Made by a program: the position numbers and the translations under genes
Notes under the pieces: model-generated
Databases searched by the model: none
What the model was told of the DNA's origin: nothing
The model's input: only the letters and a program-made list of their open reading frames with translations
Origin: an uncultured Acidobacteriota bacterium
Lineage (GTDB): Bacteria; Acidobacteriota; UBA6911; RPQK01; JAPXNP01
Length of the DNA stretch: 64,000 bases
Assembly: GCA_963823995.1 (NCBI GenBank)
Contig: CAWGNQ010000005.1
Span: forward strand, 706,510 to 770,509
Direction: 5' to 3'
Shown here: positions 1 to 64,000 of the stretch, piece after piece
Numbering within the stretch: the first letter of the stretch is position 1
Layout: each line of letters opens with the position of its first letter

Positions 1-172
1 CCCAAGATAGTGAAGTGCGACCTCCGGTCCCAGCAAAGACGCCACCGGCGCTCTCATTCCGGATTCGCCATCGGTGACCGCTCCCGGAGCGGTCACCTCC
101 TCCCGGGTGCAGGCGTTCATCCACAACATCAGTCCGACAAACAGTAAGGCGAAACCCCGAAGCACCTTCATT
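1..172 (-). CDS. putative lipoprotein, N-terminal fragment (gene runs off window start)
   Basis: Reverse complement of 1-172 reads MKVLRGFALLFVGLMLWMNACTREEV... with a lipobox-like LWMNAC and stays open to position 1; too short for the ORF track. Confidence 0.3.
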
Positions 173-544
173 TCCGGCTCCTTGAACCACAGGCTCCCGC
201 TCGAAGAATCCGAGATCAGGATCCATGGGCACTCCGTCGAGAAAAATGCTGCGCATTTCGATCACCCGATCGATTGGAACTCGAGCGGGGCAAGCACGGG
301 GACCGGCTCCCATATCCGACCGCCATCCGGTCTCGACCTTATCGCCCCCTCCGGTGACCGGCCTGACTGCTCGCAAATGAATTTTATCAAAGTGTTCAGG
401 ACGAATGGTGTGAGGGCATGACGAGTCGTCCCTTGAACGGCGGCGGCGCTGGTTGGCTATATGGCCTGACGCCGGCCTCCTTCCACACGGGAAACGGGAA
501 CGGGAAGCCCCTTCCCCTCAGGATGGGGTGTACCGACAATACCC

Positions 545-1099
545 ATGGGTCGCGATTGGAACCTCCCAAACCGAAACTGGTATGCTGGTTTGAGCGGATC
601 TCCACTTTCCAGAAAGCAAGACGACGTGAGAAGAACCTACCTGCTGTCGATTGTCCTTGCGCTGTTCTCCATTGCGCAGTTGTGCGCCGATCCCGGCTCG
701 GACGCCGTCCGACATGTGACGAGCCAGATCCTGTGTACCTGCGGTTGTTCCAACATGCTCGTTTCGAGCTGCGAATGCAGTAAGGCGGCCGAAATGAAGA
801 AGGAAGCCGCGGTTCTGCTCGAATCCGGAGAATCCGAACAGGAAGTCCTGGCGGCATTCGAGAAGGAGTATGGCGCGGTCGTTCTTGCGGCACCCGAAGC
901 ACAGGGTTTCAACCTGGTGGGCTGGATCATGCCCTTCGTAGCCTTGGCTATGGGCAGTCTGGTCGTGGCCGTCGTGTTCCGGCGCTTGAGAACACCGTCC
1001 GCCCCGGTAGAAGATGGGGACTCCGAGTCAACAGTTCCCGAACAGCCGGAAATGGCCGACCGTTTCCGTCAGCAACTCGACGAGGAGTTGCGACGCTAA
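545..1099 (+). CDS. CcmH/CycL/NrfF-family thiol protein (cytochrome c-type biogenesis-like), membrane anchored
   Basis: ILCTCGCSNMLVSSCEC thiol motif followed by ...EQEVLAAFEKEYGAVVLAAPEAQGFNLVGWIMPFVALAMGSLVV, matching CcmH architecture (CxxC, helical region, YG..VL..P, C-terminal TM). True start may be GTG 626. Confidence 0.55.
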   Translation: MGRDWNLPNRNWYAGLSGSPLSRKQDDVRRTYLLSIVLALFSIAQLCADPGSDAVRHVTSQILCTCGCSNMLVSSCECSKAAEMKKEAAVLLESGESEQEVLAAFEKEYGAVVLAAPEAQGFNLVGWIMPFVALAMGSLVVAVVFRRLRTPSAPVEDGDSESTVPEQPEMADRFRQQLDEELRR

Positions 1100-1516
1100 C
1101 CCCCGTTTCATCCGCTGCCCGTCGTTAGTCCGGAGCCTCTCGTCGAGTAGAGAGGTTCATCACGCGCCCCGGCGTCCGGTTAACGAGCCCCGACAGGGCT
1201 GAGTGTTCCCATCCGCCGGCCCTTCCCGGAGCGCTCCCTGCCCCGGGCTCTCGAATACTGCTACGGCCTCTTCGGGCTGCTCACCCGTTTCGTTCATCGA
1301 GACGGAGCGGACGAGCTTTCTGGAGCGCTTCTTGCATCATTCAATACGGAACATATATGATAATGATGTAAACATAGAAACGCAGAGTGATGCTTCTACC
1401 TGTTGTCCTCGCCGGGACACATCGACTCATCCATCGATGTGATCTTCACTGCAAAATTCTCTGCGGATCATCGAATCCAACGGAGCATCGCTTAAAAATA
1501 GAAGGAGTTCGTCATC

Positions 1517-1744
1517 ATGTTTCTTGGTGGGTTCTTTTCCCTTTTGGTCCTCGTGGGCATCGCTTTGGTCGTCGTCTGGCTTCTCTCGGGCGGAGACAAT
1601 CTTCCCTTGCGCCGTCCGGGCCGTGGTTCAGACCGCGAGACGCCCTTGGATATTCTCAAGCAGCGTTATGCACGAGGTGAAATCAACCGCGATCAGTTTG
1701 AACAGATGAAGGAGGACCTGCTGGAAGGAAGGAGACACTCGTGA
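1517..1744 (+). CDS. SHOCT-domain membrane protein
   Basis: N-terminal TM helix, C-terminal DILKQRYARGEINRDQFEQMKEDL (SHOCT signature); RBS gaaggag 7 nt upstream. Confidence 0.75.
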   Translation: MFLGGFFSLLVLVGIALVVVWLLSGGDNLPLRRPGRGSDRETPLDILKQRYARGEINRDQFEQMKEDLLEGRRHS

Positions 1745-1899
1745 GAGACCGTCGCCTCCTAATTCTCGGCATCATCCTGATCGTCATCGGAATCGTAGGA
1801 CTGGTGATCGTCGGCACTATGTGGGCCCAATGGCCATGGATGCACAGCCATCGGGGAATGATGGTCCCAATCAGCAGCTTCCACATCGGATCCGTGTAA
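1741..1899 (+). CDS. 53-aa small membrane peptide, translationally coupled to SHOCT gene (GTGA overlap)
   Basis: GTG 1741 overlaps the SHOCT stop; VRDRRLLILGIILIVIGIVGLVIVGTMWAQWPWMHSHRGMMVPISSFHIGSV; hydrophobic helix plus His/Met-rich tail. Confidence 0.4.
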   Translation: MRDRRLLILGIILIVIGIVGLVIVGTMWAQWPWMHSHRGMMVPISSFHIGSV

Positions 1900-2134
1900 G
1901 GACCATCCCCGGGGTTCTGAATACCCGGGATAATCCGAGCTCCAGGACCTTGCGCCATACTGCCTGGGCTTGACTCTTAGCGACAGGCTTGCACGGCGCC
2001 TGCCGCATCTCACGCAGCAGACGCGGCAAATCCAGCAGGCAATCGCTCAAACCGCCGGCCCTGCAGGCAAATCTTTCTCTGGAACGCCGTTTGCGTTGAG
2101 AAGGGGTGTGTTCGTAAAGGTGAAAAACAGAATC

Positions 2135-2148
2135 AGCACTATAGTGCT
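2135..2148. promoter_or_regulatory. perfect 14-bp palindrome AGCACTATAGTGCT upstream of Met/His-rich protein gene
   Basis: Centred on TATA, 35 nt upstream of ATG 2183. Confidence 0.35.
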
Positions 2149-2182
2149 TACAACTTCCAACTCTTGAATCAAGGAGATTGAG

Positions 2183-2920
2183 ATGAGCAAGAAAGTACGA
2201 TTATTCTCCGCGTTGGCGGGCATTTTCCTGCTGAGCGTGGTATTTGCACTTGCCCAAGGTACGATGATGCAGGGCAATCAGTCCGGAACGACGAATGGGA
2301 ATCAAAACAGCGCGATGCAGGACCGGAACAACAACTGGTACCAGCAGATGATGCAGCAGCGCGAACAGATGCAGTCAAGGATTCAGGCCACCGACGAGAA
2401 ACTGGCCGACGACCTTCAAAAACTGCAGGCCGCCAAGACGGATGACCAGAAGGTTCAGATCATGCAGACGATATTCACGAACCTCATCGAAGAGAGAAAC
2501 TATCTGCACGACCAGGTGTTCCCGATGATGATGTCCGGATCGGGGATGATGTACGGCGGCGGAATGATGAATGGCGGAATGATGAATAGCGGAATGACGC
2601 AAAATGGCCACACCATGCATTCCGGCCACATGGGCATGCACGGCGAAAACGACCATTCGGGCATGATGAACCGGAACGACGATAACGCCTGGCACCGCCA
2701 GATGATGCAACAGCGCGAGGCGATTCAAACGCGCGTCCAGAAAACCGACCAGCAGCTGTCCGAAGACCTCGAGAAGTTACAGGCTGCCACCACGGATGCC
2801 CAGAAGATCCAGATGATGCAGACGATGCTCGAGAACCTGATCAACGAGAGAAACTACGTTCACGACCAAGCGCTTTCAATGATGATGATGCACCGGCAGA
2901 CGCAGTCGGCACGACCGTAA
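2183..2920 (+). CDS. secreted Met/His-rich protein with internal duplication; candidate periplasmic Cu(I)/Ag(I)-binding protein
   Basis: Signal peptide MSKKVRLFSALAGIFLLSVVFALAQG. Two ~75-aa repeats (W[YH]QQMMQQRE..IQ.TD..L..DL.KLQAA.TD.QK.Q.MQT...NLI.ERNY.HDQ...MMM) flank a linker SGSGMMYGGGMMNGGMMNSGMTQNGHTMHSGHMGMHGENDHSGMM. RBS aaggag upstream. Confidence 0.7.
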   Translation: MSKKVRLFSALAGIFLLSVVFALAQGTMMQGNQSGTTNGNQNSAMQDRNNNWYQQMMQQREQMQSRIQATDEKLADDLQKLQAAKTDDQKVQIMQTIFTNLIEERNYLHDQVFPMMMSGSGMMYGGGMMNGGMMNSGMTQNGHTMHSGHMGMHGENDHSGMMNRNDDNAWHRQMMQQREAIQTRVQKTDQQLSEDLEKLQAATTDAQKIQMMQTMLENLINERNYVHDQALSMMMMHRQTQSARP

Positions 2921-3183
2921 ATTGGCGAATGTCGAACCAGTGCTCTGATGGAAATCGGACAGCGTACTGATGTATATGCAACAGTTCAGTTCGATTACAG
3001 ATAGGAGCGGCCGTCGAGCCCTGCGGAAGCACAACCCTAAGCCATTGAAAAACAGCGGCTTCTTGGCTCTTCCCGGAGATGACTCCCGGATTGGCACCCC
3101 GCTTGCTGTCTCCATCGGCGAGACGGCAGTGAACGCTGTCACGTTCAATCTGAGAACCGGGAACGCAAACGAGGAGAGACCTG

Positions 3184-3642
3184 ATGAAAGCACGCTTGAC
3201 GGTTTTGGTGGGACTTCTGCTGGGCGGAACATTGTGGGCGGGCCCCGTGGACCAATCGATCGACGGAATTCTCAAGGAATATTTCAAGATCCACATCGCG
3301 CTCGCTCAGGATTCGACGGAGGGGACGGCCGCTGCTGCGCAGGCCATCGCCCGGAAAGCCTCGTCCATACGCGCAAATGACCCTGAGATTCAGCGACTGC
3401 TCACCCAGATTACAGTAGCTTCCCGGGGCTTCCACGATTCGAATCTCGAAGAAGCGAGAGACAGTTTCTTTGAACTGAGCAAGCCGCTCCTGTCCTATTT
3501 GAATCAGTTCCATGCGGAAAAGGGCCAGTATTACCGCTACTTTTGCAGCATGAAGCAGAGAGGCTGGGTACAATCGATGGAGACGACGCAGAATCCCTAT
3601 GCGGGTCAAGCCATGGCCGGTTGCGGTGAATTGATCCAATGA
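3184..3642 (+). CDS. DUF3347-like secreted protein (family often beside heavy-metal ATPases)
   Basis: Signal peptide MKARLTVLVGLLLGGTLWA; helical protein ending ...GQYYRYFCSMKQRGW resembling the conserved Y..CPM region of DUF3347; sits immediately upstream of copA. Confidence 0.5.
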   Translation: MKARLTVLVGLLLGGTLWAGPVDQSIDGILKEYFKIHIALAQDSTEGTAAAAQAIARKASSIRANDPEIQRLLTQITVASRGFHDSNLEEARDSFFELSKPLLSYLNQFHAEKGQYYRYFCSMKQRGWVQSMETTQNPYAGQAMAGCGELIQ

Positions 3643-3742
3643 AGAACGATTTGATCCAGTAAGACCAGTAAGAGTGGTGACTGAGTAGAGTCTCCTTTCG
3701 CGACACCGGCGGGAGGCTCTTCCCCCTCACTCAGTCACTCCG

Positions 3743-3766
3743 GGCGCCGATCTCGATATCGGCGCC
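3743..3766. promoter_or_regulatory. inverted repeat GGCGCCGAT-ctcgat-ATCGGCGCC ~58 nt upstream of copA start; candidate metalloregulator operator
   Basis: 9-bp perfect arms; followed by TTGACG -35-like box at 3789. Confidence 0.3.
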
Positions 3767-3823
3767 CGCCCCCGAAAATTGACGGGCCCTGCCAGAATTC
3801 AAGGGGTGACAAGGAGTTCACCG

Positions 3824-6307
3824 ATGTTCGAAAAGACGAGTACAACACCGACGACCCTTCCGAAAGACCCGGTCTGTGGAATGGACGTCGATCCGAACAA
3901 CAGCGAGCTCCATTCAGACTATGGCGGCTCGACCTACTACTTCTGCAGCCGCTCCTGCCTCGAAGCCTTCGAAAAAGAGCCGAGACGCTACCTGGAGGAG
4001 AACGCCCGCGAAAAAACGGTCGGCGATCACCGTCATCCCCATTCACACCCAAAGGACCGCTCGGGTCGGGACGGTTCCGATCAGGTCTACACCTGTCCCA
4101 TGCATCCGGAAGTCGAAGAGGATGCTCCTGGAGGCTGCCCGGAATGCGGGATGGCCCTGGAACCGAAGCACCCGAAGATCTCCGCTCAGAAGACTCAGTA
4201 CACCTGTCCCATGCATCCGGAGGTCGTCGAGGACGAACCGGGCAGCTGCCCGAAGTGCGGGATGGCCCTCGAGCCAACCACCGTCTCGGCAGAAGCCGAA
4301 GAGGAGGATCCGGAGCTTCGCAATATGACGCGTCGATTCTGGGTCGGCGTCGTCCTGACGGCGCCGCTGCTGCTTCTTGCCATGGGCGACCACATCGGGC
4401 TGCCGATTCGATCCCTCATTTCGCAGCAGGTCTCCAACTGGATCGAACTGATGCTGGCGACCCCGGTCGTGCTCTGGGCCGGGTTGCCGTTTTTCCAGAG
4501 GGGCTATCACTCGATCAGGCGTATGAGCCTGAACATGTTCACGCTGATCTCTCTCGGCACCGGCGTCGCCTGGCTCTATAGCGTGGTCGCCACGCTGGCA
4601 CCCAACATCTTCCCTCAAGCCTTTCGAGGAGAAGCAGGTGCGGTCCCAGTCTACTTCGAGGCGGCGGCCGTCATCGTGACCCTGGTCTTGCTCGGCCAGG
4701 TCATGGAACTCCGGGCCCGCCGCTCGACCAGTGGAGCGATCAGGGGCCTGCTTGGCCTCGCGGCCAAAACGGCCCGGCTGGTGCGCGAGGACGACTCGGA
4801 AGTCGACATACCGCTGGACCAGGTTGAAATCGGACACCGGCTCCGAGTGCGGCCGGGCGAGAAGGTGCCGGTGGACGGGAAAGTGGTCGAGGGCAGGACG
4901 ACCGTCGACGAATCGATGATCACTGGAGAGCCGATTCCAGTCGAAAAGGCGCCCGGCGACGAGGTCGTCGGGGCAACGATCAACCAGACCGGAAGCGTCC
5001 TGATGGTGGCCGAGAAGGTCGGTAGCGAGACCGTACTGGCCCGCATCGTCCAGATGGTGAGCGAAGCCCAGCGCAGCCGTGCTCCGATTCAAAGGCTGGC
5101 CGATCAGGTGGCGGCCTGGTTCGTTCCCATCGTCGTCACTATTTCAGTCATTACGTTCGTGGTCTGGTCGATCTGGGGACCGCGCCCTGCCTTCGCCTAT
5201 GCACTGGTCAACGCCGTGGCCGTCCTGATCGTCGCCTGTCCCTGTGCCCTTGGGCTGGCCACGCCGATGTCGGTGATGGTCGGAGTCGGAAAGGGGGCGC
5301 AGAGCGGGGTTCTGATCAAGCACGCCGAAGCCATTGAAGTCCTGGAGAAGATCGACACGATCGTCGTCGACAAGACCGGCACGCTCACTGAAGGCCGGCC
5401 CCGACTCGTTACCGTGTCGGCCGAAGAGGGCTGGGACGAAACCGACTTCCTGCGGCTGGCCTCCGGGATCGAAGCGGGCAGCGAGCATCCCCTGGCAGCC
5501 GCCATTGTCGAGGGCGCAAAGGACCGCGGTGTGACGCCGGCCAAAGCACGGGACTTCGAGTCGGCCACGGGTAAAGGTGTGCTGGGCACTGTGGAGAGCC
5601 GTCAGGTGGCGCTCGGAAACCGGCGTCTGCTGGAGGATCTTTCGGTGGACGTCTCGGCGCTCTCTGAAAAGGCGACCTCACTGCGCGAGGATGGACAGAC
5701 CGTGATGTTCGTCGCCATCGACGGCAAGCCTGCCGGCCTGCTCGGCGTTGCCGACCCCATCAAGGAGTCGACACCGGAGGCCGTCCGGCTGCTCCATGAC
5801 GACGGGATCGAGATCATCATGCTCACCGGAGACAATCGGATGACGGCTGAGGCCGTCGCCCGAAAGCTCGGCATCGACAGGATCGAAGCCGAAGTCCTTC
5901 CGGATCAGAAGAACGAAGTGATCCAAAGGCTTCAGGCTGAAGGAAGAAAGGTGGCAATGGCAGGTGACGGCATCAATGACGCTCCGGCTCTCGCCCAGGC
6001 CCATGTCGGCATCGCCATGGGCAGTGGTACGGACGTGGCCATGGAAAGCGCCGGGATCACTCTCATGCAGGGGGACCTGCGCGGCATTGCAAAGGCCCGC
6101 ATGCTCAGCCACGCGACGATGCGCAACATCCGTCAGAACCTCTTCTTCGCCTTCGTCTACAATTCGATCGGTGTCCCCATCGCGGCCGGTGTGCTCTATC
6201 CCTTCTTCGGAATTCTCCTGAGCCCGATTATCGCCGCGGCCGCCATGAGTTTCAGTTCTGTCTCCGTCGTGGGAAACGCACTGAGGCTCCGCAACATCCG
6301 CCTCTAG
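3824..6307 (+). CDS. copA: copper-translocating P1B-type ATPase
   Basis: N-terminal YHS/TRASH domain ([10 protein letters not shown]...[16 protein letters not shown]); two HMBD repeats ([20 protein letters not shown] x2); CPC motif [11 protein letters not shown]; DKTGTLT; [13 protein letters not shown] aaggag before ATG 3824 (track ORF starts 3779). Confidence 0.95.
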
Positions 6308-6337
6308 TCGGCTGGAACCGTTCCGGATCATGCCGAC
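6308..6337 (+). terminator. hairpin downstream of copA (gtcggc...gccgac stem, inner ggaaccgttcc palindrome); no U-tract
   Basis: Inverted repeat seen directly after the copA stop in the convergent intergenic region. Confidence 0.25.
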
Positions 6338-6418
6338 TCGGACGTCGGTGCTTCAGGGCAGCCCTCTCCGGTGCCGCGAAGCGCAGCTTCGACATCGGAA
6401 CACACAAGGGTGCTCACA

Positions 6419-6979
6419 CTACTTGGGAACCGGGTGGCTGATCTTCTTCCACATCTGGTCAAAGTCGAAGGAGGAAAAGGTCGGGCTTTCCTCGTTGTGA
6501 CACCCCACGCACAGTTCCTTGGGATTGTCTTTGTAGAGAATCAAGCCGTTCGCAACGGCCTCCTGCTCGTCCTTCATCACTTTGATCGACTTGTAGTCGG
6601 AACCCGGTCCGTGACAGGTTTCGCACTGCACCCCATCTTCGATCTTGAAGCGCTTGCCGAGACGTGAGGGATCGATATTGTATCCGGTTGCGTGGCACTT
6701 CAGACACGCATCCGAGCCCCACGGTTCTCCCTGAATTCCCTTTTCCTTGGCAATCTGCTGGGACTTTTCGCTCTTGAGCACTTCGTAGGCATGAGAATGC
6801 AGACTGTCCTGCCAGATCCGCAGCTGATCCCCCTGCTTTTCGGATCTGTGACACATTCCGCACACTGCGACCCCCTCATAGGAATGATCATCCGAGGTCT
6901 TTGGCGGCTGGGTGGCCCCGAAGCAGGTACCAAGCACGAAGATGAAGCCGGCTACGGCTGGCAATGCCCATCGTTTCAT
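6419..6979 (-). CDS. tetraheme cytochrome c (cytochrome c554-like family), secreted
   Basis: Signal peptide; four CxxCH motifs (CGMCH, CLKCH, CETCH, CVGCH). Confidence 0.85.
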   Translation of the reverse strand: MKRWALPAVAGFIFVLGTCFGATQPPKTSDDHSYEGVAVCGMCHRSEKQGDQLRIWQDSLHSHAYEVLKSEKSQQIAKEKGIQGEPWGSDACLKCHATGYNIDPSRLGKRFKIEDGVQCETCHGPGSDYKSIKVMKDEQEAVANGLILYKDNPKELCVGCHNEESPTFSSFDFDQMWKKISHPVPK

Positions 6980-7088
6980 AGTCAGACTCCTCCCTTTTTC
7001 CTGATGTGACCGTTACTTTCACTCTACCAGAAAGGATGGATACTGGGGCATAAACCCGGAGGACGCTCTCTTATTTTGAGGTTTCCGC

Positions 7089-8204
7089 CTAGATGGCAAA
7101 TGGAACCCCATCCTGGTCTTCGGCCGGGCTGGGAAGGCGGAGTGCCACGGTGAGTCCACCCGTCTCGTTCCGCCTGGCGGTGATCCCGCCTCCATGATTC
7201 CGAATGAGCTGATCTGCTATCGACAGACCGAGGCCGGTTCCCTGCGCCTTCGTCGTGAAGAAAGGGTCGAAAATGCGCTCCAACTTCCCGTCCTCGACTC
7301 CCGGACCGGTGTCCGACACCTCAACGATCACCGAATTGGAGTTCGGATCCTCGGAACACACGAGAGTCAGAATCCCCCCCTCCTCCATGGCCTCCACTGC
7401 ATTGAGAAGGACATTCAGGACCACCTGACGGATCTGGTCCTCGTCGGCCGAGACTCGACCCGTCGTGCAGGAGCACCGGCGCACGATCTTCAGCTTTCGT
7501 CTCGATGCCAGGCCCTCCACCAGACTGATGGTGGCGTTCACCAGGTCGTGAATGTCCTTCGATTCGATCCTGGGCTCGGGTGGACGAGCAAAGCGGAGAA
7601 ACTCTGCGATCAGATTGTTGATCCTCGTCACCTCCTGTCGAACGATGTCGCCAAATTCCTTCTTCTCCTCAGCCGTCGGACCCGTTGCACACAGAATCTC
7701 GACGGCTCCTTTGATCGACGCCAGCGGATTGCGAATCTCGTGAGCGATCCCGGCGCTGAGTTGGCCGAGAGCCGCCAACCGGTCCGCCCGCCGCAGGCTG
7801 TGCGTCGTCGCCTTCAGCTCGGCATACGCTTCGGCAAGTTCCGAGGAGATGGCCTGCGTGCGTCGCAATTGACTCTGGAGCCTGCCCGAAAGCGATCCCA
7901 CGAGCAGCGCCATGAAGTTATAGAGAACCAGGTGGGATAGCGGATCGAGCAGCTCATATTGCCCGAGCCCCGTTACAATGTGCACCAGATAGACCAGACT
8001 TACGAACAGAGCTATCGCCAGGCCGGACCCGACGCCATACCAGAAGGCGATCAGCAGGATCGGTATGTAGTAAAGATGTTCGTACAGGTCATGGAGCTCG
8101 AGCCGACTCATGGGGCTGATGAAGTGCAGCACCGAAACGAGCAGAACTCCGGCCAGGCAGAATGCCCAGCAAAGCAGATCCCTGCTCGACCACTTTCGAC
8201 TCAT
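7089..8204 (-). CDS. sensor histidine kinase, intramembrane-sensing type, no cognate response regulator nearby
   Basis: Four N-terminal TM helices without a periplasmic domain. H-box HEIRNPLASIKGAVEIL, N-box LLNAVEAM, G-boxes DTGPGV / GTGLGLSI. RBS aaggag before ATG at 8204 (track ORF extends to 8306). Confidence 0.9.
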   Translation of the reverse strand: MSRKWSSRDLLCWAFCLAGVLLVSVLHFISPMSRLELHDLYEHLYYIPILLIAFWYGVGSGLAIALFVSLVYLVHIVTGLGQYELLDPLSHLVLYNFMALLVGSLSGRLQSQLRRTQAISSELAEAYAELKATTHSLRRADRLAALGQLSAGIAHEIRNPLASIKGAVEILCATGPTAEEKKEFGDIVRQEVTRINNLIAEFLRFARPPEPRIESKDIHDLVNATISLVEGLASRRKLKIVRRCSCTTGRVSADEDQIRQVVLNVLLNAVEAMEEGGILTLVCSEDPNSNSVIVEVSDTGPGVEDGKLERIFDPFFTTKAQGTGLGLSIADQLIRNHGGGITARRNETGGLTVALRLPSPAEDQDGVPFAI

Positions 8205-8599
8205 AGACCGGGCTCCTTGCCTGCTTCGAGATCGTACGACGGCCTGCGATAAATCAGAGTGAAACGACGGGCCGTCGTCGACCATTGGAATCCTTGCTCT
8301 CTTCATTCCCTCACCGGAACGGCTCGCCGTCGGGACGACGAACTCCCTGGTTGTTCTTCAGCAAATCCGACGCCAATCCACGGCTCCTCGGCGAAAAGAC
8401 CGCAGTCGCCCGGAACCGAGAAGGACGGCAGCTCGGCGCAAGGGCTGAGCTGCTTGAAATGGATCAACGATGTGTATCATTTCAATCACCCGAGCCTCGC
8501 TCATTGAGGCCGATTGGGAGGTCGCTCGATCCGGGATGCAACTCCAACCCGGCGTGATGGCGCAGGTTGCGTGTTTGGAGGAGCCTCAGGAACGAGGTT

Positions 8600-8615
8600 T
8601 GGCATTGCTTTTGCT
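8600..8615 (+). promoter_or_regulatory. sigma54-type promoter candidate (TGGCAT-N5-TTGCT) upstream of cus-like operon
   Basis: tTGGCATtgcttTTGCTaat; GG and GC dinucleotides spaced exactly as in the TGGCAC-N5-TTGCA consensus; ~150 nt upstream of first ORF of operon. Confidence 0.35.
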
Positions 8616-8765
8616 AATCAGTGAGTGACGCTGGTCGAGACGCCTGCTCGCCCAGCGCAGACAACGAGGGCGATGAGGGGTCTGTCTGATGCAACCGTCC
8701 CGAGGATGGGTGCAGCAACTCAACCCGAATCGCGATCCTTTTGAAATCAACAGAGACGGTGAAAC

Positions 8766-8900
8766 ATGAATCGATCTACGAGTCCGACGCTTCTTTCCAC
8801 CCTGATCGTAGACGGTGTCCTCACCTCGATCCCGACCCGGCATTACGGCCAGTGGCAGAACAGCGGCGGCATGGGAGGCGGAATGGGCGGTGGAATGTAG
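8766..8900 (+). CDS. 44-aa peptide with C-terminal (GGM)3 tail, first ORF of cus-like operon (hypothetical)
   Basis: ATG 8766, MNRSTSPTLLSTLIVDGVLTSIPTRHYGQWQNSGGMGGGMGGGM*, ends 33 nt before the cusC-like start; gagacgg purine stretch upstream. Confidence 0.3.
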   Translation: MNRSTSPTLLSTLIVDGVLTSIPTRHYGQWQNSGGMGGGMGGGM

Positions 8901-8932
8901 ATGTCGGACCTCCAAGTACGGAACCCTACCCC

Positions 8933-10274
8933 ATGCGAAACGTGATCAACGGATTGAATCATCTCAGAACCCGGATTCTGCTCCTCGGATTCTGCCTGAT
9001 CTTGGCCGAGTCCGAACCTGTGGGCCGGGGATCCAGCGGATGCCCCGCAGACCGATTACTTCGCCGACAGCCCGCAGCTCGGTCGGTACATTCAGGAGGC
9101 GTTGGACCAGAATCCCGAGCTTCGGGAGGCCCTGTCGCGCTACCGGGCGTCACTTCAGAAGGTCCCCCAGGTCACGGCTCTTCCGGACCCGGTGCTCGGC
9201 TACACGCAGTTCATGCGCAGCGTCGAGACACGCGTGGGGCCGCAGGTCAATTCACTGATGATCAGCCAGAAGCTGCCCTGGTTCGGAAAGCTCGACCTTC
9301 AGGGACAGATGGCGGTCAAGGAAGCCGCGGCCCAGTACGAGACGTACAGGGCGATGCAGCGGGAACTGATCGACCGGACCAAGCAGACCTACTATGAACT
9401 CGTCTACATCGATCGGGCGCTCGCCATCACGGCGGAGGAACAATCCCTGCTCGACCACTACGAGCGGCTGGCCGAGTCGCGTTACTCGACCGGCGGCGGT
9501 CTGCAGCAAGCCGTCATCAAGATCCAGGCCGAGCTCACCCGGCTGGTCGATCGAACGAAGATGCTCGATCAGCAGCGGGGCTCACTCGTGGCGCGGCTGA
9601 ATACGCTGCGGGACCTGGCCCCGGAGTCGCCGATCGCCGTGACGGCTCAGTCCGAACTGCCCAAGGTGGCACTCGACCTCCCGAAGCTCTACGCACTGGG
9701 GGAAGACCACCGACAGGAACTGAGGGCCTCGCTGGCCCGGATCGAGAAGAGCGAGCGGGCCATCGACCTGGCCAGGAAGCAGTACTGGCCGGATCTGACA
9801 CTCAGTGCGGGCATGATCAATGTGGAGGGTCGGGAGGATCCGGCCGGTCTGTTGGCGCCTCCGCCCGACAACGGCAAGAACGCTTACAACTTTTCGATCG
9901 GAATCAACATCCCGATCCATCGGGACAAGTACCGGGCCGGGGTGGTCGAGGCTGCCGAAACGCTGTCCGCCAACAAGGACGGTACGTGAACCTACGCAAC
10001 AAGATGCAGTTCGACATTCGGGATCAGGTCCTGCGGCTTCAGACACTCGGAGAGCAGATCGATCTGTACGGAGGCGTTTTGATTCCGCAGGCGGAACAGG
10101 CGCTTCGCTCGACGGAGTCGGCCTACGAGACCGGGCAGGTCGGAGCGCTCGACCTGCTCGACAGCGAACGGTTCCTGCTCCAGACAAGGCTGCTGCGAGC
10201 ACGATACCACGCAGACTATCTCAAGTCCCTGGCTCAGTCTGGAGCGAGCGGTCGGCACGAAATTCCCGAGATAG
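8933..10274 (+). pseudogene. cusC: TolC/CusC-family outer membrane efflux protein, interrupted by at least three frameshifts
   Basis: Signal peptide MRNVINGLNHLRTRILLLGFCLILA in frame 2 (ATG 8933). Mature OMF sequence DYFADSPQLGRYIQEALDQNPELREALSRYRASLQ... in frame 0 to the stop at 9989. C-terminal helices VNLRNKMQFDIRDQVLRLQ...ADYLKSLAQ in frame 2 from 9986. Plausible native end ...LERAVGTKFPR* in frame 0 at 10274, 16 nt before the cusB RBS/ATG. Confidence 0.75.
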
Positions 10275-10326
10275 TCAAGGAACAAAGCCATGAAAAAGGG
10301 AATCTTACTGAGTCTCGTGTCCTTTC

Positions 10327-11832
10327 ATGGTCGGCATCGGCATGGCAGGAGTCGTTCTGGTCAACCCCTACCGCTGGGGGTGGGCGGACAGCCTCCACCA
10401 TTCCGTCGCCGGACTCGTCCACGGACCCGAAGAGGCAGCCTCGGAGTCTGCCGAGGGACAGCTTTGGACCTGCGGGATGCATCCTCAGGTCGTCGAGGAT
10501 CATCCGGGAACTTGCCCCATCTGCGGAATGGACCTGATTCCGCTGAAAGGCTCGACCGGAGGACAAGCCATAGAGACTGCAGCCGGCCAGAAAGGAAAAG
10601 GCCGGAGCGAAGGTGAGCGAAAGATCCTCTACTGGCGCGCGCCGATGGATCCGACCTATACCTCGGACAAGCCGGGGAAATCGCCGATGGGCATGGATCT
10701 GGTCCCGGTCTATGCCGACGAAGCCGCCGGAGAGGGGTCGTCCGCCAACACGATCAAGATTGATCCGACCTTCGTCCAGAACATCGGCGTGCAGACGACC
10801 CCGGTCAAGCGTCAGGACATCCCTTTCACGATCCGAACGGTCGGAAACGTCACCTACAACGACGAACAAGTCCACTGGGTGAACACGAAATACGACGGCT
10901 GGATCGAGAAGGTCTATATCAACTACGTCGGGCAGCCTGTGAAGAAGGGACAGAAGCTCTTCGAGATTTATAGCCCGCAACTGGTCACCACCCAGCAGGA
11001 ATATCTCGATGCCCTCGACTACGCCGAGAAACTGAGCACGAGCCCCTATCCCGACATCAAAGAACGGGCCCGGTCCCTGCTGGAATCCTCCCGTCAGCGG
11101 CTCGCCTACTGGGACATTCCGAACGATCAGATTGCAGAACTGGAGAAGACCCGGAAACTTCTTCGCACCCTGAGCGTCGTCTCGCCGGTGACCGGGATGG
11201 TGGTCGAGAAGATGGATCAGGCGCTGGAAGGGATGCACGCGAAAGCCGGCATGAATCTCTACAAGATCGTCGATCTTTCGACGATCTGGGTCGAGGCGGA
11301 CATCTTCGAGAACCAGATCCCGTGGCTCAAGACAGGTCAGCCTGCAACGCTCGAATTCCCGTATCAGCCAGGCCGTAAATTCCGGGGAAGGATCCGGTAC
11401 ATCTACCCCTATTTCGATGACAAGACGCGCACGATGAGGGTCTCCCTCTCCCTTCCGAACCCGGGGCTCGAGTTCAAGAAGGACATGTATGTCAACGTGA
11501 CCTTCGACGTGCCCTCCGCTCACAACGTCATCACGGTTCCGGAAGAGGCCGTGATCCACAGCGGCGAGCGCAACGTCATCGTTCTGAGTCGCGGCAACGG
11601 GGAGTTCGAGGTCCGGGACGTCACGCTGGGCCTGAACGGCAGCGGCCTCTATGAGGTCAAACAGGGGTTGAAGGAAGGCGAAGAGATCGTCGTATCCTCC
11701 CAGTTCCTGATCGACTCGGAAAGCAATCTCAAGGAAGCCATTCGGAAGATGGTGGCGAAGAAGAGCGCCGCGGCGGAGAAACTGGAGAAATCCGAAGACA
11801 TGCAGGATATGCAACCGGCGACTGAGGATTGA
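10327..11832 (+). CDS. cusB: HME-RND membrane fusion protein (CusB-like) with N-terminal HMBD
   Basis: CGMHPQVVEDHPGTCPICGMDL and YWRAPMDPTYTSDKPGKSPMGMDLVPVY (CusB metal-binding N-terminus); beta-barrel/lipoyl MFP core. An RBS-preceded ATG at 10290 (MKKGILLSLVSF) lies in a different frame, suggesting a 1-bp indel at the T-run ~10322. Confidence 0.9.
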   Translation: MVGIGMAGVVLVNPYRWGWADSLHHSVAGLVHGPEEAASESAEGQLWTCGMHPQVVEDHPGTCPICGMDLIPLKGSTGGQAIETAAGQKGKGRSEGERKILYWRAPMDPTYTSDKPGKSPMGMDLVPVYADEAAGEGSSANTIKIDPTFVQNIGVQTTPVKRQDIPFTIRTVGNVTYNDEQVHWVNTKYDGWIEKVYINYVGQPVKKGQKLFEIYSPQLVTTQQEYLDALDYAEKLSTSPYPDIKERARSLLESSRQRLAYWDIPNDQIAELEKTRKLLRTLSVVSPVTGMVVEKMDQALEGMHAKAGMNLYKIVDLSTIWVEADIFENQIPWLKTGQPATLEFPYQPGRKFRGRIRYIYPYFDDKTRTMRVSLSLPNPGLEFKKDMYVNVTFDVPSAHNVITVPEEAVIHSGERNVIVLSRGNGEFEVRDVTLGLNGSGLYEVKQGLKEGEEIVVSSQFLIDSESNLKEAIRKMVAKKSAAAEKLEKSEDMQDMQPATED

Positions 11833-14800
11833 TCTTCATGCTCGAGAAAATCATCGACTGGTCCATCAAGAACAAGTTCTTCGTCCTGCTGGCGACGGTC
11901 TTCGTGATCCTTTGGGGCGTTTACTCCCTCCAGAATATGCCGTTGGACGCTATTCCGGATCTGTCCGACGTGCAGGTCATCATCTACACGGAGTATCCGG
12001 GTCAGGCGCCCCAGGTCGTCGAAGACCAGGTGACTTACCCGATCTCGACCCAGATGCTGGCCGTTCCCTATGCCAAGGCCGTGCGCGGCTACTCCTTCTT
12101 CGGTTTCTCGTTCGTCTACATCATTTTCGAGGACGGCACGGACATGTACTGGGCCCGCAGCCGCGTCCTCGAGTACCTGAACTACGTCTCCGGCCGGCTT
12201 CCCAAGGGCATCACGCCCACCCTGGGGCCGGATGCGACCGGGGTCGGGTGGGCGTACATGTATGCCCTGAAGTCGAAAACCAGAAACCTGTCGCAGTTGC
12301 GCAGCCTCCAGGACTGGTTTCTGAAGTATGAACTGACGTCGGTCGAGGGTGTCTCGGAGGTGGCCAGCGTCGGCGGCTTCGTCAAGCAGTATCAGATCGC
12401 GGTCGATCCCAACAAGCTTCGAGCCTACAACATTCCCCTTTCCAAGATCCGGATGGCCGTCCAGCGCAGCAACAACGACGTGGGCGGAAGAGTGCTCGAG
12501 ATGGCCGAGACCGAGTTCATGATCCGGGGTCTTGGCTACATCAAGAACCCCGAGGACATCAAGGAGATCGTCCTGGGCGTCGACGGATCGGGCGTTCCGA
12601 TCCTGATGAAGGACGTGGCCACGGTCCAGGTGGGCCCCGACATCCGCCGGGGCATCGCAGAACTGGACGGAGAAGGCGAAACCGTCGGTGGGATCATCGT
12701 CGTCCGCTACGGCGCCAATGCCTACGGCGTCATCCAGAGAGTCAAACAGAAGCTCGAAGAGCTGAAGCAGGGCTTGCCGTCGGATGTCGAGATCGTGCCC
12801 GTCTACGATCGAACCGCCCTGATCGAGCGTTCGGTCGAGACGCTGCGGGGGAAACTGCTCGAAGAAGGGATCGCCGTCGCGCTCGTGTGCATTCTCTTCC
12901 TGCTCCACCTCCGCTCGGCACTGGTCGCCATCATCACCCTCCCCATTGCCGTCTTGATGGCCTTCATCGTCATGCACACTCAGGGGATCAACGCGAACAT
13001 CATGTCGCTCGGAGGGATTGCCATCGCGATCGGTGCCATGGTGGATGCTGCGATCATCATGATCGAGAATGCCCACAAGCATCTCGAACACGACAAGGGG
13101 AAGAAGGATCACTGGCAGATCATCGCGGATTCTGCCAAGGAAGTCGGCCCGACTCTCTTCTTCGCGCTGCTCGTGATCACCGTTTCCTTCGCTCCGGTCT
13201 TTACGCTCGAGGCACAGGAAGGACGGATGTTCAAACCGCTGGCCTTTACCAAGACCTACTCCATGGCGGCGGCTTCCGTTCTGGCCGTGACGCTGATCCC
13301 GGTCCTGATGGGTTACTGGATCCGGGGAAAGATCCGCTCCGAAGAAAGGAACCCGATCAGCCGCTTCATGATCTGGGTCTACGATCCCATCCTTCACTTC
13401 ATGCTCCGGTGGAAGTGGACGGTCCTGCTGGTCACGGTGCTGACCCTGGGCTCCATGTACATCCCTTACTCCCGGCTGGGATCGGAGTTCATGCCGCCCC
13501 TGTGGGAAGGGGATCTCCTGTACATGCCGACGACGCTTCCCGGCATCTCGATTACCAAAGCCCGGGAACTGCTGCAGCAGACCGACAAGATCATCCGGAC
13601 CTTCCCGGAGGTCGAACGGGTCTTCGGGAAGATCGGTCGTGCGGACACCGCCACGGACCCGGCGCCCTTGAGCATGATCGAGACAACGATCACGTTGAAA
13701 CCCGAAGATCAGTGGCGCCCCGGGATGACCTCGAAGAAGCTGATCGCTGAAATGAACGAGGCCATCCAGTTCCCCGGGGTCACCAACGCCTGGACGATGC
13801 CGATCAAGACGCGCATCGACATGCTTTCGACGGGGATCAAAACGCCGGTCGGCGTCAAGTTGTCGGGCCCGGAGCTCTCCGTGCTCCAGGATCTCGGCGA
13901 GGAGATCGAAGCGGTCGTCCGCAACGTGCCCGGTACGCTCTCGGTCTACTCCGAGCGCGTCATGGGCGGGAACTTCCTCGATTTCGATATCGACCGCAAA
14001 GCCCTGGCCCGCTACGGGCTGACGGTCGGCGACGTGCAGGACGTGATCCAGTCCGCCATCGGGGGTATGAACGTGACGACCACGGTCGAAGGCCTGGAAC
14101 GGTATCCGGTCAATGTCCGCTACAGCCGGGAACTACGGGACAACATCCAGGACCTCGAGAACATCCTCGTCGCGACGCCGATGGGCGCCCAGGTGCCTCT
14201 CGGCTACCTCGCGCACATCCGGATCAAGAAGGGGGCGCCGGCCATCAAGACGGAAAACTCGCGGCCCAATGCCTGGATCTACGTCGACATCTCGGATGTG
14301 GACGTGGGGACGTATGTCGCCATGGCTCGTCGGGCCGTCGCCGAGCAGGTCGAGATGCCGGCCGGCTACAACATCGTCTGGAGCGGTCAGTACGAATACA
14401 TGCAGCGCGCCAAGCAGCGGCTCATGTATGTGGTCCCCATGACCCTGATGATCATCTTCGTGATCATCTACCTGAACACCCGGTCGGTGATGGAGACCGT
14501 GATCGTGCTCTTCGCCCTTCCCTTCTCCATGGTCGGCACCTTCTGGCTGCTCTACCTGCTGAACTACAATCTGAGCATCGCCGTCTGGGTCGGGATCATC
14601 GCTTTGGCCGGTCTGGCGGCGGAGACGGGAGTCGTGATGCTCCTGTACCTGGATGTCGCGTACGAAGAGGCTGTCCGAGACGGACGGATGCGAAGGCGAA
14701 AGGAGCTCATCGACGCTATCTTCCAGGGCGCCGTCACCCGTGTGCGGCCCAAGATCATGACGGCGAGCGTAATCCTGGCCGGCTTGATTCCGATCATGTG

Positions 14801-14966
14801 GAGCCACGGCACGGGTGCCGACGTCATGAAGCGCATCGCCGCCCCCATGGTCGGCGGCATCATCACGTCGGTGATCCTCACCCTCGGCGTCTATCCGGTC
14901 ATTTACTACCTGTGGAAGGGATGGGAAGTCAAAGATGTGGAAGCAGAAGTGGATGCAACTGAATAG
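11829..14966 (+). CDS. cusA: heavy-metal efflux RND pump (CusA/CzcA family)
   Basis: 1045 aa, 12-TM RND with IPDLSDVQVIIYTEYPGQAP N-terminus; ATGA overlap with cusB stop. Confidence 0.95.
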   Translation: MIFMLEKIIDWSIKNKFFVLLATVFVILWGVYSLQNMPLDAIPDLSDVQVIIYTEYPGQAPQVVEDQVTYPISTQMLAVPYAKAVRGYSFFGFSFVYIIFEDGTDMYWARSRVLEYLNYVSGRLPKGITPTLGPDATGVGWAYMYALKSKTRNLSQLRSLQDWFLKYELTSVEGVSEVASVGGFVKQYQIAVDPNKLRAYNIPLSKIRMAVQRSNNDVGGRVLEMAETEFMIRGLGYIKNPEDIKEIVLGVDGSGVPILMKDVATVQVGPDIRRGIAELDGEGETVGGIIVVRYGANAYGVIQRVKQKLEELKQGLPSDVEIVPVYDRTALIERSVETLRGKLLEEGIAVALVCILFLLHLRSALVAIITLPIAVLMAFIVMHTQGINANIMSLGGIAIAIGAMVDAAIIMIENAHKHLEHDKGKKDHWQIIADSAKEVGPTLFFALLVITVSFAPVFTLEAQEGRMFKPLAFTKTYSMAAASVLAVTLIPVLMGYWIRGKIRSEERNPISRFMIWVYDPILHFMLRWKWTVLLVTVLTLGSMYIPYSRLGSEFMPPLWEGDLLYMPTTLPGISITKARELLQQTDKIIRTFPEVERVFGKIGRADTATDPAPLSMIETTITLKPEDQWRPGMTSKKLIAEMNEAIQFPGVTNAWTMPIKTRIDMLSTGIKTPVGVKLSGPELSVLQDLGEEIEAVVRNVPGTLSVYSERVMGGNFLDFDIDRKALARYGLTVGDVQDVIQSAIGGMNVTTTVEGLERYPVNVRYSRELRDNIQDLENILVATPMGAQVPLGYLAHIRIKKGAPAIKTENSRPNAWIYVDISDVDVGTYVAMARRAVAEQVEMPAGYNIVWSGQYEYMQRAKQRLMYVVPMTLMIIFVIIYLNTRSVMETVIVLFALPFSMVGTFWLLYLLNYNLSIAVWVGIIALAGLAAETGVVMLLYLDVAYEEAVRDGRMRRRKELIDAIFQGAVTRVRPKIMTASVILAGLIPIMWSHGTGADVMKRIAAPMVGGIITSVILTLGVYPVIYYLWKGWEVKDVEAEVDATE

Positions 14967-15654
14967 GTTCGTGCTTTTGTCCATCGCGTTGGTGGGGTTC
15001 TCGGGCTCCTCGCTCGCCGCCGAGAGCCTGCACGTGCGACACGATCATGACCCGTGGGGCAGCTGTACGGGCGAGCTCACGATCGCCTCGGACGGAATCC
15101 GGTATCACTCGGACGACAAGGACGAACACAGCCGCGACTGGTCCTGGACCGACATCCAGACCGTCGACCGCCTCTCCGCCGATCGCTTCTCCATCCTGAC
15201 CTATCAGGACCAGAAGTGGCTGCTCGGTCGCGACCGGCCTTGGGACTTCACGGTTCTCGACCCGGAGGCCGGCGGCCTGACCGACCAGCTGTTCACGGTC
15301 ATCCGCCGGAACGAACCTCGTCCCCTCGTAGATCGCGTTCCGAGGAAGATCGAGGCCGACTACCGGATACCGGTCAAGCACCTGCATACCTTCGGCGGCT
15401 GCGAGGGGATCCTCGAGTTCAGCCGGGACTGGATCGTCTACACGACCGATCACAAGGAGGACGCGCGAACCTGGAGACGCGACAAAGAAGTGGTAAGCAT
15501 CTGGTCGACCGGACTCTTCGACCTCGAGCTCGAAGTCTACGAAAAGGACGGCGAGGACCTCCTGCGGACCCGTCGCTACCGTTTCGAACTGAAGGAGCCG
15601 CTGGACGAAGCGTATTACAATCGATTGAAACGGGAACTCATCCCCACGAGGTGA
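14935..15654 (+). CDS. secreted hypothetical protein with two ~90-aa internal repeats, co-transcribed with cusA
   Basis: Overlaps cusA 3' end. Signal peptide. Repeats HDHDPWGSCTGELTIASDGIRYHSDDKDEHSRDWSWTDIQTV and KHLHTFGGCEGILEFSRDWIVYTTDHKEDARTWRRDKEVVSI (G.C.G.L....D.I.Y..D.K...R.W....I). Confidence 0.6.
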   Translation: MWKQKWMQLNRFVLLSIALVGFSGSSLAAESLHVRHDHDPWGSCTGELTIASDGIRYHSDDKDEHSRDWSWTDIQTVDRLSADRFSILTYQDQKWLLGRDRPWDFTVLDPEAGGLTDQLFTVIRRNEPRPLVDRVPRKIEADYRIPVKHLHTFGGCEGILEFSRDWIVYTTDHKEDARTWRRDKEVVSIWSTGLFDLELEVYEKDGEDLLRTRRYRFELKEPLDEAYYNRLKRELIPTR

Positions 15655-15658
15655 CCCC

Positions 15659-16147
15659 TTGGTCCGACAGATCATTGCATGTGCGATCATCCTTGCCCTG
15701 GCCGGCGGCCTGGCCTACTACTTCTGGCCCGCCCAGGAGCAGCTGTGCCCCGTCTGCGAGAGGCCGATTCACCGGGCGACGTCCTACTTCGTCACACTGG
15801 AAGACGGGAAAACGGTCGAGCTCTGCTGTCCTCGCTGCGGCCTGCGCTTCCAGCAGAACGGCGGAGACGTCCAGTCGGTCCAGGTGACGGACTATGACTC
15901 CGGCAAGAGGTTGGATCCGGACGAGGCCGTCTATGTCGAAGGCAGCTCCGTCCACCCCTGTTGCACGCAGGAAGAGATCATGAAGGATCAGGCCGGAATG
16001 GAGTACGAACGAACGTGGGACCGGTGCCTTCCGAGCGTGATCGCCTTCGCATCGAGGGACGCCGCCGTGAGATTCCGGGCGGAGCACGGCGGACAAGTGC
16101 GGACCCATCACCAGATCCTCGCAGAGATTCAGACCGGTGTGTACTGA
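15659..16147 (+). CDS. NosL-family copper-binding protein, TM-anchored
   Basis: CPVCERPI (cf. NosL CHVCGM), CCPRCG, DEAVYVEGSS and C-terminal LPSVIAFASRDAAVRFRAEHGGQV, which matches the NosL C-terminal SLASFAEEQDAKALAGMHGGRV region. Confidence 0.6.
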   Translation: MVRQIIACAIILALAGGLAYYFWPAQEQLCPVCERPIHRATSYFVTLEDGKTVELCCPRCGLRFQQNGGDVQSVQVTDYDSGKRLDPDEAVYVEGSSVHPCCTQEEIMKDQAGMEYERTWDRCLPSVIAFASRDAAVRFRAEHGGQVRTHHQILAEIQTGVY

Positions 16148-16185
16148 TTCACAGGCGTGCAGGATGGGAGGACGGGAGGACGCAC

Positions 16186-16347
16186 ATCAGAGCCGGAACG
16201 AAGTGAGGGACCCCCCTGCACGGCCGTCAAACACCCGGCTTTCCACGCCGGACGAACACCCGCGGCAGCCCGGCGGTTTTCGCGGGAACGGTCGGGACAC
16301 AATTACCGGGCTTTGGTGACACCCTCACTGCGTTCCGGCTCTGACGC
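16186..16347. mobile_element. MITE-like element copy 1 (~162 bp) with ~27-bp terminal inverted repeats
   Basis: Left arm catcagagccggaacgaagtgagggac, right arm ggtgacaccctcactgcgttccggctctgacg; near-identical element at 52598-52760. Confidence 0.5.
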
Positions 16348-16419
16348 TGCTGACGCTGCGGTTTCCGCAGCCCGCGCCGCGGGCTGCGCGCCAAATCGTA
16401 AACTAGTCGACGCCTCGCT

Positions 16420-17377
16420 CTAGCGCAGGTCCGTCAGCTCGATTCCCCTTCGTTCGAGATCTCCGGGTGACGAAAAAAGACCTTCGGCAGCGACCTGGTC
16501 CAGGACGAACGTCACGGGTCCACCCTCACGGGCGTAGAACTGCGCGTAGGACATGGGCATGGCGGTGTCCGGCTCGCAGAGCAGCGACCGGCTGACGGCG
16601 GCAATCTTCCTTTGCCCGTTCGCCAGGACCATTACCTCACGAGCCTCGAAGACCAGCTGCAGAGACATCGTGAGGGCGAAGCGCGGACATGCGTCCTGGC
16701 TGGTGAAGTAGCCGTCGCTGACCGCGTGTTCCCGGGTCACCCGGTCGAGTTCCACGAGCAGCAGACCTCCGAGTTCGAAAGGGATGCCGGCTTCATGGAA
16801 AGCCACATGACCGCGGCCGCCGACCCCCAGGATCTGGAGATCGATGCCCCCTGCCTGGCGTATCCGGAGGCCATACTGCTCCAGGATTTCGCTGCGCAGC
16901 CAATCCAGGTAGGGTGAGCTCGGATGCGGGCGGATCACGATCGCCTTTCCGCTCGATTCGCCCCGGCGCTCCCAGTCCTCGGAATGGGAATCCAGCTCCC
17001 GGACGAATCGAGCTACGTCGACGCGCTCGCCCTCCGGGACGAAGGTGGCTTCGGGCCGCCGTTCGAGGAGACCGAAGAGATGCCGCTCCATGAAATGGCG
17101 GAAGCTCGAGGGGTGTGGGGCGGAGCCACCGGGCGGGTTCGGCAGGCCGACATATTCATCGAGGTTGAAGGTCCGCCAACGTCTGCTGTCGAGCCGCTTC
17201 CGGTTGGCCGCCTCCACGAGCCGCGCGTAGACACCGGTCGGCGAATTGCCGGTCGCCAGACCCAGCACGATCTCCCTCTTCTCCCGTTCCAACCGCTGCA
17301 GACGCCGACGGATCCTTAGGGCGGCGACTTCGCTCATCTGTTCGAAGTCGCGCGTGACGAGCACCTGAATCGGCACG
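16420..17377 (-). CDS. nagB: glucosamine-6-phosphate deaminase
   Basis: GLATGNSPTGVY, FNLDEYVGL, DLQILGVGGRGHVAFHEAG; likely GTG start ~17377 after RBS aaggga (track ORF to 17454). Confidence 0.8.
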
Positions 17378-17477
17378 ATGCCAGACTCCCTTCGAAAAGG
17401 GAGAGTATAGGCAGAAAGCAGACGCACGAAAAGGCCCTGAGCGGTGGGGCGCAACGGACCCTGATGCGAGACCCGGG

Positions 17478-18665
17478 CTAGCGCTTCGGGTCCTGGGACG
17501 GGACCATGCTTCGTTTCTCCAGCTCCCTGTCGGCCTTCCGTTTCAATTCGGAGAGCCGCTGGTATTCGGCACGCTCCCGGAGCGCGTCCTCCTTTCGGCC
17601 GGCCTTCAGGTACGCGCTCGAAAGAGGCAGCCGATTCTCGGGAGCCATCGGAGCAAGTTCAATCGCGGTCTCCAGCTCTCGAATGGCTCCGGCAACGTCG
17701 CCGGTCTCCAGGAGGATCCGACCGAGCGCGTTGTGGCCTGCGAATTGTCCTGGCGCCGTCTCCGTGGCTCGTTCCGCAAACGGCCGAGCCTTCTCGTACT
17801 CGCCTCTCCGAATATACTCGAAGGCGAGTTGCATGAGCGCCGGGATGTCGTCAGGAGAGCGTTTCAGCTCCTCGAGAAATTCTTCCAGCGCCGCATCGGT
17901 ATGATCCCGCAGGAGAAACGCACCATAGGCATAGTGGATGCGGGGCTCCTGCGGGAAGCGCTCGATCAGCCGACGGTACAGCTCATCCGCCTCTGTTCGT
18001 GCGCCGCGCTCCGCTTCGAAAGCCGCCCGGCCCGTCATCTTGACCAGCTCTTCCTTTTCGGGGGGAATCTGGGTCGGGAGATAAGGCATCCGGAGAGCGC
18101 TCAGACCCAGTCCGAGAACGACTCCGGGGCTTTTCTGGTTCTCGTACGCGAAGATCCGCAGGGCATCATACGAAGCATCGAACTGCCCGAGCCGATTCAA
18201 GCAGATCGCAGCGTGGTAGCGAATCGTCGCCAGCATCTGCGGATTCTCTCCCAAACCGAAGATGCGACCCTGCTGAAAATCCTCGAGGGCTCGTTGGTAT
18301 TCACCCGTCTGAAACTCGCAGAGACCCTTCAATGCCACCGCCGGACCGTGATGAGGCCAGCGACCGACGAACTGTTCGAAGACTTCGAGTGCTTCATCGT
18401 AACTCCGTCGGTCGTAAAGGATCGTTCCAAGGTACCACCAGCCCTCCCGCCAGTCGGGCCGAAGCGCAATCGCCTTTCGGTAAAGCTCGACGGCGTCGTC
18501 GAGTCGGCCCGTTGTCCTTGCTGCACCCGCACGGTTGGCCAGTGCCTCGAAATCGTCTTCTGCCCGGCAGTAGTCGCTCGCCAGAAGTACGACCGAGAGG
18601 GCCACCGCCGCAAGAAGCAGGGTACTGCGAAGTCTTTGAACCATGATCCGGGCGAATTCTACCAC
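17478..18665 (-). CDS. secreted TPR-repeat protein, paralog family A (copy 1)
   Basis: Signal peptide; GWWYLG, RYHAAI, HYAYG; C-terminal RERAEYQRLSELKRK. ATG at 18644 more likely start. Confidence 0.8.
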   Translation of the reverse strand: MVEFARIMVQRLRSTLLLAAVALSVVLLASDYCRAEDDFEALANRAGAARTTGRLDDAVELYRKAIALRPDWREGWWYLGTILYDRRSYDEALEVFEQFVGRWPHHGPAVALKGLCEFQTGEYQRALEDFQQGRIFGLGENPQMLATIRYHAAICLNRLGQFDASYDALRIFAYENQKSPGVVLGLGLSALRMPYLPTQIPPEKEELVKMTGRAAFEAERGARTEADELYRRLIERFPQEPRIHYAYGAFLLRDHTDAALEEFLEELKRSPDDIPALMQLAFEYIRRGEYEKARPFAERATETAPGQFAGHNALGRILLETGDVAGAIRELETAIELAPMAPENRLPLSSAYLKAGRKEDALRERAEYQRLSELKRKADRELEKRSMVPSQDPKR

Positions 18666-18899
18666 CGCGAGGGATCGGGGCGCCGAATCCGCCGTTTCGG
18701 CAAAGCATTTGAGGCCGCTGTCGATGGCGACTCACTACACGGAACCCGAGAGACTCTCCGTCGGGTTTGGAGTGTCCGATCGGCTTCGCGTAGAATGACA
18801 CGAAGATCGTGTGTTCTCGGGATGTCCATGGCCAGATGATCCGACGACGGCCGCTGGTCATGCAGGGGGACATGAGAGTCGGCATTGGAGCAGGTTTGC

Positions 18900-20072
18900 A
18901 TGCACGAGCGATCACTGAAAGCCCGACTTCTCTTTGGCGTGCTCGCCTTCATCCTGCTCATCGGAGTCGGCCGGGCCGCCATTTCCAGCCAGGACTTCGA
19001 TGAGCTGGCCAGAAAGGCCGCCCGCCAACGCACCTCGGGACAGCTCGATGAAGCGGTCGGTCTGTATCGAAAACTCGTGGATTCCCGGCCCAATTGGCAG
19101 GAGGGCTGGTGGCGACTCGGCACGAGCCTCTACGACCTTGGCCGCTACGACGAAGCCCTCAGGGTCTTCCAGGATATGGTCTCCCGCTGGCCGTATCACG
19201 GACCGGCCATCGGCCTCATCGGCCTTTGCCAGTTTCAACTCAGAGAGTATGAACGCGCACTTCAGAACTTTCAGAAGGGGCACGTCCTCGGATTCGGAGA
19301 CAACCCCGCCCTGGTCTCGACCATCCGTTACCATGCCGCCATCGTCCTGAATCGTCTCGAGCGCTTTGAGGCAGCCTATGCGGCCTTGAAGACCTTTGCC
19401 CTCGAAGGCACCAGGAGCAGAGGGATTGTCGAAGCCTTCGGCCTGAGCGTCCTTCGGATGGCTTATCTGCCGGAGGAGACCCCGAGCCAAAAGAAAGCCG
19501 TCGTAACGGCGGCAGGCCGCGCCGCGTGGGAAGCGGAGCATGGCAATCGCGAGGCAGCCGACGAGCTCTACCGACAGCTCATTGCCGATTTCCCCGATCA
19601 GCCGAATGTCCACTATGCATACGGCCGTTACCTGCTCGCCCTCGATCCCGGCCCCGCACTCGAGCAGTTCAAACAGGAGCTCGAGCGGGAGCCCGACAAC
19701 GCGACCGTCCTCCTCCAGATCGCTCTCGAGTACATTCAGGAGGGCCGTTTCGAGGAAGCCCGACCTTACGCCGAGCGGGCGGTTTCAGCCGATCCCGGGC
19801 AATATGCCGCTCACAGCGCGGTCGGCCAGATCCTGCTGGAGCTGGGCAAAACCGACGAAGCCATCCGCGAGCTCGAACGTTCCCTCGAGTTGGAGCCCCT
19901 GAGCCCTGAAAGCCATTATCTGTTGGCACAGGCGTACCTCAAGGTCGGAAGGAAGGAGGAAGCGCTGCAGCAGAATGCCGAATTCAAACGCCTCTACGAA
20001 ATGAGGCGGCAGGCCGATCAGGAGATTTTGGGATCCCGGGTCGAAGCTCCCTCGTCTGCGCCACGCCATTAG
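18900..20072 (+). CDS. secreted TPR-repeat protein, paralog family A (copy 2)
   Basis: Collinear similarity to 17478-18665 and 20079-21236 products; RBS ggag 9 nt before ATG 18900. Confidence 0.8.
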   Translation: MHERSLKARLLFGVLAFILLIGVGRAAISSQDFDELARKAARQRTSGQLDEAVGLYRKLVDSRPNWQEGWWRLGTSLYDLGRYDEALRVFQDMVSRWPYHGPAIGLIGLCQFQLREYERALQNFQKGHVLGFGDNPALVSTIRYHAAIVLNRLERFEAAYAALKTFALEGTRSRGIVEAFGLSVLRMAYLPEETPSQKKAVVTAAGRAAWEAEHGNREAADELYRQLIADFPDQPNVHYAYGRYLLALDPGPALEQFKQELEREPDNATVLLQIALEYIQEGRFEEARPYAERAVSADPGQYAAHSAVGQILLELGKTDEAIRELERSLELEPLSPESHYLLAQAYLKVGRKEEALQQNAEFKRLYEMRRQADQEILGSRVEAPSSAPRH

Positions 20073-20078
20073 CGCAAA

Positions 20079-21236
20079 TCATTGCAGGATCTGCATGGAC
20101 TCTTTCTTGAGCTTGGAGAGACGTTCGAATTCCGCTCGCTCCCGGGCGGCCTCATCTTTCATCCCCGCCTTCTGGTAGGCACGTGCCAGCGTGAAGCGGA
20201 CTTCGGGTGACATCGGATCCAGTTCGGCCGCCTTCTTCAATGCGTCGAGCGCCTCCGGCAGTTGACCCTCCTCGAACCGAATCTGACCCAGGGCATAGTA
20301 TGCAACGAACGAAGAAGGATCGATCTGAAGCGCCTGCTCGGCATAGGGGAGCGCCTCATCGAAACGCCCCAGTTCGATGTAGCCCATGGCAAGCTGAAGC
20401 AGCGACGGGAGATGGTTCGGTGAGACCTTCAGCTCGGCCTCGAACTGCCCCATGGCGTCGTCACGGCTGTGCCCCTGCAGACCTCGCATTGCGGACAAGG
20501 CAGCGCCGAAGGCATAGTGAACGATCGGTTCTTCCGGATACTGTTCAACGAGCTTTTGATACGCCTTTTCGGCGGCATCGAAGTGATAGGCTGCAGCCTC
20601 GTACGCGGCAGTGCCCGCCTCGAGGATGAGCTCCCGCCGCTTGGGGGGCACCTCGGTTGGCAGCCAGTTCATTCTCAACGACGCCAAGCCAAAGGCTTCG
20701 ATAATATCTGGAGTTCGTATATCATTGATGGCAAATGCTTTAAGAGCCTCAAGAGCATCCTCGAAGCGACCCTTGTGACTGAGAAGGATGGCCAAATGGT
20801 AGCGAACGACGACCTCGAGCTGGGCATTCTGGCCGACTCCGATGCTTCGAGCCTTCCTAAGACTCGAAAGAGCGGAATCGTATTCGCCGGTCCGAAAGTC
20901 GCAGAGACCGAGAAAAGCCCAACCCAGCCCATTCTCCGGAGCAAGCTCGACGAGCCTCTCGAAGTAATCCCTGGCTTCCGCATGGCGATCGCCGTCATAG
21001 AGGAGAGTGCCGAGGTACCACAGCCCCTCCAGCCATTCAGGACGAAGCTCGACGGCCTGGCGGTAGAGCTTGACCGCATCGATCAGACGGCCCGCTTCAC
21101 GGGCTTCGGCGGCCTGCCTCGAAACCGTCTCGAAGTCCCCGCAAGACACGTCTACCCCGAATAGCACGGGAAAGGCAAGCAGGGCAAGCAGGGCGACGAC
21201 GGTTCGCCCTCTACGATGACCAGTGCGCAGCAACAT
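20079..21236 (-). CDS. secreted TPR-repeat protein, paralog family A (copy 3)
   Basis: LWYLGTLLYD, VRYHLAIL, VHYAFG, C-terminal RERAEFERLSKLKKE. Confidence 0.8.
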   Translation of the reverse strand: MLLRTGHRRGRTVVALLALLAFPVLFGVDVSCGDFETVSRQAAEAREAGRLIDAVKLYRQAVELRPEWLEGLWYLGTLLYDGDRHAEARDYFERLVELAPENGLGWAFLGLCDFRTGEYDSALSSLRKARSIGVGQNAQLEVVVRYHLAILLSHKGRFEDALEALKAFAINDIRTPDIIEAFGLASLRMNWLPTEVPPKRRELILEAGTAAYEAAAYHFDAAEKAYQKLVEQYPEEPIVHYAFGAALSAMRGLQGHSRDDAMGQFEAELKVSPNHLPSLLQLAMGYIELGRFDEALPYAEQALQIDPSSFVAYYALGQIRFEEGQLPEALDALKKAAELDPMSPEVRFTLARAYQKAGMKDEAARERAEFERLSKLKKESMQILQ

Positions 21237-21456
21237 CTGAATAGAGTCGGAATTTTAGCACACTCATCGGCATCGGCAGACGCGCCCGGCGTCGAACGCG
21301 ACTCCCCCGGTGTCACGCACATTCCCCGGGAAAATGTAGTTGCCCGCCGGCCGGGGATCCCTGCGCGTCGCTCAGGCGATCCGGTTTGACTCCGCAGGCC
21401 GCAAGCCCTAACATGGGATTCTGCCATAAGGATATCCATTCCAGGTGGGGAACCCA

Positions 21457-22302
21457 ATGAACATACATTTGTATCGATTCGCAGTCGCTCTCGTGTGCCC
21501 CCTTCTCTTGACTCCCTCTTTTCTGGCGGCAGCCGATAAGCCGACCGTCGACGAGATCATTCAGAACCATCTCAAGAATCTCACCTCCGGAGATCCGGCC
21601 GAGATGACCAAGCCGAAAGCGGCCGTCGGGCAGGCCAGGATGAAGATTCTGACTGGCAGCGGCGAGGTGCAGGGTAAGGTCCAGCTCGTAAGCGCCTTGA
21701 ATTACCTTCAGCTGAAGCTGGCGTACCCGGACCCCAACTACCCGCGCGACGGCTTTACTCTCCGTCCGGACGGCGAAATCGTCCCGGAAAAGGTCGAGGC
21801 CGACAACTACGGATGGCTGGGAGGCTTCTTCTATTCCAACAAGGACATCGTGCGAAGCGGCTTCGTGGGCGGCGTCGATTCGTCGGCCTGGCCGTTCCTA
21901 CGGAAGGACCCCGACGTCAAGTGCGACTACGATGGCGAGGAGAAGGTCGAGGGAGACAAGACGTACAAACTGAAGTGCCGGGTCAACAGCCTCATCACGG
22001 CGACGCTCTACTTCGACCAGAAGAACTACCGGCTCCTGCAGACAGTCTATCGGATCCCGCCGACTCCCCAAATGTCGACGGACCTCGGCAACATCAACAA
22101 CTCCTCGCAGCGTGCCGACAACGGCAACGCCTTGCTGACCACGCGATTCAAGGATTACAACAGGGTCGGGGACCACGAGTTTGCGGCCCGTCTGATCATC
22201 GACCTCGAATATCGGGGAGAAGGCTCCATCAAGGTCAGGTGGGAGATCGTTTTCCAAAACGTCGTCCCCGTAACGCTCAATCTGGACAACGGCAACAAAT
22301 AG
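21457..22302 (+). CDS. secreted hypothetical protein
   Basis: RBS aggtgggg before ATG 21457; signal peptide MNIHLYRFAVALVCPLLLTPSFLAAA; no recognisable domain. Confidence 0.55.
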   Translation: MNIHLYRFAVALVCPLLLTPSFLAAADKPTVDEIIQNHLKNLTSGDPAEMTKPKAAVGQARMKILTGSGEVQGKVQLVSALNYLQLKLAYPDPNYPRDGFTLRPDGEIVPEKVEADNYGWLGGFFYSNKDIVRSGFVGGVDSSAWPFLRKDPDVKCDYDGEEKVEGDKTYKLKCRVNSLITATLYFDQKNYRLLQTVYRIPPTPQMSTDLGNINNSSQRADNGNALLTTRFKDYNRVGDHEFAARLIIDLEYRGEGSIKVRWEIVFQNVVPVTLNLDNGNK

Positions 22303-22384
22303 CCTTCCGCTGGCCTCCCGGGCCGGGGCCCTTGCCGGAAAGGCCGAGGGCCGCAAACGAGCAGCAAACGCGGCTGCATTTCGG

Positions 22385-23393
22385 CACCGTCAGTGCCGGA
22401 ACGAAGTGAGGGTTTCACCAAAGCCCATCCGCCGCTCCCCACCATTCCCGCACACACCACCGGAGTTACCGCTGCTGTTCATCCGGGATGGACCGGCCGA
22501 AACCGCACCGTCAGTGCCGGAACGAAGTGAGGGTTTCACCAAAGCCCATCCGCCGCTCCCCACCATTCCCGCAACCACCGGAGTCGCCGCCTGTGTTCAT
22601 CCGGGATGGACCGGCCGAAACCGCACCGTCAGAGCCGGAACGAAGTGAGGGTTTCACCAAAGCCCATCCGCCGCTCCCCACCATTCCCGCACACACCACC
22701 GGAGTTACCGCTGCTGTTCATCCGGGATGGACCGGCCGAAACCGCACCGTCAGAGCCGGAACGAAGTGAGGGTTTCACCAAAGCCCAACCGCCGCTCCCC
22801 ACCATTCCCGCAACCACCGCCGGAGTCGCCGCCTGTGTTCATCCGGGATGGACCGGCCGAAACCGCACCGTCAGAGCCGGAACGAAGTGAGGGTTTCACC
22901 AAAGCCCATCCGCCGCTCCCCACTATTCCCGCACACACCACCGGAGTTACCGCTGCTGTTCATCCGGGATGGACCGGCCGAAACCGCACCGTCAGAGCCG
23001 GAACGAAGTGAGGGTTTCACCAAAGCCCATCCGCCGCTCCCCACCATTCCCGCACACACCGCCGGAGTTGCCGCCGCTGTTCATCCGGGATGGAACGGCC
23101 GAAACCGCACCGTCAGTGCCGGAACGAAGTGAGGGTTTCACCAAAGCCCAACCGCCGCTCCCCACCATTCCCGCACACACCACCGGAGTTACCGCCGCTG
23201 TTCATCCGGGATGGAACGGCCGAAACCGCACCGTCAGAGCCGGAACGAAGTGAGGGTTTCACCAAAGCCCATCCGCCGCTCCCCACCATTCCCGCGAACA
23301 CCGCCGGGGTCGCCGCCGGTGATCATCCGGGATGGAAAGCCGGGCATTCGGCGACCGCACAGGGGGTCCCTCACTTCGTTCCGGCTCTGACGG
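22385..23393. repeat. tandem array of eight ~121-bp units plus a degenerate terminal unit, bounded by MITE-type terminal inverted repeats
   Basis: Unit: caccgtcag[t/a]gccggaacgaagtgagggtttcaccaaagccc...ccgaaaccg. Periods 121/118/121... Two unit variants (acacaccaccggagttaccgctgctg vs aaccaccggagtcgccgcctgtg) alternate. Array ends with the inverse arm ggtccctcacttcgttccggctctgacggtg (23361-23391). Confidence 0.85.
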
Positions 23394-23411
23394 TGTCGGT
23401 TGTGCGCCCCC

Positions 23412-23456
23412 CCCCGAAAAAGAGAAAAGGCGGCCTCCCGAAGGAGGCCGCCTTTG
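23412..23456 (-). terminator. rho-independent terminator of the OM receptor gene
   Basis: ggcggcctcc-cgaa-ggaggccgcc perfect 10-bp stem followed (on minus strand) by uuuucucuuuuuc. Confidence 0.6.
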
Positions 23457-23483
23457 AGCGTTCACTTATCCGGCTCGCGGAAA

Positions 23484-26400
23484 CTAGAAGTAGAACTTCA
23501 ATGCGACCTCGATGACGCGGTGGCCGTGCTTGTTGGTGACTTGTCCAAACTCGTTGGAGCCACCTGGGAGATACGCAGAGTCAAAGGAGAATCCTTGCGT
23601 CGGATCGCACGTGTCAACGGTTCCACCCACCCCATTCGGAACACCAGTGACTGAGACGTTACACGTGGTGTTGAGACCGAGACGGATGTCCGTGTTCCCA
23701 TTGGTCAGCACCGGGTACGCCTGATTGAACAGGTTAAAGAAGCCGGCCCGGAACTGGAGCCGACGATCCTCGCCAAAGTCGAAGTCCTTGAAGAGGGAAA
23801 CGTCGAAATTCCAGCGAGAAGGCGTCCTCATGTAGTAGGGCGGTGCGAACGGCCCGCTGGTCCCGAAGGCCGGGATCTGCACGCAACTCATGTCGAGATA
23901 CGAGTCGCCCACTTCCGAGCTCGAATTGGCCTGCGGATTACAGGTGTAGACGGGAGCGTTCGCCGTTCTGTAGGCATTCGTCCCAAAGGCCGCCTGCTCA
24001 TAGTCATCACCGCCGGCCGACCCACCGAGCGTTAGCCGAATCGGAGTACCCGACTGGAAGGTGTTGATGCCCGACATCTGCCATCCGTCGAAGACCGCCT
24101 GGGTGAAGCCGTTGCGGAATCCACCCATGGCCAGACTCGGCACCTGATACGTGTACGACAGGTTGAAGATGTGCGTACGGTCGTAGTTCAGAATACCGTA
24201 ATCCCGGTTTCGGACATCCACCGGATCCACCGGCTGGTTGTCGCCGGCCAGCCCGGAACCCAACACCTTTGAGAAGGTGTAAGTCGCATAGTACTGGAAC
24301 CGCTCGCCCGCCTGACGCCGCAGTGTGACCTGCAACGAGTGGTAGTTCGACGACTGGGAGTACTCGGAGTTGTTGATGGTCCCAAAACCCTCGAACGGAC
24401 GGAAAAGAGCCAGCGCCTGGTCATCGAGAGCATAGCGGTTGACCGGGACCGTAAGATCCGAGTTACCCACCGTGCCGCTCAACAACGCCCCTTCCGGGAT
24501 GATGTTGAGGTCACGATAGCCGAACAGATGGCGTCCCCGTGTTCCGACATATGCGGTTTCGAGGATGTTGTCATAGGGCAACCGCGTGGCAACCGAAAAG
24601 CTCATGCTGATCGTCTGCGGGATTTCGACACGTCCGAACGTCTGGGTACCGGTACTGACCGAACCAAGGCGGGCGAACGGGTCGATTTGGCTCATATTAT
24701 TGTAGTTGATCAGCGATCCGTCGGCAAAACCGCCGGAATCATAGTTGATGCCGCCGCTGTTGAAGCGATTCGGCGGTGTATTCAGGATCCAGTACTGGCT
24801 GTTCCCCTGCGGGCGGTTGTAGAAGATGCCGCCACCGGAACGAATCACCAGACTCGCATCGCCGCGCACATCCCAGGCAAAACCAACTCGAGGCATCCAC
24901 AGCGGGTGTGGGTCCTGACTGATCCCCTTGGGAATCTCACCATCGGAGGCAAAAAGCATCCCGTTCGGACGGAACACATCGCCACCCGGGTAAGTCCCGC
25001 CTCCAGGAATGTAGGCATCCGGAGAGAAAGCAACCGCCAGACCGTCTCGCTCGATGTTGTTCGGCCAATAACCGACACGCAGGCCGAGTTCGAGCGTCAA
25101 GCCCGGCCTCACCTTCCAGTTGTCCTGGACGAATCCTTCAACATTCCAGTAGCGGAAATGGCCCACAGGGCCGCTCGTGGTCTGGAAGATCTGTTCAGGA
25201 TGGCCGACCAGCAGGTCGCCAAAGCTGTTGCCGGTCGTACCCCGAACCCAGCTACTGTCTCCCTGGATTGCAAAACCGCCTTCGTCGTCGCCGTTGAAGT
25301 TCTGGATTTTGTTCGCCTGCTCGACGTAACCGCCGAACTTCAGGGCGTGGGCGTTCATCACCTTGTTGACATTGTCGTTCAACGAAATGCTGTCGTTGTG
25401 GGCAAACATCGGCAAACCGCCGGGCTCCCACATGTTGCCGCCCGGGCTGCCCCACATCTGGTAGTTGATGGGGACATAATCGTTCCGGATCAATGCAGGA
25501 TCGAACAACATCTCGTAGTCGCCGAGTCCCAGGGTGGACAGTCGCAGCGATTCGGGATCCTTGTAATCGTTGTCGAGCTTCAACCGGCTGAGGCTAACCA
25601 GCAACTCGTTCGTGGTCGTCGGATTGAGAACCGAAACGAGGTTACCCGATGCGGACCGGCCTAGATTCGTACCCAGAACATGAGACGGCAACTCGAAGTT
25701 GCTCGCCGCCCACCACAGGCCGCGCGCGAAGTCCTGATCCTCGGTCTCGCGGCCAAGGCGAACATACAATTTCGTGTTGTCGGTGAAGTTGTAGTCGAAG
25801 CGCATGATCAGCTGCATGCGGTTAGTCGGGGTCAGCGCGGAATAAAAGTAATTGTAGCGATCATTCCCCGACAGGTTCGGCGTGGGGTAGATGTTCATGA
25901 ACACGAGGCCTTCGGGGGTGGTGTAGTCCGTCAGATCGTTGTTCGGCGCAGGTATTCCCGTTTCCGCTCCCGAAGCCCAGACCGGAAGGTTGACTTGGGA
26001 CGGCTGAGCCAGATAGCTGTCGCGGCCAAGAAATTCGCTGAAGTCTCCGGTCCGCTGCGCCAGCGTCGGAACGACGCCCTGGCTTCCGCCCGTGTCGACC
26101 TGCTGCCGCTGCCATTCCATGCCGACGAAGAAGAACAGCTTGTCACGGTCTTTGTTGAAGTTCGTCCCCGGGATGAGCACCGGACCTCCGACGTTAAAGC
26201 CGGGGTACTGGTACTTGCTCAACGGGCGTTCGATCCCGAAGTAGTTGCGCGAGCGGTCATTTGCGGCCAGCTTGTAGTGCCGGAGGTAGTCATAGACGGT
26301 TCCGTGGAAGTCACTGGTGCCACCCTTGGTGACCGCCGAGATCTGCACACCGCTCGTGCCGTATTCGGCAGAGTAGTTCGAGGTCTGAACCGTAACTTCC

Positions 26401-27083
26401 TGGACCATTTCGGGGTTGGCCGTCAACATGGTCCCGTTGTTCGATCCGATGTCCAGCATCTGGGATCCGTCGATCTGGACCTGGTTATTGATGCCCCGAA
26501 CGCCGTTGACGTTGTAGCTGTTGTTTGCGTTGGCACCTCCACCGAAGGACACGCTCTCCAGCTGAGACTGATCCGGAGCAACGACACCGGGAAGGACCCG
26601 GAGAAGTTCGAGGGAACTCCGGCTGATGATCGACAGGTTGTCGATCTGCTGGCTGGTGATGGTGTCCGACTGGGTCGGGGTTTCCGTCTTGATGAACTCA
26701 GACTGGGAAACCACCTGCACCGTTTCCGACATTTCGCCCAGCTGGAGCGTGGCCGTCACGCCTCGGGTTTCACTCGGGCTCAAACTGATGTTGGTATTCT
26801 CGTACTTCTTGAACCCGGGTAATTCGATCGTCAGCGTGTACGATCCGGGACGCACGGCAGCGAAGAGGAAGCCCCCCTGGGCATCCGTGACCGTCGTACG
26901 CCTGTCACCGGTCGCCGTGTAAATCAACGTCACATCGGCGCCCGGCACGACTGCTCCAGTCGGATCCTTTACAGTTCCCCGTATTGATCCGTTACCCGCC
27001 GTCTGCGCCACCACCTGGAAGCTCAGACAGAGGATAAGAGCCAGAAATAGAACTAGGTTACGTAAGTTGTGTCCCTTCAACAA
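23484..27083 (-). CDS. CarboxypepD_reg/Plug-containing TonB-dependent-type outer membrane receptor
   Basis: Signal peptide; GSIRGTVKDPTGAVVPGADVTL...DAQGGFLF (CarboxypepD_reg); plug-like region; 1199 aa; C-terminal ...ALKFYF. Confidence 0.8.
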   Translation of the reverse strand: MLKGHNLRNLVLFLALILCLSFQVVAQTAGNGSIRGTVKDPTGAVVPGADVTLIYTATGDRRTTVTDAQGGFLFAAVRPGSYTLTIELPGFKKYENTNISLSPSETRGVTATLQLGEMSETVQVVSQSEFIKTETPTQSDTITSQQIDNLSIISRSSLELLRVLPGVVAPDQSQLESVSFGGGANANNSYNVNGVRGINNQVQIDGSQMLDIGSNNGTMLTANPEMVQEVTVQTSNYSAEYGTSGVQISAVTKGGTSDFHGTVYDYLRHYKLAANDRSRNYFGIERPLSKYQYPGFNVGGPVLIPGTNFNKDRDKLFFFVGMEWQRQQVDTGGSQGVVPTLAQRTGDFSEFLGRDSYLAQPSQVNLPVWASGAETGIPAPNNDLTDYTTPEGLVFMNIYPTPNLSGNDRYNYFYSALTPTNRMQLIMRFDYNFTDNTKLYVRLGRETEDQDFARGLWWAASNFELPSHVLGTNLGRSASGNLVSVLNPTTTNELLVSLSRLKLDNDYKDPESLRLSTLGLGDYEMLFDPALIRNDYVPINYQMWGSPGGNMWEPGGLPMFAHNDSISLNDNVNKVMNAHALKFGGYVEQANKIQNFNGDDEGGFAIQGDSSWVRGTTGNSFGDLLVGHPEQIFQTTSGPVGHFRYWNVEGFVQDNWKVRPGLTLELGLRVGYWPNNIERDGLAVAFSPDAYIPGGGTYPGGDVFRPNGMLFASDGEIPKGISQDPHPLWMPRVGFAWDVRGDASLVIRSGGGIFYNRPQGNSQYWILNTPPNRFNSGGINYDSGGFADGSLINYNNMSQIDPFARLGSVSTGTQTFGRVEIPQTISMSFSVATRLPYDNILETAYVGTRGRHLFGYRDLNIIPEGALLSGTVGNSDLTVPVNRYALDDQALALFRPFEGFGTINNSEYSQSSNYHSLQVTLRRQAGERFQYYATYTFSKVLGSGLAGDNQPVDPVDVRNRDYGILNYDRTHIFNLSYTYQVPSLAMGGFRNGFTQAVFDGWQMSGINTFQSGTPIRLTLGGSAGGDDYEQAAFGTNAYRTANAPVYTCNPQANSSSEVGDSYLDMSCVQIPAFGTSGPFAPPYYMRTPSRWNFDVSLFKDFDFGEDRRLQFRAGFFNLFNQAYPVLTNGNTDIRLGLNTTCNVSVTGVPNGVGGTVDTCDPTQGFSFDSAYLPGGSNEFGQVTNKHGHRVIEVALKFYF

Positions 27084-27475
27084 TTTCCCTCCTTCGATGA
27101 GATTCTCGGAGTACGTGCGGCAGACACCATACCCCTCACACTAACGTCTCATCTGGGCCTATGATATGCGGGAGGGGCTGACGTCGCAAGGAAAATTTCG
27201 GGCTTTTTCTCTTTTTCTTCGCAGTGTTGGGAACTCGACAGGATCATCCAAGCCGGAGGTTCGGTGGGCGCGTCACGCGTTCCCGAGAGCGGTCGAATCT
27301 GAACGTTTCTTCCCCCAGGAAGGGTCCAAATCGATGGGTAGAGTGTAGTATAAGGAAGCAATTGCGGCGGCAGACGAGGTATCGGAAGGAACAGACACCA
27401 GTCTCGGGCTTCCAGGTCTCGTCGGGTGGCTATTTCCCGCTCGGGCCCCGCAGTGTTGTTATCCGAACAGTTTCC

Positions 27476-29149
27476 ATGCGAGAGAACCCTATGGAAAGGC
27501 TCAAACTCAAGTTGCTCGCGTTCGCGATTTCCTCGACTTTCATTGTTTCGTTCTTCCCGGTGACGACGTTCGCACAGTCCGATTCGAGCAGACGGGACAG
27601 CGGAAAGTTGGCTCAAGAGGAAGCCGTCGACTACTACGGAAAGTGGCTCAACGAAGACGTGGTCTACATCATCACGCCGGAAGAGCGGAAAGTCTTCGAA
27701 GGTCTGACGACCCCCGAGGAAAAGGAGCGGTTCATCGAGCAGTTCTGGCTGCGACGCGATCCGGATCGTACGACCAAGGTGAATGAGTTCAAGGAAGAGC
27801 ACTATCGCAGGATCGCCTACGCGAACGAAAACTTCACATCGGGGATCGAAGGCTGGCGGTCGGACCGCGGGAGGATCTACATCATCCAGGGTCCCGCCGA
27901 TGAGGTGAAGTCGTTCACGGCCGGGCACCACCTCAATCGAGACTACAGCGAGGGGGGTGGAAGTACGCGGACCTACCCTTACGAGGTCTGGCGGTACCGC
28001 CACATCGACGGACTCGGCGACGACGTCGAACTGGAGTTCGTCGACAAGACCTTTTCCGGTTCTTTTCAGCTGGCCGTGACTCCATGGGACAAGGATCTTC
28101 TGTTGAACACTCCGGGCAGTGGCCTCACGATTGCAGAGATGTACGGCTCCGCGACCCGCGCCGATCATCCCTTCCACAATTGGTCGGTCCAGCACCAGGA
28201 CGAGTATCCGGGCCTGGCGCCTCGCAGCGGCAATCGCCCTTTCGAACGCATGGAGAGATACTTCAAGTCCCAGCGACCCCAGCAGATCAAATACGACGAT
28301 CTGAAGGAAGTCGTGCAGGTCAGCCTCAACTACGATGAGCTTCCCTTCCAGGTCCGCGAGGACTACATTCGGTTGAATGAGGCCCAGACCGTCGTACCGA
28401 TTACGCTCGAGTGGCGCAACAAGGACCTGACGTTCTCACCGGTTCCTGAAACCAACTCCTCCCAGGCCAAGATTGCCGTCTACGGCATCGTCACAGGCCT
28501 GTCGAATGAAGTGATCACGGAATTCGACGACGACGTCGTCAGCAGTTACGGTCCGGAGCAGAAAAACCTAATCACCCAGGGCAGCTCCATGTATCAGAAG
28601 GTCCTTTCGCTCGAGGCCGGAAACCGCTACAAGCTGACCCTGGTCACCAAGGACCTGAATGCCAATCGGACCGGTGTCAAGGACCTGGGACTGATCCTCC
28701 CCAAATTCGACAGACAGGGCCTGACGCTGAGCCCGGTCATTCTCTCTAACTTCGTGCGGCGTCTCGAGGGACCCGATCTCGAGAAGGACAACCTGATGTT
28801 CGTGCTCGGAGACCTCTGGATCCGGCCAAGCGTCGATCGGGAGTTCCAGCAGGGACAGGATATGGGGATCTACGTCCAGGCATACAACGCGGCGTTGGAC
28901 AGCCAGACGATGCAGCCTAACCTGGAGATCACCTATCACCTTGAAGGCGCGGACGACGTCGAACTCAATTTGGACGACCGCTCGGGCAAGGCGGTCGATT
29001 ACTTCTCAGCGCAGCGGGTCGTGCTCCTGAAGATCCTGCGTCTTTCGGAACTGCCTCCGGGCAAGTACTCGCTTGTCGTGGATGTCCTCGACCGGATCAC
29101 GGGCGCGAAGGCGTCGGTCCGCGAGCGCTTCTCGATCACCAAGAGCTGA
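27476..29149 (+). CDS. GWxTD-domain protein (copy 1)
   Basis: MRENPMERLKLKLLAFAISS signal; EEKERFIEQFWLRRDP; GWRSDRGRIYIIQG (GWxTD motif). Track ORF 27224 includes upstream junk. Confidence 0.8.
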   Translation: MRENPMERLKLKLLAFAISSTFIVSFFPVTTFAQSDSSRRDSGKLAQEEAVDYYGKWLNEDVVYIITPEERKVFEGLTTPEEKERFIEQFWLRRDPDRTTKVNEFKEEHYRRIAYANENFTSGIEGWRSDRGRIYIIQGPADEVKSFTAGHHLNRDYSEGGGSTRTYPYEVWRYRHIDGLGDDVELEFVDKTFSGSFQLAVTPWDKDLLLNTPGSGLTIAEMYGSATRADHPFHNWSVQHQDEYPGLAPRSGNRPFERMERYFKSQRPQQIKYDDLKEVVQVSLNYDELPFQVREDYIRLNEAQTVVPITLEWRNKDLTFSPVPETNSSQAKIAVYGIVTGLSNEVITEFDDDVVSSYGPEQKNLITQGSSMYQKVLSLEAGNRYKLTLVTKDLNANRTGVKDLGLILPKFDRQGLTLSPVILSNFVRRLEGPDLEKDNLMFVLGDLWIRPSVDREFQQGQDMGIYVQAYNAALDSQTMQPNLEITYHLEGADDVELNLDDRSGKAVDYFSAQRVVLLKILRLSELPPGKYSLVVDVLDRITGAKASVRERFSITKS

Positions 29150-29154
29150 ATACA

Positions 29155-29348
29155 GGAGAGAGGAGGCAGGAGGCAGGAGACGGGACACAGATGGGAGAAC
29201 GGGAGAACCGGAGGACGGGAGAACCGGACTTGACATCTGCAACGTTCCGGGTTCGACGATTCGGGTCTTCGGGCCGAGTTCTCGAAACCCGAAACCCGTA
29301 ACTCGAGACCATCAGGGTGACAACTTCTGGCCAGGACTTGACACCAAA
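29155..29348. repeat. composite intergenic repeat element E1 (GGGAGAAC tandem core, TTGACA boxes, GAAACCC repeats, cagggtgacaac..ggacttgacacc tail)
   Basis: Shares >100 bp of collinear similarity with 38681-38900; GGGAGAAC-type runs also at 47110-47165, 52440-52520, 52800-52830, 37326-37350. Confidence 0.6.
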
Positions 29349-29377
29349 TCCCCTCCTGTCTCCTGACCCCTGAGCTG

Positions 29378-30526
29378 CTACGGTCCGTCGTTGCTGCCCG
29401 GACTTGACTGAGTTTTGGCCCGAAGCTCCCTCAGCGTCGCATCCTGGTTCTGCTGCTCCGTCCTCAGGCGCTCGACGATCGCCTTGTGACGCTCCGCTTC
29501 TTCCCTTCGGCCCAGCCGAAAACAGAGCGTCGTCAGCATGGCGTGCAGCTCGGCGCTGTCAGGGGCAAGCTCCACGGCCTCTTCCAGGGCCGTGAGCGCC
29601 TTTTCATACTCTCCCATCTGCAGATAGGCCTTTCCGAGCGCAGCGGTTGCGGACGGCGAATGGGGCAGCAAATCGAGCACGTGCTGGATTTGAGGAAGCG
29701 CCTGTTCCGGCCTGCGTCGTCTCAGCTGTTCGTAGGCGATCTGGAGAATCGAGGCGACATGATCCGGCGAAACATCGAGCTCCTTACGAAACTCCTTCAG
29801 TGCCGCGTCGCTGTCCGATTTCAGCAGAAAGACGCCGTAGGCGTAGTGGACATTCGGGAAGGAAGGATAAAGTTGGACCAGCTCCTGATATTCCCGCGCG
29901 GCATCGTCCTGTCTGCCCAGCCAGTTGTAGACTGCCGCCTGCCCCGCAAGCTGCACCGCCTTCGCCTGACCTGGATCGAGTTCGGCCGGGAGCTTCGGCA
30001 GCCGGAGCAGGCAGATACCCAGGGCCTCCATGACCTTGGGATTGTCCGGATCCTCGCCTGCCAGAAGCAGCAGCAGCCGATACGCCTCGTCGAAGCGCTC
30101 GAACCGGGTCAGCAGCGTTGCCTCACGAAACGATGTGAGGAAGACGAGTTCCTTGTTGGCCCCGAGTCCGAGTCGATCGGCCTGCTGCAGATTCTCGAGA
30201 GCCCGCTCATAGGAATGGAGCTCGTACTCGACGAGTCCCAGAAACCCCCACCCTACACCGATCTCCGGGTGAAGCCCGACGAGCTTCACGAATGCCTGTT
30301 TGGCTTTGGGGTACTCTTCCAGATCGTATCGAAGCGCACCCAGGGACCACCAGCCGTCGGCCCAGTCGGGCTTCGATGCAAGTGCCTGCTCGTACAAATC
30401 GGCCGCCCGGGCCAGCTGCCCCGATTCCCGAGCCGTGCGTGCCCGGTTCGCGAGATCCTCGAAGGAGGGCTGGCCGAGGAGCTCTCCGCTCAACACAACG
30501 AGCAGGACCGCAATGGAGAGAATCAT
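29378..30526 (-). CDS. secreted TPR-repeat protein, paralog family A (copy 4)
   Basis: GWWSLG, HYAYG; C-terminal HKAIVERLRTEQQ. ATG 30526 (MILSIAVLLVV) favoured over GTG 30577. Confidence 0.8.
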   Translation of the reverse strand: MILSIAVLLVVLSGELLGQPSFEDLANRARTARESGQLARAADLYEQALASKPDWADGWWSLGALRYDLEEYPKAKQAFVKLVGLHPEIGVGWGFLGLVEYELHSYERALENLQQADRLGLGANKELVFLTSFREATLLTRFERFDEAYRLLLLLAGEDPDNPKVMEALGICLLRLPKLPAELDPGQAKAVQLAGQAAVYNWLGRQDDAAREYQELVQLYPSFPNVHYAYGVFLLKSDSDAALKEFRKELDVSPDHVASILQIAYEQLRRRRPEQALPQIQHVLDLLPHSPSATAALGKAYLQMGEYEKALTALEEAVELAPDSAELHAMLTTLCFRLGRREEAERHKAIVERLRTEQQNQDATLRELRAKTQSSPGSNDGP

Positions 30527-30573
30527 GGTCCGTGCCCCCCGAGAGCCGGGGCCCACACTCCGACCGGAGATGT

Positions 30574-31776
30574 TCACTGCTGCGGTGCCCTGGTTCCGTC
30601 GGTCGGTCCCGAAGCCGACTCGGCCGGCATGTCCTTGGGCGTCGCCGCGTCCCGCTCCGCCCGCAAACGCTCGACGATCGCCCGATGACGCTTGGCGTCC
30701 TCCTTGCGTCCCAACCGGTAGTATAGGGTCGTCAGGGCCGCGTGACCTTCCATGTAGTCGGGCACATCCTTGACCACGGATTCAAGGATCTTCAGGGCCT
30801 GCTGCAGATCTCCCTTCAACAGGTAGACCAGTCCGAGATGGTAGCGCGCATCCGGAGATCCGGGGCGCACCCCGAGCGCCCGTTCGAACAGAGCCTGAGC
30901 TTCGTCGTACTTCTGTTCGGTCTTGTAGAGGTAAATGCCGAGATACAGATTGGCGTCGAAATCATACGGATTGACCTTGAGTTCCCTGCGAAAATAGACC
31001 GCTGCGTCGTCGATCCGACTCATCTCGCGCAGCGCGATTCCGTACAGGCCGTTTGCCGAAGGACATTCGGGATCGAGCTTCAGGGCCTTCTCGAATTCTT
31101 TGGCCGCGGATGGATAGTCCTTGACGAGAAGCTGAGCGGTACCCAGAACCAGATGCCCTTCGACCGATTCCCCCTGATTGAAGATGCGATCGACCATCTT
31201 CTGACCGCGTAACGTCTGCCCATCGTAGATCAACGATGTTCCAAGCAGATAGATCAGAGCTTTATCGTCGGCATCCGTCTTCTCGAAAGGCTCCAGCACC
31301 TCGATGACTTTGCGATACTGACCCGCCCGGAAATAGCAGTCGCCGAGCAACAGCGCCGCCTGCAGCATCTGCGGTGACGACTCGAGCAGCGTTTCGAATT
31401 CCTGGCCGGCTTCCCGAAACCGAGCTGCCTTGTAATAAGCCAGACCCAGGTTCAGCCGCACCGCCTGCGGATTTTCCGCCGTGCCAAGACTGAGCGCCTT
31501 CTTGTAGTGCTCCAGCCCCTTTTCGATGTTCCCGACGCTGACGTACGCAGCACCCAGATTCGTATGGACGTCGGCAACGTCCGGGTAGCGGGCCAGGAAC
31601 GCTTCATACTCGGCGATGGCCTCCTTGTACCGGCCTTGCTGGTGAAGCTTGATGGCCTGGGCGATCCAGGCATGGGGATCCCTCTCGCCACCCTGAGGCG
31701 AGGCCGACGCAAAAACCGTCGACAGGCACAAGATCAAAGTCCACCGCAGGAGTGCCATTCGATTGAATCTTAGCAT
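30574..31776 (-). CDS. secreted TPR-repeat protein, paralog family B (copy 1)
   Basis: Signal peptide; NLGAAYVSVGN, LNLGLAYYKA; C-terminal GHAALTTLYYRLGRKEDAKRHRAIVERLRAERDA. Confidence 0.8.
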   Translation of the reverse strand: MLRFNRMALLRWTLILCLSTVFASASPQGGERDPHAWIAQAIKLHQQGRYKEAIAEYEAFLARYPDVADVHTNLGAAYVSVGNIEKGLEHYKKALSLGTAENPQAVRLNLGLAYYKAARFREAGQEFETLLESSPQMLQAALLLGDCYFRAGQYRKVIEVLEPFEKTDADDKALIYLLGTSLIYDGQTLRGQKMVDRIFNQGESVEGHLVLGTAQLLVKDYPSAAKEFEKALKLDPECPSANGLYGIALREMSRIDDAAVYFRRELKVNPYDFDANLYLGIYLYKTEQKYDEAQALFERALGVRPGSPDARYHLGLVYLLKGDLQQALKILESVVKDVPDYMEGHAALTTLYYRLGRKEDAKRHRAIVERLRAERDAATPKDMPAESASGPTDGTRAPQQ

Positions 31777-31960
31777 AAGGTCAAATCCAGAAAAGACGAC
31801 GCCGCGAGCTCCTTGCCGAGGCAGCTTGCAGGGCCGGAGTCTCCGGTTTGACTGGCCTCGATGGAGGGTCTACTATCGCCTCAGTCCGGCATCGGAACCT
31901 GCAAAAGTATAAGGCGGGCCCGTTCGGATTCGGACCCTCAAACACAGTCGAGGTATCACC

Positions 31961-33961
31961 ATGGTGACGAAACGGAAGCTCTTTCATCCCCTCTGGATTC
32001 TGTTCGTGTTGGGCGGCTGCAGCCTGGCTCCGGATGCGTCCAACCCGCGCGTCGTCCTCGAACGGGATTACCCGGTTCGCCCGGTTCCCTTTACAGCCGT
32101 TCATCTCGATGACGCATTCTGGGCCCCTCGCATCGAGATCAACCGGACGGTGACGATTCCCTATGCCTTTCAGAAGTGCGAGGAGACCGGCCGGATCGAG
32201 AACTTCGTTCGAGCCGCCCAGGCGCTGCACCACGACCCGGCCCTCGAGGACCGCGAAGTCCGAGGGTACCCCTTCGACGATACCGACGTTTACAAGGTCA
32301 TCGAAGGAGCTTCCTTTGGCCTGAGCGTGCATCCCGACCCTGCCATGGATCGGTATCTCGATGGTGTGATCGCCAAGATCGCTGCAGCCCAGGAGCCCGA
32401 TGGGTACCTCTACACGGCCCGCACCATCAATCCGGAGCACCCGCACGAATGGGCCGGCCCCAAGCGCTGGGTCAACGTTTCGAAGTTGAGTCACGAACTC
32501 TACAACATGGGACACCTCTACGAAGCGGCCGTGGCTCACTATCAGGCCACGGGCAAACGGACCCTGCTCGACGTGGCCCTGAAGAACGCCGATCTTCTGT
32601 GTACGGTATTCGGGCCCGGCAAGAACGAGGATTATCCCGGCCATCAGATCATCGAGATGGGGCTCGTGAAGCTCTATCGAGTCACCGGCAGGGAGAAGTA
32701 CCTCGATCTGGCGAAGTTCTTCCTCGACACCCGTGGCCCAGGTGGCGATCCCTACAATCAGGCGGATAAGAAGGTGGTCGATCAGTCCGAGGCGGTGGGA
32801 CATGCTGTCCGAGCCACCTATATGTACTCCGGCATGGCGGATGTGGCCGCGCTGACCGGAAACGCAGCCTATGTGGCCGCGCTGAGTCGTATCTGGGGCG
32901 ACGTGGTCGGCAGAAAGCTCTACGTTACCGGCGGAATCGGTGCACTGCACAAGGGCGAGGCCTTTGCAGAAGCGTACGAGCTTCCCAATATGAGCGCCTA
33001 CTGCGAGACTTGTGCCGCCGTCGGCAACGTCTTCTGGAACGAGCGTCTGTTCCTGCTGGAGCCCGACGCGAAATATGTCGACACGCTGGAACAGACACTC
33101 TACAACGGTCTGATCTCCGGTGTTTCGCTCGACGGAAAATCATTCTTCTATCCTAATCCGCTGGAATCGAAGGGGGACTACGCCCGCAGTCCCTGGTTCG
33201 GGTGCGCCTGCTGCCCGGGCAACATCACCCGTTTCGTGGCCTCGGTCCCCGGCTACCAGTATGGCGTCCGAGACCAGTCGGTTTACGTGAACCTCTATGC
33301 CGGGGGCACGGGACAGCTGACAGTCGGAGACCAGCCCGTCCAGATCGTCCAGGAAACCCGCTACCCCTGGGAGGGCAAAGTGCGACTGACGGTCGACCCG
33401 GGTGCGAGCCGCGAACTCTCGATTCGGCTGCGCATACCCGGCTGGGCGCGGAACGAAGCCAACCCCGACGGACTCTATCAATTCAAGGAAACGGTCGAAG
33501 CCTCCCCGGGCATCACGGTCAACGGCGAACCGGTCGAAGCCCCGATGGAAAAGGGATATGCCGTAATTGACCGCAGTTGGAGCAACGGCGACACGATCGA
33601 ACTCGACCTGCCCATGCCAGTCCGTCGCGTCGTCGCCGACGAACGCGTGGAAGCGGATCGAGGAAGAGTCGCTCTGCAGCGCGGACCGATCGTCTACTGC
33701 CTCGAAGGTCCGGACAATGCCGAGGGTCACGTCCGCAACCTGTACATCGAGGAAGAGTCGAAGCTTGACAGCGGTTTCCAACCCGATCTGCTGGGCGGAG
33801 TGGGGACCATCTCGGGTCCTGCCGTCGCAGTCTCGGAAAATGGAAAGACGCATGCCCAGAGCTTTGTGGCGATTCCCTACTACGCCTGGGCCAACCGCGG
33901 CCCGTCCGAGATGATCGTCTGGGTGGCCCGCGACGCCGAGCACGTCAGTCAGCCGGAGTAA
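31961..33961 (+). CDS. glycoside hydrolase family 127 (beta-L-arabinofuranosidase-like, DUF1680), lipoprotein
   Basis: Lipobox LGGCSL; conserved Cys ligands CETCAAVGNVFW and GCACCPGNITR typical of GH127; RBS gaggt. Confidence 0.8.
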   Translation: MVTKRKLFHPLWILFVLGGCSLAPDASNPRVVLERDYPVRPVPFTAVHLDDAFWAPRIEINRTVTIPYAFQKCEETGRIENFVRAAQALHHDPALEDREVRGYPFDDTDVYKVIEGASFGLSVHPDPAMDRYLDGVIAKIAAAQEPDGYLYTARTINPEHPHEWAGPKRWVNVSKLSHELYNMGHLYEAAVAHYQATGKRTLLDVALKNADLLCTVFGPGKNEDYPGHQIIEMGLVKLYRVTGREKYLDLAKFFLDTRGPGGDPYNQADKKVVDQSEAVGHAVRATYMYSGMADVAALTGNAAYVAALSRIWGDVVGRKLYVTGGIGALHKGEAFAEAYELPNMSAYCETCAAVGNVFWNERLFLLEPDAKYVDTLEQTLYNGLISGVSLDGKSFFYPNPLESKGDYARSPWFGCACCPGNITRFVASVPGYQYGVRDQSVYVNLYAGGTGQLTVGDQPVQIVQETRYPWEGKVRLTVDPGASRELSIRLRIPGWARNEANPDGLYQFKETVEASPGITVNGEPVEAPMEKGYAVIDRSWSNGDTIELDLPMPVRRVVADERVEADRGRVALQRGPIVYCLEGPDNAEGHVRNLYIEEESKLDSGFQPDLLGGVGTISGPAVAVSENGKTHAQSFVAIPYYAWANRGPSEMIVWVARDAEHVSQPE

Positions 33962-33996
33962 GGACTGATCGCGCTTGCACTTGAACCCCCAACCCG

Positions 33997-35193
33997 TCAG
34001 GGTCGTCCGTCCGGCTCGGCGGGCGCGCCGCCTTTGCTGCCTCCGAAGAGGGTTCGTCGGACCTTGGGCGTCTTGGCGTCCCGCTCTGCCGTCAATCGGA
34101 TCACAGCCTGGCGTTCGCGATCGGCCGCTTCGGGCATCTTCAACCGAAAATAGACCTGAGCCAGAGCGGAGTGCGCCTCGATGAAGTCCGGCACCTGGGC
34201 GATCAGGTCTTCCAAGACAGACCGGGCATCTTCCGTCTCGCCCGACAGAATTTGGACATCGGCCAGCTGGTATTTGGCCTCGGCCGACTGCGGGCGAAGC
34301 CGAAGAGCGTTTTCGAGCAGCTTCCGGGCTCGGGCGTATTCCTGATCGTCCTTCACCAGAGTCCCCAGGGCGTAGTTGGCTTCGAAGTCGTTGGGGTTGA
34401 TCTCGAGCTCCTGCTCGAAGGCCTCCTTCGCCTGCGCCACCTTGCGGTTCTGGAGCAGCGCCCGTCCGAGCATGGAGTGGCTGCCCGGCAAAGTCGGATT
34501 GATCGCGATCGCCTTTCGGATCTCCGTCGCGGCATCCTCGAACTTTCCGGCCACCATGTTGGCGGCACTCAACATGAGATGGGCCGGCGCGGAATTCGGC
34601 TGCCGCATGACGACGTCGAGATACATCTGCCCTTCGACGTCGTGTCCTTCCCGAAGCAAAGCCGTCCCGAGGAGGTAGGCGAAAGCCGGATCATTCCTCG
34701 ACTGGCTTTCGAGCGGCGTGAGCAGTTCGATGACCTTGCCGTTGTCGCCGAGCTGGAAGTAGATGTCGGCCGACAGCAGCCTGGCGCGCGCATTGTCCGG
34801 CTCCTGGGCGATGACCTCGGTGAATTCGCCGAGCGCGCGCTGCAAATCGGCCGTCTTGTAGTAAGCCAGCCCGAGATTGAAGCGAACTGCCAGATTCGTC
34901 GCACCGAGGTTGATCGCGCTGCGATAGGTCTCGATGGCCTTTTCGTAGTCGCCCAGGCCCGCATAGGCCGCGCCCAGGTTCGAAAGCAGGTCGGGGCTTT
35001 CGTAGCCCGCGTCGATCAGCTTCTGATAATTGGCGACGGCTCCCTCCAGATCGCCCGCCTGATGGAGTTGCACCGCCTTCTGGAGGATCTCGTCGGGGGA
35101 ATCTCCGCTCTGTGCGAAGAGGCCGGGACAAACAGCGACGAGCCAACTCAACATGATCATCAAGGGGAGGGCTCGAACCGATCGCGAGAACAT
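33997..35193 (-). CDS. secreted TPR-repeat protein, paralog family B (copy 2)
   Basis: Collinear with the 30574-31776 product (NLGAAYAGLGD, FNLGLAYYKT, HSALAQVYFRLKMPEAADRERQAVIRLTAERDA). Confidence 0.8.
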   Translation of the reverse strand: MFSRSVRALPLMIMLSWLVAVCPGLFAQSGDSPDEILQKAVQLHQAGDLEGAVANYQKLIDAGYESPDLLSNLGAAYAGLGDYEKAIETYRSAINLGATNLAVRFNLGLAYYKTADLQRALGEFTEVIAQEPDNARARLLSADIYFQLGDNGKVIELLTPLESQSRNDPAFAYLLGTALLREGHDVEGQMYLDVVMRQPNSAPAHLMLSAANMVAGKFEDAATEIRKAIAINPTLPGSHSMLGRALLQNRKVAQAKEAFEQELEINPNDFEANYALGTLVKDDQEYARARKLLENALRLRPQSAEAKYQLADVQILSGETEDARSVLEDLIAQVPDFIEAHSALAQVYFRLKMPEAADRERQAVIRLTAERDAKTPKVRRTLFGGSKGGAPAEPDGRP

Positions 35194-35762
35194 AGACGCT
35201 TCCTTACTTCTCCTCGTCCGCGAACATTATAGGCTTTGGCCGGATCGGGTACCAGCCGGGCAGGATGTACGATTGACGATCGCCGATTCTCGGTTGCCGA
35301 CGCGCAATCATGGTTGGATCGATCGGGCGGTTTTGCGACTTTCCGTGAGAATCGCAGTAAGCTCATCCGCCTCCCGGGGCAGTTCCATTGACAGTTCGGA
35401 GCTGTAGCCAGGATCTTGAAGCGCAATCGCAAATCGAGAATCGAAGGGCGTGTTGCCCAAATGACCCCGGTCGCCCGCGGACCTGTCCGGTCCATGAACG
35501 GGACCTCAGCGGTTCGACCCCACGCGGCGGACGCAGCGCACGCAACGGGGCCTTTCGGGTTCGGAGCCCGTGGCGGTCGTTGCGGACGCTGCGTGGAATC
35601 GGTTCTGCACGTTTCCCCGAGATGGCCGCAAGCTCGGGGGGCTCGAAAAGATTTCGGCAACACGCCCCGAAAATCTCAAATCTCCGGGGCCTGCTAGAAT
35701 AGTGCCTTCCGCCATGAGTGGTCGAACAAGCGCCCCTGACCCGGTTCCAGTCTGGAGTTGAA

Positions 35763-37308
35763 ATGTCCATTCGAGCCGCCGCCATCCGGACCCTCCTCGT
35801 CGTACTGCCGACTCTGGCAGCTTTCACCACCATCTATCTCGCCCGACCGGAGAGCCAGGCACAGGACAAGCAGGGCCTCGAGGCCCAGATCAAGGAGGCC
35901 TGTTCTCAGTGCCACAAATTTCCCCCGCCCGACATCAAGGCGAAATCGGAGTGGAGGGACTGGATCAACTCGATGTTCCATCTGGCCAATCTCGAGCTGC
36001 TCGGAAAGTACGGCCGACCGATCTGGGGCCTCGATCCACCCGACGTTATCGATTACTACGAAGCGCGGGCGCCCGAGTCGTTGCCGGAGCCACCCTGGGG
36101 TCCGGCAGAGATGAGTGATCGCGTTAAGTTCGACCGTCGCTCGCTACCCGGAGGTCAGACGGTCGTCGAGCGTCCTGGTGGGGCCAACGTTCAGCTTTGG
36201 GACATATTCGACGACGTTCCGGGTCCGGAGTTGATCATTTGCGACATGCTTTCGGGCTGGGTCACCTGGACGGATCCGGATGATCCCAAGGTTGGACTCC
36301 AGCCGATCATGCAACTCAGAAACCCCTGCCACTCCGAGATGCTCGATCTCGACCAGGACGGCAAGCAGGATCTTCTGATTGCCGAGTTGGGTGATCCGCT
36401 GCCGAGTGACGCCGAATTTGGGGCTGTTGCGCTGTTACGACAGACATCGGGACATTCCTTCGAGCTCGTGCGTCTGCTCGAGAACATCGGCCGGGTGGCG
36501 GATGTTCGCGCCGCGGACTTCGATGGAGACGGGGACCTCGATGTCGTCGTGGGCGAGTTCGGCTGGCGCAAGCTGGGCTCGATCCGCTACCTGGAAAACG
36601 TGTCGACGAAGCCCTCGGAGCTGCGCTTCAAGGAGTCGCAGCTCGACCCCCGCCACGGAACGATCCACGTGCCCATCGTCGATCTCAACAACGACGGACA
36701 TCCCGACATTCTGGCGCTCATTTCCCAGGAGTTCGAGCTGGTCGCCGCCTTTATCAACAAGGGGTGACGGAACGTTCGACGTAGAGGAGGTCTACGCTGC
36801 GCCCCATCCCAACTGGGGGTCCAGCGGCATCGAACCGATCGATTTCGACGGGGACGGGGACATGGACATCCTGATGAGTAACGGGGATTCGCTCGATGAT
36901 ATGAAGATCAAGACCCATCATGGAATCGAGTGGCTCGAAAACAAGGGCACCTTTCCGTTTACCTACCATCGGATCGCCACCTATTACGGTGTGCATCGAG
37001 CTGAAGCCGGAGACCTGGATAACGACGGAGACCTGGACATCGTGGCCTGTGCCTTCCTGCCCGACCTTCCGGATGAGCGGAGACGAAAGCTCCAGCTTCC
37101 GGGCATCATCTGGCTGGAACAGACCTCCAAGGGAACGTTCGTCAAGCACCCGTTCGTCGACATCCGCTGCGACTTTCCAACCCTCGATCTGGGCGATATG
37201 AACGGCGACGGCCTGCTGGACGTCATGGTGGCCAACCTCATGGGAACGGCGGGTCCCGACGGCAAAGAGCCGGCGCTGGTCGACATCTTCCAGCAGGTCA
37301 GGAAGTGA
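35763..37308 (+). CDS. FG-GAP repeat beta-propeller protein with N-terminal CxxCH (heme c-like) module; single frameshift at 36761-36767
   Basis: RBS ggag before ATG 35763; CSQCHKFPPP; repeated DFDGDGDLDVV / DLDNDGDLDIV / DMNGDGLLDV FG-GAP Ca-binding loops. Frame 0 ends AAFINKG* at a G4 run and frame 1 continues DGTFDVEEVY... Confidence 0.75.
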
Positions 37309-37409
37309 CGGAAATTTCCGATTTTCGATCTGGGAGACGGGAGAGCGGGAGCGCAAGTGGGACATGCGTCCTCGCTTGTCTTCGACTGCGGCCGCAACCT
37401 TTGGAGGCG

Positions 37410-37573
37410 GCGGGAACAACGCCCGTGAGATCACGGCCCTTGCCGGAGACAAGCACGGATGCTTATCCCACTCCCGCGGCCTCACTGTCCGATCTTTCGG
37501 AACTCAGCGGGAACAACGCCCGTGAGATCACGGCCCCTGCCGGAGACAAGCAGGGATGCTTATCCCACTCCCT
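37410..37573. repeat. two copies of a 66-bp direct repeat, each with a perfect 14-bp palindrome ccgtgagatcacgg
   Basis: 37410-37475 and 37508-37573, 2 mismatches; in convergent intergenic region. Confidence 0.8.
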
Positions 37574-37598
37574 TTCCGGTTTCAGACTCTTTTAGTAT

Positions 37599-38648
37599 TC
37601 AGTCTCCCGTCTCCGGCACCCCTTCCTCCAGCCCCGCCTTGACGAGGTCGAGCAGGTAGATACCCGAGCCGGTTCCGGGCGCAGAGTGTGCCGCCGATTC
37701 CTGAAAAGCAATATAACGGCCGTCGTCGCGCACGACACCGTTGGAGGCCCGAAACCCCGGCACATCCGAAAAATGGGTCAGGCGCTGGTAGTGTTCGCCT
37801 GTTCCATCCAGCTTGAGCCGGTAGAGATCGATGAACGCGTTGCCCTTCGGGTGGTGATGGTCGCATTCCACCAGCGTGTACTCTCCACTCGGGAAAATCC
37901 CTTCGGGCTCATCGTATTGGTTGGGCGCTTTGGAGTAATTGGTGATCTCGCCCGACTCCAGGTCGTACCCCATGACCTCCGCCGTGAAAATTCCGTCTTC
38001 GGTCGTACCGTACTGCGCCCAGATCAGCTCCTTGTCGTCGGGTGGACGGAAATTCTGCGGCTCGATCATGCCTTCGTATTTCACGCCGTCCACGACGACA
38101 TTCCGGTTGTCGATGAGCAGCCGTCCGCGGGCCAGGAAGGGTTCACCGTGACGATAGACGATGTCGGCCATCCAGATCTGTTCCTGCCTGGGTCCGGTGA
38201 ATGCAATTTTCAGGCTCTTGCGGGAGACCGCCGGCCCCTCCCCGATGATGACCTCGTCGAAGACCTTGGGAGGCTTCGTCCGGCGGCGATCCATGATCTG
38301 GAGGTGGGCCTCATGTCGACTCGGTCCCCCCGTCAACAGATAATCCCCGTTGGAGAGGTAGAGGGCGCGATAGTAGCCCCAGTCCTTGGGTCGTTCGTAG
38401 TGGAGCGTCACCGGACTGATCTGTTTCGTCTCGATGTCGATCTCCATCACATCTCCGCCGGCGCGGGTCACGAACATGACCTTCTTGCCGTCGAGTGACC
38501 ATTCGGCCCGCTCGCCGTAGTCGGTCAACCGCGTGATGTAGGGCGGGAGCTTGTCCCGGGGAAACGACTGGCCCGAAAGGCAGGTCGGCAGGAACAGGAT
38601 CAGCGCAACAAGGACGGCCGGGACGGTTCTCTTCACGTACCTTTCCAT
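37599..38648 (-). CDS. secreted beta-propeller (PD40/TolB-like) hypothetical protein
   Basis: Signal peptide MERYVKRTVPAVLVALILFLPTCLSG; repetitive beta-strand pattern; no catalytic motif recognised. Confidence 0.55.
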   Translation of the reverse strand: MERYVKRTVPAVLVALILFLPTCLSGQSFPRDKLPPYITRLTDYGERAEWSLDGKKVMFVTRAGGDVMEIDIETKQISPVTLHYERPKDWGYYRALYLSNGDYLLTGGPSRHEAHLQIMDRRRTKPPKVFDEVIIGEGPAVSRKSLKIAFTGPRQEQIWMADIVYRHGEPFLARGRLLIDNRNVVVDGVKYEGMIEPQNFRPPDDKELIWAQYGTTEDGIFTAEVMGYDLESGEITNYSKAPNQYDEPEGIFPSGEYTLVECDHHHPKGNAFIDLYRLKLDGTGEHYQRLTHFSDVPGFRASNGVVRDDGRYIAFQESAAHSAPGTGSGIYLLDLVKAGLEEGVPETGD

Positions 38649-38680
38649 TCGGACACGAAGTTAACACGATTGATATGCGA

Positions 38681-38900
38681 CGGGAAACGGGAGTCGGGAA
38701 ACGGAATCCGGGAGCGTCTGGAAGCGCGAGGCGGAGAACGGGAGAACCGGAGGACGGGAGAACGGGAGGACTACGGAGCGAGCATCAGAGCCGGAACGAA
38801 GTGAGGGACCTACGGGTTTCGGGTCGCCGGGTTTCGAGGAACCAGAAACCAGGAACCGAAACCCTCAGGGTGACAACCTCTGACCGGGACTTGACACCCG
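38681..38900. repeat. composite intergenic repeat element E2 (GGGAAAC/GGGAGAAC core + solo MITE arm + GAAACC repeats + cagggtgacaac..ggacttgacacc tail)
   Basis: Collinear with E1; contains catcagagccggaacgaagtgagggacc (38784-38811), identical to the MITE left arm. Confidence 0.6.
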
Positions 38901-39021
38901 GCGCCGCCTTGACTCACCCACCCTACCGCACTAGTATCGCTGCGTTCGATGGCGACCTCGGCTGTTCCAGGAGTCTCCCGCGCGGCAGGCCTTCAGGTCA
39001 TCCAAATGCGAGGAATTGGTG

Positions 39022-41871
39022 ATGTCGAAAAAGTACAGCTTCTTTCTGCTCGTTCTCTTTCCGGCGGCGGTCCTGTCCGGCTGTGCCGCATCGTCATTCG
39101 AACGACAGAGTGACGGTATCGTCGTGCACCTGCAGAAATCGGGAGATACCGATCCCGCGCTCATGAAGCTCCAGGTCTGTACGGACGACATCATTCGCGT
39201 GGTGGCCGCCCCGGGGGACGCCTTTTCCTCCCGCCCGAGCCTCATCGTGGATCGGGATGAGTGGGAGCCGGTCTCATGGACCGCCGAACAGAACGGAAAC
39301 GAGATCGTACTCTCCTCGGCGAAATTGACGGTCCGGGTCGATTCGCAAACCGGAAGCCTCTCCTTCTTCGACGCAACCGGCCGGCCCCTCCTTCGGGAAA
39401 AGCAAGAGGGCGGAAAGTCGATCACACCGGCGGAAGTCATGGGAGAACAGACCTACCACATACGCCAGCTGTTCGACTCTCCAGACGACGAGGCCTTCTA
39501 CGGACTCGGCCAGCACCAGAACGACGTCATGAACTACAAGGGCCACGACGTCGATCTCTGGCAGTACAACATCGTGGCCGTTAACCCCTTCCTGGTATCG
39601 AGCAGAAACTACGGCATTCTCTGGGACAATAACTCGCTGACGAAGTTCGGCGACATCCGGGACTACGAGCCGATCTCCACCCTGACCCTCATCGATCGGG
39701 ACGGCAACCCGGGCGGATTGACCGCCGAATATTTCGCCCGCCGCAACTTCCAGTCTCCCGTTACGACGCGCAGTGAGGACCGGATCGAACATCGGTACAT
39801 CGATGTCAACGATGCCTATCCCGATGACTTCGACCTGAACCGGGGAAGTATCCGCTGGAGCGGAGAAATCGAGGCCCGAGAGTCGGGCGTCCACAAGCTG
39901 CAGCTCTACAGCTCGAGCTACACCAAGATGTGGTTGAACGATGAGCTGGTCGTCGATTCGTGGCGACAGAACTGGCTCCCCTGGACGCACAACTTCCAGG
40001 TTCCATTGGACGTCGGACAGCGCTGCTCCGTCAGGATCGAGTGGGTTCCCGAAGGTGGCTTCATCGGCTTGGGTGCGCTGCCTCCCGATCCAGGCCAGGA
40101 TCCGAAGGCATTGTCACTCTACTCCGAGGTCGGTGACCAGATCGACTACTACTTCGTCCATGGTGACGATCTGGACCAGATCGTCCACGGGTACCGGCAG
40201 ATCACGGGCCAGGTTCCCATGATGCCGAAATGGGCGATGGGGCTCTGGCAGTGCCGCGAGCGCTATCGGACCCAGGACGAGCTTCTGTCGGTGGTCCGCG
40301 AGTTCCGCAAGCGCCGCATCCCGCTCGACAACATCGTTCAGGACTGGTTCTACTGGAAGGAAGACCAGTGGGGCAGCCACGAATTCGATGCCACGCGGTA
40401 TCCCGATCCGGTCGCAATGGTGAAGGAACTCCATGACCGGCTCAACTCGCGGATCATGATCTCGGTTTGGCCCAAGTTCTATGTCGGCACTCAACACTAC
40501 GACGAGTTCAAGGAGAACGGCTGGCTGTATATGCGCAATGTCGAGCAGAATCAGCGCGACTGGGTCGGGCCCGGGTATGTCTCGACGTTCTATGATCCGT
40601 ACAGCCAGGGGGCGCGGGACCTGTTCTGGAATCAGATCGACGACACGCTATTTCCGATGGGCATGGACGCCTGGTGGATGGATGCCACCGAGCCGGATAT
40701 CCAGTCGAATCTCTCCGAGAAAGAGCGCCGACTGCGCATGAATCCGACGGCACTCGGGACGGCGGCACGATATCTGAACAGCTACTCCCTCGAGCAGTCG
40801 AGGGCCGTATTCGAAGGCCAGATGAAGAGCAGTCCCGACCAGCGGGTCTTCATTCTGACCCGGTCGGCCTACGCGGGGCAGCAGCGCTACGGATCGGCCA
40901 CCTGGAGCGGCGACATCGCGTCCCGCTGGGAGGACTTGCGCAATCAGATTCCGGCCGGTTTAAACTTCAGCCTCGCCGGCATTCCCTACTGGACGACCGA
41001 TATCGGCGGCTTCGCCGTCGAGCGACGCTACATGAATGCAAAAGGAGATGATCTGGACGAATGGCGCGAGTTGATGACCCGCTGGTACCAGTTCGGGACG
41101 TTCTGCCCCCTTTTCCGCGTTCACGGTCAATTCCCCTACCGCGAAATCTATAACGTCGCACCCGAAGGCCATCCCGCCTACCAGGCCATGGCCACCTACG
41201 ACAACCTGCGCTACCGCCTGATGCCCTACATCTATTCGCTCACCGGGATGGTCACCCATGACGACTACACAATAATGCGGGCGCTCGTCATGGACTTTCC
41301 GGACGATCCGAAGGTTCGCGACATCGGACACCAGTTCATGTTCGGTCCCGCCTTGCTCGTCAACCCCGTGACCGAGTACAAGGCCCGGAGCGTAAACGTC
41401 TATCTGCCGTCCTCGAGTGGTTGGTACGATCTCGAGTCGGGCCGATTCCTGGAGGGCGGACAGTCGATACAGGCGGATGCGCCTTATTCCCATATACCCG
41501 TGTTCGTCCGGGAAGGTTCGATCGTCCCCTTTGGGCCGGCCATCCAGTTCAGCACGGAGAAACCGGCCGACCCGATTCGGTTGAGGGTCTATACGGGCCG
41601 GGACGGGTCCTTCACGCTCTACGAGGACGAGAACATCAACAACAACTACCGCAATGGAGCCTTCAGCCGGATCCCGATCACCTTCAGCGAGGCCGATCGC
41701 ACCCTGACGATCGGTGCTCGTCTGGGTGAGTTTCCCGGAATGCTGCAGCAACGGAAGTTCGAGATCGTCTGGGTCACCCATGAGAGGCCGGCGGCACTCG
41801 ATCTGGAAGCGGCGCCTTCAACGTCCGTTTCCTATGACGGCAGCACCGTAACGGTCGAAATGACCGACTGA
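39022..41871 (+). CDS. glycoside hydrolase family 31 (alpha-xylosidase/alpha-glucosidase-like), lipoprotein
   Basis: Lipobox VLSGCAAS; GH31 catalytic region GMDAWWMDATEPD; 950 aa; RBS gagga 8 nt before ATG 39022. Confidence 0.85.
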   Translation: MSKKYSFFLLVLFPAAVLSGCAASSFERQSDGIVVHLQKSGDTDPALMKLQVCTDDIIRVVAAPGDAFSSRPSLIVDRDEWEPVSWTAEQNGNEIVLSSAKLTVRVDSQTGSLSFFDATGRPLLREKQEGGKSITPAEVMGEQTYHIRQLFDSPDDEAFYGLGQHQNDVMNYKGHDVDLWQYNIVAVNPFLVSSRNYGILWDNNSLTKFGDIRDYEPISTLTLIDRDGNPGGLTAEYFARRNFQSPVTTRSEDRIEHRYIDVNDAYPDDFDLNRGSIRWSGEIEARESGVHKLQLYSSSYTKMWLNDELVVDSWRQNWLPWTHNFQVPLDVGQRCSVRIEWVPEGGFIGLGALPPDPGQDPKALSLYSEVGDQIDYYFVHGDDLDQIVHGYRQITGQVPMMPKWAMGLWQCRERYRTQDELLSVVREFRKRRIPLDNIVQDWFYWKEDQWGSHEFDATRYPDPVAMVKELHDRLNSRIMISVWPKFYVGTQHYDEFKENGWLYMRNVEQNQRDWVGPGYVSTFYDPYSQGARDLFWNQIDDTLFPMGMDAWWMDATEPDIQSNLSEKERRLRMNPTALGTAARYLNSYSLEQSRAVFEGQMKSSPDQRVFILTRSAYAGQQRYGSATWSGDIASRWEDLRNQIPAGLNFSLAGIPYWTTDIGGFAVERRYMNAKGDDLDEWRELMTRWYQFGTFCPLFRVHGQFPYREIYNVAPEGHPAYQAMATYDNLRYRLMPYIYSLTGMVTHDDYTIMRALVMDFPDDPKVRDIGHQFMFGPALLVNPVTEYKARSVNVYLPSSSGWYDLESGRFLEGGQSIQADAPYSHIPVFVREGSIVPFGPAIQFSTEKPADPIRLRVYTGRDGSFTLYEDENINNNYRNGAFSRIPITFSEADRTLTIGARLGEFPGMLQQRKFEIVWVTHERPAALDLEAAPSTSVSYDGSTVTVEMTD

Positions 41872-41899
41872 GACGCCTTGCGATGGTAATCTTCGCCTT

Positions 41900-42871
41900 G
41901 TGACGACCATCCAGGGTAGTACCGCCGTGCTTCGGAACGACGTGCCGGCCGCCGAACTGACGACACTCGGTGTCGGTGGCCCCTGCTCCTGGGTTGCCGA
42001 CCTCGCGGCTCCGGCCGATCTCGAGCCGCTGACCCGCTGGGCCCGTTCCCGGAGTCTGCCCGTCGTGTACCTCGGAGAAGGAAGCAACGTCCTTTTTCCC
42101 GATGAGGGATTCCACGGTCTCGTCATTCGCACGAAAGTCCCCGGACGGCAACGGTCGGGATCGGAAGTGGAACTTGGCGGCGGAGAAAACCTCCAAGCTG
42201 TGATCGACTGGCTGAACGACCTGGGATTGGCCGGCATGGAGCGGATGTATGGAATCCCCGGCACCGTGGCGGGGGCGCTGGTCGGAAACGCCGGAGCTTT
42301 CGGCCAGGAGATCCGGGAGGTATTGACCGACGTGGATGTGTGGACACCCGGTGGCAGCCGGACCCTGACGGGCGCGGACGTCGGTCTGTCCTATCGGCAC
42401 AGCGAACTGAAAAACCGGCGGGACTGGTTCATTGTTCGGTGTCGGCTTCGTCTGCGACCGGTCCGCCACGACCTGGCCGGTGTATCGAGAGAAGTCCTCG
42501 TGACACGGCTCCGTAAATACCCCGCCGGTCTGAAATGTCCGGGCAGTTTCTTCAAGAATGTCGTCGCCGCTCGCCTTTCGGCCGGTATACTCGAGAGGAT
42601 TCCGTCGGACTTCATCCAGTACGGCAAGATCCCCGCGGGTCGGCTGCTGGAAGCCGTCGGCGCCAACGGAGCGCGACGCGGCGGAGCGGAGATCGCCTCC
42701 TACCACGGAAATCTCTTCATCAATCGCGATGCCGCTTGCAGCGAAGATATTCTGGCTCTGGCCGACGAATTCGCCGCGCGCGTGTTCGAGCGATTCGGGA
42801 TCCGTCTGGAACCGGAGGTTTGCCTGATCGGCGCTTCCGAGCGCCCTTATGTGAAGCGTGGAGCACCATGA
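41900..42871 (+). CDS. murB: UDP-N-acetylenolpyruvoylglucosamine reductase
   Basis: FAD-binding LTTLGVGGP...VVYLGEGSNVLF, YGIPGTVAGALVGNAGAFG, C-terminal MurB domain. Confidence 0.8.
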   Translation: MTTIQGSTAVLRNDVPAAELTTLGVGGPCSWVADLAAPADLEPLTRWARSRSLPVVYLGEGSNVLFPDEGFHGLVIRTKVPGRQRSGSEVELGGGENLQAVIDWLNDLGLAGMERMYGIPGTVAGALVGNAGAFGQEIREVLTDVDVWTPGGSRTLTGADVGLSYRHSELKNRRDWFIVRCRLRLRPVRHDLAGVSREVLVTRLRKYPAGLKCPGSFFKNVVAARLSAGILERIPSDFIQYGKIPAGRLLEAVGANGARRGGAEIASYHGNLFINRDAACSEDILALADEFAARVFERFGIRLEPEVCLIGASERPYVKRGAP

Positions 42872-44130
42872 GCGTCAAATATGTCATCGAAGGCGGCCAC
42901 CAACTGCGAGGCGACTACGCCGTCCAGGGAAACAAGAATGCCGCCCTGCCCTTGATCGCCGCCTCACTTCTGACCGAGCGATCGATCCGCTTCGGGAACG
43001 TACCCCGCATCAACGATGTGGATCGCCTGATCGAGCTCATGGAGCACCTCGGAGTCGGCGTCTCCCGGACCGAAACCGATCTGGCCCTGCGCCGGGGCCG
43101 CCTGGAAGATCCCAGGCCGGCACCCGAGCTGGTCCGCCAGCTGAGAGGCTCGGTGCTGCTTCTCGGCGCGCTGGCCCCGGCTCACGACCGGCTGAACACA
43201 GTCCTGCCGGGTGGTTGCCCGATCGGACAGCGCTCTTTCGAGAGCCACTGGCAGGTCTTCGAATCCGCCGGGTTCGAGGTCACGGAAAGCTATAAGGAAA
43301 TCACCTTGACCCGCAGGCGCCGAGTCGAGCGGCCTCGTGTTTGCCTCGAGGAGAGTTCCGTCACCGCCACGGAGAACGCGCTGCTGCTTTTCTCGGGCCT
43401 CGGGGGCGGCACCATCGACAACCCAGCCCGCGAGCCACACGTTCTGGCACTGGTCGATTTTCTCCACGCTCTCGGGGCGGAAATCGAGCTGCATCCTCTT
43501 CGCTTCGTCATCCATTCCGCCCCGGCCCGAACGGGAGCGGAGGTCCGGTTCCAGGTTCCGGCCGACTATATCGACGCCGGCACGGCGGCCATCGCCGCGG
43601 CCGTCACAGGCGGAGAGCTGCGTTTGCAGGGTGTGACGGCCGAAGATCTTCTCGGTTTCCAGCAGGCACTCGAACGGTTCGGCCTGGCCTTCGATTTCGC
43701 AGACGACTTCGCGACCGTCGGGCGGGTCGGCGACTGCGGCCCCAACCCCGGCCGGATCACGGCCGGCCTTTGGCCGTCGTTTCCCACCGATCTGACCAGC
43801 ATCCTGATCGTGCTGGCCACGCAGGGCCGCGGCATCTGCCTGGTCCATGACTGGATGTATGAGTCCCGCATGTTCTTCGTCGACAAGCTGGCCCGCATGG
43901 GCGCGAGGGTCATCCTGTGCGACCCCCACCGGGTGATCGTCGACGGACCTTCCGCATTGCGGGGAATCCGGCTGGAATCGCCGGACATTCGGGCCGGCAT
44001 GGCGCTTCTCGTAGCTGGACTCTGCGCGTCGGGAGTCACGACGATCGAACACGCCGAGGTGGTCGAACGGGGATATGAACGAGCCGTCGAGCGTTTCCGG
44101 AAGGTCGGAGCCGCGATCGAGCGCAGCTGA
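42868..44130 (+). CDS. murA: UDP-N-acetylglucosamine 1-carboxyvinyltransferase
   Basis: ATGA overlap with murB stop; IEGGHQLRGDYAVQGNKNAALPLIAASLL, active-site loop LPGGCPIGQRSFESH; EPT fold. Track ORF 42535 includes the out-of-context upstream frame. Confidence 0.8.
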   Translation: MSVKYVIEGGHQLRGDYAVQGNKNAALPLIAASLLTERSIRFGNVPRINDVDRLIELMEHLGVGVSRTETDLALRRGRLEDPRPAPELVRQLRGSVLLLGALAPAHDRLNTVLPGGCPIGQRSFESHWQVFESAGFEVTESYKEITLTRRRRVERPRVCLEESSVTATENALLLFSGLGGGTIDNPAREPHVLALVDFLHALGAEIELHPLRFVIHSAPARTGAEVRFQVPADYIDAGTAAIAAAVTGGELRLQGVTAEDLLGFQQALERFGLAFDFADDFATVGRVGDCGPNPGRITAGLWPSFPTDLTSILIVLATQGRGICLVHDWMYESRMFFVDKLARMGARVILCDPHRVIVDGPSALRGIRLESPDIRAGMALLVAGLCASGVTTIEHAEVVERGYERAVERFRKVGAAIERS

Positions 44131-44172
44131 AGGAAATGGGACAGGGGTCGTTTGGTAAAGTAATTCCCGTCC

Positions 44173-44712
44173 ATGTTCGATGCAGTGCGTGATATCAGTT
44201 TGCGGACGATCATCCTGGTCGCGGTGATCGTGTGGGCGACTCTCGCAGCGATCTGGTTCCTCAGCCTCGGTCCCGCGCCGGTCACTCCAACAACTTCCGC
44301 CCGGCAGCTGTCGTCTCACAGCCCGAGTGGGGCGGTGCCCGAGTCGACAGAGTCGGGGGCCGCAGGTGGGTCCGGGGTCCCTCAGGAACCTGCGCCGGGA
44401 CTTGCAACCTCCGGTCAGGATGTCGTCGTTTCGACCCAGCCGGACCAGGCACCGGAGGCAGCTTCAAATCCGCCTCGATCGGAGGGCAGCTTCGCATTGC
44501 AGGTGGGCGCCTTCCACGCCGAGGAGGGGGCCCGGACCCTGCTCGAGCGAATCAAGGCGGACGGATTTCCAGCCTTCCTCCGCTCTTCTGCACCGGCTGA
44601 TCCGCTGTATCGAGTGATGGTGGGTCCCTTCCCGGACAGGCAGCAGGCCTTGTCCCGCCAGGAATCCCTGAAGGCCCGCGGGATCGACTCCTTCGTCAAG
44701 GAACTGAAATAG
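44173..44712 (+). CDS. SPOR-domain protein (peptidoglycan-binding, TM-anchored)
   Basis: N-terminal TM; C-terminal FALQVGAFHAEEGARTLLERIKADGFPAFL...YRVMVGPFPDRQQA (SPOR repeat). Confidence 0.75.
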   Translation: MFDAVRDISLRTIILVAVIVWATLAAIWFLSLGPAPVTPTTSARQLSSHSPSGAVPESTESGAAGGSGVPQEPAPGLATSGQDVVVSTQPDQAPEAASNPPRSEGSFALQVGAFHAEEGARTLLERIKADGFPAFLRSSAPADPLYRVMVGPFPDRQQALSRQESLKARGIDSFVKELK

Positions 44713-44881
44713 GGGGACGTTTCCGACACTCGCCGGCTCGAAGCTCTGCCGGAGAGCGCCCCCACAGACCTGCCGGACGCTTTCTGAATCACCCGGAGGG
44801 TGAGCCGGTGCGGACGACCTTCGAAGGCAATCCCGCCGACCCGGTCTGAACGAGCGTGCTAGAATCCGTGACAGAAACGGC

Positions 44882-45814
44882 ATGGAGACGGAGCGCGCAT
44901 ACGAGGTCCTGGGGCTGCACCGGAGTGCCTCGTTCAGGGAGGTCATGGAAGCACACCGTGACCTCGTTCAAGTCTGGGACCCCCGTCGGTTCCACGAGAA
45001 CCTGCGCCTCCAGCGGCGTGCGATTCAGGAAATGGCGTCGATCAACGAGGCTTTCGACACGCTGCGCATCCAGGCAATGCAGGGCCAACTCCCCCACACC
45101 AACGCATCCGGTCCCGGCCCCCAGGCTACGGCACTTCCTGCGGCCCATTCGGTCGCCCCGGGGGGGCCCTCCGATGACCGATCGGCTTCAGCTCGAACTT
45201 CCCTCTACGATGACGCACTGCCGAAACGGGGGAAAAGGCCGCGTTTTCTCGGCTGGCTCCCGCTGATAACGGGAGTGATCCTCGCCATCCTCGTGGCGGC
45301 CTGGATCCTGCGTTCCGACTCGGACACCGACATCAGCGACGAGGCTACCTCCACTCCCGCAGCTGCTGAGTCCGGCGTAGCTCCGGTCATTCGGCCCGAG
45401 CCTTCGGAGACACCCGCTCCGGGAAAAACGGACGAATCGCAGCCCTCCACGCCGTCCGCCGCTTCACCGGCCGAGAAGACAGTTCCGGACAGCCCGGGAA
45501 TGACTTCCGAGCCGGACTCTCCCCTGGTACGCCGAGCCTTTCAGCTCCTCCGAGAGAAATCCATATCGGCCTCGATCCTTCTTCGCAGCGGACGATTCGA
45601 GAACCTTCGGTTTGAAGGCTGGCAGCCCCTGAGGGGCGACATTCACGAGTTCCAGCTTCAACTGGTCGCCATCCGGGAGCCGAACGGGGACAAGGTTCGG
45701 CTCGTCTGGTCCGTCAACCTGGATACCGGGACAGTGAACCCCCTCAATGACGCAGCACGAGAACTTGAGGACCGCAGCGCGGGCCCCAAACCGCAGCTCA
45801 TTCGACAGATGTAG
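44882..45814 (+). CDS. J-domain-like membrane protein (HPD replaced by WDP)
   Basis: YEVLGLHRSASFREVMEAHRDLVQVWDPRRF resembles a DnaJ N-terminal helix pair but lacks HPD; central TM; Pro/Ser-rich linker. Confidence 0.55.
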   Translation: METERAYEVLGLHRSASFREVMEAHRDLVQVWDPRRFHENLRLQRRAIQEMASINEAFDTLRIQAMQGQLPHTNASGPGPQATALPAAHSVAPGGPSDDRSASARTSLYDDALPKRGKRPRFLGWLPLITGVILAILVAAWILRSDSDTDISDEATSTPAAAESGVAPVIRPEPSETPAPGKTDESQPSTPSAASPAEKTVPDSPGMTSEPDSPLVRRAFQLLREKSISASILLRSGRFENLRFEGWQPLRGDIHEFQLQLVAIREPNGDKVRLVWSVNLDTGTVNPLNDAARELEDRSAGPKPQLIRQM

Positions 45815-45966
45815 GGCGGTCCAACGCACCGGGCCCGGAGTCGACCCGGCAACCGGAGCGGTCCGGACGGAGCTCTGTCTCGTGTCACGAATCCGTGTCT
45901 GGATTCGTCACTTGAACTCAGCCCCCCGAGTCGTCTCTAATTTGAACCCGGACTGAGGAGAGAGGC

Positions 45967-47040
45967 ATGACGCTCGAGGAAATCCGCAAGAGAATCAACA
46001 CGATCGACTTCGAGATTCTGAAGCTGCTCAACAGCCGGATGGAGTTCGCTCTGCGGACCAAGAAGTTCAAAACGTCCGTGACCGACACGAGACGGGAACA
46101 CGAGGTGATCGAATACATCCAAAAACACAGCCGCGGCCTGATCGAGCCGGAATTCTGCCGCATGCTGTTCGGTGAGATCATCGGAGAGAGCAAGCGGCTC
46201 CAGAAGGAGGAGGTCTCCCTCATGGGTTTCCATGGGGAACACGGAGCATTCAGTGAAGTGGCGGCCCGCAGCTTCAATCCGAATCTCGTCTACATCAGTT
46301 GTGCTGATATCCGGGAGGTCATTCAGGGCGTCGAGGCCGGACTGTTCCACCTCGGAATCGTCCCCGTCGAAAGCACGATCGGTGGAACCGCCAACGAAGT
46401 CAACGAGTACCTGGTGGAAACCGACCTCACCGTCGTCGGTGAGCTTCGACTCCCCATCCGCTATAGTCTGCTGACCCTGCCCGAGACCGACCCGGAGGAA
46501 CTGCGTGTCGTCTACTCCCACCGTCAGGTGCTGTCGCAGTGCCAGGGATTTCTCTTCAAACGGAAACTGGAAGCCCGCCCCTATTACGACATGGCCGCGG
46601 CGGCAAAAATGCTGATCCAGCAGCGTCCCGAGGCGACCGGTGCGCTCTCCAGCGAGTTTTCCGCCGAGTTCTATCATCTGAGGGTCATCCAACGCGGTGT
46701 GGAGGACAGGCCGGGCAATTTCACGAGATTCTTCGTCCTTGCTCATGGAGACGGATACGAGCCGGGGGATAAGTGTTCCCTGGTCTTCGTCGCCGAACAC
46801 AAAGCCGGCGCCCTCTTCAAGATCCTCCAGGAGTTTGCCGACGCCGGCATCAATCTGACCCGGATCGAATCGATGCCGAACCGGAAGGATCCAGGCAACT
46901 ATCTATTCTTCCTCGACTTCGATGGATCCAACCAGGATCCGCATGTGATCGAAGTACTGAATCGAGTTCGGGAGAAGACCGTGATGTACCGCTTCCTCGG
47001 CTGCTACAAGGGCGCCAACGGCTGGGCGGATCCGGCCTGA
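45967..47040 (+). CDS. pheA: bifunctional chorismate mutase / prephenate dehydratase (P-protein)
   Basis: CM domain LEEIRKRINTIDFEILKLLNSRMEFA; PDT domain with ESMPNRKDPGNYLFFLDF; ACT tail. Confidence 0.85.
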   Translation: MTLEEIRKRINTIDFEILKLLNSRMEFALRTKKFKTSVTDTRREHEVIEYIQKHSRGLIEPEFCRMLFGEIIGESKRLQKEEVSLMGFHGEHGAFSEVAARSFNPNLVYISCADIREVIQGVEAGLFHLGIVPVESTIGGTANEVNEYLVETDLTVVGELRLPIRYSLLTLPETDPEELRVVYSHRQVLSQCQGFLFKRKLEARPYYDMAAAAKMLIQQRPEATGALSSEFSAEFYHLRVIQRGVEDRPGNFTRFFVLAHGDGYEPGDKCSLVFVAEHKAGALFKILQEFADAGINLTRIESMPNRKDPGNYLFFLDFDGSNQDPHVIEVLNRVREKTVMYRFLGCYKGANGWADPA

Positions 47041-47055
47041 CGCCAACAACACGGT

Positions 47056-47350
47056 GCAACGTTCCACGTTTCACGTTCCAAGTTTCACGTCTCACGTTCA
47101 CGGTTCGGCGTGGGGAGACCGGGAGTCGGGAAACGGGAAACGGGAGTCGGGAGAACGGGAAAACGGGGACACGAGGGGTCGAAGGATTGTTGGACCGCCG
47201 CGGGCTGTGCACCCCGAATTCGCTCTGACTCCCTGACTCGAATTACCTCGCTCGAATACCGGACACGCGTTCCAGTTACATCCCGATCAAGCTGCCGAGC
47301 CCAAGGACCCGCAACTTGGAACCTGAAACCTGGAAACTGGAACGTCAAAA
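47056..47350. repeat. composite intergenic repeat element E3 (GTTTCACGT x4, GGGAGTCGGGAAACGGGA run, GGAACCTGAAACC x5)
   Basis: Simple-repeat blocks related to E1/E2 fill the convergent pheA / GT5 intergenic region. Confidence 0.6.
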
Positions 47351-47366
47351 CCGGTACCCGGCCATT

Positions 47367-49298
47367 TCACCGCTTTCGGCGGCTCGGTGACTGCGCCCGT
47401 TTGCGGCGGGTCGGCCGTTCCGTCTCATGTGAACTGGATTCTCCGGTCGTGGCCGGGCGAGACCGGTTCTTCAGCGCATCGCTCAGCCACTGGTCGAGAA
47501 TGTCCGAACGGAACGGAGCGAAGAGCGAGCGGACGAGCGGCTCCTTCTCCACCAGCTTCTTCGCAAAGGCATCGGTCGATCGAAGGAGCGAATCCCGCTT
47601 CCTGTCCCAGTCATCGAGCAGGATTCCGTACCGGTAGACGGCCACGTATTGTCCGGCAGATTTCAGCCAGTGAGCATCAACCGACATGGCCCGAAGCACG
47701 AGTTCACGATGCGCCGTGGGATCGTGACGATAGGTGTCGATTGCCTGTCGGATCTGGTCGAAGAAAGCAATCGTCTCACCGTCATAATCAGCCTGATCGA
47801 GCCAGTCGTAAAGGTATCCGCAGCAGTCCATCTTTGCCAGGCCACCCGTCCGGTGCGCGATGACCACGTTGCCCAGCAGTGATGCCTCGTAGTCGACCAA
47901 CCCACAGGGCTCGAACCGGGATGGAATCAGAGTGAAATCGCCCCCTGCGAAGATCAGCTTGGACAGCGGGAGGTTGAAGGCGGTCGAGAAAGAGAACCGG
48001 TCCGGATACAGGGAGGCCAGTTTTCGAAAGCGAGCCTCGGTCAGCTTGCCCTCCATATCGCCCTGCGGAGCCGTGGCGAGGATGACGAATTTGACGCCCC
48101 GATCGTAATGGAGAGTCCGCTCCGCAACATCGGCCACGAGACGCAAGTTCTTCTGCTCGACGAGACGGCCGACAACCGTCAGGAGCAACGGATCGTCCAC
48201 CGGCTCTGCGCCAAAGACCTCGAGATGGAGCATGCGCTTGAGTTGCGCCTTGGTGTCCAGATGATCCGAGTCGAAAGTATGGTCTCGACTCAGCATCTCC
48301 TGCTGCACTTCGGGGTTTCGGAAAATGGGCACACCGTGCGGGAGTCGCTCCTGCATTTCCAGCAACACGTCCGCCTTGAGCTCCGGGAGGTTCTGGGGCC
48401 AGTTCTTCTCGGACAGACCGTTCGTGATCCCGACGATCGGGATCTGTTCGAACACATCGAGATGGCGATTGGGCACGAATACCTGACCGACAGGAGACCA
48501 GGGTTTCAGCTTCCTTGCCTCGGCCTCGACCTCCTCCCGGCTCTTCTTCAGCTCAGCGGCGTATCCCCAGGTACCCTCGATGTCCCCACTGACGGTCGTC
48601 ACTTTCCCGCCGGTTTCGTGGGTCTTGATCGTGACGGCCTTCATCAGGTTGAGGTTGTCGAAGAAATCGAAGTATTTGTGGAAGAGCTCCTCACCGGGCA
48701 GTCCGATTCTGGCCAGCATTTCAAATCCGTGTCCGTGCACCGGATAGATACCCTGGTAGGAGGCATTGTGAACCGTGAAATGATGCCGCACGGTCGCAAG
48801 ATAGTCGTCCCCCAGATAGAAGGGAATCAGTCCCACATGATAGTCGTGGCTGTGTACGACGTGGAACTTGCTGCGCCGGATGTAGGCGGCCATCGCTTGG
48901 GCGACCACCGAGAAGAGTTTGAAGCCCATCTCCGGATCATCCGGGTAGATGGCCTGGCCATTGGTCCAACTCAGCTGGACCCAGTCCCAGAAGTAGAGAA
49001 TGGACAGGTTCGGGGATACCTCACGTCGATAGACTTCGAAGGGGAACTCCTTGCCGTCCAGAAAGACCGGGAGCTGCAGATCGAGTCGTTGCAGAAGGTC
49101 CCGATCGTAGTGCCCGAAGCAGGGCGTCAGGAGCTCGATCTCCAGGTGGATCCCATCCCGTTCCGCCGCGCTGATCAACTCTTCCGGAAGTTCCTCCATG
49201 ACAGCTCCGAGTCCTCCGATCTTGACCCCGAAGCCGGTCTGCACTCGACCCGTTTCCCAACTTGCCAACGCCAGTCTCATCTTCCTTGGTCGCGGCAC
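47367..49298 (-). CDS. glycosyltransferase family 5, glycogen/alpha-glucan synthase-like (long form)
   Basis: N-terminal KIGGLGAV (cf. KTGGLADV) and C-terminal PSRFEPCGL...GGLAKMD motifs; 643 aa with basic C-terminal tail. Confidence 0.7.
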   Translation of the reverse strand: MPRPRKMRLALASWETGRVQTGFGVKIGGLGAVMEELPEELISAAERDGIHLEIELLTPCFGHYDRDLLQRLDLQLPVFLDGKEFPFEVYRREVSPNLSILYFWDWVQLSWTNGQAIYPDDPEMGFKLFSVVAQAMAAYIRRSKFHVVHSHDYHVGLIPFYLGDDYLATVRHHFTVHNASYQGIYPVHGHGFEMLARIGLPGEELFHKYFDFFDNLNLMKAVTIKTHETGGKVTTVSGDIEGTWGYAAELKKSREEVEAEARKLKPWSPVGQVFVPNRHLDVFEQIPIVGITNGLSEKNWPQNLPELKADVLLEMQERLPHGVPIFRNPEVQQEMLSRDHTFDSDHLDTKAQLKRMLHLEVFGAEPVDDPLLLTVVGRLVEQKNLRLVADVAERTLHYDRGVKFVILATAPQGDMEGKLTEARFRKLASLYPDRFSFSTAFNLPLSKLIFAGGDFTLIPSRFEPCGLVDYEASLLGNVVIAHRTGGLAKMDCCGYLYDWLDQADYDGETIAFFDQIRQAIDTYRHDPTAHRELVLRAMSVDAHWLKSAGQYVAVYRYGILLDDWDRKRDSLLRSTDAFAKKLVEKEPLVRSLFAPFRSDILDQWLSDALKNRSRPATTGESSSHETERPTRRKRAQSPSRRKR

Positions 49299-49501
49299 CT
49301 CTTCCTCCTTCGCTCAGGCAGTGAATTCGAGTGACAAATGGGTCTGGCAACGCTCTCTCCCAAGCGCGTCAGCAACCTACCAGAGTCCCGGTCGACACTG
49401 CAAGGGTCTCGCCCAACCCCTGCAAAGAGAAGATGGACGAGACGCTCCCTGACCTCCGGTCGCTTCTCCGATTTCGACCGGAAGGCCGACAACTGACACA
49501 A

Positions 49502-49533
49502 AGAATTGACAACCCGGTGCTCGGGACGTGTAA
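49502..49533 (+). promoter_or_regulatory. sigma70-like promoter candidate (TTGACA ... TGTAAAGT)
   Basis: TTGACAacccggtgctcgggacgTGTAAAGT ~40 nt upstream of 49570 ORF. Confidence 0.3.
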
Positions 49534-49569
49534 AGTATTGGCTCAACCCGCAAACCCGGGGGAACAGGA

Positions 49570-49815
49570 ATGTCTGACTCAATACATGCACATGAGATTC
49601 TACGGCTGATTGCTGCGACCACTCCGGCGGAAGGGATCGAGGACCTGCATACCCAACTGGCCGAATGCTTCGGCCCGGAAGCCCGTTTTCATACCTGCTC
49701 CCGCTCCGACATGTCACTGGACGATCTGTTGGTCTTTCTGTTCGAGCGAGGCAAGGTCGAACACAGAAATGGTCGCGTGAACGTGGTGACGGATCACGTT
49801 TGCCGCCATGAGTAG
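49570..49815 (+). CDS. DUF2492/YecH-family putative metal-binding protein
   Basis: MSDSIHAHEILRLIAA...FGPEARFHTCSRSDMSLDDLLVFLFERGK closely parallels the E. coli YecH pattern (HGHEVL...FG..ARFHTCS..M...EL..FL...GK). Confidence 0.65.
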   Translation: MSDSIHAHEILRLIAATTPAEGIEDLHTQLAECFGPEARFHTCSRSDMSLDDLLVFLFERGKVEHRNGRVNVVTDHVCRHE

Positions 49816-49836
49816 ATCGGTCGAGAAGGAGTTGGC

Positions 49837-50415
49837 ATGAGCTTGAAGGCCAGCATTGCGGGTTGGCTCAGGCCCTTGTTTCCGCGCTCCGGGTGGGTGA
49901 GCCGGACGCTTTGGCAACGGAGGCTGGACGAGGTCGCGGATGCGGTGGCCAATCGAACCTTCGATGAGATCGAGGGAATATTGCGCCGCCTTGAACGGGA
50001 GTTACCCCTCTTCGGGTCCGATCCGGGTACACGGGTCGGCCGACTCACCCGCCTCGGGGAGCTGTACCAGGATCTGGCCGGGAGCTTCGAGGATGCGGAA
50101 CGGCTCTATCGCGAAGCCCTTGCGCTGGCTGAATCCGAAGCTCTGAACTACGGGACCGTTGCCCTTCCAATGAACGACCTGGGGCTCCTGCTCACCAATC
50201 AGAGAAGGTATCGCGAAGCGGAACCTGTGGTCGAGCAGCTCACCTCGCTGACCAGGGACCATTTCGGAGATGATCATCCGGAGTTCGCGAGCTGCCTCGA
50301 GAATCTCGCTGCAATCTATCGTCAGACCGGAAGAACAACGAAGGCATCCGAAATCCGGGCGAACGCCGTTCGGATCCGAAAAACGGAAGAAGCAAGAGCC
50401 TGGAGCAACCACTGA
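49837..50415 (+). CDS. TPR-repeat protein (TPR_10/12 type)
   Basis: Repeated LG.LY...G...EAE.LYREAL helices. Confidence 0.65.
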   Translation: MSLKASIAGWLRPLFPRSGWVSRTLWQRRLDEVADAVANRTFDEIEGILRRLERELPLFGSDPGTRVGRLTRLGELYQDLAGSFEDAERLYREALALAESEALNYGTVALPMNDLGLLLTNQRRYREAEPVVEQLTSLTRDHFGDDHPEFASCLENLAAIYRQTGRTTKASEIRANAVRIRKTEEARAWSNH

Positions 50416-50457
50416 GCGCACCGGCCTCTTCGAGGCGCACCGAAACAGGGGAGCAGC

Positions 50458-50892
50458 ATGAATGAGTTTCGATGGCCCCGGGTGATCGTCGCCGGCCTTG
50501 CAGCCGGCGCCGTCCTCCTGGCCGGAGAAACCATTTTGAACAGCTTCATCCTCGGGATCGAATGGCAGCAGCGTCTTCTCGACCTCGGGGTCGCTCCGCT
50601 GACGCGTGCCGCCGCCGTCCTGCTCGTATCGATTACGATTCTGCTGGGGGTGTTCGAAGCCTGGCTGATTGTACGCCTGCGCCGCACGCCCGGCGTGATC
50701 ATACCTCGGGTCGTCCTGGAGGCTGCCCTCGTCGTCTGGCTCACCGTCTTCGTTTTTACTTCTGCGTGGCTGTTCCTGTTGAACGTCTTCCCTGCCCGAC
50801 TGATGGTCCTCAGTAGCCTCTGGGGGCTCGGCGAATGCGTTCTGGCCTCGCTGGCCGCCACGTGGATCCTTTCGAGAAGAGGTCGATCATGA
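50458..50892 (+). CDS. hypothetical integral membrane protein (4 TM)
   Basis: Four hydrophobic helices; no motif recognised. Confidence 0.5.
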   Translation: MNEFRWPRVIVAGLAAGAVLLAGETILNSFILGIEWQQRLLDLGVAPLTRAAAVLLVSITILLGVFEAWLIVRLRRTPGVIIPRVVLEAALVVWLTVFVFTSAWLFLLNVFPARLMVLSSLWGLGECVLASLAATWILSRRGRS

Positions 50893-52304
50893 ATCTGGCC
50901 CTGGGTTTACGGCTTTCCCTCCTCATTATTCTGCCGGCGACAGCGGCGTTCCTTCCCGGGCGCGATCTGCCCGTTCTCGAACAGCACTATTCCGGTGCTG
51001 CGACCCGGATCATCGATCGAGCCCGGCAAGATTCAGAGACCTGGAGTAAGCTCGAATATCTCTGTGATCGGATCGGCCATCGTTTGAGTGGTTCGCCCCA
51101 GCTCGAAAAGGCCGCTCAATGGGCCGCCGAGACGATGCGAGCGGATGGTCTCGAGCATGTCCATCTGCAGCCGGTGGAAGTGCCTCACTGGGTCCGAGGA
51201 TCCGAATCGTGTCGGATGGTCGCACCGCTGCTTCGCCCCCTGCACATTCTCGGACTCGGCGGCAGCATCGCGACTCCGGCCGAAGGGATTCGTGCGTCGG
51301 TGGTCGTGGTCGACAGCTTCGAGGATCTGGATGCGCTGGGCGCCGACAAGGTCAAGGGACGGATCGTCGTCTTCAATGAGCCCTGGGAAGGCTACGGCCG
51401 AACGGTCCGGTACCGCTACTCCGCGGCGTCGCGAGCTTCCGCTTTGGGGGCCGTCGCCGTACTCGTCCGTTCCGTCACTCCGGTCAGTCTCCAGTCGCCT
51501 CACACCGGATCCCTCGGCTACTCTTCCGCTGCTCCGCCCATTCCGGCGGCCGCTGTCACGATCGAGGATGCGCTCCTGCTCCGCCGCCTTGACGACCTGG
51601 GAGCCGCGATCGAAATCGAACTGCATATGGATGCTCAGACCCTCGCTCCCGCCCAGTCCGCGAACGTGATCGGCGAAATCACCGGAAGTGAGCTTCCGGA
51701 ACAGGTCGTGGTGATCGGCGGCCACCTCGACTCCTGGGATGTCGGGCAGGGCGCTCACGACGACGGAGCGGGCGTGGCCGTCTCGATGCAGGCGGTCAAG
51801 CTGCTGCTCGACCTGGGCCTGAGACCTCGCCGCACGCTCAGGGTCGTGCTCTTCACCAATGAGGAGAATGGCTTGGCCGGAGGCAAGGCGTACCGTGCAG
51901 CACTCGGCGAGACCTCCCTCCGAAATCACGTCGCCGCCATTGAAATGGACGCCGGTGCGGAACAACCGCTGGGCTTCGGTGTGAGCCTTTCAGGAGAAGA
52001 AGGCTCTGTCGACGGGAATGTCGATCCGGCATTGGGTCTGCTCGAGGGCGTTGCTCACCTGCTCAGCCCTGTCGGTGCGGATCACGTCTCGGCCGGAGGA
52101 GGCGGAGCCGACATCAGCCCCCTGATGCACGACGGTGTCCCCGGCCTTGGCCTGCGGACGATCGGGACGCATTACTTCGATTGGCATCACACCGATTCGG
52201 ACACCCTGGACAAAGTAGATCCGGATGCACTGCGGGCGAACCTCGCCGCGATGGCGGTGATGGCGTATATCCTGGCCGACATGCCCGGAACACTGGCAGA
52301 GTAG
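50889..52304 (+). CDS. M28-family zinc aminopeptidase with PA domain, secreted
   Basis: ATGA coupling with upstream gene; HLDSWDVGQGAHDDGAGVAVSMQAVKLL and NEENGLAGG metal-ligand motifs. Confidence 0.8.
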   Translation: MNLALGLRLSLLIILPATAAFLPGRDLPVLEQHYSGAATRIIDRARQDSETWSKLEYLCDRIGHRLSGSPQLEKAAQWAAETMRADGLEHVHLQPVEVPHWVRGSESCRMVAPLLRPLHILGLGGSIATPAEGIRASVVVVDSFEDLDALGADKVKGRIVVFNEPWEGYGRTVRYRYSAASRASALGAVAVLVRSVTPVSLQSPHTGSLGYSSAAPPIPAAAVTIEDALLLRRLDDLGAAIEIELHMDAQTLAPAQSANVIGEITGSELPEQVVVIGGHLDSWDVGQGAHDDGAGVAVSMQAVKLLLDLGLRPRRTLRVVLFTNEENGLAGGKAYRAALGETSLRNHVAAIEMDAGAEQPLGFGVSLSGEEGSVDGNVDPALGLLEGVAHLLSPVGADHVSAGGGGADISPLMHDGVPGLGLRTIGTHYFDWHHTDSDTLDKVDPDALRANLAAMAVMAYILADMPGTLAE

Positions 52305-52424
52305 GAGAATCGATTCCGAGTTGTTACGACGGGTGAATTGCTGATTTGGGCGAGCACGGCAGGACCGTGCGGCACCTGCGGACCGGGATCTTTCACGGTT
52401 CGAGGTTTCGGGGTTCCAGAGTCG

Positions 52425-52530
52425 CCGTGGCCGGACGGGAGGCCGGAGGCCGGGTCGCCGGAGAACGGGTCGCCGGGAGAACGGGTCGCCGGGGGTAGCG
52501 GGTGGCCGGAGAACGGGTGGCCCGGGGGTA
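52425..52530. repeat. GGGAGAACGGGTSGCC-type tandem repeat block (element E4)
   Basis: gccggagaacgggtcgccgggagaacgggtcgccgggggtagcgggtggccggagaacgggtggcc... Confidence 0.7.
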
Positions 52531-52597
52531 GCGGGTGGAAGGAAGGGCATCTCCCGCCCGTAGCCTGACGCGATTTCCCAATCGTGCACGAATGGGA

Positions 52598-52760
52598 CAT
52601 CAGAGCCGGAGCGAAGTGAGGGACCCCAATTCACGGTTGTCGAATCCCCCCGTTTATTACCCCGGACGAACTCCCGCGGCAGCCCGGGGGCTTTCACGGG
52701 AATCGCCGGGCTTCGATGACCGGGCTTTGGTGACACCCTCACTTCGTTCCGGCTCTGACG
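52598..52760. mobile_element. MITE-like element copy 2 (~163 bp) with terminal inverted repeats
   Basis: catcagagccggagcgaagtgagggacc ... ggtgacaccctcacttcgttccggctctgacg; internal ccggacgaac.cccgcggcagcccgg shared with copy 1. A solo arm follows at 52780-52802. Confidence 0.5.
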
Positions 52761-52895
52761 GTGCCATTTGCGGGATGCTGGGGAACGAAGTGAGGGACGT
52801 CGGCCAGTTCCCGTTCTCCCGTTCTCCCTTCCCGGCTGTCCCGGCGAAACGGAAAAGATATCCCACTCGGCCTCCCCCTCCTGTGTTCCGCCGAG

Positions 52896-53366
52896 TCACC
52901 CGTCTCGGCGCCGTCGATCCGCGAAGAACTCCCGGAGAACTCGGCGGCACGCCTCGCCCCCGACACCCGGCGTCACGGCCACCGTGTGATTGAAGAGTCC
53001 CGGCTCGAGCAGCCGGGCTCGCGATGCGACAGCCCCGGCCTTCTCGTCCGCCGTGCCATAGATCAGTCGGGCGACCCGACCCCAGATCATCGCTCCGGCA
53101 CACATCGCACAGGGTTCCAGCGTGGCGTACAGCTCCAGTCCGGAGAGCCGGTAGTTGGAAAGACGGGCGCCTGCCTCCCTGAGCACGAGCATTTCAGCAT
53201 GAGCGGAAGGGTCGGAGAGTTGGATGCTGCGGTTGTGATCCCGGGCGACCAGGCGCCCCTCGAGAACCGCGACCGCCCCGACGGGCACCTCTCCCTCCTC
53301 CCGCGCCCGCTCCGCCTCCTCGAGTGCGATCGCCATCCAGTCGTCGTCCGTCGTCGGCAGATCCAT
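52896..53366 (-). CDS. tadA: tRNA adenosine(34) deaminase
   Basis: HAEM and PCAMCAGA zinc-ligand motifs; likely start MDLPTTDDDWMAIAL at 53366 (track ORF to 53381). Confidence 0.85.
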   Translation of the reverse strand: MDLPTTDDDWMAIALEEAERAREEGEVPVGAVAVLEGRLVARDHNRSIQLSDPSAHAEMLVLREAGARLSNYRLSGLELYATLEPCAMCAGAMIWGRVARLIYGTADEKAGAVASRARLLEPGLFNHTVAVTPGVGGEACRRVLREFFADRRRRDG

Positions 53367-53367
53367 T

Positions 53368-53625
53368 TCAGAGAAGCCCATCGTACACGATGTTGCCCCC
53401 CTCCTCTCGCATCAGACGGCACAAAGGACAATCAGCCTCGAAGTACTCGGCAGGATCGAACTCGCGGATCCGACGCTCCAGTTCCTGTTCAGTCGGATTG
53501 TCGAGATGGACGAGGTTGAAGCGGCCGACGCGCGTGATGATCGCGTTGTCTCCGAACATCTTCTTCAGTTCCGCGTCCGATTCGGGAACCTCCCCGCACT
53601 CTGATCTCTGCATAGAGAAAGACAT
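53368..53625 (-). CDS. small hypothetical protein with CPLC motif, coupled to tadA
   Basis: 85 aa, overlaps tadA start by a few nt; ...EADCPLCRLMREEGGNIVYDG. Confidence 0.4.
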   Translation of the reverse strand: MSFSMQRSECGEVPESDAELKKMFGDNAIITRVGRFNLVHLDNPTEQELERRIREFDPAEYFEADCPLCRLMREEGGNIVYDGLL

Positions 53626-53782
53626 GGTTGCCTCCTTTCTCTATCCATTAACGTTCGAAACGGGAAATCTACGAATGTTCGATCGTCGCTTTGCGATTTG
53701 CGGCAATCGGGCAACGGGAACGGGGCGGGATAAGGTACCCGAAATCGAAGACGGCACATCGCAAAGCGCGCGCAGATTCCCC

Positions 53783-55417
53783 TCAATGCTCGGGGGCCGC
53801 AGGTGCGATCTGAAACGGGGAGGAGAGCTCGACCGACTGGCCGGCCAGCCGATCATCGACCTCGACCCGGACTCGATAGTGTCCCGGCTCGAGGCCTTCC
53901 AACGGAAGGGACCGCACAATGACGACTCTGTCCTGAGAAAAGTACTCGACCGAGTCTTCCCGGTCGTCCGTCACGGTCCGGACCACACTCCCATCCTGGG
54001 AAATCGTGAAGGTCAGCTTCAAGTCGGGACGAAGGGTCGACTGGTCCAGCCTCGCGTTATAGAGATGGAAATAGAGCCCAACCGGGGACCCCGATTCGAA
54101 CCGCCGGTCCACGCTGGGGCGGACCTTCACGTCACCGATCACGAACATGTCATCGGCCTTCGGAACCTCGGAAAGAACTTCGAGCCGGTTTGCGAGAACC
54201 AGCGAGCTGGCCTCCAACGTATCCGTGCCAACCCGGGGTGGATTCAGTGCCTGGCGGGTGACCCCGACCTTCTGGCTGGTCAGATCCTTCACCACCAGAA
54301 CCAGCTTGTAGCGGAGCTTCCGGTCGAGGGGAAGCACTTTCTGATAGACCGAAGAATGCCGGAGTCCCTCTCTCAGTCCACTTTCGCCGAAGGATGTTTG
54401 CAGATCATCCTCGAACTCCGAGACGACGCGGTTCGTGATGCTGGTGACCGTCCCGTAGACCGCCAGTCGTGCCACGCGCCGCTCGCCCTCAGGTTGAAAC
54501 GTCAGGTCTTTGTTCCTGACGCGGAGCGTGATGGGGACCAGCACCTCCCGGTCATTCAGCCGGAAATAGTCCTCAGCGACCTCCAGCGGAAGGTCGTCGT
54601 AGCTCAGATTGACCTCGACGATTTCCTTCAGGTCACGATACTTGATCTGAGTCGGCCGCTGCACCATGGCGTAGGTCTCGTACCGGCTGAAGGGATTGTC
54701 CCTGGCTCTTTGCGGCATGAGAGGATAGCCGTCCCGATTCCCGGGGGAGAACCAGGGCCGATCGGCCTTGGTAGCCAGTCCGAGCTGTTCGGCGAGAGTG
54801 GCGCCTCCACCCGGAACGTGCAGGAGGGCATCCTTCTCTTCCGGATAGAGCGCAAGTTTGTACTCGCCGGTCAGACTGGGGTCTACGAATTCGAGTTCAA
54901 TATCGTCACCGATGCCCTCGATGTGGCGATAGCGCCAGACCTCGAAAGGGTACGTGACCGTGCTGCCACCCCCCTCGTTGGCAGGCCTCTCGTAGTAACC
55001 ACCCGAGGGATGGGACTCGATTTCAGCCGGTCGGCCATGGATGATGTAAATTCGCCCGCGATCGGTCATCCACCCGGGCAGACCGGAACTGAAATGCTCG
55101 TTGGAGTATGCGATGCGCCGGTAGTGCTCCTCCTTGAATTCATTGATCGAAGTCGATGGGTCGGGATCGCGGCGGAACCAGAACTGTTCGATGAACTGTT
55201 CCTTCTCTTCCTCCGTGGTCAGGCGTTTGAAGACATCGCGCTCCTCTTCGGTGATGATGTAGACGACGTCTTCGTCCAGCCACTTGCGGTAGTAATCCTC
55301 CGACTCTTCCTGGCGCAGTTGGGTGGGATCCTGGGCAGAGAGGGTCTCAGGCCCGGCAAGACCGGTGAGCAACAGGGACGCGAAAAGTACGCTGGATCGA
55401 CAGTTCATGACGGTCAA
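53783..55417 (-). CDS. GWxTD-domain protein (copy 2)
   Basis: Signal peptide; EEKEQFIEQFWFRRDP; GWMTDRGRIYIIHG; collinear with the 27476-29149 product. Confidence 0.85.
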   Translation of the reverse strand: MTVMNCRSSVLFASLLLTGLAGPETLSAQDPTQLRQEESEDYYRKWLDEDVVYIITEEERDVFKRLTTEEEKEQFIEQFWFRRDPDPSTSINEFKEEHYRRIAYSNEHFSSGLPGWMTDRGRIYIIHGRPAEIESHPSGGYYERPANEGGGSTVTYPFEVWRYRHIEGIGDDIELEFVDPSLTGEYKLALYPEEKDALLHVPGGGATLAEQLGLATKADRPWFSPGNRDGYPLMPQRARDNPFSRYETYAMVQRPTQIKYRDLKEIVEVNLSYDDLPLEVAEDYFRLNDREVLVPITLRVRNKDLTFQPEGERRVARLAVYGTVTSITNRVVSEFEDDLQTSFGESGLREGLRHSSVYQKVLPLDRKLRYKLVLVVKDLTSQKVGVTRQALNPPRVGTDTLEASSLVLANRLEVLSEVPKADDMFVIGDVKVRPSVDRRFESGSPVGLYFHLYNARLDQSTLRPDLKLTFTISQDGSVVRTVTDDREDSVEYFSQDRVVIVRSLPLEGLEPGHYRVRVEVDDRLAGQSVELSSPFQIAPAAPEH

Positions 55418-55691
55418 CAGGGGACACTGAGATTATATCGGACCTCGGACAGGACGAGTGTCCCGGATTCGTTCCGGCACCTCGATGTCGGCCACGGATC
55501 GAGCCGGAATGATCCGTCGAAGCCGGCCCCATACAGCCGGCGATCGGCGCGAGCGTTGGTCTCCCGAAAGCAGGCCCCTCCGCGAGACTCGTCCGACTAT
55601 AGCCCCCGCAACTTTTGTGCTAGGCTCCACAGGTAGAAGCCCGCAACTCGTTGTCCTTACTCGGGCTTCCTGAATTGGGGGTCGATTCGAA

Positions 55692-58421
55692 ATGAAGAAA
55701 GCCCGCAACTACATCTTTCTCCTCATTGTGCTGCTCGTCTGGGCGGCACTGGCGGGGGGCATCAGCCTCTACATCGACGGGCTCTGGTTTGAGTCGCTTG
55801 GCTACTGGCAGGTCTTCCGCCTCACCGTGCTGGCCCGCAGCCTCTCATTCCTGCTCGGCCTCGCCGTGACCATCCCGCTGTTGTGGGCGAGCGTCTGGCT
55901 CTCCTCCCTGCAACCCCGCTCGCAGGGATTCTGGTTCAAGCAGGAGTTCGTCGAGGTCGCGCAAAAGAGCGCCCGGGCGGTCCTGCTGCTCGTGGCGATG
56001 GGAGTCTCCGTGCTGGCGGGACTGGCTTTCCAATCCAACTGGATGACTCTGTTGCAGTATCTCCATCGGGTCGAAGCCGGCGTGACTGACCCGCTGTTCC
56101 ACCGCGATATCGGCTTCTACTTCTTCTCACTGCCCGTCTATCGGTTGGCCGTCGACTATCTCCTGGCGATCGGCTTTCTTGCCCTGATCCTCTCCGCCGC
56201 CGGTTACCTCGTCCACGGGCATCTCGGCTATCTCAACGGCTTCCGACTCACTCGACAGGCACGCACGCATCTGTCGGCCGGACTGGCGGGCATTCTCTTC
56301 CTCGTCGCGCTGCGCTTCTGGCTGGCGCGCTTCGACATCCTCTACGATTCGACGGGAGTGGTCTTTGGGGCCGGCTATGCGGACGTGAACGGATGGCTGC
56401 CGGTATACTGGCTGCTGGCCGCGGCCGCGGCGATCTCCGCGGCGTCCCTCCTCTTCACCATTCCCGCTCGCTCCGTCCGCCCGGCCGTTTACTGCACGCT
56501 CGGCTTCGTGGCCGCCTACCTGCTGCTCAACGTCTATCCACCCCTCCTGCAGACCTTCGTCGTGAACCCGAACGAGCTTCAGAAAGAACAGCCATTCATC
56601 CGCAACAACATCGCTTCGACGCTGAAGGCTTATCGCCTCGACCAGGTCGATACTCACGATTTTTCCACAGGAAAAAGTATTACCGAGGCTGAGTTCAAGG
56701 AAAGTCGACCTACGCTGCGCAACATCCGCCTGTGGGACTGGCGGCCCCTGCTCGATGCCTACGGACAGCTCCAGTCGATCCGCCTCTACTATGAATTCGA
56801 GGACGTGGATGTCGATCGCTATACGATCAATGACCAGTACCGACAGGTGATGCTCTCGGTGCGGGAACTCGATTTCAGCCGTATCAGTGAGAGCGCCCAG
56901 AACTGGATCAACCAGCACTTCCAGTACACACATGGTGAAGGCCTTTGCATGAGCCCGGTCAACGAGGTGACCACGGAGGGGCTGCCCGAGTTCTTCATCA
57001 AGGACATCCCACCGCGATCGACCGTCGACCTTCAGATCACGCGGCCGGAGATTTACTTTGGAGAGAAAACCGACTACCCGGTCTTCGTACGCACCAAACT
57101 GAAGGAGTTCGACTACCCGATGGGAGACATGAACGCGACCACCACCTATCGAGCCGATCGTGGTCTGGCCATCGGTTCGATGATCCGGCGGCTGATGTTC
57201 TCCTGGGAACTCGGTATCTATCAGATCCTCTTCACTGGAAACTTCACTGACGACAGCCGGGTATTGCTGCATCGTCAGATTCAGGACAGGGTTCGTCGTC
57301 TGGCGCCGTTTCTCCTGTTCGACCGGGACCCCTACATGGCCATCGACCAGGGGCGTCTGTTCTGGATTCAGGATGCCTATACGGCCACCGACCGGTATCC
57401 CTATTCAGAGCCCTATCCGAGCCGTGAAGAGCCCCGATTCAACTATCTGAGAAACTCGGTCAAGGTCGTCACCGACGCCTACCTGGGGGACGTTTCCTTC
57501 TATGTTGCCGATCCGGACGACCCCCTGATCCAGGTCTATTCACGCATCTTCCCGGGAATGTTCCATCCGATCGATGAACTCTCCGACGGCCTGAAACATC
57601 ACATCCGGTATCCGGTCGACTTTTTCGACGTCCAGCGCGATATCTTCCGCAGATACCACATGTCGGATCCGACGGTCTTCTACAATCAGGAGGACGTCTG
57701 GGAAATCCCCAACGAGATTTATCGCGGGAACGAGCAGCTCATGGACAGTTACTACATCGTCATGAGCCTGCCCGAGGCCGAACACGAGGAGTTCATCCTC
57801 CTCGTTCCGTACACCCCTCGGAACAAGAACAACATGATCGCCTGGCTGGCCGCCCGTTCCGACGGCGACGCCTACGGGAAACTCGTCCTCTATCAGTTTC
57901 CCAAGCAGGAACTGACCTACGGCCCCATGCAGATCGAAGCCAGGATCGATCAAAACCCTGAGATCTCTCAGCTGATCACCCTCTGGAGCCAGAAAGGATC
58001 CCGCGTCATTCGAGGAAACCTGCTGGTGATCCCGATCGCCGGCTCTGTTCTCTACGTCGAGCCGCTCTATCTGCAGGCGGAGAAGAGTGAGATACCGGAA
58101 CTGACCCGGGTGATCGTCGTCTACCGAAGCGAAGTGGCACTTGGTAAAACACTCGACCAGGCTCTGCAGCGGGCCATTCTGGGTGGCGGCGAGCAGCCGG
58201 TTTCCAGAGCGGCACCCGAGCAGCCGCCTCCGGCACAGGTGTCACAGCCGGGCACCGCACAGCCCCCGCTGCGGACGGACCTTCTGGCAGAAGCGCTCAA
58301 ACACTACGAAGCGGCACAGCAGGCCCTCAGAGAGGGTGACTGGGCGGCTTACGGAGAGGAACAGAAGAAGCTGGGCGACATCCTGCGTCAACTCGCGGGT
58401 CAACCACAACGTCCCCGATGA
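55692..58421 (+). CDS. UPF0182-family large membrane protein
   Basis: N-terminus MKKARNYIFLLIVLL...YIDGLWFESLGYWQVF and 7-TM N-domain plus ~550-aa soluble domain, typical of UPF0182/COG1615. Confidence 0.75.
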   Translation: MKKARNYIFLLIVLLVWAALAGGISLYIDGLWFESLGYWQVFRLTVLARSLSFLLGLAVTIPLLWASVWLSSLQPRSQGFWFKQEFVEVAQKSARAVLLLVAMGVSVLAGLAFQSNWMTLLQYLHRVEAGVTDPLFHRDIGFYFFSLPVYRLAVDYLLAIGFLALILSAAGYLVHGHLGYLNGFRLTRQARTHLSAGLAGILFLVALRFWLARFDILYDSTGVVFGAGYADVNGWLPVYWLLAAAAAISAASLLFTIPARSVRPAVYCTLGFVAAYLLLNVYPPLLQTFVVNPNELQKEQPFIRNNIASTLKAYRLDQVDTHDFSTGKSITEAEFKESRPTLRNIRLWDWRPLLDAYGQLQSIRLYYEFEDVDVDRYTINDQYRQVMLSVRELDFSRISESAQNWINQHFQYTHGEGLCMSPVNEVTTEGLPEFFIKDIPPRSTVDLQITRPEIYFGEKTDYPVFVRTKLKEFDYPMGDMNATTTYRADRGLAIGSMIRRLMFSWELGIYQILFTGNFTDDSRVLLHRQIQDRVRRLAPFLLFDRDPYMAIDQGRLFWIQDAYTATDRYPYSEPYPSREEPRFNYLRNSVKVVTDAYLGDVSFYVADPDDPLIQVYSRIFPGMFHPIDELSDGLKHHIRYPVDFFDVQRDIFRRYHMSDPTVFYNQEDVWEIPNEIYRGNEQLMDSYYIVMSLPEAEHEEFILLVPYTPRNKNNMIAWLAARSDGDAYGKLVLYQFPKQELTYGPMQIEARIDQNPEISQLITLWSQKGSRVIRGNLLVIPIAGSVLYVEPLYLQAEKSEIPELTRVIVVYRSEVALGKTLDQALQRAILGGGEQPVSRAAPEQPPPAQVSQPGTAQPPLRTDLLAEALKHYEAAQQALREGDWAAYGEEQKKLGDILRQLAGQPQRPR

Positions 58422-58494
58422 TCGTGCTGCCCGCCGCGTTGTCGTGGTAAAGACCCGCCGTCGTGGTAAAAAGTCGGCGCGCCGAACACGATGC

Positions 58495-58845
58495 CTAATA
58501 GGTCGGGAGTTCGTGGTCGACTTCCAGCGACCAGGCGTGGATGCCGCCGGCAAGGTTCGACACCTGCTGGAATCCCCGCGAAAGCAGGTACTCCCCCGCC
58601 CTTTGGCTCCGATGTCCGTGGTGACAGTAGCAAATGATCTCGCTCGAAGGATCGAGGGATCGCTCTCCGCCCCGAAGCAGCTGTCTGAGGGGGATATGGA
58701 TCGCCCCGTCGATGCGACAGTGCCGGAATTCGAAATCCTCCCGCACGTCGACCAGGACGACATTTTCACGCTGCAACTCCTGATGTGCTTCAGGAGCCGA
58801 AATCTGGCGTACAGACGGACCTGTCCGCCAAAGCGGCCACATCAT
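58495..58845 (-). CDS. rhodanese-domain sulfurtransferase
   Basis: Active-site loop CYCHHGHRSQ; gaggt RBS. Confidence 0.75.
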   Translation of the reverse strand: MMWPLWRTGPSVRQISAPEAHQELQRENVVLVDVREDFEFRHCRIDGAIHIPLRQLLRGGERSLDPSSEIICYCHHGHRSQRAGEYLLSRGFQQVSNLAGGIHAWSLEVDHELPTY

Positions 58846-58884
58846 GGCTGAACCTCATCCGGAAAAGGTTGGGTGAAAATGCGG

Positions 58885-59214
58885 TCAGGCCTTGAAAGAC
58901 TCGCCGCATCCGCAGGTGCTCTTCACATTGGGATTGTTGAACTTGAAGCCCGATCCTTGCGGCGTATCGACGAAATCGATTTCCGTCCCGTCGAGGTAGA
59001 TCATGCTCTGTTCGTCGACGTACACCTGAAATCCATCGACCGAGACCACATGATCGCCCTCGCGACCGCTCTCTTCGAGCTTCATGGCGTATTGAAAACC
59101 GGAGCATCCGCCGCCGACAACCGCCAGGCGAATGCCCGTGTAAGCACCCGCATCTTCTTGAGAGGCCATTGCTTCCCTGACCTTGACTTGCGCTTTCTCA
59201 GTAAGACTCACCAT
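58885..59214 (-). CDS. A-type iron-sulfur cluster carrier (IscA/ErpA/HesB family)
   Basis: C..GGGCSGF and C-terminal CGCGESF motifs; RBS ggaaggag before ATG 59214 (track ORF extended to 59277). Confidence 0.8.
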   Translation of the reverse strand: MVSLTEKAQVKVREAMASQEDAGAYTGIRLAVVGGGCSGFQYAMKLEESGREGDHVVSVDGFQVYVDEQSMIYLDGTEIDFVDTPQGSGFKFNNPNVKSTCGCGESFKA

Positions 59215-59273
59215 GATTGAGACGATTCTCCTTCCTTGGAGCAAAGGATGCAGATTGCCTGCGAAGGGTTTCA

Positions 59274-60284
59274 TCACCCCCCAATGTAGGACATCGTTCG
59301 CGGAGGAGGCTGAAAGTCGGGCTCGTTGATCCGATGACCCGCTTCCTTCTTTCCGACCGTTTCGACGATATACTGCCCGATCCGTTCGTCCGAAGCACCG
59401 CTCCGTAGAAGCAGCCTGACATCATGCTCGACGAGAGAAAACAGGCAGGTGCGCAGCTTGCCGTCGGCCGTCAGTCGGATTCGGGCGCACTCGCCGCAAA
59501 ACGGCCGCGAAATGGTCGTGATGACACCTACTGAACCGGGTGCATCCGTGAAGCGGAAGTTGACCGATGTATCGCTCGGCCGCTCCGGACGCTGGCGCTC
59601 GAGAGGGAAAAGCGAACGAACCCGTTCGATCACCTCGTCTCCCGTGACTACCTGAGCCCGCGTCCACTTCTCGTCCTCATCGAGAGGCATGAACTCGATG
59701 AACCGGACGTGAACCGCCCAGTCGCGTGCGAACCTGGCAAAATCCAGAAGCTCGTCGTCGTTCCAGTCTCGCACAACCACGCAGTTGATCTTGATCGGCT
59801 CCAGCCCGACCGAGCGGGCGGCCCGGATGCCTCCCAGAATCTTCTCGAGATCGTCCTGACCGGTCATCTGCCGGAATCTCTCCCGGCGAAGAGAGTCGAG
59901 CGAGACCGTAATACGGTGCAGACCGGCTCCTTTCAGCAACCCGGCCTTCGCCGCAAGACTGAAACCATTGGTCGTCATCGTGAGATCGGCCAGCCCGGGA
60001 AGCGCCGACAGTCGGCGGATCAGGATATCGAGGTCCTTTCGCAGCATCGGCTCGCCGCCGGTCACGCGAATCTTGTGAATCCCCAGACTCAGAAAGATGC
60101 GCGCCAACCGCTCGATCTCCTCGTAGGTCAAGAGGCGATCCCGTGGAACAGCCTTCAAGCCGAGGCCGGTCTTGCAGTAGAAGCACTTGTAGTTGCAGCG
60201 GTCGGTCACCGAGACCCGAAGATCGGTGATCTGCCTTCCATAGCTGTCTTGCAGCACGGGGCCATCCTGGATCGAGAGATTCAC
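59274..60284 (-). CDS. moaA: GTP 3',8-cyclase (molybdenum cofactor biosynthesis)
   Basis: Radical-SAM CNYKCFYC cluster motif after LRVSVTDR; C-terminal Cys motif CGECARIRLTADGKLRTCL. Confidence 0.85.
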   Translation of the reverse strand: MNLSIQDGPVLQDSYGRQITDLRVSVTDRCNYKCFYCKTGLGLKAVPRDRLLTYEEIERLARIFLSLGIHKIRVTGGEPMLRKDLDILIRRLSALPGLADLTMTTNGFSLAAKAGLLKGAGLHRITVSLDSLRRERFRQMTGQDDLEKILGGIRAARSVGLEPIKINCVVVRDWNDDELLDFARFARDWAVHVRFIEFMPLDEDEKWTRAQVVTGDEVIERVRSLFPLERQRPERPSDTSVNFRFTDAPGSVGVITTISRPFCGECARIRLTADGKLRTCLFSLVEHDVRLLLRSGASDERIGQYIVETVGKKEAGHRINEPDFQPPPRTMSYIGG

Positions 60285-60294
60285 CCATTCCCGC

Positions 60295-63200
60295 CTATTT
60301 CAACAACGTCGGGGGCACTGCCGATTGGAGACGGAGATCGGAGGTTCCAAAGATCTCCTGCCCCACCAAAGACTGATCCGAGTCTATCACGATGTATCCT
60401 CCTGCCATCTCGCCGACAGAGGGTACGAGGTCCGACAGGGGTTGGGAAAGCCGTTCCCACGGGCCCAAGACTCGGACCGCCTCGCCCTGCAGTTCCCCTT
60501 GAGGATCGAACACCCGGATACGGAGATTCGCCTCCGTTGGTGCGGCATTGAACAGGGCCAGACCTGTAAAGAACTCACCCAGGTTGGCAACGTGGCCGAA
60601 GACGGCCTTCCGAAAGGGGGTTCCCTGTAGAGGCAGCGCCGCTCCGAACCGCGCCCCGTCAGGATCTCCGAAAACGATGCTTCCGATGACGCCAGGGCCA
60701 TCGGCACGCACGATCAGCGATCCGACCAGGAATCCACCCGGCGGCAGAGTCGCACCGGAGAAAAGCTCGGACGCGGAGATCTGCCGGAACTCACCGGGCT
60801 GCAGCGTGATCGGCGCCGAATCCAGCTCCGGTTCTTCGGCGCCGCGAATGACACTGACCCCGATCTGCCTTGCGAGGTCACCCGTGTTGATGAGATTCAG
60901 GCGCGACTCGAGCCCTTCTCCCAGGGCCAGCTGTGCGGAATAACTGGTCTGCGTTCCCCCGGCGGACAAAGCGTTGAGGACGACCAATCGCTGCGCTTGG
61001 GCGTCCTGAATGCGCCCGGTTCCAACCAGTCCCATTCCCTGATCCGTCGTAGCCCGTACGTAGCCGGTCGAATCGATCGGTGTCGAGAACAGGGAGGCCG
61101 CCGATGCCGCCCAGACACCATGAGCCGGTATCGAGCCCTGGATCGTCTCGATCGACGCCTCCGGCTTCGCATCCCCGGACGGCCCGAGAACCAGGTGGAG
61201 CTGCACGGTCGCCGCCTCGTCCCCCGGATTAACGAGGCTCAGCAGATTCTCGGCCTGAGGGTCGAGCATCGTGAAATACAACTCGCGTGAGGGCATGACA
61301 ACCGCCGATGCGCCATCCAGCGCGTGGAGCTGAAAATCGCCGAGTTGCGTCAAGCTGCCCAGAACCGGCCATTCGGTCGGTTCCGCGACAAGGCGCGCAA
61401 CCAGCTCGACCCAGCCCACCTGAGGTTCCGCCGGGCTGGTCCCGAAGACCTCCGAGGCCACCCTCGCCAGCTGTGCCCCGACGCTCAGATCCTGAAGGTG
61501 GGGGTTGTCCGAAAGACCGAGCAGCGTGCCATCGTCCGACCATCCGCGGAACTCGAGTTCGGCCCGTGGGCCATCGATGTTCGCCACGGCGAATCCGGTG
61601 AACTTGGCGGCATCACCCTGGAGCATCGGGAAATACAGGCGGTAGGCGGGGGGCGTCAGCCGATCTTCCGCTGCCTGGTGCCCCTCGACTTGGGAAGGGG
61701 TCAGCCAAAGCGGGTGGTAATGATTGGTCAACCAGAGCCCCATCTCCGAAACAAAGGACGGGTCCGTCTCGGCCTCACTCCGGCCGCCCGGAATCACCTG
61801 AAAGGCCTGAAAGCCCCCAGGGGCGAGCTCGGCGACGAACCGACGGGCCGGGCCGCTGCCGAACATGAACCCGTCAATGCCTGACGCCCTGACCGAGTGG
61901 GACGAGGCGTCCACCGTCTCGTATCCGCCCGACCGCGCCACCCCCTGGAGCGACGGCGAAAGGTCGGAGAAACCTCCTGCGGGCGGCAGGTCATAGGAAC
62001 CGCCCAACGGATGGTCGAAGCGAATGCGATGCAGGATTCCCCACCGGTAGTCGTCCTGATCGACGGAGTTGGCGAAGGCCGCCTGATAGTCGGTAGAAGC
62101 CAAGGCGTCGAGTGCCTCGCGAAGACTTCTCAGGATCAGGATGTCACGGGCATCGTTCGGATCGGAAGTTCCGGCCGCCCCGAAAAAGTTCAAGCCTGAT
62201 TCGCCCACCCCCTGATTCACGCCGAAGTGATCGAGCAGATGCCGCAGTGCCGAAAGAGACCGCTCACCGTCGGGTCGATAGGCCGTCAATCCGACTCGAT
62301 TGAGGGCGGCATCGATCGTGTTGTGAACGATGCGCCCCCGCCAGACCGAATAGATCGTGGCCGCAACGCTGTGATCGACCGAGGACTGGGAAGGCTCCGG
62401 AAGCGCACCGGGGTCGTCACCCGGATCATAGCCGTCCCGAATGCCGGTGGGAGTCGTGAAGTCCCACTCCGCAAGACGTTGCACTGCCTCGGTAACCCCG
62501 GCATCCTGTCCAAGTGCGGCCAGGCCCGAATCCGCGCCGGGCTGTCCGGCCCGGCCGGACGCCGCCAGAATGTAGGGAACGAAGATCTGGGCATCGAGCA
62601 GCTGATTGTCCGCCTGCATGGTCCGCAGATCCTCGAGGGTCAGTCTCCCCGACCCGGAATCCAGCCGCTGTCGAATCATCTGATCGATGCGGCCGATCCG
62701 CAGACTCGTGAACCCCGGGTTCAGATACAGAATTCCCCCGCCCGGACGGAATTGGTTCAGGACATCGTTATCCAGTGAAACCCCGATCGGGTCATTGTTC
62801 GCGCTGGCAATGAAGCCCTGCGCCGGGTTGACGACCTGAGGCATCTCGCCAAACGGCAGGATCTCGAATTCAAGCGCCTGAAGAGGTTGGGGATGCTCGA
62901 CCGCCAGCCATTCGTTGTGTGACTGGCCGGTCCCATCCCGGACGAACCAGGGGGGAGCGCCGTCGACCATTTCCGCCTGCAGATCCTCTCGAATGGGCAG
63001 CTCGCCGCTTGTGAAATAGGCGATGTTACCCTCGATATCTGCATAACCCCAATTCTGGGACCCGAAGTCAAAATACTGAAGGGCGTCCCGGAACTCGGCG
63101 AAATTCCTCGCCCGGGCCACGTGCACGAAGGTCTCCCCGACGCGCGTGGCGCCCCAACCTGCGTACTGGATGCTCAGCCCTTTGAGATCGAACAGGTTGT

Positions 63201-64000
63201 CCGGATTGCGGATGACCTGAACGATGGGTCCGTTATTGCGACGGGGAACGATGTAGGTGACTCCCCCCTCGAGGGGCCCGACGGGCGCCGGCTCCAGATT
63301 GTCTTCAATTCCGTCGCCGACGTGATTGACGCGAAAGTCCTGGGGGATCTTCACGACCGGCTCGACCTGATCCTCGAACACGGTGCCGTCGACGGTCACC
63401 CGAAAGGACCCGTCAATGTGAAAAACCAGCTGTTCCTGATAGATATCGGTCACATCCATCGGGTTGACCGTCGAACCCCAGCAGATCCGATCGTTACATC
63501 CCTGGACGACGCCGAGCGTTCCGGGAAAAGAGACGCCGGTGACCTGCATCGGGCCGTTCGCCGGGTCGGCCGAGACGGACAGCTGAATTTCGTAGAAAAC
63601 TGCCGGCATATCCAGGGACAGATGGGGATCGTTGGCGAACAGAGCATGGCCGGTTGCGGAATGGGCCGGATCGATGATCCAGAAGTTGCTTCCGGCGGTC
63701 GCCGCGGTTCGCTCGAGGGCCGACCGCAGGATCGGCACCGATCGGATCTTCCTCGAATATCGCTTCAGGAGTTCCGGCGATACCCTCCGGGTCGCTCCGG
63801 GTACCCCTGTTCCGGCGACCCCGGTTCGCATCGACGATTGCCCCGACGGGATCGTCACGGCAGGTTCGAATGGGGCACTCCGGTCGAGATCCTGCGAGAA
63901 AAGTGCCTCTCCGTCGAAGCCCTGGTTCACGCCCGCCTCGACGAAGGCATCATGAGCCTCGGTCAGCCCGATATCGAGCAGATCGAAGGAAAGCCCGAAG
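60295..64000 (-). CDS. penicillin acylase-family Ntn hydrolase with ~450-aa C-terminal repeat extension; 5' end beyond window
   Basis: GSNFWIID (beta-subunit nucleophile Ser) and ANDPHLSLDMPAVFYEIQL. Frame stays open from the track start 63930 (a GTG) to 64000, so the alpha-subunit lies outside the window. C-terminal third has three ~130-aa beta-sandwich-like repeats. Confidence 0.75.
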   Translation of the reverse strand, partial: FGLSFDLLDIGLTEAHDAFVEAGVNQGFDGEALFSQDLDRSAPFEPAVTIPSGQSSMRTGVAGTGVPGATRRVSPELLKRYSRKIRSVPILRSALERTAATAGSNFWIIDPAHSATGHALFANDPHLSLDMPAVFYEIQLSVSADPANGPMQVTGVSFPGTLGVVQGCNDRICWGSTVNPMDVTDIYQEQLVFHIDGSFRVTVDGTVFEDQVEPVVKIPQDFRVNHVGDGIEDNLEPAPVGPLEGGVTYIVPRRNNGPIVQVIRNPDNLFDLKGLSIQYAGWGATRVGETFVHVARARNFAEFRDALQYFDFGSQNWGYADIEGNIAYFTSGELPIREDLQAEMVDGAPPWFVRDGTGQSHNEWLAVEHPQPLQALEFEILPFGEMPQVVNPAQGFIASANNDPIGVSLDNDVLNQFRPGGGILYLNPGFTSLRIGRIDQMIRQRLDSGSGRLTLEDLRTMQADNQLLDAQIFVPYILAASGRAGQPGADSGLAALGQDAGVTEAVQRLAEWDFTTPTGIRDGYDPGDDPGALPEPSQSSVDHSVAATIYSVWRGRIVHNTIDAALNRVGLTAYRPDGERSLSALRHLLDHFGVNQGVGESGLNFFGAAGTSDPNDARDILILRSLREALDALASTDYQAAFANSVDQDDYRWGILHRIRFDHPLGGSYDLPPAGGFSDLSPSLQGVARSGGYETVDASSHSVRASGIDGFMFGSGPARRFVAELAPGGFQAFQVIPGGRSEAETDPSFVSEMGLWLTNHYHPLWLTPSQVEGHQAAEDRLTPPAYRLYFPMLQGDAAKFTGFAVANIDGPRAELEFRGWSDDGTLLGLSDNPHLQDLSVGAQLARVASEVFGTSPAEPQVGWVELVARLVAEPTEWPVLGSLTQLGDFQLHALDGASAVVMPSRELYFTMLDPQAENLLSLVNPGDEAATVQLHLVLGPSGDAKPEASIETIQGSIPAHGVWAASAASLFSTPIDSTGYVRATTDQGMGLVGTGRIQDAQAQRLVVLNALSAGGTQTSYSAQLALGEGLESRLNLINTGDLARQIGVSVIRGAEEPELDSAPITLQPGEFRQISASELFSGATLPPGGFLVGSLIVRADGPGVIGSIVFGDPDGARFGAALPLQGTPFRKAVFGHVANLGEFFTGLALFNAAPTEANLRIRVFDPQGELQGEAVRVLGPWERLSQPLSDLVPSVGEMAGGYIVIDSDQSLVGQEIFGTSDLRLQSAVPPTLLK

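Follow-up and report, generated by a model that had tools for sequence, protein, structure and literature searches.

In the genome of a soil Acidobacteriota bacterium, a copper/silver efflux-pump operon ends, directly after cusA, with two unnamed genes, whose arrangement is that of co-transcribed distal genes in a Cu(I)/Ag(I) efflux operon of the CusCBA type. Within the window, as the whole stretch of 64,000 nucleotides that was analysed is called here, ORF1 (14935-15654, + strand) encodes a putatively secreted tandem PH-like protein of 239 amino acids and ORF2 (15659-16147, + strand) a predicted membrane-anchored, cysteine-rich, NosL/TRASH-like protein of 162 amino acids; both assignments draw on AF2 models, Foldseek and homologues, together with hhalign for ORF1 and Pfam for ORF2. 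The best reading of these genes, held tentatively and at somewhat less than even confidence, is a CusF-independent periplasmic copper relay in which the metal would pass from ORF2 to ORF1 and on to the pump. As a whole, the system represents a variant, not described so far, of an already known type, and in the literature searched neither the ORF1 nor the ORF2 family is described in any paper found.

The operon into which the two genes are integrated comprises the components of a tripartite copper pump. The permease gene cusA (11829-14966, + strand), assigned as a Cu(I)/Ag(I) HME-RND permease by TIGR00914 with 1224.8 bits, matches E. coli CusA structures with 1270 bits; the equivalents of M573, M623 and M672 are kept in the alignment and the TM4 motif AIGAMVDAAIIMIEN is readable, so that, judged by its sequence with the conserved Met triad, the pump is a true Cu/Ag CusA. 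Directly upstream, a cusB-like membrane fusion protein with N-terminal HMBD is encoded (10327-11832, + strand; NCBIfam CusB NF007303 6e-65, Pfam HlyD_D23 and HMBD twice), preceded by a cusC-like outer-membrane factor (8867-10271, + strand), which was located by tblastn of the intact outer-membrane factor of locus L004 against the window and is broken over three reading frames with two apparent frameshifts near 9000 and 9985 (ORFs 9102-9989 and 9986-10537). With a CusA-type permease bearing the Met triad, a CusB-type adaptor and an outer-membrane factor, frameshifted here, the operon is a Cu/Ag-type CusCBA operon, and the two accessory genes lie outside the canonical cusCFBA set as had been proposed. 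Further upstream, a sensor histidine kinase gene (7089-8306, - strand; Pfam HisKA and HATPase_c) is divergent from the cus operon and a CopA-like P1B-type heavy-metal ATPase with an N-terminal YHS and two HMBD domains is encoded (3779-6307, + strand; Pfam E1-E2_ATPase 1.7e-56, Hydrolase, HMBD twice, YHS). A CusF-like gene was not found in the window and a CusF_Ec Pfam match not in any locus with called genes, and tblastn with an approximate E. coli CusF sequence gave no match in the window and one marginal match in locus L052 (E 0.015), which counts as a lead only.

ORF1 begins with an ATG and shares its first 32 nt with the end of cusA. A further in-frame ATG, at 14953, likewise lies within cusA and fits the N-termini of the homologues better. 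ORF2 starts with TTG 5 nt past the ORF1 stop, with GAGG upstream, and a promoter and terminator scan retrieved no promoter- or terminator-like site within 14700-16500. Third-position GC of ORF1 (0.82) and ORF2 (0.80) is like that of cusA (0.85), and with homologue families of 134 and 226 members, respectively, both are real genes located where the earlier note had placed them. The overlapping ORFs 14929-15690 (- strand), 15054-15887 (+ strand) and 15638-16111 (- strand) were ruled out as genes by their wrong codon-position GC pattern.

The N-terminus of ORF1, MWKQKWMQLNRFVLLSIALVGFSGSSLAA followed by ES, resembles by eye a Sec signal peptide (putative; approximately amino acids 1-28, 14935-15018, + strand), and the mature protein contains no methionine and only two cysteines, C44 and C156. 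Plain BLAST between the halves finds little similarity (E 0.06), whereas hhalign, run on profiles of both half-alignments of the family, gives 98.4% probability with E 6e-15 over 94 columns; the internal duplication is therefore real. Secretion, two repeats and His/Cys motifs as previously described for ORF1 are in line with these findings. In the AF2 model (pLDDT 85.6), two units of seven strands and a C-terminal helix each are seen, PH-like domain 1 spanning approximately amino acids 30-135 and PH-like domain 2 approximately amino acids 136-239 (both + strand), and the predicted secondary structure corresponds to the fold of the PH-like superfamily, a seven-stranded beta-sandwich with a C-terminal helix cap, twice in tandem. 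Foldseek with this model retrieved 48 PDB matches at E <= 1e-3, with proteins with two PH domains scoring highest and tandem-PH modules as the best matches (E ~1e-6, probability 1.0), and distant members of the family exceed the cut-off of Pfam PH_SLA1. On the other hand, ORF1 itself has no Pfam match at E <= 10 and no NCBIfam match at E <= 1, and its family profile retrieved nothing from the PDB sequences. ORF1 is thus as unrecognised as the earlier note had stated, covered by no Pfam or NCBIfam model and by no paper in the literature searched; with respect to membership in a well-known non-metal family, which the note had named as a refutation, none exists at the sequence level for ORF1 itself, but the fold, tandem PH-like, is well known. 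This fold is generic and says nothing for a non-metal function.

Each of the two domains presents two histidines and one cysteine on its beta1-beta2 hairpin, site 1 being composed of H36 (15040-15042), H38 (15046-15048) and C44 (15064-15066) in domain 1 and site 2 of H149 (15379-15381), H151 (15385-15387) and C156 (15400-15402) in domain 2 (15040-15066 and 15379-15402, both + strand). In the model, H(i) and H(i+2) would in both domains share one face of beta1, with the cysteine opposite H(i) on beta2, as far as the inferred strand register allows. Site 2 resides within a KHLHTFGGCEG motif that is invariant in a 35-sequence alignment and reads HHC in 114 of 114 gap-free sequences among the first 120 ORF1 homologues; in distant family members HHC is found in 44, and the others mostly show substitutions, frequently at every residue of the triad (RRS, LGS). 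Site 1, by far the less conserved, has been lost in many homologues and is either HHC or largely replaced (HKG, LKR), with some distant members keeping both histidines (HHG). Across the wider family, the triads accordingly appear mostly to be kept or lost as units. Approximately 12 Bryobacterales homologues, however, lack both triads (LKR at site 1; RRS, RGS or HRS at site 2) without any Met-rich replacement, yet are encoded directly after cusA; the link between the ORF1 family and the pump therefore does not require the triads, and, as one sub-branch without both sites has kept the linkage to cusA, metal binding cannot be all that the family does. The residues conserved family-wide, G46, W69, G98, D100, F105, K148, G155, G158, R178, W180, F217 and K220, include no classical soft-metal ligands. 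The His2Cys set of ORF1 would suit Zn(II) too.

The genomic context of the ORF1 family is similarly informative. Besides 134 close matches, the family consists of 556 clusters at 50% identity, nearly all from Acidobacteriota, and tblastn of ORF1 against 72,556 plasmids gave no match. Of 76 genome loci, 62 have an ORF1 homologue directly downstream of a cusA-type gene, many with an overlap of 1-4 nt, and all four more distant homologues for which contigs were looked up are likewise placed directly after such a gene. The survey that the earlier note had proposed for the pair thus shows strong synteny with cusA for ORF1; the start/stop overlap with cusA is kept in tblastn hits down to ~35% identity to the ORF1 of the window and in several Acidobacteriota orders. 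The suggestion of a module of both genes can be maintained for this synteny but not for a fixed pair, as ORF2 follows ORF1 in only ~23 of the 62 loci (about a third); ~two thirds lack it, and the closest relative, L005, is among them. Where ORF2 is present, ORF1 has mostly kept site 1, an association that is confounded by clade. In other branches a DUF5818 Cys/His protein, an LTXXQ/Metal_resist protein or a multicopper oxidase is encoded downstream of the ORF1 homologue; automatic clustering of the longest downstream ORF was noisy in this GC-rich DNA, with NosL-like, LTXXQ and few other classes usable. Fusions to a pair of cupredoxin domains, to a single one, to a YtkA/FixH domain or to an SLT lytic transglycosylase domain occur in some members of the family, and in a distant branch, 10 of 11 loci have an SLT gene as the immediate upstream neighbour of the ORF1 homologue.

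ORF2 had been considered a membrane-anchored NosL-like protein; the fold, the N-terminal helix and the CPVC motif agree with this, but ORF2 lacks the lipobox and the copper-ligand methionines of NosL. A transmembrane helix is formed by the hydrophobic N-terminus (amino acids 2-23, 15662-15727, + strand), and the soluble domain is predicted to face the periplasm. Throughout the family, K/R precede this plain hydrophobic helix and acidic residues follow it. A lipoprotein was ruled out, since Cys8 is too near the N-terminus and not conserved and a lipobox is not present. The match to Pfam NosL (PF05573; 28.2 bits versus a cut-off of 24) covers residues 125-156 only, corresponding to model positions 98-129 of 131, and a profile search against NosL sequences from the PDB gives E 0.12-0.28. 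The AF2 model (pLDDT 88.3) matches NosL by Foldseek (7og7, E 1.5e-4, TM 0.52/0.62; 7znq_L, E 3.7e-4) and shows two sub-domains, each beta-beta-alpha-beta, as in NosL. Seven cysteines are conserved. A cluster C30-x2-C33-x22-C56(C57)-x3-C60 is accompanied by a conserved H38 (15746-15838, + strand; alignment A2), with the cluster cysteines kept also in a Stenotrophomonas relative fused to an HTH domain, and C102 (15962-15964) and C123 (16025-16027) flank an insertion of ~20 amino acids (15962-16027, + strand; alignment A2). The counterparts of C102 and C123 are adjacent in L088 when aligned to ORF2. C123 is invariant and corresponds approximately to the loop position of the copper-ligand Met of NosL in the HMMER alignment to A. 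cycloclastes NosL; at position +2 from C33 stands a nearly invariant Arg35.

Relatives of ORF2, which are also found without ORF1, belong to a MerR-CopZ-HMBD-OEP-multicopper oxidase operon, follow an RND gene directly or, within a CopCD/Dsb/cupredoxin island, provide an HTH regulator with its sensor domain. One relative has a multicopper oxidase and a cytochrome c as neighbours, and one context is without metal genes. Nos genes are found neither in five other ORF2-family contexts nor, as previously stated for nosZ and nosDFY, among the ~33 long ORFs of the window scanned with Pfam. With copper-ligand methionines, lipobox and nos context all failing, ORF2 was rejected as a bona fide NosL; it is NosL by fold only and would more aptly be called an all-cysteine NosL/TRASH-like protein with a membrane anchor.

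In the relay as we envisage it, ORF1 would be exported to the periplasm, where the beta1-beta2 hairpin of either PH-like domain would expose its His-x-His...Cys triad and each triad might bind a single Cu(I) or Ag(I) as a soft metal ion. ORF2, anchored by its single N-terminal helix at the outer face of the inner membrane, would retain the NosL-like fold with the methionine ligands of NosL swapped for cysteines, its conserved cysteines being divided into a Cys4 structural (Zn-type) site and the thiols C57, C102 and C123 for transferable Cu(I). Periplasmic Cu(I) might then be captured by ORF2 at the membrane surface, handed to ORF1 by ligand exchange and delivered to the pump upon docking of ORF1 on CusB/CusA, so that the two proteins would jointly fill the role of CusF in E. 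coli. In favour of the relay we count the true Cu/Ag CusA and the CusB with HMBD domains, the overlap of ORF1 with cusA, the 5 nt gap to ORF2 and the lack of a promoter- or terminator-like site within 14700-16500, the cusA synteny, the strand layout of the triads and their behaviour as units, the cupredoxin/YtkA fusions, the small metal-type proteins downstream in other branches, the NosL fold of ORF2 and the copper contexts of its relatives, that no CusF-like gene was seen, and the occurrence of ORF2 mainly with ORF1 versions retaining site 1. Against it we count, as the main objection, the Bryobacterales homologues, with cusA linkage kept after loss of both triads, and, besides, family-wide conserved ORF1 residues that are not soft-metal ligands, the recurrent link to SLT lytic transglycosylases, fused and adjacent, which points to an envelope or assembly role, the presence of ORF2 in a minority of the ORF1 loci, the clade-confounded association with site 1 and the suitability of His2Cys for Zn(II).

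Several of these objections count in favour of the possible, though on balance unlikely, alternative that ORF1 serves the tripartite pump chiefly in structure or assembly, as a tandem-PH scaffold tying the pump to the envelope, be it peptidoglycan or membrane, or recruiting partners such as a lytic transglycosylase, with the triads as lineage-specific additions, a structural Zn or regulatory site, and no substrate delivery. A cusA linkage that outlasts both triads in Bryobacterales, Trp, Arg, Lys, Asp and Gly instead of metal ligands as family-wide invariant residues, SLT fusions in several members and the SLT gene upstream in those 10 of 11 distant-branch loci speak for such a scaffold, and solved tandem PH modules are protein-binding scaffolds. 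On the other hand, the triads are largely kept or lost as units over wide divergence, a lone conserved periplasmic cysteine is unusual in a purely structural role, the cupredoxin/YtkA fusions and metal-type neighbours point to metal chemistry, and the operon in this window is without an SLT gene. Synteny and triads would equally be compatible with a periplasmic metal sensor or gate, in which triad occupancy switches the binding of ORF1 to CusA/CusB and regulates the pump without substrate delivery; the two sites are not equivalent, conservation being far stronger at site 2, which fits sensing plus an accessory site, and an ORF2-like domain serves as a sensor domain in the HTH regulator. The triad-less homologues would have to be constitutive, and no precedent in HME-RND systems was found among the papers searched; we judge this reading improbable.

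Another possibility is that ORF2, with or without ORF1, acts as a chaperone that supplies copper to a cuproenzyme of the periplasm or membrane, much as NosL serves N2O reductase, the location in an efflux operon then merely reflecting that both handle periplasmic Cu(I). The NosL fold, the NosL homologues outside nos clusters reported by Prasser et al. (PMC8457098), the ORF2 relative adjoining a multicopper oxidase and a cytochrome c and one ORF1 relative adjoining a multicopper oxidase can be interpreted accordingly; that the operon contains no cuproenzyme gene and the window no nos gene, that ORF2 starts 5 nt after ORF1 within an efflux operon and that it lacks the copper-ligand methionines of NosL render this role quite improbable. 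Hardly credible is finally that ORF1 and ORF2 are passengers with no functional tie to copper efflux: neither gene has been experimentally characterised and ORF2 also occurs in a context without metal genes, but the overlap with cusA is conserved down to ~35% identity across several Acidobacteriota orders.

Returning to the relay, a broader proposal, which we regard as doubtful, is that the tandem-PH protein constitutes a lineage-specific fourth Cus-pump component, a His2Cys PH-fold copper relay which, with interchangeable partners, performs CusF-independent loading of the RND pump and which through its SLT link extends to peptidoglycan remodelling. The interchangeable partners meant are small metal-binding proteins, the all-cysteine NosL-like protein here and DUF5818, cupredoxin, YtkA and LTXXQ elsewhere. 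A PH-fold copper relay is not known to us, nor did the papers searched describe one. Acidobacteriota rank among the most abundant bacteria of soils. In their surveyed cus loci, which were found through ORF1, no cusF was detected where genes are called, and most of the loci (62 of 76) carry an unannotated ORF1 homologue directly after the pump gene instead. If true, the metal relay would bring to periplasmic copper trafficking a fold and a ligand set (His2Cys, no Met) that are both new there and would provide several hundred 'hypothetical' sequence clusters with a name and a testable function, while an all-cysteine, helix-anchored ORF2 would place the NosL scaffold beyond N2O-reductase maturation, in efflux and sensing. 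A structural subunit tied to peptidoglycan remodelling would instead represent an RND accessory of a new kind. In both cases, the annotation of metal-resistance genes in soil metagenomes would benefit.

The delivery of periplasmic copper to Cus-type pumps is understood almost wholly from E. coli CusF, a single OB-fold barrel of ~90 amino acids with the ligands His36, Met47, Met49 and Trp44. ORF1 is likewise small, secreted and encoded in a cus operon, with the same proposed role. However, as a tandem PH-like protein of 211 amino acids in its mature form, without Met and with His2Cys triads, it has no sequence or fold relationship to CusF (no Pfam match to CusF_Ec at E <= 10), and it is encoded after cusA, whereas cusF lies between cusC and cusB.

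With NosL (PDB 7og7, 2hpu and 7osf chain H), ORF2 shares the fold of two sub-domains (TM 0.52-0.62), the N-terminal CxxC, a C-terminal P-x-x-x-x-F-x-S-R-x-x-A-x-x-F motif and the tethering to the membrane with a predicted orientation towards the periplasm. The spacing of the Zn(II) site of NosL, Cys59/Cys62/Cys88/Asp92, recurs in C30/C33/C56/C60 with Asp replaced by Cys, such that the C-x3-D zinc ligands would correspond to C-x3-C; this N-terminal alignment is based on motif spacing, not on structural superposition. The strictly conserved Cu(I) ligands of NosL are Cys62, Met64 and Met145 in S. denitrificans numbering (PMC8457098). Of these, ORF2 retains Cys62 as C33, whereas Met64 is replaced by Arg35 and Met145 approximately by Cys123. 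ORF2 further differs from NosL in a transmembrane helix instead of a lipobox, the extra 20-aa insertion, more conserved cysteines (C57, C102), H38 and a gene neighbourhood without nos genes. With regard to NosL homologues outside nos clusters, a wider chaperone role has been suggested (Prasser et al., PMC8457098).

Residues 30-60 of ORF2 fit the C-x2-C-x19-22-C-x3-C spacing of the TRASH motif, a small zinc-ribbon-like fold often fused to HTH domains as in the archaeal HTH-TRASH regulators, and one ORF2 relative is equally HTH-fused; matches to the Pfam TRASH/YHS models are, however, not significant (best E 0.65), the similarity of the N-terminal sub-domain to the ribosomal L24e zinc ribbon is weak (Foldseek probability 0.8-0.9, but E >= 0.16), and, in contrast to both, ORF2 has an additional NosL-like second sub-domain. 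The best structural matches of ORF1 are the tandem PH modules of the eukaryotic histone chaperones Rtt106, Pob3-M and Spt16-M and of BBS5, with 10-16% identity and a TM of ~0.3-0.4 over the whole module; these proteins are cytoplasmic or nuclear and non-metal-binding, and the likeness is one of fold only. The beta1-beta2 hairpin, which harbours the triads in ORF1, is the classical ligand-binding loop of PH domains.

The copper-resistance island near the 5' end of the window (GC content 60.6%) comprises a CopA-like P1B-type ATPase with an N-terminal YHS and two HMBD domains (3779-6307, +) and a divergent histidine kinase (7089-8306, -), both assigned with Pfam, a cusC-like outer-membrane factor (about 8867-10271, +) delimited by comparison with the intact orthologue of the homologous locus L004, cusB (10327-11832, +) with a CusB NCBIfam match and two HMBD domains, and cusA (11829-14966, +) recognized by TIGR00914. 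A classical ferredoxin-like HMA metal-binding domain was not detected on the ATPase; its HMBD type is the same as on CusB. The permease is, as judged from its sequence, a genuine Cu/Ag CusA: its bit scores are 1224.8 for TIGR00914 and 1270 for E. coli CusA structures, the three periplasmic methionines M573, M623 and M672 are kept in the alignment to E. coli CusA, and its TM4 motif, AIGAMVDAAIIMIEN, is of the Cu/Ag type. The start of ORF1 (14935-15654, +; 239 aa) falls within the final codons of cusA, an overlap that suggests translational coupling, and ORF2 (15659-16147, +; 162 aa) begins 5 nt past the ORF1 stop with a TTG start preceded by GAGG 8 nt upstream. The subsequent gene is convergent, and a scan of 14700-16500 revealed no promoter-like or terminator-like sites. 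Overlapping alternative ORFs were ruled out as genes by their wrong codon-position GC pattern. The presence of two genes after cusA and the absence of nos genes, as proposed in the earlier note, are borne out by the coordinates, by third-position GC (0.82 for ORF1, 0.80 for ORF2 and 0.85 for cusA) and by Pfam scans, which detected no nos genes among the about 33 long ORFs of the window.

Compared to L004, the cusC-like gene is broken across three frames with junctions near 9000 and 9985, the latter looking as if one base had been lost from a TT run (GACGGTACGTGAAC); the split reflects either pseudogenization or an indel error of long-read sequencing. On a further contig with the gene order of the window (L087 387-3515, ENA sample ERZ25039500), ORF2 is identical, a 239-aa gene occupies the ORF1 position and cusA is called as four fragments, which suggests frameshift errors in assemblies of the window organism and thereby bears on the cusC frameshifts. 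Elsewhere in the window, 18 kb encode six TPR proteins, each about 385-400 aa long (17478-18665 (-), 18885-20072 (+), 20079-21236 (-), 29378-30577 (-), 30574-31776 (-) and 33997-35193 (-)), the first two being clearly alike by eye; genes for a TonB-dependent-receptor-like protein (23484-27083) and for a GWxTD-domain protein lie among them.

ORF1 has no Pfam or NCBIfam match and, family profile included, no sequence relative in the PDB, while every one of its 134 close homologues is labelled hypothetical; an exhaustive profile search delineates a family of 556 clusters (50% identity; E up to 1e-3), of which 333 have E up to 1e-10. The tandem duplication, previously noticed by inspection of the sequence, is real, with hhalign aligning the N-half and C-half alignments at 98.4% probability (E 6e-15, 94 columns). 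In the AlphaFold2 model (pLDDT 85.6, pTM 0.75; 35-sequence alignment), an N-terminal helix, the probable signal peptide, is followed by two units of seven strands and a C-terminal helix. With E up to 1e-3, Foldseek retrieved 48 PDB matches, the top ones mostly two-PH-domain proteins such as Rtt106, Pob3-M, Spt16-M/SSRP1 and BBS5 (E about 1e-6, 10-16% identity), and some distant family members exceed the cut-off of Pfam PH_SLA1. Because of model topology, Foldseek matches and PH_SLA1 scores, ORF1 is predicted to be a secreted tandem PH-like protein, a statement on fold and not on function.

In both domains, an H-x-H closes beta1 and a Cys opens beta2, which defines the triads H36/H38/C44 (site 1) and H149/H151/C156 (site 2). 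By the strand assignment of the model, the two His would share one face of beta1 and the Cys would be across from the first His, in both domains. The two triad cysteines are the only ones of the mature protein, which has no Met. Among 266 surveyed family sequences, site 2 is HHC in 114 of the 114 gap-free sequences within the first 120 homologues and in 44 distant members; in the other distant members it is mostly replaced, frequently with all three residues exchanged (RRS, LGS). At site 1, HHC is found in 82 close and 50 distant members, and the others mostly carry HKG, LKR and similar, with both His retained as HHG in 18 distant members. The triads thus appear to be conserved as units, as predicted for a putative metal site with three residues close in space.

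A scan of the GTDB representatives, one genome for each species, located homologues of ORF1 in 76 loci, nearly all of them Acidobacteriota MAGs from Terriglobia, Bryobacterales, Blastocatellia, Aminicenantes and Pyrinomonadaceae, with one locus labelled Gemmatimonadales and three Heliomicrobium. In 62 of these loci the homologue lies directly 3' of a cusA-type gene 51-93% identical to the window CusA, at -22 to 393 nt between BLAST segment ends; the called genes of L002 and L003 share a 4-nt overlap. In six further loci a same-strand RND gene precedes the homologue by 1-5 kb, and of the eight loci that remain, five offer less than 1 kb of sequence upstream. Equally, all four more distant homologues looked up, which lack complete triads, reside in OEP-CusB(HMBD)-RND-tandemPH operons and overlap the RND stop. 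Synteny with cusA, on which the earlier note had made its copper-handling module depend, consequently holds in both sets.

Members of the ORF1 family are fused to two cupredoxin domains (P0263), one cupredoxin domain (P0265; L072 7935-9155), a YtkA/FixH domain (P0355) or SLT lytic transglycosylase domains (P0283, P0291, P0298, P0317), and P0307 weakly matches DUF5818. Of the four distant operons, three continue after the tandem-PH gene with a gene for a secreted DUF5818 protein of roughly 100 aa (L083 7756-8088; L084 7724-8029; L086 7747-8067) with the conserved Cys/His-rich motif TDTMC-x3-H...C-x3-C-x2-H; this protein appears to be a further uncharacterised small protein of the periplasm, putatively metal-binding, and no mention of DUF5818 was found in the literature searched. 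In one locus a multicopper oxidase is encoded 3' of the ORF1 homologue. The Blastocatellia-type order is RND, Na/H-exchanger-SLT fusion, FtrD-like, MacB-type ABC permease, ATPase, tandem-PH and LTXXQ/Metal_resist, and in 10 of 11 loci of this branch the ORF1 homologue is immediately preceded by an SLT gene. Such a gene is seen directly 5' in L066, L068-L070, L072, L073 and L075, while in L065, L067 and L071 the operon contains, at a greater distance 5', a Na/H-exchanger-SLT fusion, in which an SLT domain is joined to a Na/H-exchanger-like membrane domain. In L067, an FtrD-like membrane Fe-S protein and a MacB-type ABC exporter (5417-5977 and 6004-7998) separate the HME-RND and tandem-PH genes. 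The tandem-PH family is repeatedly found beside or fused to SLT domains within heavy-metal efflux operons.

ORF2 exceeds the Pfam NosL cut-off (28.2 vs 24) with residues 125-156 alone, has no NCBIfam match and possesses 226 homologues, many with a faint NosL annotation. Its AlphaFold2 model (pLDDT 88.3) consists of an N-terminal transmembrane helix and a soluble domain, for which the best whole-domain match is S. denitrificans NosL (7og7; E 1.5e-4, TM 0.52/0.62), besides NosL of the NosDFYL complex; the first sub-domain alone weakly resembles ribosomal L24e zinc ribbons. NosL binds Zn(II) by C59, C62, C88 and D92 and Cu(I) by the strictly conserved and essential C62, M64 and M145 (Prasser et al., PMC8457098). 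ORF2, however, displays C30-x2-C33 followed by a nearly invariant Arg35 where NosL has Met, and C56-C57-x2-C60 with Cys in place of the NosL Asp, and its family is without a conserved lipobox. H38 is almost without variation, a 20-aa insertion lies between C102 and the invariant WDRC123LPS, and C123 aligns at most about one residue away from loop Met109 of A. cycloclastes NosL (HMMER). With K/R ahead of the helix and acidic residues behind throughout the family, the domain should face the periplasm by the positive-inside rule. Of the previous designation as a NosL-family copper protein, the NosL scaffold stands (Foldseek, partial Pfam match), while membership in NosL is rejected as three defining features fail.

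An ORF2 homologue occurs within 151 nt 3' of ORF1 in about 23 of the 62 cusA-linked loci and is absent from the closest relative (L005). Its presence in 19 of about 21 loci keeping site 1 versus 3-4 of about 38 loci without site 1 is only suggestive of an association, since the groups are also clades. All seven ORF2 cysteines are kept in a distant relative on a Stenotrophomonas rhizophila plasmid (CP031730.1; L088 5803-6375), with the counterparts of C102 and C123 adjacent. Annotated as 'DeoR family transcriptional regulator', this fusion of HTH_DeoR with the seven-cysteine NosL/TRASH domain is probably a metal-sensing regulator; its island encodes CopC/CopD, DsbA/DsbB/CcdA, a DsbD_2 protein, a cupredoxin-domain protein and cadA. 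Other relatives directly follow an RND gene without ORF1, close a MerR-CopZ-HMBD-OEP-multicopper oxidase-cytochrome c operon or, in one locus, lie without metal genes. No nos genes were present in any ORF2-family context looked at.

The best-supported mechanism, advanced tentatively, is a periplasmic copper relay replacing CusF, in which inner membrane-tethered ORF2 would capture Cu(I), which ORF1 would take at a His2Cys hairpin site and hand to CusB/CusA. The relay is favoured by the overlap of start and stop codons, by synteny across many loci, by triads conserved in all-or-none fashion with lone cysteines that are themselves conserved, by family members fused to cupredoxin or YtkA domains, by partner genes of metal-protein type, by the copper-related surroundings of ORF2 relatives and by the lack of a detectable cusF in the window, the called-gene loci and the distant operons. 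A marginal CusF-like tblastn match (E 0.015; approximate E. coli CusF query) was seen about 700 nt downstream of a Bryobacterales ORF1 homologue (L052 9353-9529). The strongest counter-evidence to the relay supports the main rival, a rather doubtful one, that the tandem-PH protein serves the pump chiefly as a structural or assembly accessory, with metal sites as an add-on: about a dozen Bryobacterales homologues have neither triads nor a Met-rich substitute and are still directly 3' of cusA, the family-wide conserved residues (G46, W69, G98, D100, F105, K148, G155, G158, L160, R178, W180, F217, L219, K220) are not soft-metal ligands, and the SLT association is recurrent. Less likely than both are a sensor or gate role, which is improbable, the supply of a cuproenzyme by ORF2, still more so, and ORF1 and ORF2 as passengers, which is very unlikely.

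Most data would be reconciled if the tandem-PH scaffold docked on the pump in every lineage, acted there as adaptor for small metal-binding partners that can replace one another, and in most lineages also carried metal itself. Periplasmic accessory proteins of HME-RND pumps are an already known kind of component. No description of the ORF1 and ORF2 families was found in the literature searched, to which a PH-fold, His2Cys, cusA-coupled family largely restricted to Acidobacteriota and its all-cysteine, helix-anchored NosL-like partner ORF2 are new.

Follow-up and report, generated by a model that had tools for sequence, protein, structure and literature searches.

The 64,000-nucleotide stretch of DNA analysed here (hereafter the window) comes from an uncultured Bryobacterales-like Acidobacteriota. 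Its genes, as identified by Pfam scans and by gene calls on matching contigs, are an ordinary chromosomal set. They include genes for Cus-type copper efflux, TPR proteins, a TonB-dependent receptor, GWxTD proteins, and glycoside hydrolases, as well as those for MurB, an EPSP-synthase-family protein (MurA or AroA), PheA, an M28 peptidase, a deaminase, and MoaA. Dispersed between the genes of this uncultured soil Acidobacterium is a non-coding repeat of about 165 bases with matching inverted ends. Inverted matches of 100-300 nt with 71-80% identity also link window positions 27614-28045 and 54881-55312. These were rejected as mobile DNA, as they represent two paralogous GWxTD-domain genes on opposite strands.

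An earlier note on this DNA had described two full copies of a MITE-like element, and both are present: c1 at 16185-16346 and c2 at 52598-52760. A third full copy, c3, which resides on the minus strand at 23223-23395, had been overlooked. The intergenic placement and the neighbors given for c1 and c2 proved correct. Copy c1 lies between convergent genes, namely a NosL-like gene (15659-16147, plus strand) that forms the end of the Cus/HMBD copper island and a glucosamine-6-P isomerase-like gene (16420-17454, minus strand). Copy c2 lies between the convergent genes for the M28 peptidase (50835-52304, plus strand) and a tadA-like cytidine/adenosine deaminase (52896-53381, minus strand). Likewise, c3 and a tandem array that adjoins it are located between the convergent genes for a 281-aa protein and the TonB-dependent receptor. 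Convergent junctions make up about 10 of the ~40 on the gene map, and the presence of all three full copies in such junctions has a probability of p ~0.016. Most convergent spacers in the window are nevertheless free of the element, and a truncated copy at 38781-38835 occupies a divergent (promoter) spacer.

Some of the flanking genes are followed by terminator-like hairpins of their own. The TonB-dependent receptor gene is followed by a canonical intrinsic terminator (23455-23426, minus strand), and c3 starts about 30 nt beyond it. GC-rich hairpins were read by eye at ~16375-16398, after the isomerase-like gene, and at ~22330-22360, after the gene for the 281-aa protein. No hairpin was seen between the NosL-like gene and c1, and no terminator-like site was found in the flanks of c2. 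On the NosL-side and c2 flanks, the element could act as a terminator.

Anatomy and conservation of the element

The 22-nt core of the arms, CAGAGCCGGAACGAAGTGAGGG, has 14 matches in the window when at most three mismatches are allowed, compared with 0.00 expected from 100 dinucleotide-preserving shuffles. Eight of these 14 matches fall at 22391-23256 on the plus strand, and one is inverted at 23368-23389. The full copies are 162-173 bp in length (c1-c3). Both c1 and c2 start with CATCAGAGCCGGA[A/G]CGAAGTGAGGGAC and finish with its reverse complement. In c1, which spans 16185-16363 on the plus strand when its conserved tail is counted, the left arm (16185-16211, CATCAGAGCCGGAACGAAGTGAGGGAC) is followed by an interior of ~108 nt and by a right arm with a subterminal block (16308-16350); homology at the right end reaches ~16363. 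Copy c2 (52598-52765, plus strand) has its left arm at 52598-52624, with one mismatch, and its right arm with the subterminal block at 52722-52765. The left arm of c3 is found at 23368-23395 and its first right arm at 23223-23270, and the inverted repeat of this copy is perfect over 28 nt (CACCGTCAGAGCCGGAACGAAGTGAGGG). The common internal block that had been quoted for c1 and c2 is real in the alignments of these two copies. At the right terminus of c1 (16344-16361) there is also a 9-bp tandem duplication (CTGACGCTG twice), 3' of which is a perfect 7-bp hairpin, GCTGCGG-TTT-CCGCAGC.

The left arm agrees with the reverse complement of the right arm at 22-23 of 25 positions within each copy, which upholds the inverted-repeat ends claimed previously. 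These ends had been put at ~27 bp. The inverted ends are real, but the conserved right end is longer, at about 44 nt (GCACCGTCAGAGCCGGAACGAAGTGAGGGT[GT]TCACCAAAGCCC). Right ends take the form GCACCGTCAGAGCC...GGGT[GT]TCACCAAAGCCC and left ends the form CATCAGAGCC...GGGACCCC, and the differences between left-type and right-type ends are kept consistently in all copies. The right arms and the left arm of c3 start with CGTCAGAG; in c1, c2, and the truncated copy, the left arm starts with CATCAGAG. Because the right end is longer than the left end and differs from it, the element has polarity.

Two further sites had been listed as solo arms. The one at 38784-38811 is an exact copy of the c1 left arm, but it is part of a truncated copy (38781-38835, plus strand) that retains ~30 nt of interior as well (nhmmer E=8.5e-6, model positions 10-69). 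This truncated copy starts 11 nt past a (GGGAGAAC)n tract. The other site, given as 52780-52802, was confirmed as an exact 17-mer, GGAACGAAGTGAGGGAC, at 52782-52798 on the plus strand, about 17 nt past the conserved right end of c2 (52765). This fragment has 6 mismatches over the 22-mer, with its inner 17 nt exact, and is followed by the complement of GGGAGAAC repeats. Members of the family are found at 16, 23, 38, and 52 kb of the window and in both orientations. Copies are 6-30 kb apart and have no flanking DNA in common beyond ~15 nt, and homology stops sharply at the arms.

Between copies, the arms differ at only 6 of 150 compared positions (96% identical), compared with 89 of 328 positions in the interiors (67-76% identity). 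Near-invariant arms beside drifting interiors imply that the sequence of the arms, and not merely their pairing, is constrained. Such a contrast would be expected if recognition by a protein constrains the arms while the interiors drift, and a host function or gene conversion could account for it equally well. A full copy has 58 predicted pairs and could form one long hairpin. The folding energy of full copies ranges from -83 to -109 kcal/mol (z = -4.6 to -8.7 relative to shuffles). This strong fold is due to the arms, because the interiors alone are no more stable than dinucleotide shuffles (z = -1.9 to +1.3). Single arms (27-47 nt, with RNA and DNA parameters) fold no better than shuffles and are not palindromes. 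Across ten sequences, pairing in a 7-bp central stem-loop amounts to 87%, with one covarying pair (AU/GC/GU/CG). This constitutes weak evidence because the ten sequences are closely related.

The intergenic DNA of the window also harbors several kinds of simple repeats. Purine-rich 8-mer microsatellites, (GGGAGAAC/GGGAGGAC)n, and related repeats with periods of 15-33 nt occur in several spacers (16161-16183, 29186-29228, 38725-38775, 47113-47167, and 52436-52538, with the complement at 52808-52830). Two left arms begin 3 and 11 nt past such a tract, and a complementary tract comes after the arm fragment at 52782. The tail of L116, from a 76% relative, has (ACGGACGA)n at the same position after the M28 gene. 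These tracts could reflect a target preference, could be regulatory DNA of the G-quadruplex type, or could be a coincidence. Another convergent spacer contains a 66-nt direct repeat (37410-37475 and 37507-37572; 97% identical, spaced 97 bp) that is unrelated to the arm family. Downstream of 8-mer tracts, positions 29311-29345 and 38864-38898 have in common a block, TCAGGGTGACAAC.TCTG.CC.GGACTTGACACC, with a TTGACA-like hexamer, and this block may be a shared promoter module. Finally, the convergent spacer between pheA and a glycosyltransferase gene carries (ACGTTTC)n and GGAAAC/GGAACC-type runs at 47059-47106 and 47310-47345.

A tandem array at the c3 locus

Directly following c3 are seven tandem units (22388-23231, minus strand), six of which are 121 bp and one of which is 118 bp in length. 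Analysis of this locus with TRF yielded a repeat at 22384-23336 with a period of 121, 7.9 copies, and 93% matches. Each unit consists of an interior, a right arm, and a tail of ~12 nt, and the architecture of c3 plus the array on the minus strand is L-I-R-(I'-R)7, with 8 right arms. A CRISPR array was rejected as an identity for this locus because whole 121-bp units are 90-97% identical and there are no unique spacers. The unit types alternate in the order A-B-A-B-A, which creates a higher-order period of 242 bp, a pattern typical of unequal crossover.

A possible origin for the array is suggested by a 7-bp direct repeat, GTGCGGT. One copy (23344-23350, minus strand) is located just inside the c3 left arm and the second (23225-23231) just outside the first right arm, and between them the two copies enclose the stretch from which the unit arose. 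Slipped-strand mispairing between these two repeats probably duplicated the segment comprising the interior and the right arm, and unequal recombination of dimers would then have grown this duplicated segment into a minisatellite with eight arms. Both the A-B-A-B-A alternation and the bracketing 7-bp repeat fit slippage plus unequal crossover. The array reflects a second process, local amplification, that goes beyond what the term "MITE" alone covers, and this BOX-like expansion is confined to one locus.

The number of right arms in the array is 8 in the window and 2 in L001, a contig from an ENA assembly of a near-identical strain. L001 has almost no differences from the window over 15-22 kb and is 99.6% identical over 23-32 kb. 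The discrepancy in arm number is either a genuine VNTR or an assembly collapse. Between window positions 11500 and 15000, in the cusA region of the copper island, the two diverge by ~10-20%. The diverged segment ends ~1 kb upstream of c1 and indicates DNA that has been recombined or exchanged.

A different reading of the array is that its units are tandem small genes, each of which would encode a 30-aa Gly-rich peptide on the minus strand (MNSSGNSGGVCGNGGERRMGFGETLTSFRL) or a small RNA. Although every unit has an ATG, 29-30 codons, and an in-frame TGA, with the stop codon within the arm, ACG replaces ATG in both c1 and c2, and shared interior blocks shift the frame. The array units also have no Shine-Dalgarno sequence. 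The sole length variant is an in-frame 3-nt deletion, as a peptide would call for, yet a hand count of ~7 non-synonymous and 2 synonymous substitutions among units looks neutral. A protein-database search returned no match at E<=10 for the c1 translation, a query that was c1 rather than the array peptide and that could detect only near-full-length, near-identical c1 copies in the same frame. An RNA gene fares no better, with no promoter-like sites in evidence and no match to Rfam 15 at the gathering score or E<=1 anywhere in the window. We therefore consider tandem small genes to be exceedingly improbable. For the element as a whole, no conserved ORF was found among copies, and neither a sigma-70-like promoter nor any other promoter or terminator signal was found within it. 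A coding element was rejected on account of ACG in place of ATG, the change in frame, and the missing ribosome-binding site.

Distribution among relatives and assemblies

Among GTDB representatives, the best match to the M28 peptidase is from an uncultured Acidobacteriota MAG (72% aa), and the next are from Bryobacterales/Bryobacteraceae MAGs (53-63%). The exact arm, searched as a 21-mer, has 0 matches in 185,579 GTDB representative genomes, and an 18-mer from the arm has 0 matches in viral contigs. The same 18-mer has 27 isolated single matches in JGI metagenomes, none with the bases that adjoin the core. These matches were rejected as family members and attributed to chance because the adjoining arm bases are absent. 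A blastn search of plasmid records returned only two 34-nt chance matches and no similar ends.

The same organism was found in one ENA assembly, as a 40-kb contig, and in two Logan runs, and the same-species contigs all carry the copies. Three Logan contigs from this organism break inside arms. One ends at 16317, in the c1 right arm; another starts at 22393, in the first array arm; and the third starts at ~52739, in the c2 right arm. These breaks fit the behavior of a multi-copy repeat in de Bruijn assemblies.

Eighty Bryobacterales loci totaling 1.4 Mb contain only one other family member, a remnant in L031, the 72% aa relative. In the M28-tadA spacer of this genome there is a diverged left arm with adjoining interior, CAGAGCCCAGACGAGGTGAGGGACCCCTGCACGG, in the opposite orientation. 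The arm matches at 18 of 22 positions and is then followed by CCCCTGCACGG. This spacer is 591 nt in the window, 479 nt in L031, and no more than ~86 nt in L033 (63% aa), and these relatives are too distant to define the boundaries of the element. Contigs of the relatives at 76-79% aa stop just after the flanking genes or bear other repeats. In one 76% aa relative (L112, 6580-6993), the spacer orthologous to that of the array holds a different and unrelated family of hairpin-type intergenic repeats, built on the palindrome GCGGTAGCTTGCTACCGC with flanking GGCGCAGCCGCTTTGGACTG. Other relatives have inverted-repeat pairs of their own. Sites of this kind thus seem to be occupied by different small-repeat families in different lineages. 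As judged from these sequence searches, the family described here seems to be lineage-specific and restricted in distribution.

Possible origins and comparison with known repeats

Considering the three full copies within the 64-kb window, we find it somewhat probable that the repeat is a lineage-specific family of non-autonomous, non-coding dispersed elements, MITE- or REPIN-like, that has been mobile and whose arms are bound by a trans-acting enzyme. The terminal inverted repeats of 25-30 bp would be the functional part of such an element, and they would most likely be recognized by a protein whose gene lies elsewhere in the genome. This protein would be a transposase or a RAYT-like enzyme that has been domesticated. 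Copies would survive where insertion is harmless, in the spacers between the 3' ends of convergent genes, and the fragments would be decayed copies. A mobile family is favored because the boundaries are sharp, the flanks are unrelated, both orientations occur, and decayed remnants are present. It is favored also because the copies reside in safe spacers, beyond the terminators where these are seen, and because a diverged arm exists in another lineage.

Some expected marks of transposition are missing. The earlier note had called for a search for target-site duplications, and no consistent duplication of at least 3 bp was found at any combination of boundary offsets for c1, c2, c3, or c3 plus the array. 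A DDE-type MITE should leave such a duplication if the insertions are recent, and the absence counts against one; a short duplication could have decayed if the copies are old. The label of MITE-like element holds with respect to small size (MITEs are shorter than 600 bp), non-coding sequence, terminal inverted repeats, and dispersed intergenic copies and fragments, but not with respect to target-site duplication. It had also been stated that no transposase is known for these ends. In agreement with this, no transposase domain, arm-flanked gene, or RAYT was seen among the window ORFs scanned, which were the ~30 longer ones and left out a few called genes, including the ORF at 3779-6307. A clean pair of filled and empty sites was not obtained among the relatives because these are at most 79% identical at the aa level and their intergenic DNA cannot be aligned. 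A candidate paralogous empty site, in the spacers at 29160-29360 and 38700-38910, was rejected because the common blocks are too diverged to reveal an insertion point.

If the copies are recent and constrained by an enzyme, the missing duplication points away from a classical DDE transposase and towards a REPIN/RAYT-like or recombinase-type mechanism. Alternatively, the copies are old, and a host function or gene conversion has maintained their arms in place, a reading that we favor less. One very unlikely variant invokes an uncharacterized recombinase or transposase that makes no target-site duplication and re-initiates at the right arm. The array would then be a one-ended or rolling-circle-like footprint rather than a product of slippage, and the (GGGAGRAC)n tracts would be a sequence-specific target.

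A host-serving element of the REP/BIME/ERIC kind, whose arms are under selection in place, seems unlikely to us. In one form of this idea, the transcribed 25-bp arms pair into a hairpin that blocks 3'-exonucleases or that stops or insulates convergent transcription; in another, the arms are bound by a nucleoid or regulatory protein. The stable folding of full copies is in keeping with the hairpin, but the element lacks a U-tract and its interior is no more stable than dinucleotide shuffles. Moreover, a purely structural constraint would permit compensatory changes in the arms, yet these are almost invariant. All full copies do sit between convergent 3' ends, but most convergent spacers in the window do without the element, and some flanking genes have terminator-like hairpins of their own before it. 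The far better conservation of arms than interiors and the arm-like remnant in the same spacer of the 72%-aa relative also speak for a host function, as does, weakly, the central stem-loop, which may be conserved and has its one covarying pair. The truncated copy and the arm fragment, on the other hand, would serve no such role.

It is also quite doubtful that the repeat was never mobile and that its copies stem from a small number of segmental duplications or gene conversions among intergenic regions, with ongoing conversion keeping the arms alike. Such an origin would account for the lack of target-site duplications and for the failure to find a transposase among the ORFs scanned. The array proves that local duplication acts on the sequence of the element, and intergenic regions of this genome have other short blocks and microsatellites in common. 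However, the copies are widely spaced, occur in both orientations, and have no common flanks beyond ~15 nt, and their homology ends sharply at the arms. Conversion would also homogenize the interiors, and a related arm occurs in another lineage. The earlier note had proposed that, should only the listed copies exist and flanking duplications be lacking, the repeat would simply be a local duplication. Flanking duplications are indeed lacking, yet a local duplication alone clearly does not explain copies that are spread over 16, 23, 38, and 52 kb, and a diverged arm is found in another genus-level relative.

Returning to the mobile family, the element is a new, lineage-restricted example of the general class of small non-autonomous intergenic repeats. 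It belongs to no named family because it lacks the target-site duplication of a classical MITE and the arm hairpin of a REP. Among MITEs, the Correia element of Neisseria is ~100-155 bp in length and has 26-bp terminal inverted repeats and a TA target-site duplication (PMC3049150, PMC3184786). The present element resembles the Correia element and the enterobacterial ERIC/IRU elements in that it is 100-170 bp, non-coding, and devoid of its own transposase, and it likewise has dispersed intergenic copies and fragments. Its terminal inverted repeats, too, measure ~26 bp and make the entire element fold into a long hairpin. In contrast to Correia, it has no target-site duplication. It further differs from these MITEs in being GC-rich rather than AT-rich, in having one end amplified in tandem, and in showing no similarity to plasmid records, no exact arm in viral contigs, and no identified IS with matching ends.

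Resemblance to the REP, REPIN-RAYT, and BIME systems (PMC3116915, PMC3337134, PMC3733652) is found in the two inverted conserved arms with a less conserved spacer, in single arms as decayed remnants, and in the absence of target-site duplications. Like those repeats, the element is extragenic, commonly at 3' ends, and is lineage-restricted and apparently vertically persistent. REP repeats have a conserved GTAG or CGTC tetranucleotide at one end. The right arms of the element begin with CGTC, which is the tag of one REP superfamily, whereas its left arms carry CATC instead. Unlike a REP, a single arm is not a stem-loop, and the REP dimensions of an 8-9-bp stem and a 4-5-nt loop are absent. Membership in the REP family was rejected because the arms are not hairpins, whereas each REP unit is an imperfect palindrome of 20-40 bp. 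REPIN-RAYT systems also have a single-copy RAYT (Y1/HUH transposase) gene with the repeats at its flanks, and the window ORFs that were scanned include no RAYT. Two other candidate identities, integron attC and dif/Xer sites, were dropped from consideration because their core motifs are absent. A likeness to the 38-bp inverted repeat of the Tn3 family was dropped as well, because the flanks have no GGGG start or TAAG end and homology stops at C(A/G)TCAGAG.

For the array, the closest architectural parallels are other repeats with variable modules. The pneumococcal BOX element has the structure boxA-(boxB)n-boxC, with an array length that varies among strains and that has been attributed to slippage or unequal crossover (PMC3049150). 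The element described here is similarly a dispersed repeat of composite build in which the two outer modules can pair, and it has an internal module in variable tandem number (8 versus 2 right arms in the window and L001, although the count in L001 may reflect assembly collapse). Unlike BOX, the repeated module includes the right terminal arm, as in L-I-R-(I'-R)n, and expansion is seen at only one of the three loci. The two are unrelated in sequence, and the likeness is architectural only. The MIRU minisatellites or VNTRs of mycobacteria are intergenic tandem arrays with units of 50-120 bp that derive from a dispersed repeat. As with MIRUs, copy number may differ between near-identical strains (8 versus 2 here). 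However, MIRUs have no terminal inverted repeats and are typically translationally coupled to flanking genes, and neither is true of the present array.

This repeat family is new, but it is of a kind that is ordinary among small bacterial repeats, and it leaves existing knowledge of how such elements work unchanged. In Acidobacteriota, a dominant but mostly uncultured phylum of soil bacteria, small dispersed repeats have been poorly documented. The family also has practical consequences, as it breaks short-read assemblies at predictable points, and the array, with 8 versus 2 units, might serve as a VNTR marker when strains are typed. The arms, in turn, offer a handle for finding the enzyme that recognizes them.

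Follow-up and report, generated by a model that had tools for sequence, protein, structure and literature searches.

A strain-variable minisatellite in a MITE/REPIN-like repeat of an uncultured Acidobacteriota bacterium

Among described systems, the pneumococcal BOX element is the closest in organisation to the locus analysed here. BOX is built as boxA-(boxB)n-boxC, and the number of tandem boxB modules differs between strains (PMC3049150). The two have in common a dispersed, intergenic, non-coding element whose complementary ends close a stem-loop, a variable internal tandem module and the lack of a proven transposase (PMC3049150). The module of the present locus, however, is 121 bp long (boxB measures about 45 bp) and takes in one terminal arm and nearly the whole body, and the array has eight forward arms and one inverted arm, whereas the other copies of its family seen here are single-module. 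End modules, a variable tandem module and dispersal are thus all found here in another phylum, as an analogy of organisation with no sequence relation or homology. Mycobacterial MIRU-VNTRs also form a dispersed family of intergenic units with tandem arrays of strain-variable copy number, and a dispersed family with a variable array is seen in both cases. MIRUs differ in being 46-101 bp long, in having no terminal inverted repeats and in lying often inside operons with overlapping stop and start codons, while the array described here has convergent genes on its two sides and a frame of inverted arms.

REPINs and BIMEs likewise join two inverted short hairpin motifs into a long hairpin, are clustered and reach a high density in intergenic DNA, above all where genes converge (PMC3733652, PMC6006769). 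In the present element, by contrast, the 5' GT[AG]G foot is absent, the arms are not perfect palindromes of 8-20 bp, the spacer is ~105 nt and the array runs head-to-tail, not in alternating orientation; a weak screen that covered the window and 571 kb of fetched loci detected no RAYT. The arm contains neither GTAG nor GTGG, and its core has just a 2+2-bp stem with purine mismatches around a GAA loop. CGTC-tagged REPs are defined by a terminal CGTC, an 8-9-bp stem starting with A-T pairs, a 4-5-nt loop and a CCA tail (Di Nocera 2013, PMC3733652); the dRS3/NIME arrays of Neisseria consist of 50-150-bp units split by a short conserved repeat, and the CGTC class has no known dedicated transposase (PMC3733652). 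CGTC does stand immediately outside all R-type arms of the present family (CAC-CGTC-AGAGCC), but the stem, the loop and the CCA tail are all absent, and CATC takes its place at 3/4 L-type arms.

Classical MITEs (Correia, ERIC, RUP, Nezha) resemble the element in its length of ~160 bp, its terminal inverted repeats (TIRs), its non-coding interior, its long hairpin and its intergenic multi-copy occurrence (PMC3184786). It departs from them in being GC-rich rather than AT-rich, and no consistent target-site duplication (TSD), no IS with matching ends within the 64 kb analysed and no insertion polymorphism at two sites were found for it. Within the Acidobacteria themselves, RAYT-like 'TIRYT' genes are flanked by long inverted repeats (PMC3733652), and class 3 HUH-Y1 genes are flanked by hairpins with a 5' CnGA foot, of which Solibacter usitatus has about 600 copies (PMC6006769). 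The class 3 TnpA-Y1 structures of Acidobacteria and Planctomycetes (Quentin et al. 2018) are similar to the present family in phylum, high copy number and CnGA-foot hairpins, and the published Solibacter consensus and the arm have ACCGTCAG in common, although this identity extends over just 8 nt and the hairpin shape is another.

We analysed a stretch of 64,000 nucleotides from an uncultured Acidobacteriota bacterium, referred to below as the window. Tandem Repeats Finder (TRF) reported a single array at 22384-23336, with a period of 121, 7.9 copies, 93% matches, 0% indels and a score of 1661, that is, head-to-tail copies beyond chance. Unit starts were set by anchoring on CACCGTCAG[A/T]GCCGGAACG, which gives units of 121 bp in seven of the eight cases and of 118 bp in u2 (Table 1). 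An arm of ~36 nt opens each of the eight units, and one inverted arm closes the array. With up to three mismatches allowed, 15 occurrences of the arm core GCCGGAACGAAGTGAGGG were counted in the window, against 0.16 expected from shuffles; eight of these occurrences are forward and within the array, and one is inverted, at 23368-23385. Between the outermost forward arm (22382-22412) and the terminal arm (23368-23398) there is an inverted repeat of 31 nt, 94% complementary (29/31), and the internal arms pair with the terminal inverted arm at 28/28 positions. The original prediction of eight 121-bp units framed by inverted arms, made from the sequence, was therefore right in both coordinates and description, as judged from TRF, the arm-core search and the inverted-repeat pairs.

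Table 1. Positions of the array, of the related elements and of the neighbouring features, counted along the window
Feature	Position	Strand	Basis
Tandem array, eight units (forward arm and body each)	22385-23349	+	TRF; unit alignment, difference matrix
u1	22385-22505	+	Unit alignment
u2	22506-22623	+	Unit alignment
u3	22624-22744	+	Unit alignment
u4	22745-22865	+	Unit alignment
u5	22866-22986	+	Unit alignment
u6	22987-23107	+	Unit alignment
u7	23108-23228	+	Unit alignment
u8	23229-23349	+	Unit alignment
A-B-A-B-A higher-order pattern, ~242 bp, units 1-5	22385-22986	+	Pairwise difference matrix
Complete founder element	23229-23395	-	Colinear with dispersed copies; junction alignment
Terminal inverted arm, L-type, CACCGTCAGAGCCGGAACGAAGTGAGGGACCCCC on minus strand	23362-23395	-	Core match 23368-23385; inverted-repeat pairs
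Dispersed single-copy member, between convergent genes	16187-16350	+	L032 homologue at 4731-4894; fold z = -4.7
Dispersed single-copy member, between convergent M28 peptidase and deaminase genes	52600-52764	+	Fold z = -6.6
Solo L-type arm, possibly degenerate element, divergent intergenic region	38785-38810	+	Arm-core search
Further partial arm core GGGGAACGAAGTGAGGGAC, shortly past the 52.6-kb element	52779-52796	+	Arm-core search
Upstream hypothetical gene, signal-peptide-like N-terminus, converges on array	21445-22302	+	ORF list
Intrinsic terminator of receptor gene (13-bp stem, then T-tract), between receptor gene and array	23426-23455	-	
TonB-dependent outer-membrane receptor gene (CarboxypepD_reg + Plug + beta-barrel), converges on array	23484-27083	-	

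Comparison of the units with each other revealed two variants. The type A units (u1, u3 and u5) have 1-2 differences among them, and the type B units (u2 and u4) have 6, including the 3-nt deletion in u2. Within units 1-5 the difference matrix gives 1, 6 and 1 differences at lag 2, compared with 8-10 at lag 1. Further along, u6 and u7 are A-like, while u8 is distinct and differs at 14-19 positions from every other unit. Two alternating variants with a 242-bp period had been proposed for the array; the alternation is present in units 1-5 and does not extend beyond them. Judged from the unit sequences, this partial period would point to the duplication of an A-B dimer. The divergence between A and B units reaches 7%, that between u8 and the rest 12-16%, and the variation between units is clustered in unit columns 67-93.

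The array is part of a family of elements that consist of two inverted arms of ~28-36 nt and a body of ~105 nt. In the colinear elements the body lies between an L-type arm (…GTGAGGGACCCCC) and an R-type arm (GGGCTTTGGTGAMACCCTCAC…CTCTGACGGTG). The last unit and the terminal arm together make up the complete founder element of ~160 bp, which is colinear over its full length with the copies at 16.2 kb and 52.6 kb and which, read on the minus strand, has the order L-type arm, body with an 8-nt longer 5' part, R-type arm. The array units match only the 'R-type arm + body' part of the element. The last unit had been taken to be degenerate; instead, u8 is the only unit that continues colinearly, with its 8-nt longer body end, into a complete element. 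The 85-bp body, thought to be unique to the array, aligns at 73-83% identity with the bodies of the two dispersed copies. All units fall into this range, and an ancestral position of u8 as the unit nearest to the dispersed copies thus finds no support in identity, colinearity being the sole argument for it. The central proposal, that the left part (arm and body) of one inverted-repeat element was amplified in tandem, is borne out by the array end, which is colinear with the single copies, and by the two-unit allele that a second strain has at the same site. Within the window the arm-core motif is dispersed, singly or paired, every ~15 kb. All complete copies (3/3) lie between convergent genes, and such intergenic spots are where insertions are least harmful.

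An independent assembly, ENA ERZ25039500 contig_17764 (L032), contains the same locus with 1.9 units by TRF, versus eight in the window. The intergenic distance of the two convergent genes is 458 bp in L032 and 1182 bp in the window, equivalent to ~six units less. Identity between the two is 99.3-100% across 6-7 kb on each side of the array, which is the sole indel of at least 4 bp between them. L032 represents a different haplotype: 30 mismatches to the window were counted in 9.9 kb downstream, and identity falls to 78-94% in a tract at 11.4-14.9 kb of the window; a strain recombination breakpoint at the array was considered and rejected, as this divergent tract does not lie beside it. The L032 units correspond to u5 and u6 of the window (1 mismatch in 231), fused in register to the end of u8, and they keep a T variant that is private to u5. 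Collapse by an assembler yields the majority base at each position. Because the private variant of u5 is retained, the L032 allele is a recombinant and not a majority-consensus collapse. The variation in copy number between strains that had been suggested as a check is thus observed at this one locus, as eight versus two units on near-identical flanks, and, as far as assemblies tell, the array does not collapse to one unit, the result that was named at the outset as speaking against it.

The Logan contig L033, assembled from short reads, agrees with the window at 99.9% identity and breaks off precisely at the first arm, which is the failure expected of short reads at a 1-kb repeat. In two related species (L030 and L031) the contigs end just past the orthologous gene. 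In L031, a species at ~78% amino-acid identity, a different repeat family is found there, and no copy of the element is present downstream of the orthologous gene.

The upstream hypothetical protein has 285 aa and orthologues at 76-100% identity (an identical copy is encoded on a 2.15-Mb NCBI/ENA contig, the presumed source, and near-identical ones on L032 and L033), and it gave no Pfam match; the receptor start in the L032 annotation gives 1154 aa. As predicted, the array has the hypothetical gene on one side and the receptor gene's terminator on the other (Table 1). No canonical terminator was found between the upstream gene and the array, nor any promoter-like or terminator-like site inside the array when both strands were examined. 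ORFs within the array (94, 62 and 141 aa) matched no Pfam family and must stop within three units (at most 2.4 are seen), because 121 is 1 modulo 3 and the arm contains an in-frame TGA. A protein-coding repeat is ruled out by the period, the TGA stops in the arms and the lack of Pfam matches, and the 94-aa and 62-aa ORFs are, as suspected from the start, artefacts of the repeat.

A scan of the whole window against Rfam gave no matches at gathering thresholds, and permissive thresholds added nothing but matches of a generic long-hairpin kind to precursors of plant miRNAs, well under the cut-off; a known RNA family is ruled out by the two scans. The folding of a single unit, proposed earlier as a check for conserved structure, was no better than that of shuffles (z about 0). 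The complete founder, on the other hand, folds as one long arm-closed hairpin of -103 to -112 kcal/mol (z about -7.5), and arm-closed long hairpins were obtained for the three complete copies on either strand (z -4.5 to -7.6), as is trivially expected of an inverted repeat. RNAalifold, applied to ten distinct units and copies, gave a covariation term of +1.1 and a compensatory change at 1/29 pairs, in an alignment of few independent sequences and low power; neither covariation nor a curated-family match marks a structured non-coding RNA here. Tandem sRNA genes were rejected on the lack of promoter and terminator motifs in the units and on folding not above shuffles. Other kinds of array were also considered and rejected on anatomy: the spacers of a CRISPR-like array are lacking, iterons are much shorter than the unit, and no R'/R'' core of an attC array is present.

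The element is fairly described as MITE-like rather than as an established MITE. The view of the array as a single MITE agrees with the TIRs (arms of 28-31 nt, 94-100% complementary) that frame a short, non-coding core able to form a hairpin, and with the size, but it is not matched by a consistent TSD, a parent IS or insertion polymorphism. Inspection of the flanks of the three complete copies revealed no consistent TSD: TCGG is found on both sides of the array copy, the flanks of the 16-kb copy have only GAC in common, and those of the 52-kb copy extend the inverted repeat (ATGG/CCAT). At the two sites that could be tested, insertion polymorphism was not seen, the 16-kb and 52-kb copies being at the same sites in a second strain (L034 is 99.5% identical to the window across the 52.6-kb copy). 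No transposase signature was detected within the 64-kb window and the fetched loci.

Beyond this locus, the exact arm 22-mer has no match in 185,579 representative genomes. A degenerate 19-mer of the arm core, AGCCGGARCGMAGTGAGGG, was found at 29 metagenome loci and 34 genome loci; one viral match is probably due to chance. Outside the species of the window only the arm core matches, with the exception of a partial relative in L060. Twenty of the genome matches are in uncultured Acidobacteriota MAGs, 19 of those from the long-read MFD series, where the core sits in a different, conserved composite element of ~190 nt that shows compensatory stem changes between copies and corresponds to no Rfam family. 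This second family also forms 'head + n units' arrays, with a period of 134-137 bp and 2-3.7 copies at three loci (L050 has two such arrays within 1.3 kb), and its array junctions fall at the element terminus plus about 4 nt. The literature search on the arm motif returned nothing relevant to the printed motif. The element family of the window appears to be undescribed, with no Rfam family, no match of its motif in the literature and no copy in a representative genome.

The positions flanking the C-GNA-G loop of the core are mostly pair-compatible (A-T 25, G.T 26, G-C 16 and C-G 3, versus 12 non-pairs, in a sample biased by the search pattern), the unselected core variants GCGAAGC and CCGAAGG included. 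On its sequence the arm core would fit a small hairpin of the GNA-triloop type, a class of very stable hairpins (PMC13037366, PMC3201870). In the arm core, as in its variants, a CnGA foot stands next to the mini-hairpin (CGGA followed by ACGAAGT, or CCGA by GCGAAGC). Conservation of the core across families would imply some trans-acting factor. Partial-unit head-to-tail arrays in a second, unrelated acidobacterial family that shares the 19-nt core of the arm are a counterpoint to passive slippage; arrays in two families hint at a multimerisation mechanism specific to the elements rather than at purely passive slippage.

The observations made here, namely the anatomy of the array, its colinearity with single copies and the alleles of eight and two units on near-identical backgrounds, allow us to address how the array came about. 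We consider it probable that the array is a neutral, non-coding VNTR (a bacterial minisatellite) inside one copy of a ~160-bp dispersed MITE/REPIN-like element. The array consists of eight head-to-tail repeats of the outer arm and body, and the last of them alone continues into the inverted second arm. Where one unit meets the next, the complete element's body end (GGATGGAAAGCCGGGCATTCGGCGACCGCA followed by C) is replaced by one that is 8 nt shorter (GGATGGAACGGCCGAAACCGCA followed by C), with the next arm directly after it. GCAC is found in two places, on the forward arm's outer edge (TTCGGCAC, followed by CGTCAG) and at the body end (GACCGCAC, followed by AGGGGG). A first duplication of ~129 bp may have arisen by illegitimate recombination or slippage at this microhomology, and a loss of 8 nt would then have turned the ~129-bp segment into one of 121 bp, which was amplified. 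Expansion and contraction could both have followed from in-register unequal recombination or replication slippage between units, with the duplication of an A-B dimer as one expansion step that would leave the partial 242-bp period. We infer this order of events, and the neutrality of the array as well.

The array probably has no need of a function of its own, and its place between two convergent genes, beyond the receptor terminator, would explain why it is tolerated. Read-through from the upstream gene, if any, would add repeated arms and one very stable terminal hairpin to the 3' end of the transcript. Since the divergence among units, up to 7% for A versus B and 12-16% for u8 versus the rest, compares with less than 0.7% between strains nearby, the array is old and persistent; this persistence could reflect selection.

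Several other explanations have to be weighed against a neutral minisatellite. The array may have been built not by passive slippage but by the element's own HUH-Y1 machinery (a RAYT, a TIRYT or a 'class 3' TnpA-Y1), a site-specific nuclease or transposase acting on single strands that would recognise the arm mini-hairpin with its CnGA foot and produce head-to-tail multimers by one-ended or adjacent insertion or replication. We regard this as unlikely, though it is the most credible of the alternatives. Several findings are consistent with it: the core is common to unrelated repeat families in several Acidobacteriota MAGs, the positions around its C-GNA-G loop are mostly pair-compatible, the 'head + n units' arrays of the second family have their junctions about 4 nt past the element terminus, and the unit boundary in the window coincides with the outer edge of the arm. 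What is more, the phylum has both class 3 genes with CnGA-foot hairpins, including the Solibacter consensus that shares ACCGTCAG with the outer part of the arm (PMC6006769), and TIRYTs with long TIRs (PMC3733652). However, the Solibacter resemblance is just 8 nt, the motif sample is biased by the search pattern, and no family member shows insertion polymorphism between strains. Screens of the window and of 571 kb from fetched loci with regular expressions for RAYT, class 1 and class 3 gave no signature, which says little about a gene that a genome has in 1-3 copies, and the L032 allele is simply explained by in-register homologous recombination between existing units. A broader form of the same idea, to which we give equally little credence, is that AGCCGGARCGMAGTGAGGG, with its CnGA foot and C-GNA-G mini-hairpin, might mark an undescribed superfamily of acidobacterial intergenic repeats multiplied by a single-strand-specific enzyme of HUH-Y1 type, with the arrays (121 bp x 8; 134-137 bp x 2-4) as direct products of one-ended or self-adjacent activity. 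If true, this would be a mechanistically new route for REP-like elements to grow into minisatellites.

That the array acts as a functional RNA, either as tandem sRNA genes or as a 3'-UTR, protein sponge or stabiliser presenting eight purine-rich arm hairpins, seems quite improbable. All eight arm cores are oriented in the sense direction of the upstream gene, which has no canonical terminator ahead of the array, the complete terminal element would form a very stable hairpin, and REP, BOX and ERIC elements affect mRNA stability (PMC3733652, PMC3049150). Yet the units have no promoter-like sites, a single unit folds with z about 0, covariation and Rfam gave no support, and the presence of two copies in a near-identical strain argues against a dosage-critical function. 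An assembly artefact, in the eight-copy array or else in the two-copy allele, is more improbable still, even though tandem repeats are error-prone in assembly and short-read assemblies fail at this site. The units bear distinct, ordered variants (A/B/A'/u8) and are not identical copies; the private variant of u5 in the L032 units is not what a consensus collapse would leave, the flanking SNPs identify two different haplotypes, and both the 2.15-Mb source contig and the 'contig_N' naming of L032 look typical of long-read assemblies, which would span 1 kb. Least probable, in our estimate, is an array of cis-acting DNA sites, centromere-like (the 43-bp repeats of sopC are an example of such an array) or a landing pad for a nucleoid protein, with protein on each arm. 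Eight regularly spaced copies of a conserved 19-nt motif are compatible with this, and REPs have been reported to bind IHF, gyrase and Pol I (PMC6006769), but the motif also occurs alone or in pairs at intervals of ~15 kb, the length of the array differs between near-identical strains, and its place between convergent genes is in a chromosomal housekeeping region with no hint of partition or replication genes.

The feature is thus real, was correctly seen and was largely correctly interpreted by the original prediction. A strain-variable minisatellite in a MITE/REPIN-like acidobacterial repeat is of a kind already known, and this member of it is new. The locus itself is of little weight, being a minisatellite between convergent genes with no sign of a regulatory or coding function. 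It does explain why short-read assemblies of this lineage break at this site, and it offers a marker for typing strains within an uncultured population of Acidobacteriota. Besides, it records BOX-like behaviour, with ends and a variable tandem module, in a phylum whose small repeats are barely described. The part worth following is the conserved 19-nt, hairpin-bearing core, found in several acidobacterial repeat families that are prone to multimerise.

Three of the four L-type arms in the window have GGGAGAAC-type repeats 5-75 nt away. These simple repeats, which carry a G3 tract each 8 nt, occupy several intergenic regions of the window. At 52.4-52.8 kb they bracket the element as an inverted pair, and their copy number varies between strains (three versus two in L034, the second-strain sequence spanning this element). 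A 42-nt segment, 88% identical, is common to two loci downstream of GGGAGAAC blocks; together with the recurring GGACTTGAC(A) motif it may represent a promoter-like module or a further small repeat family.

The window also contains other repeats. The 66-nt direct repeats have no relation to the arm family, and the diverged long inverted repeat exists because two GWxTD-domain paralogues sit on opposite strands. The 77-nt coding repeat, present as two tandem copies within one gene and as a single copy in another, encodes a metal-binding-like motif, C-x-MHP…CP-x-CGM.

Repeats identified in the window and loci carrying the composite repeat
Feature	Location	Remarks
GGGAGAAC-type simple 8-bp repeats	window 16165-16181, 29193-29228, 38688-38771, 47113-47167, 52436-52538; inverted 52805-52830	intergenic
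Heptamer tandem repeat ACGTTYC	window 47059-47106	about 7 copies; directly upstream of GGGAGAAC-type block
GGACTTGAC(A) motif, recurring, and shared 42-nt segment	window 29228-29410 and 38857-38898	
66-nt direct repeats (two)	window 37410-37475 and 37507-37572	97% identical; spacing 97 nt; intergenic
Diverged long inverted repeat	window 27614-28045 vs 54881-55312	299 nt at 71% + 100 nt at 80%
77-nt coding repeat	window 4088-4275 and 10465-10541	
Composite repeat, genome loci	L050 1153-2462; L037 1-268; L039, L042, L045, L053, L055, L057, L062, L063, L066-L070	
Composite repeat, metagenome loci	L002, L006, L011-L015, L020, L023, L024, L027	
Composite repeat, GGCGACG end beside stop codon	L002, L006, L007, L022, L024, L062, L066, L069, L070	

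A conserved composite repeat of ~190 nt was found in other Acidobacteriota MAGs. It contains the GARCGNAGYGARGG motif three times, its stems covary from copy to copy, and Rfam holds no family for it. The composite repeat also forms tandem arrays of the form 'head + n x 136 bp' and is frequently positioned at contig ends. By a crude test, at least 9 of the 25 copies have their GGCGACG end 1-4 nt from a stop codon belonging to a long reverse-strand ORF (in two copies the distances are 13 and 18 nt), and this proximity suggests an insertion-site or orientation preference directly 3' of genes.

Comparison with L032, the second-strain contig carrying a two-unit array, revealed a divergent tract over the RND efflux-pump (ACR_tran) genes. 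Window 11453-14900 and L032 1-3450 are only 78-94% identical, whereas other regions are 99.3-100% identical, so the tract looks like an imported recombination tract. The pump gene is broken into four ORFs in L032.

In a related species (L031 6590-6993, Acidobacteriota MAG GCA_049282195.1), the region 3' of the orthologous gene harbours a different repeat family, GCGGCGCAGCCGCTTTGGACTG…GGTAGCTTGCTACCGC, where the window has the arm family. The contig terminates within this repeat. The intergenic site 3' of the orthologous gene is thus a hotspot for repeats in at least two lineages.
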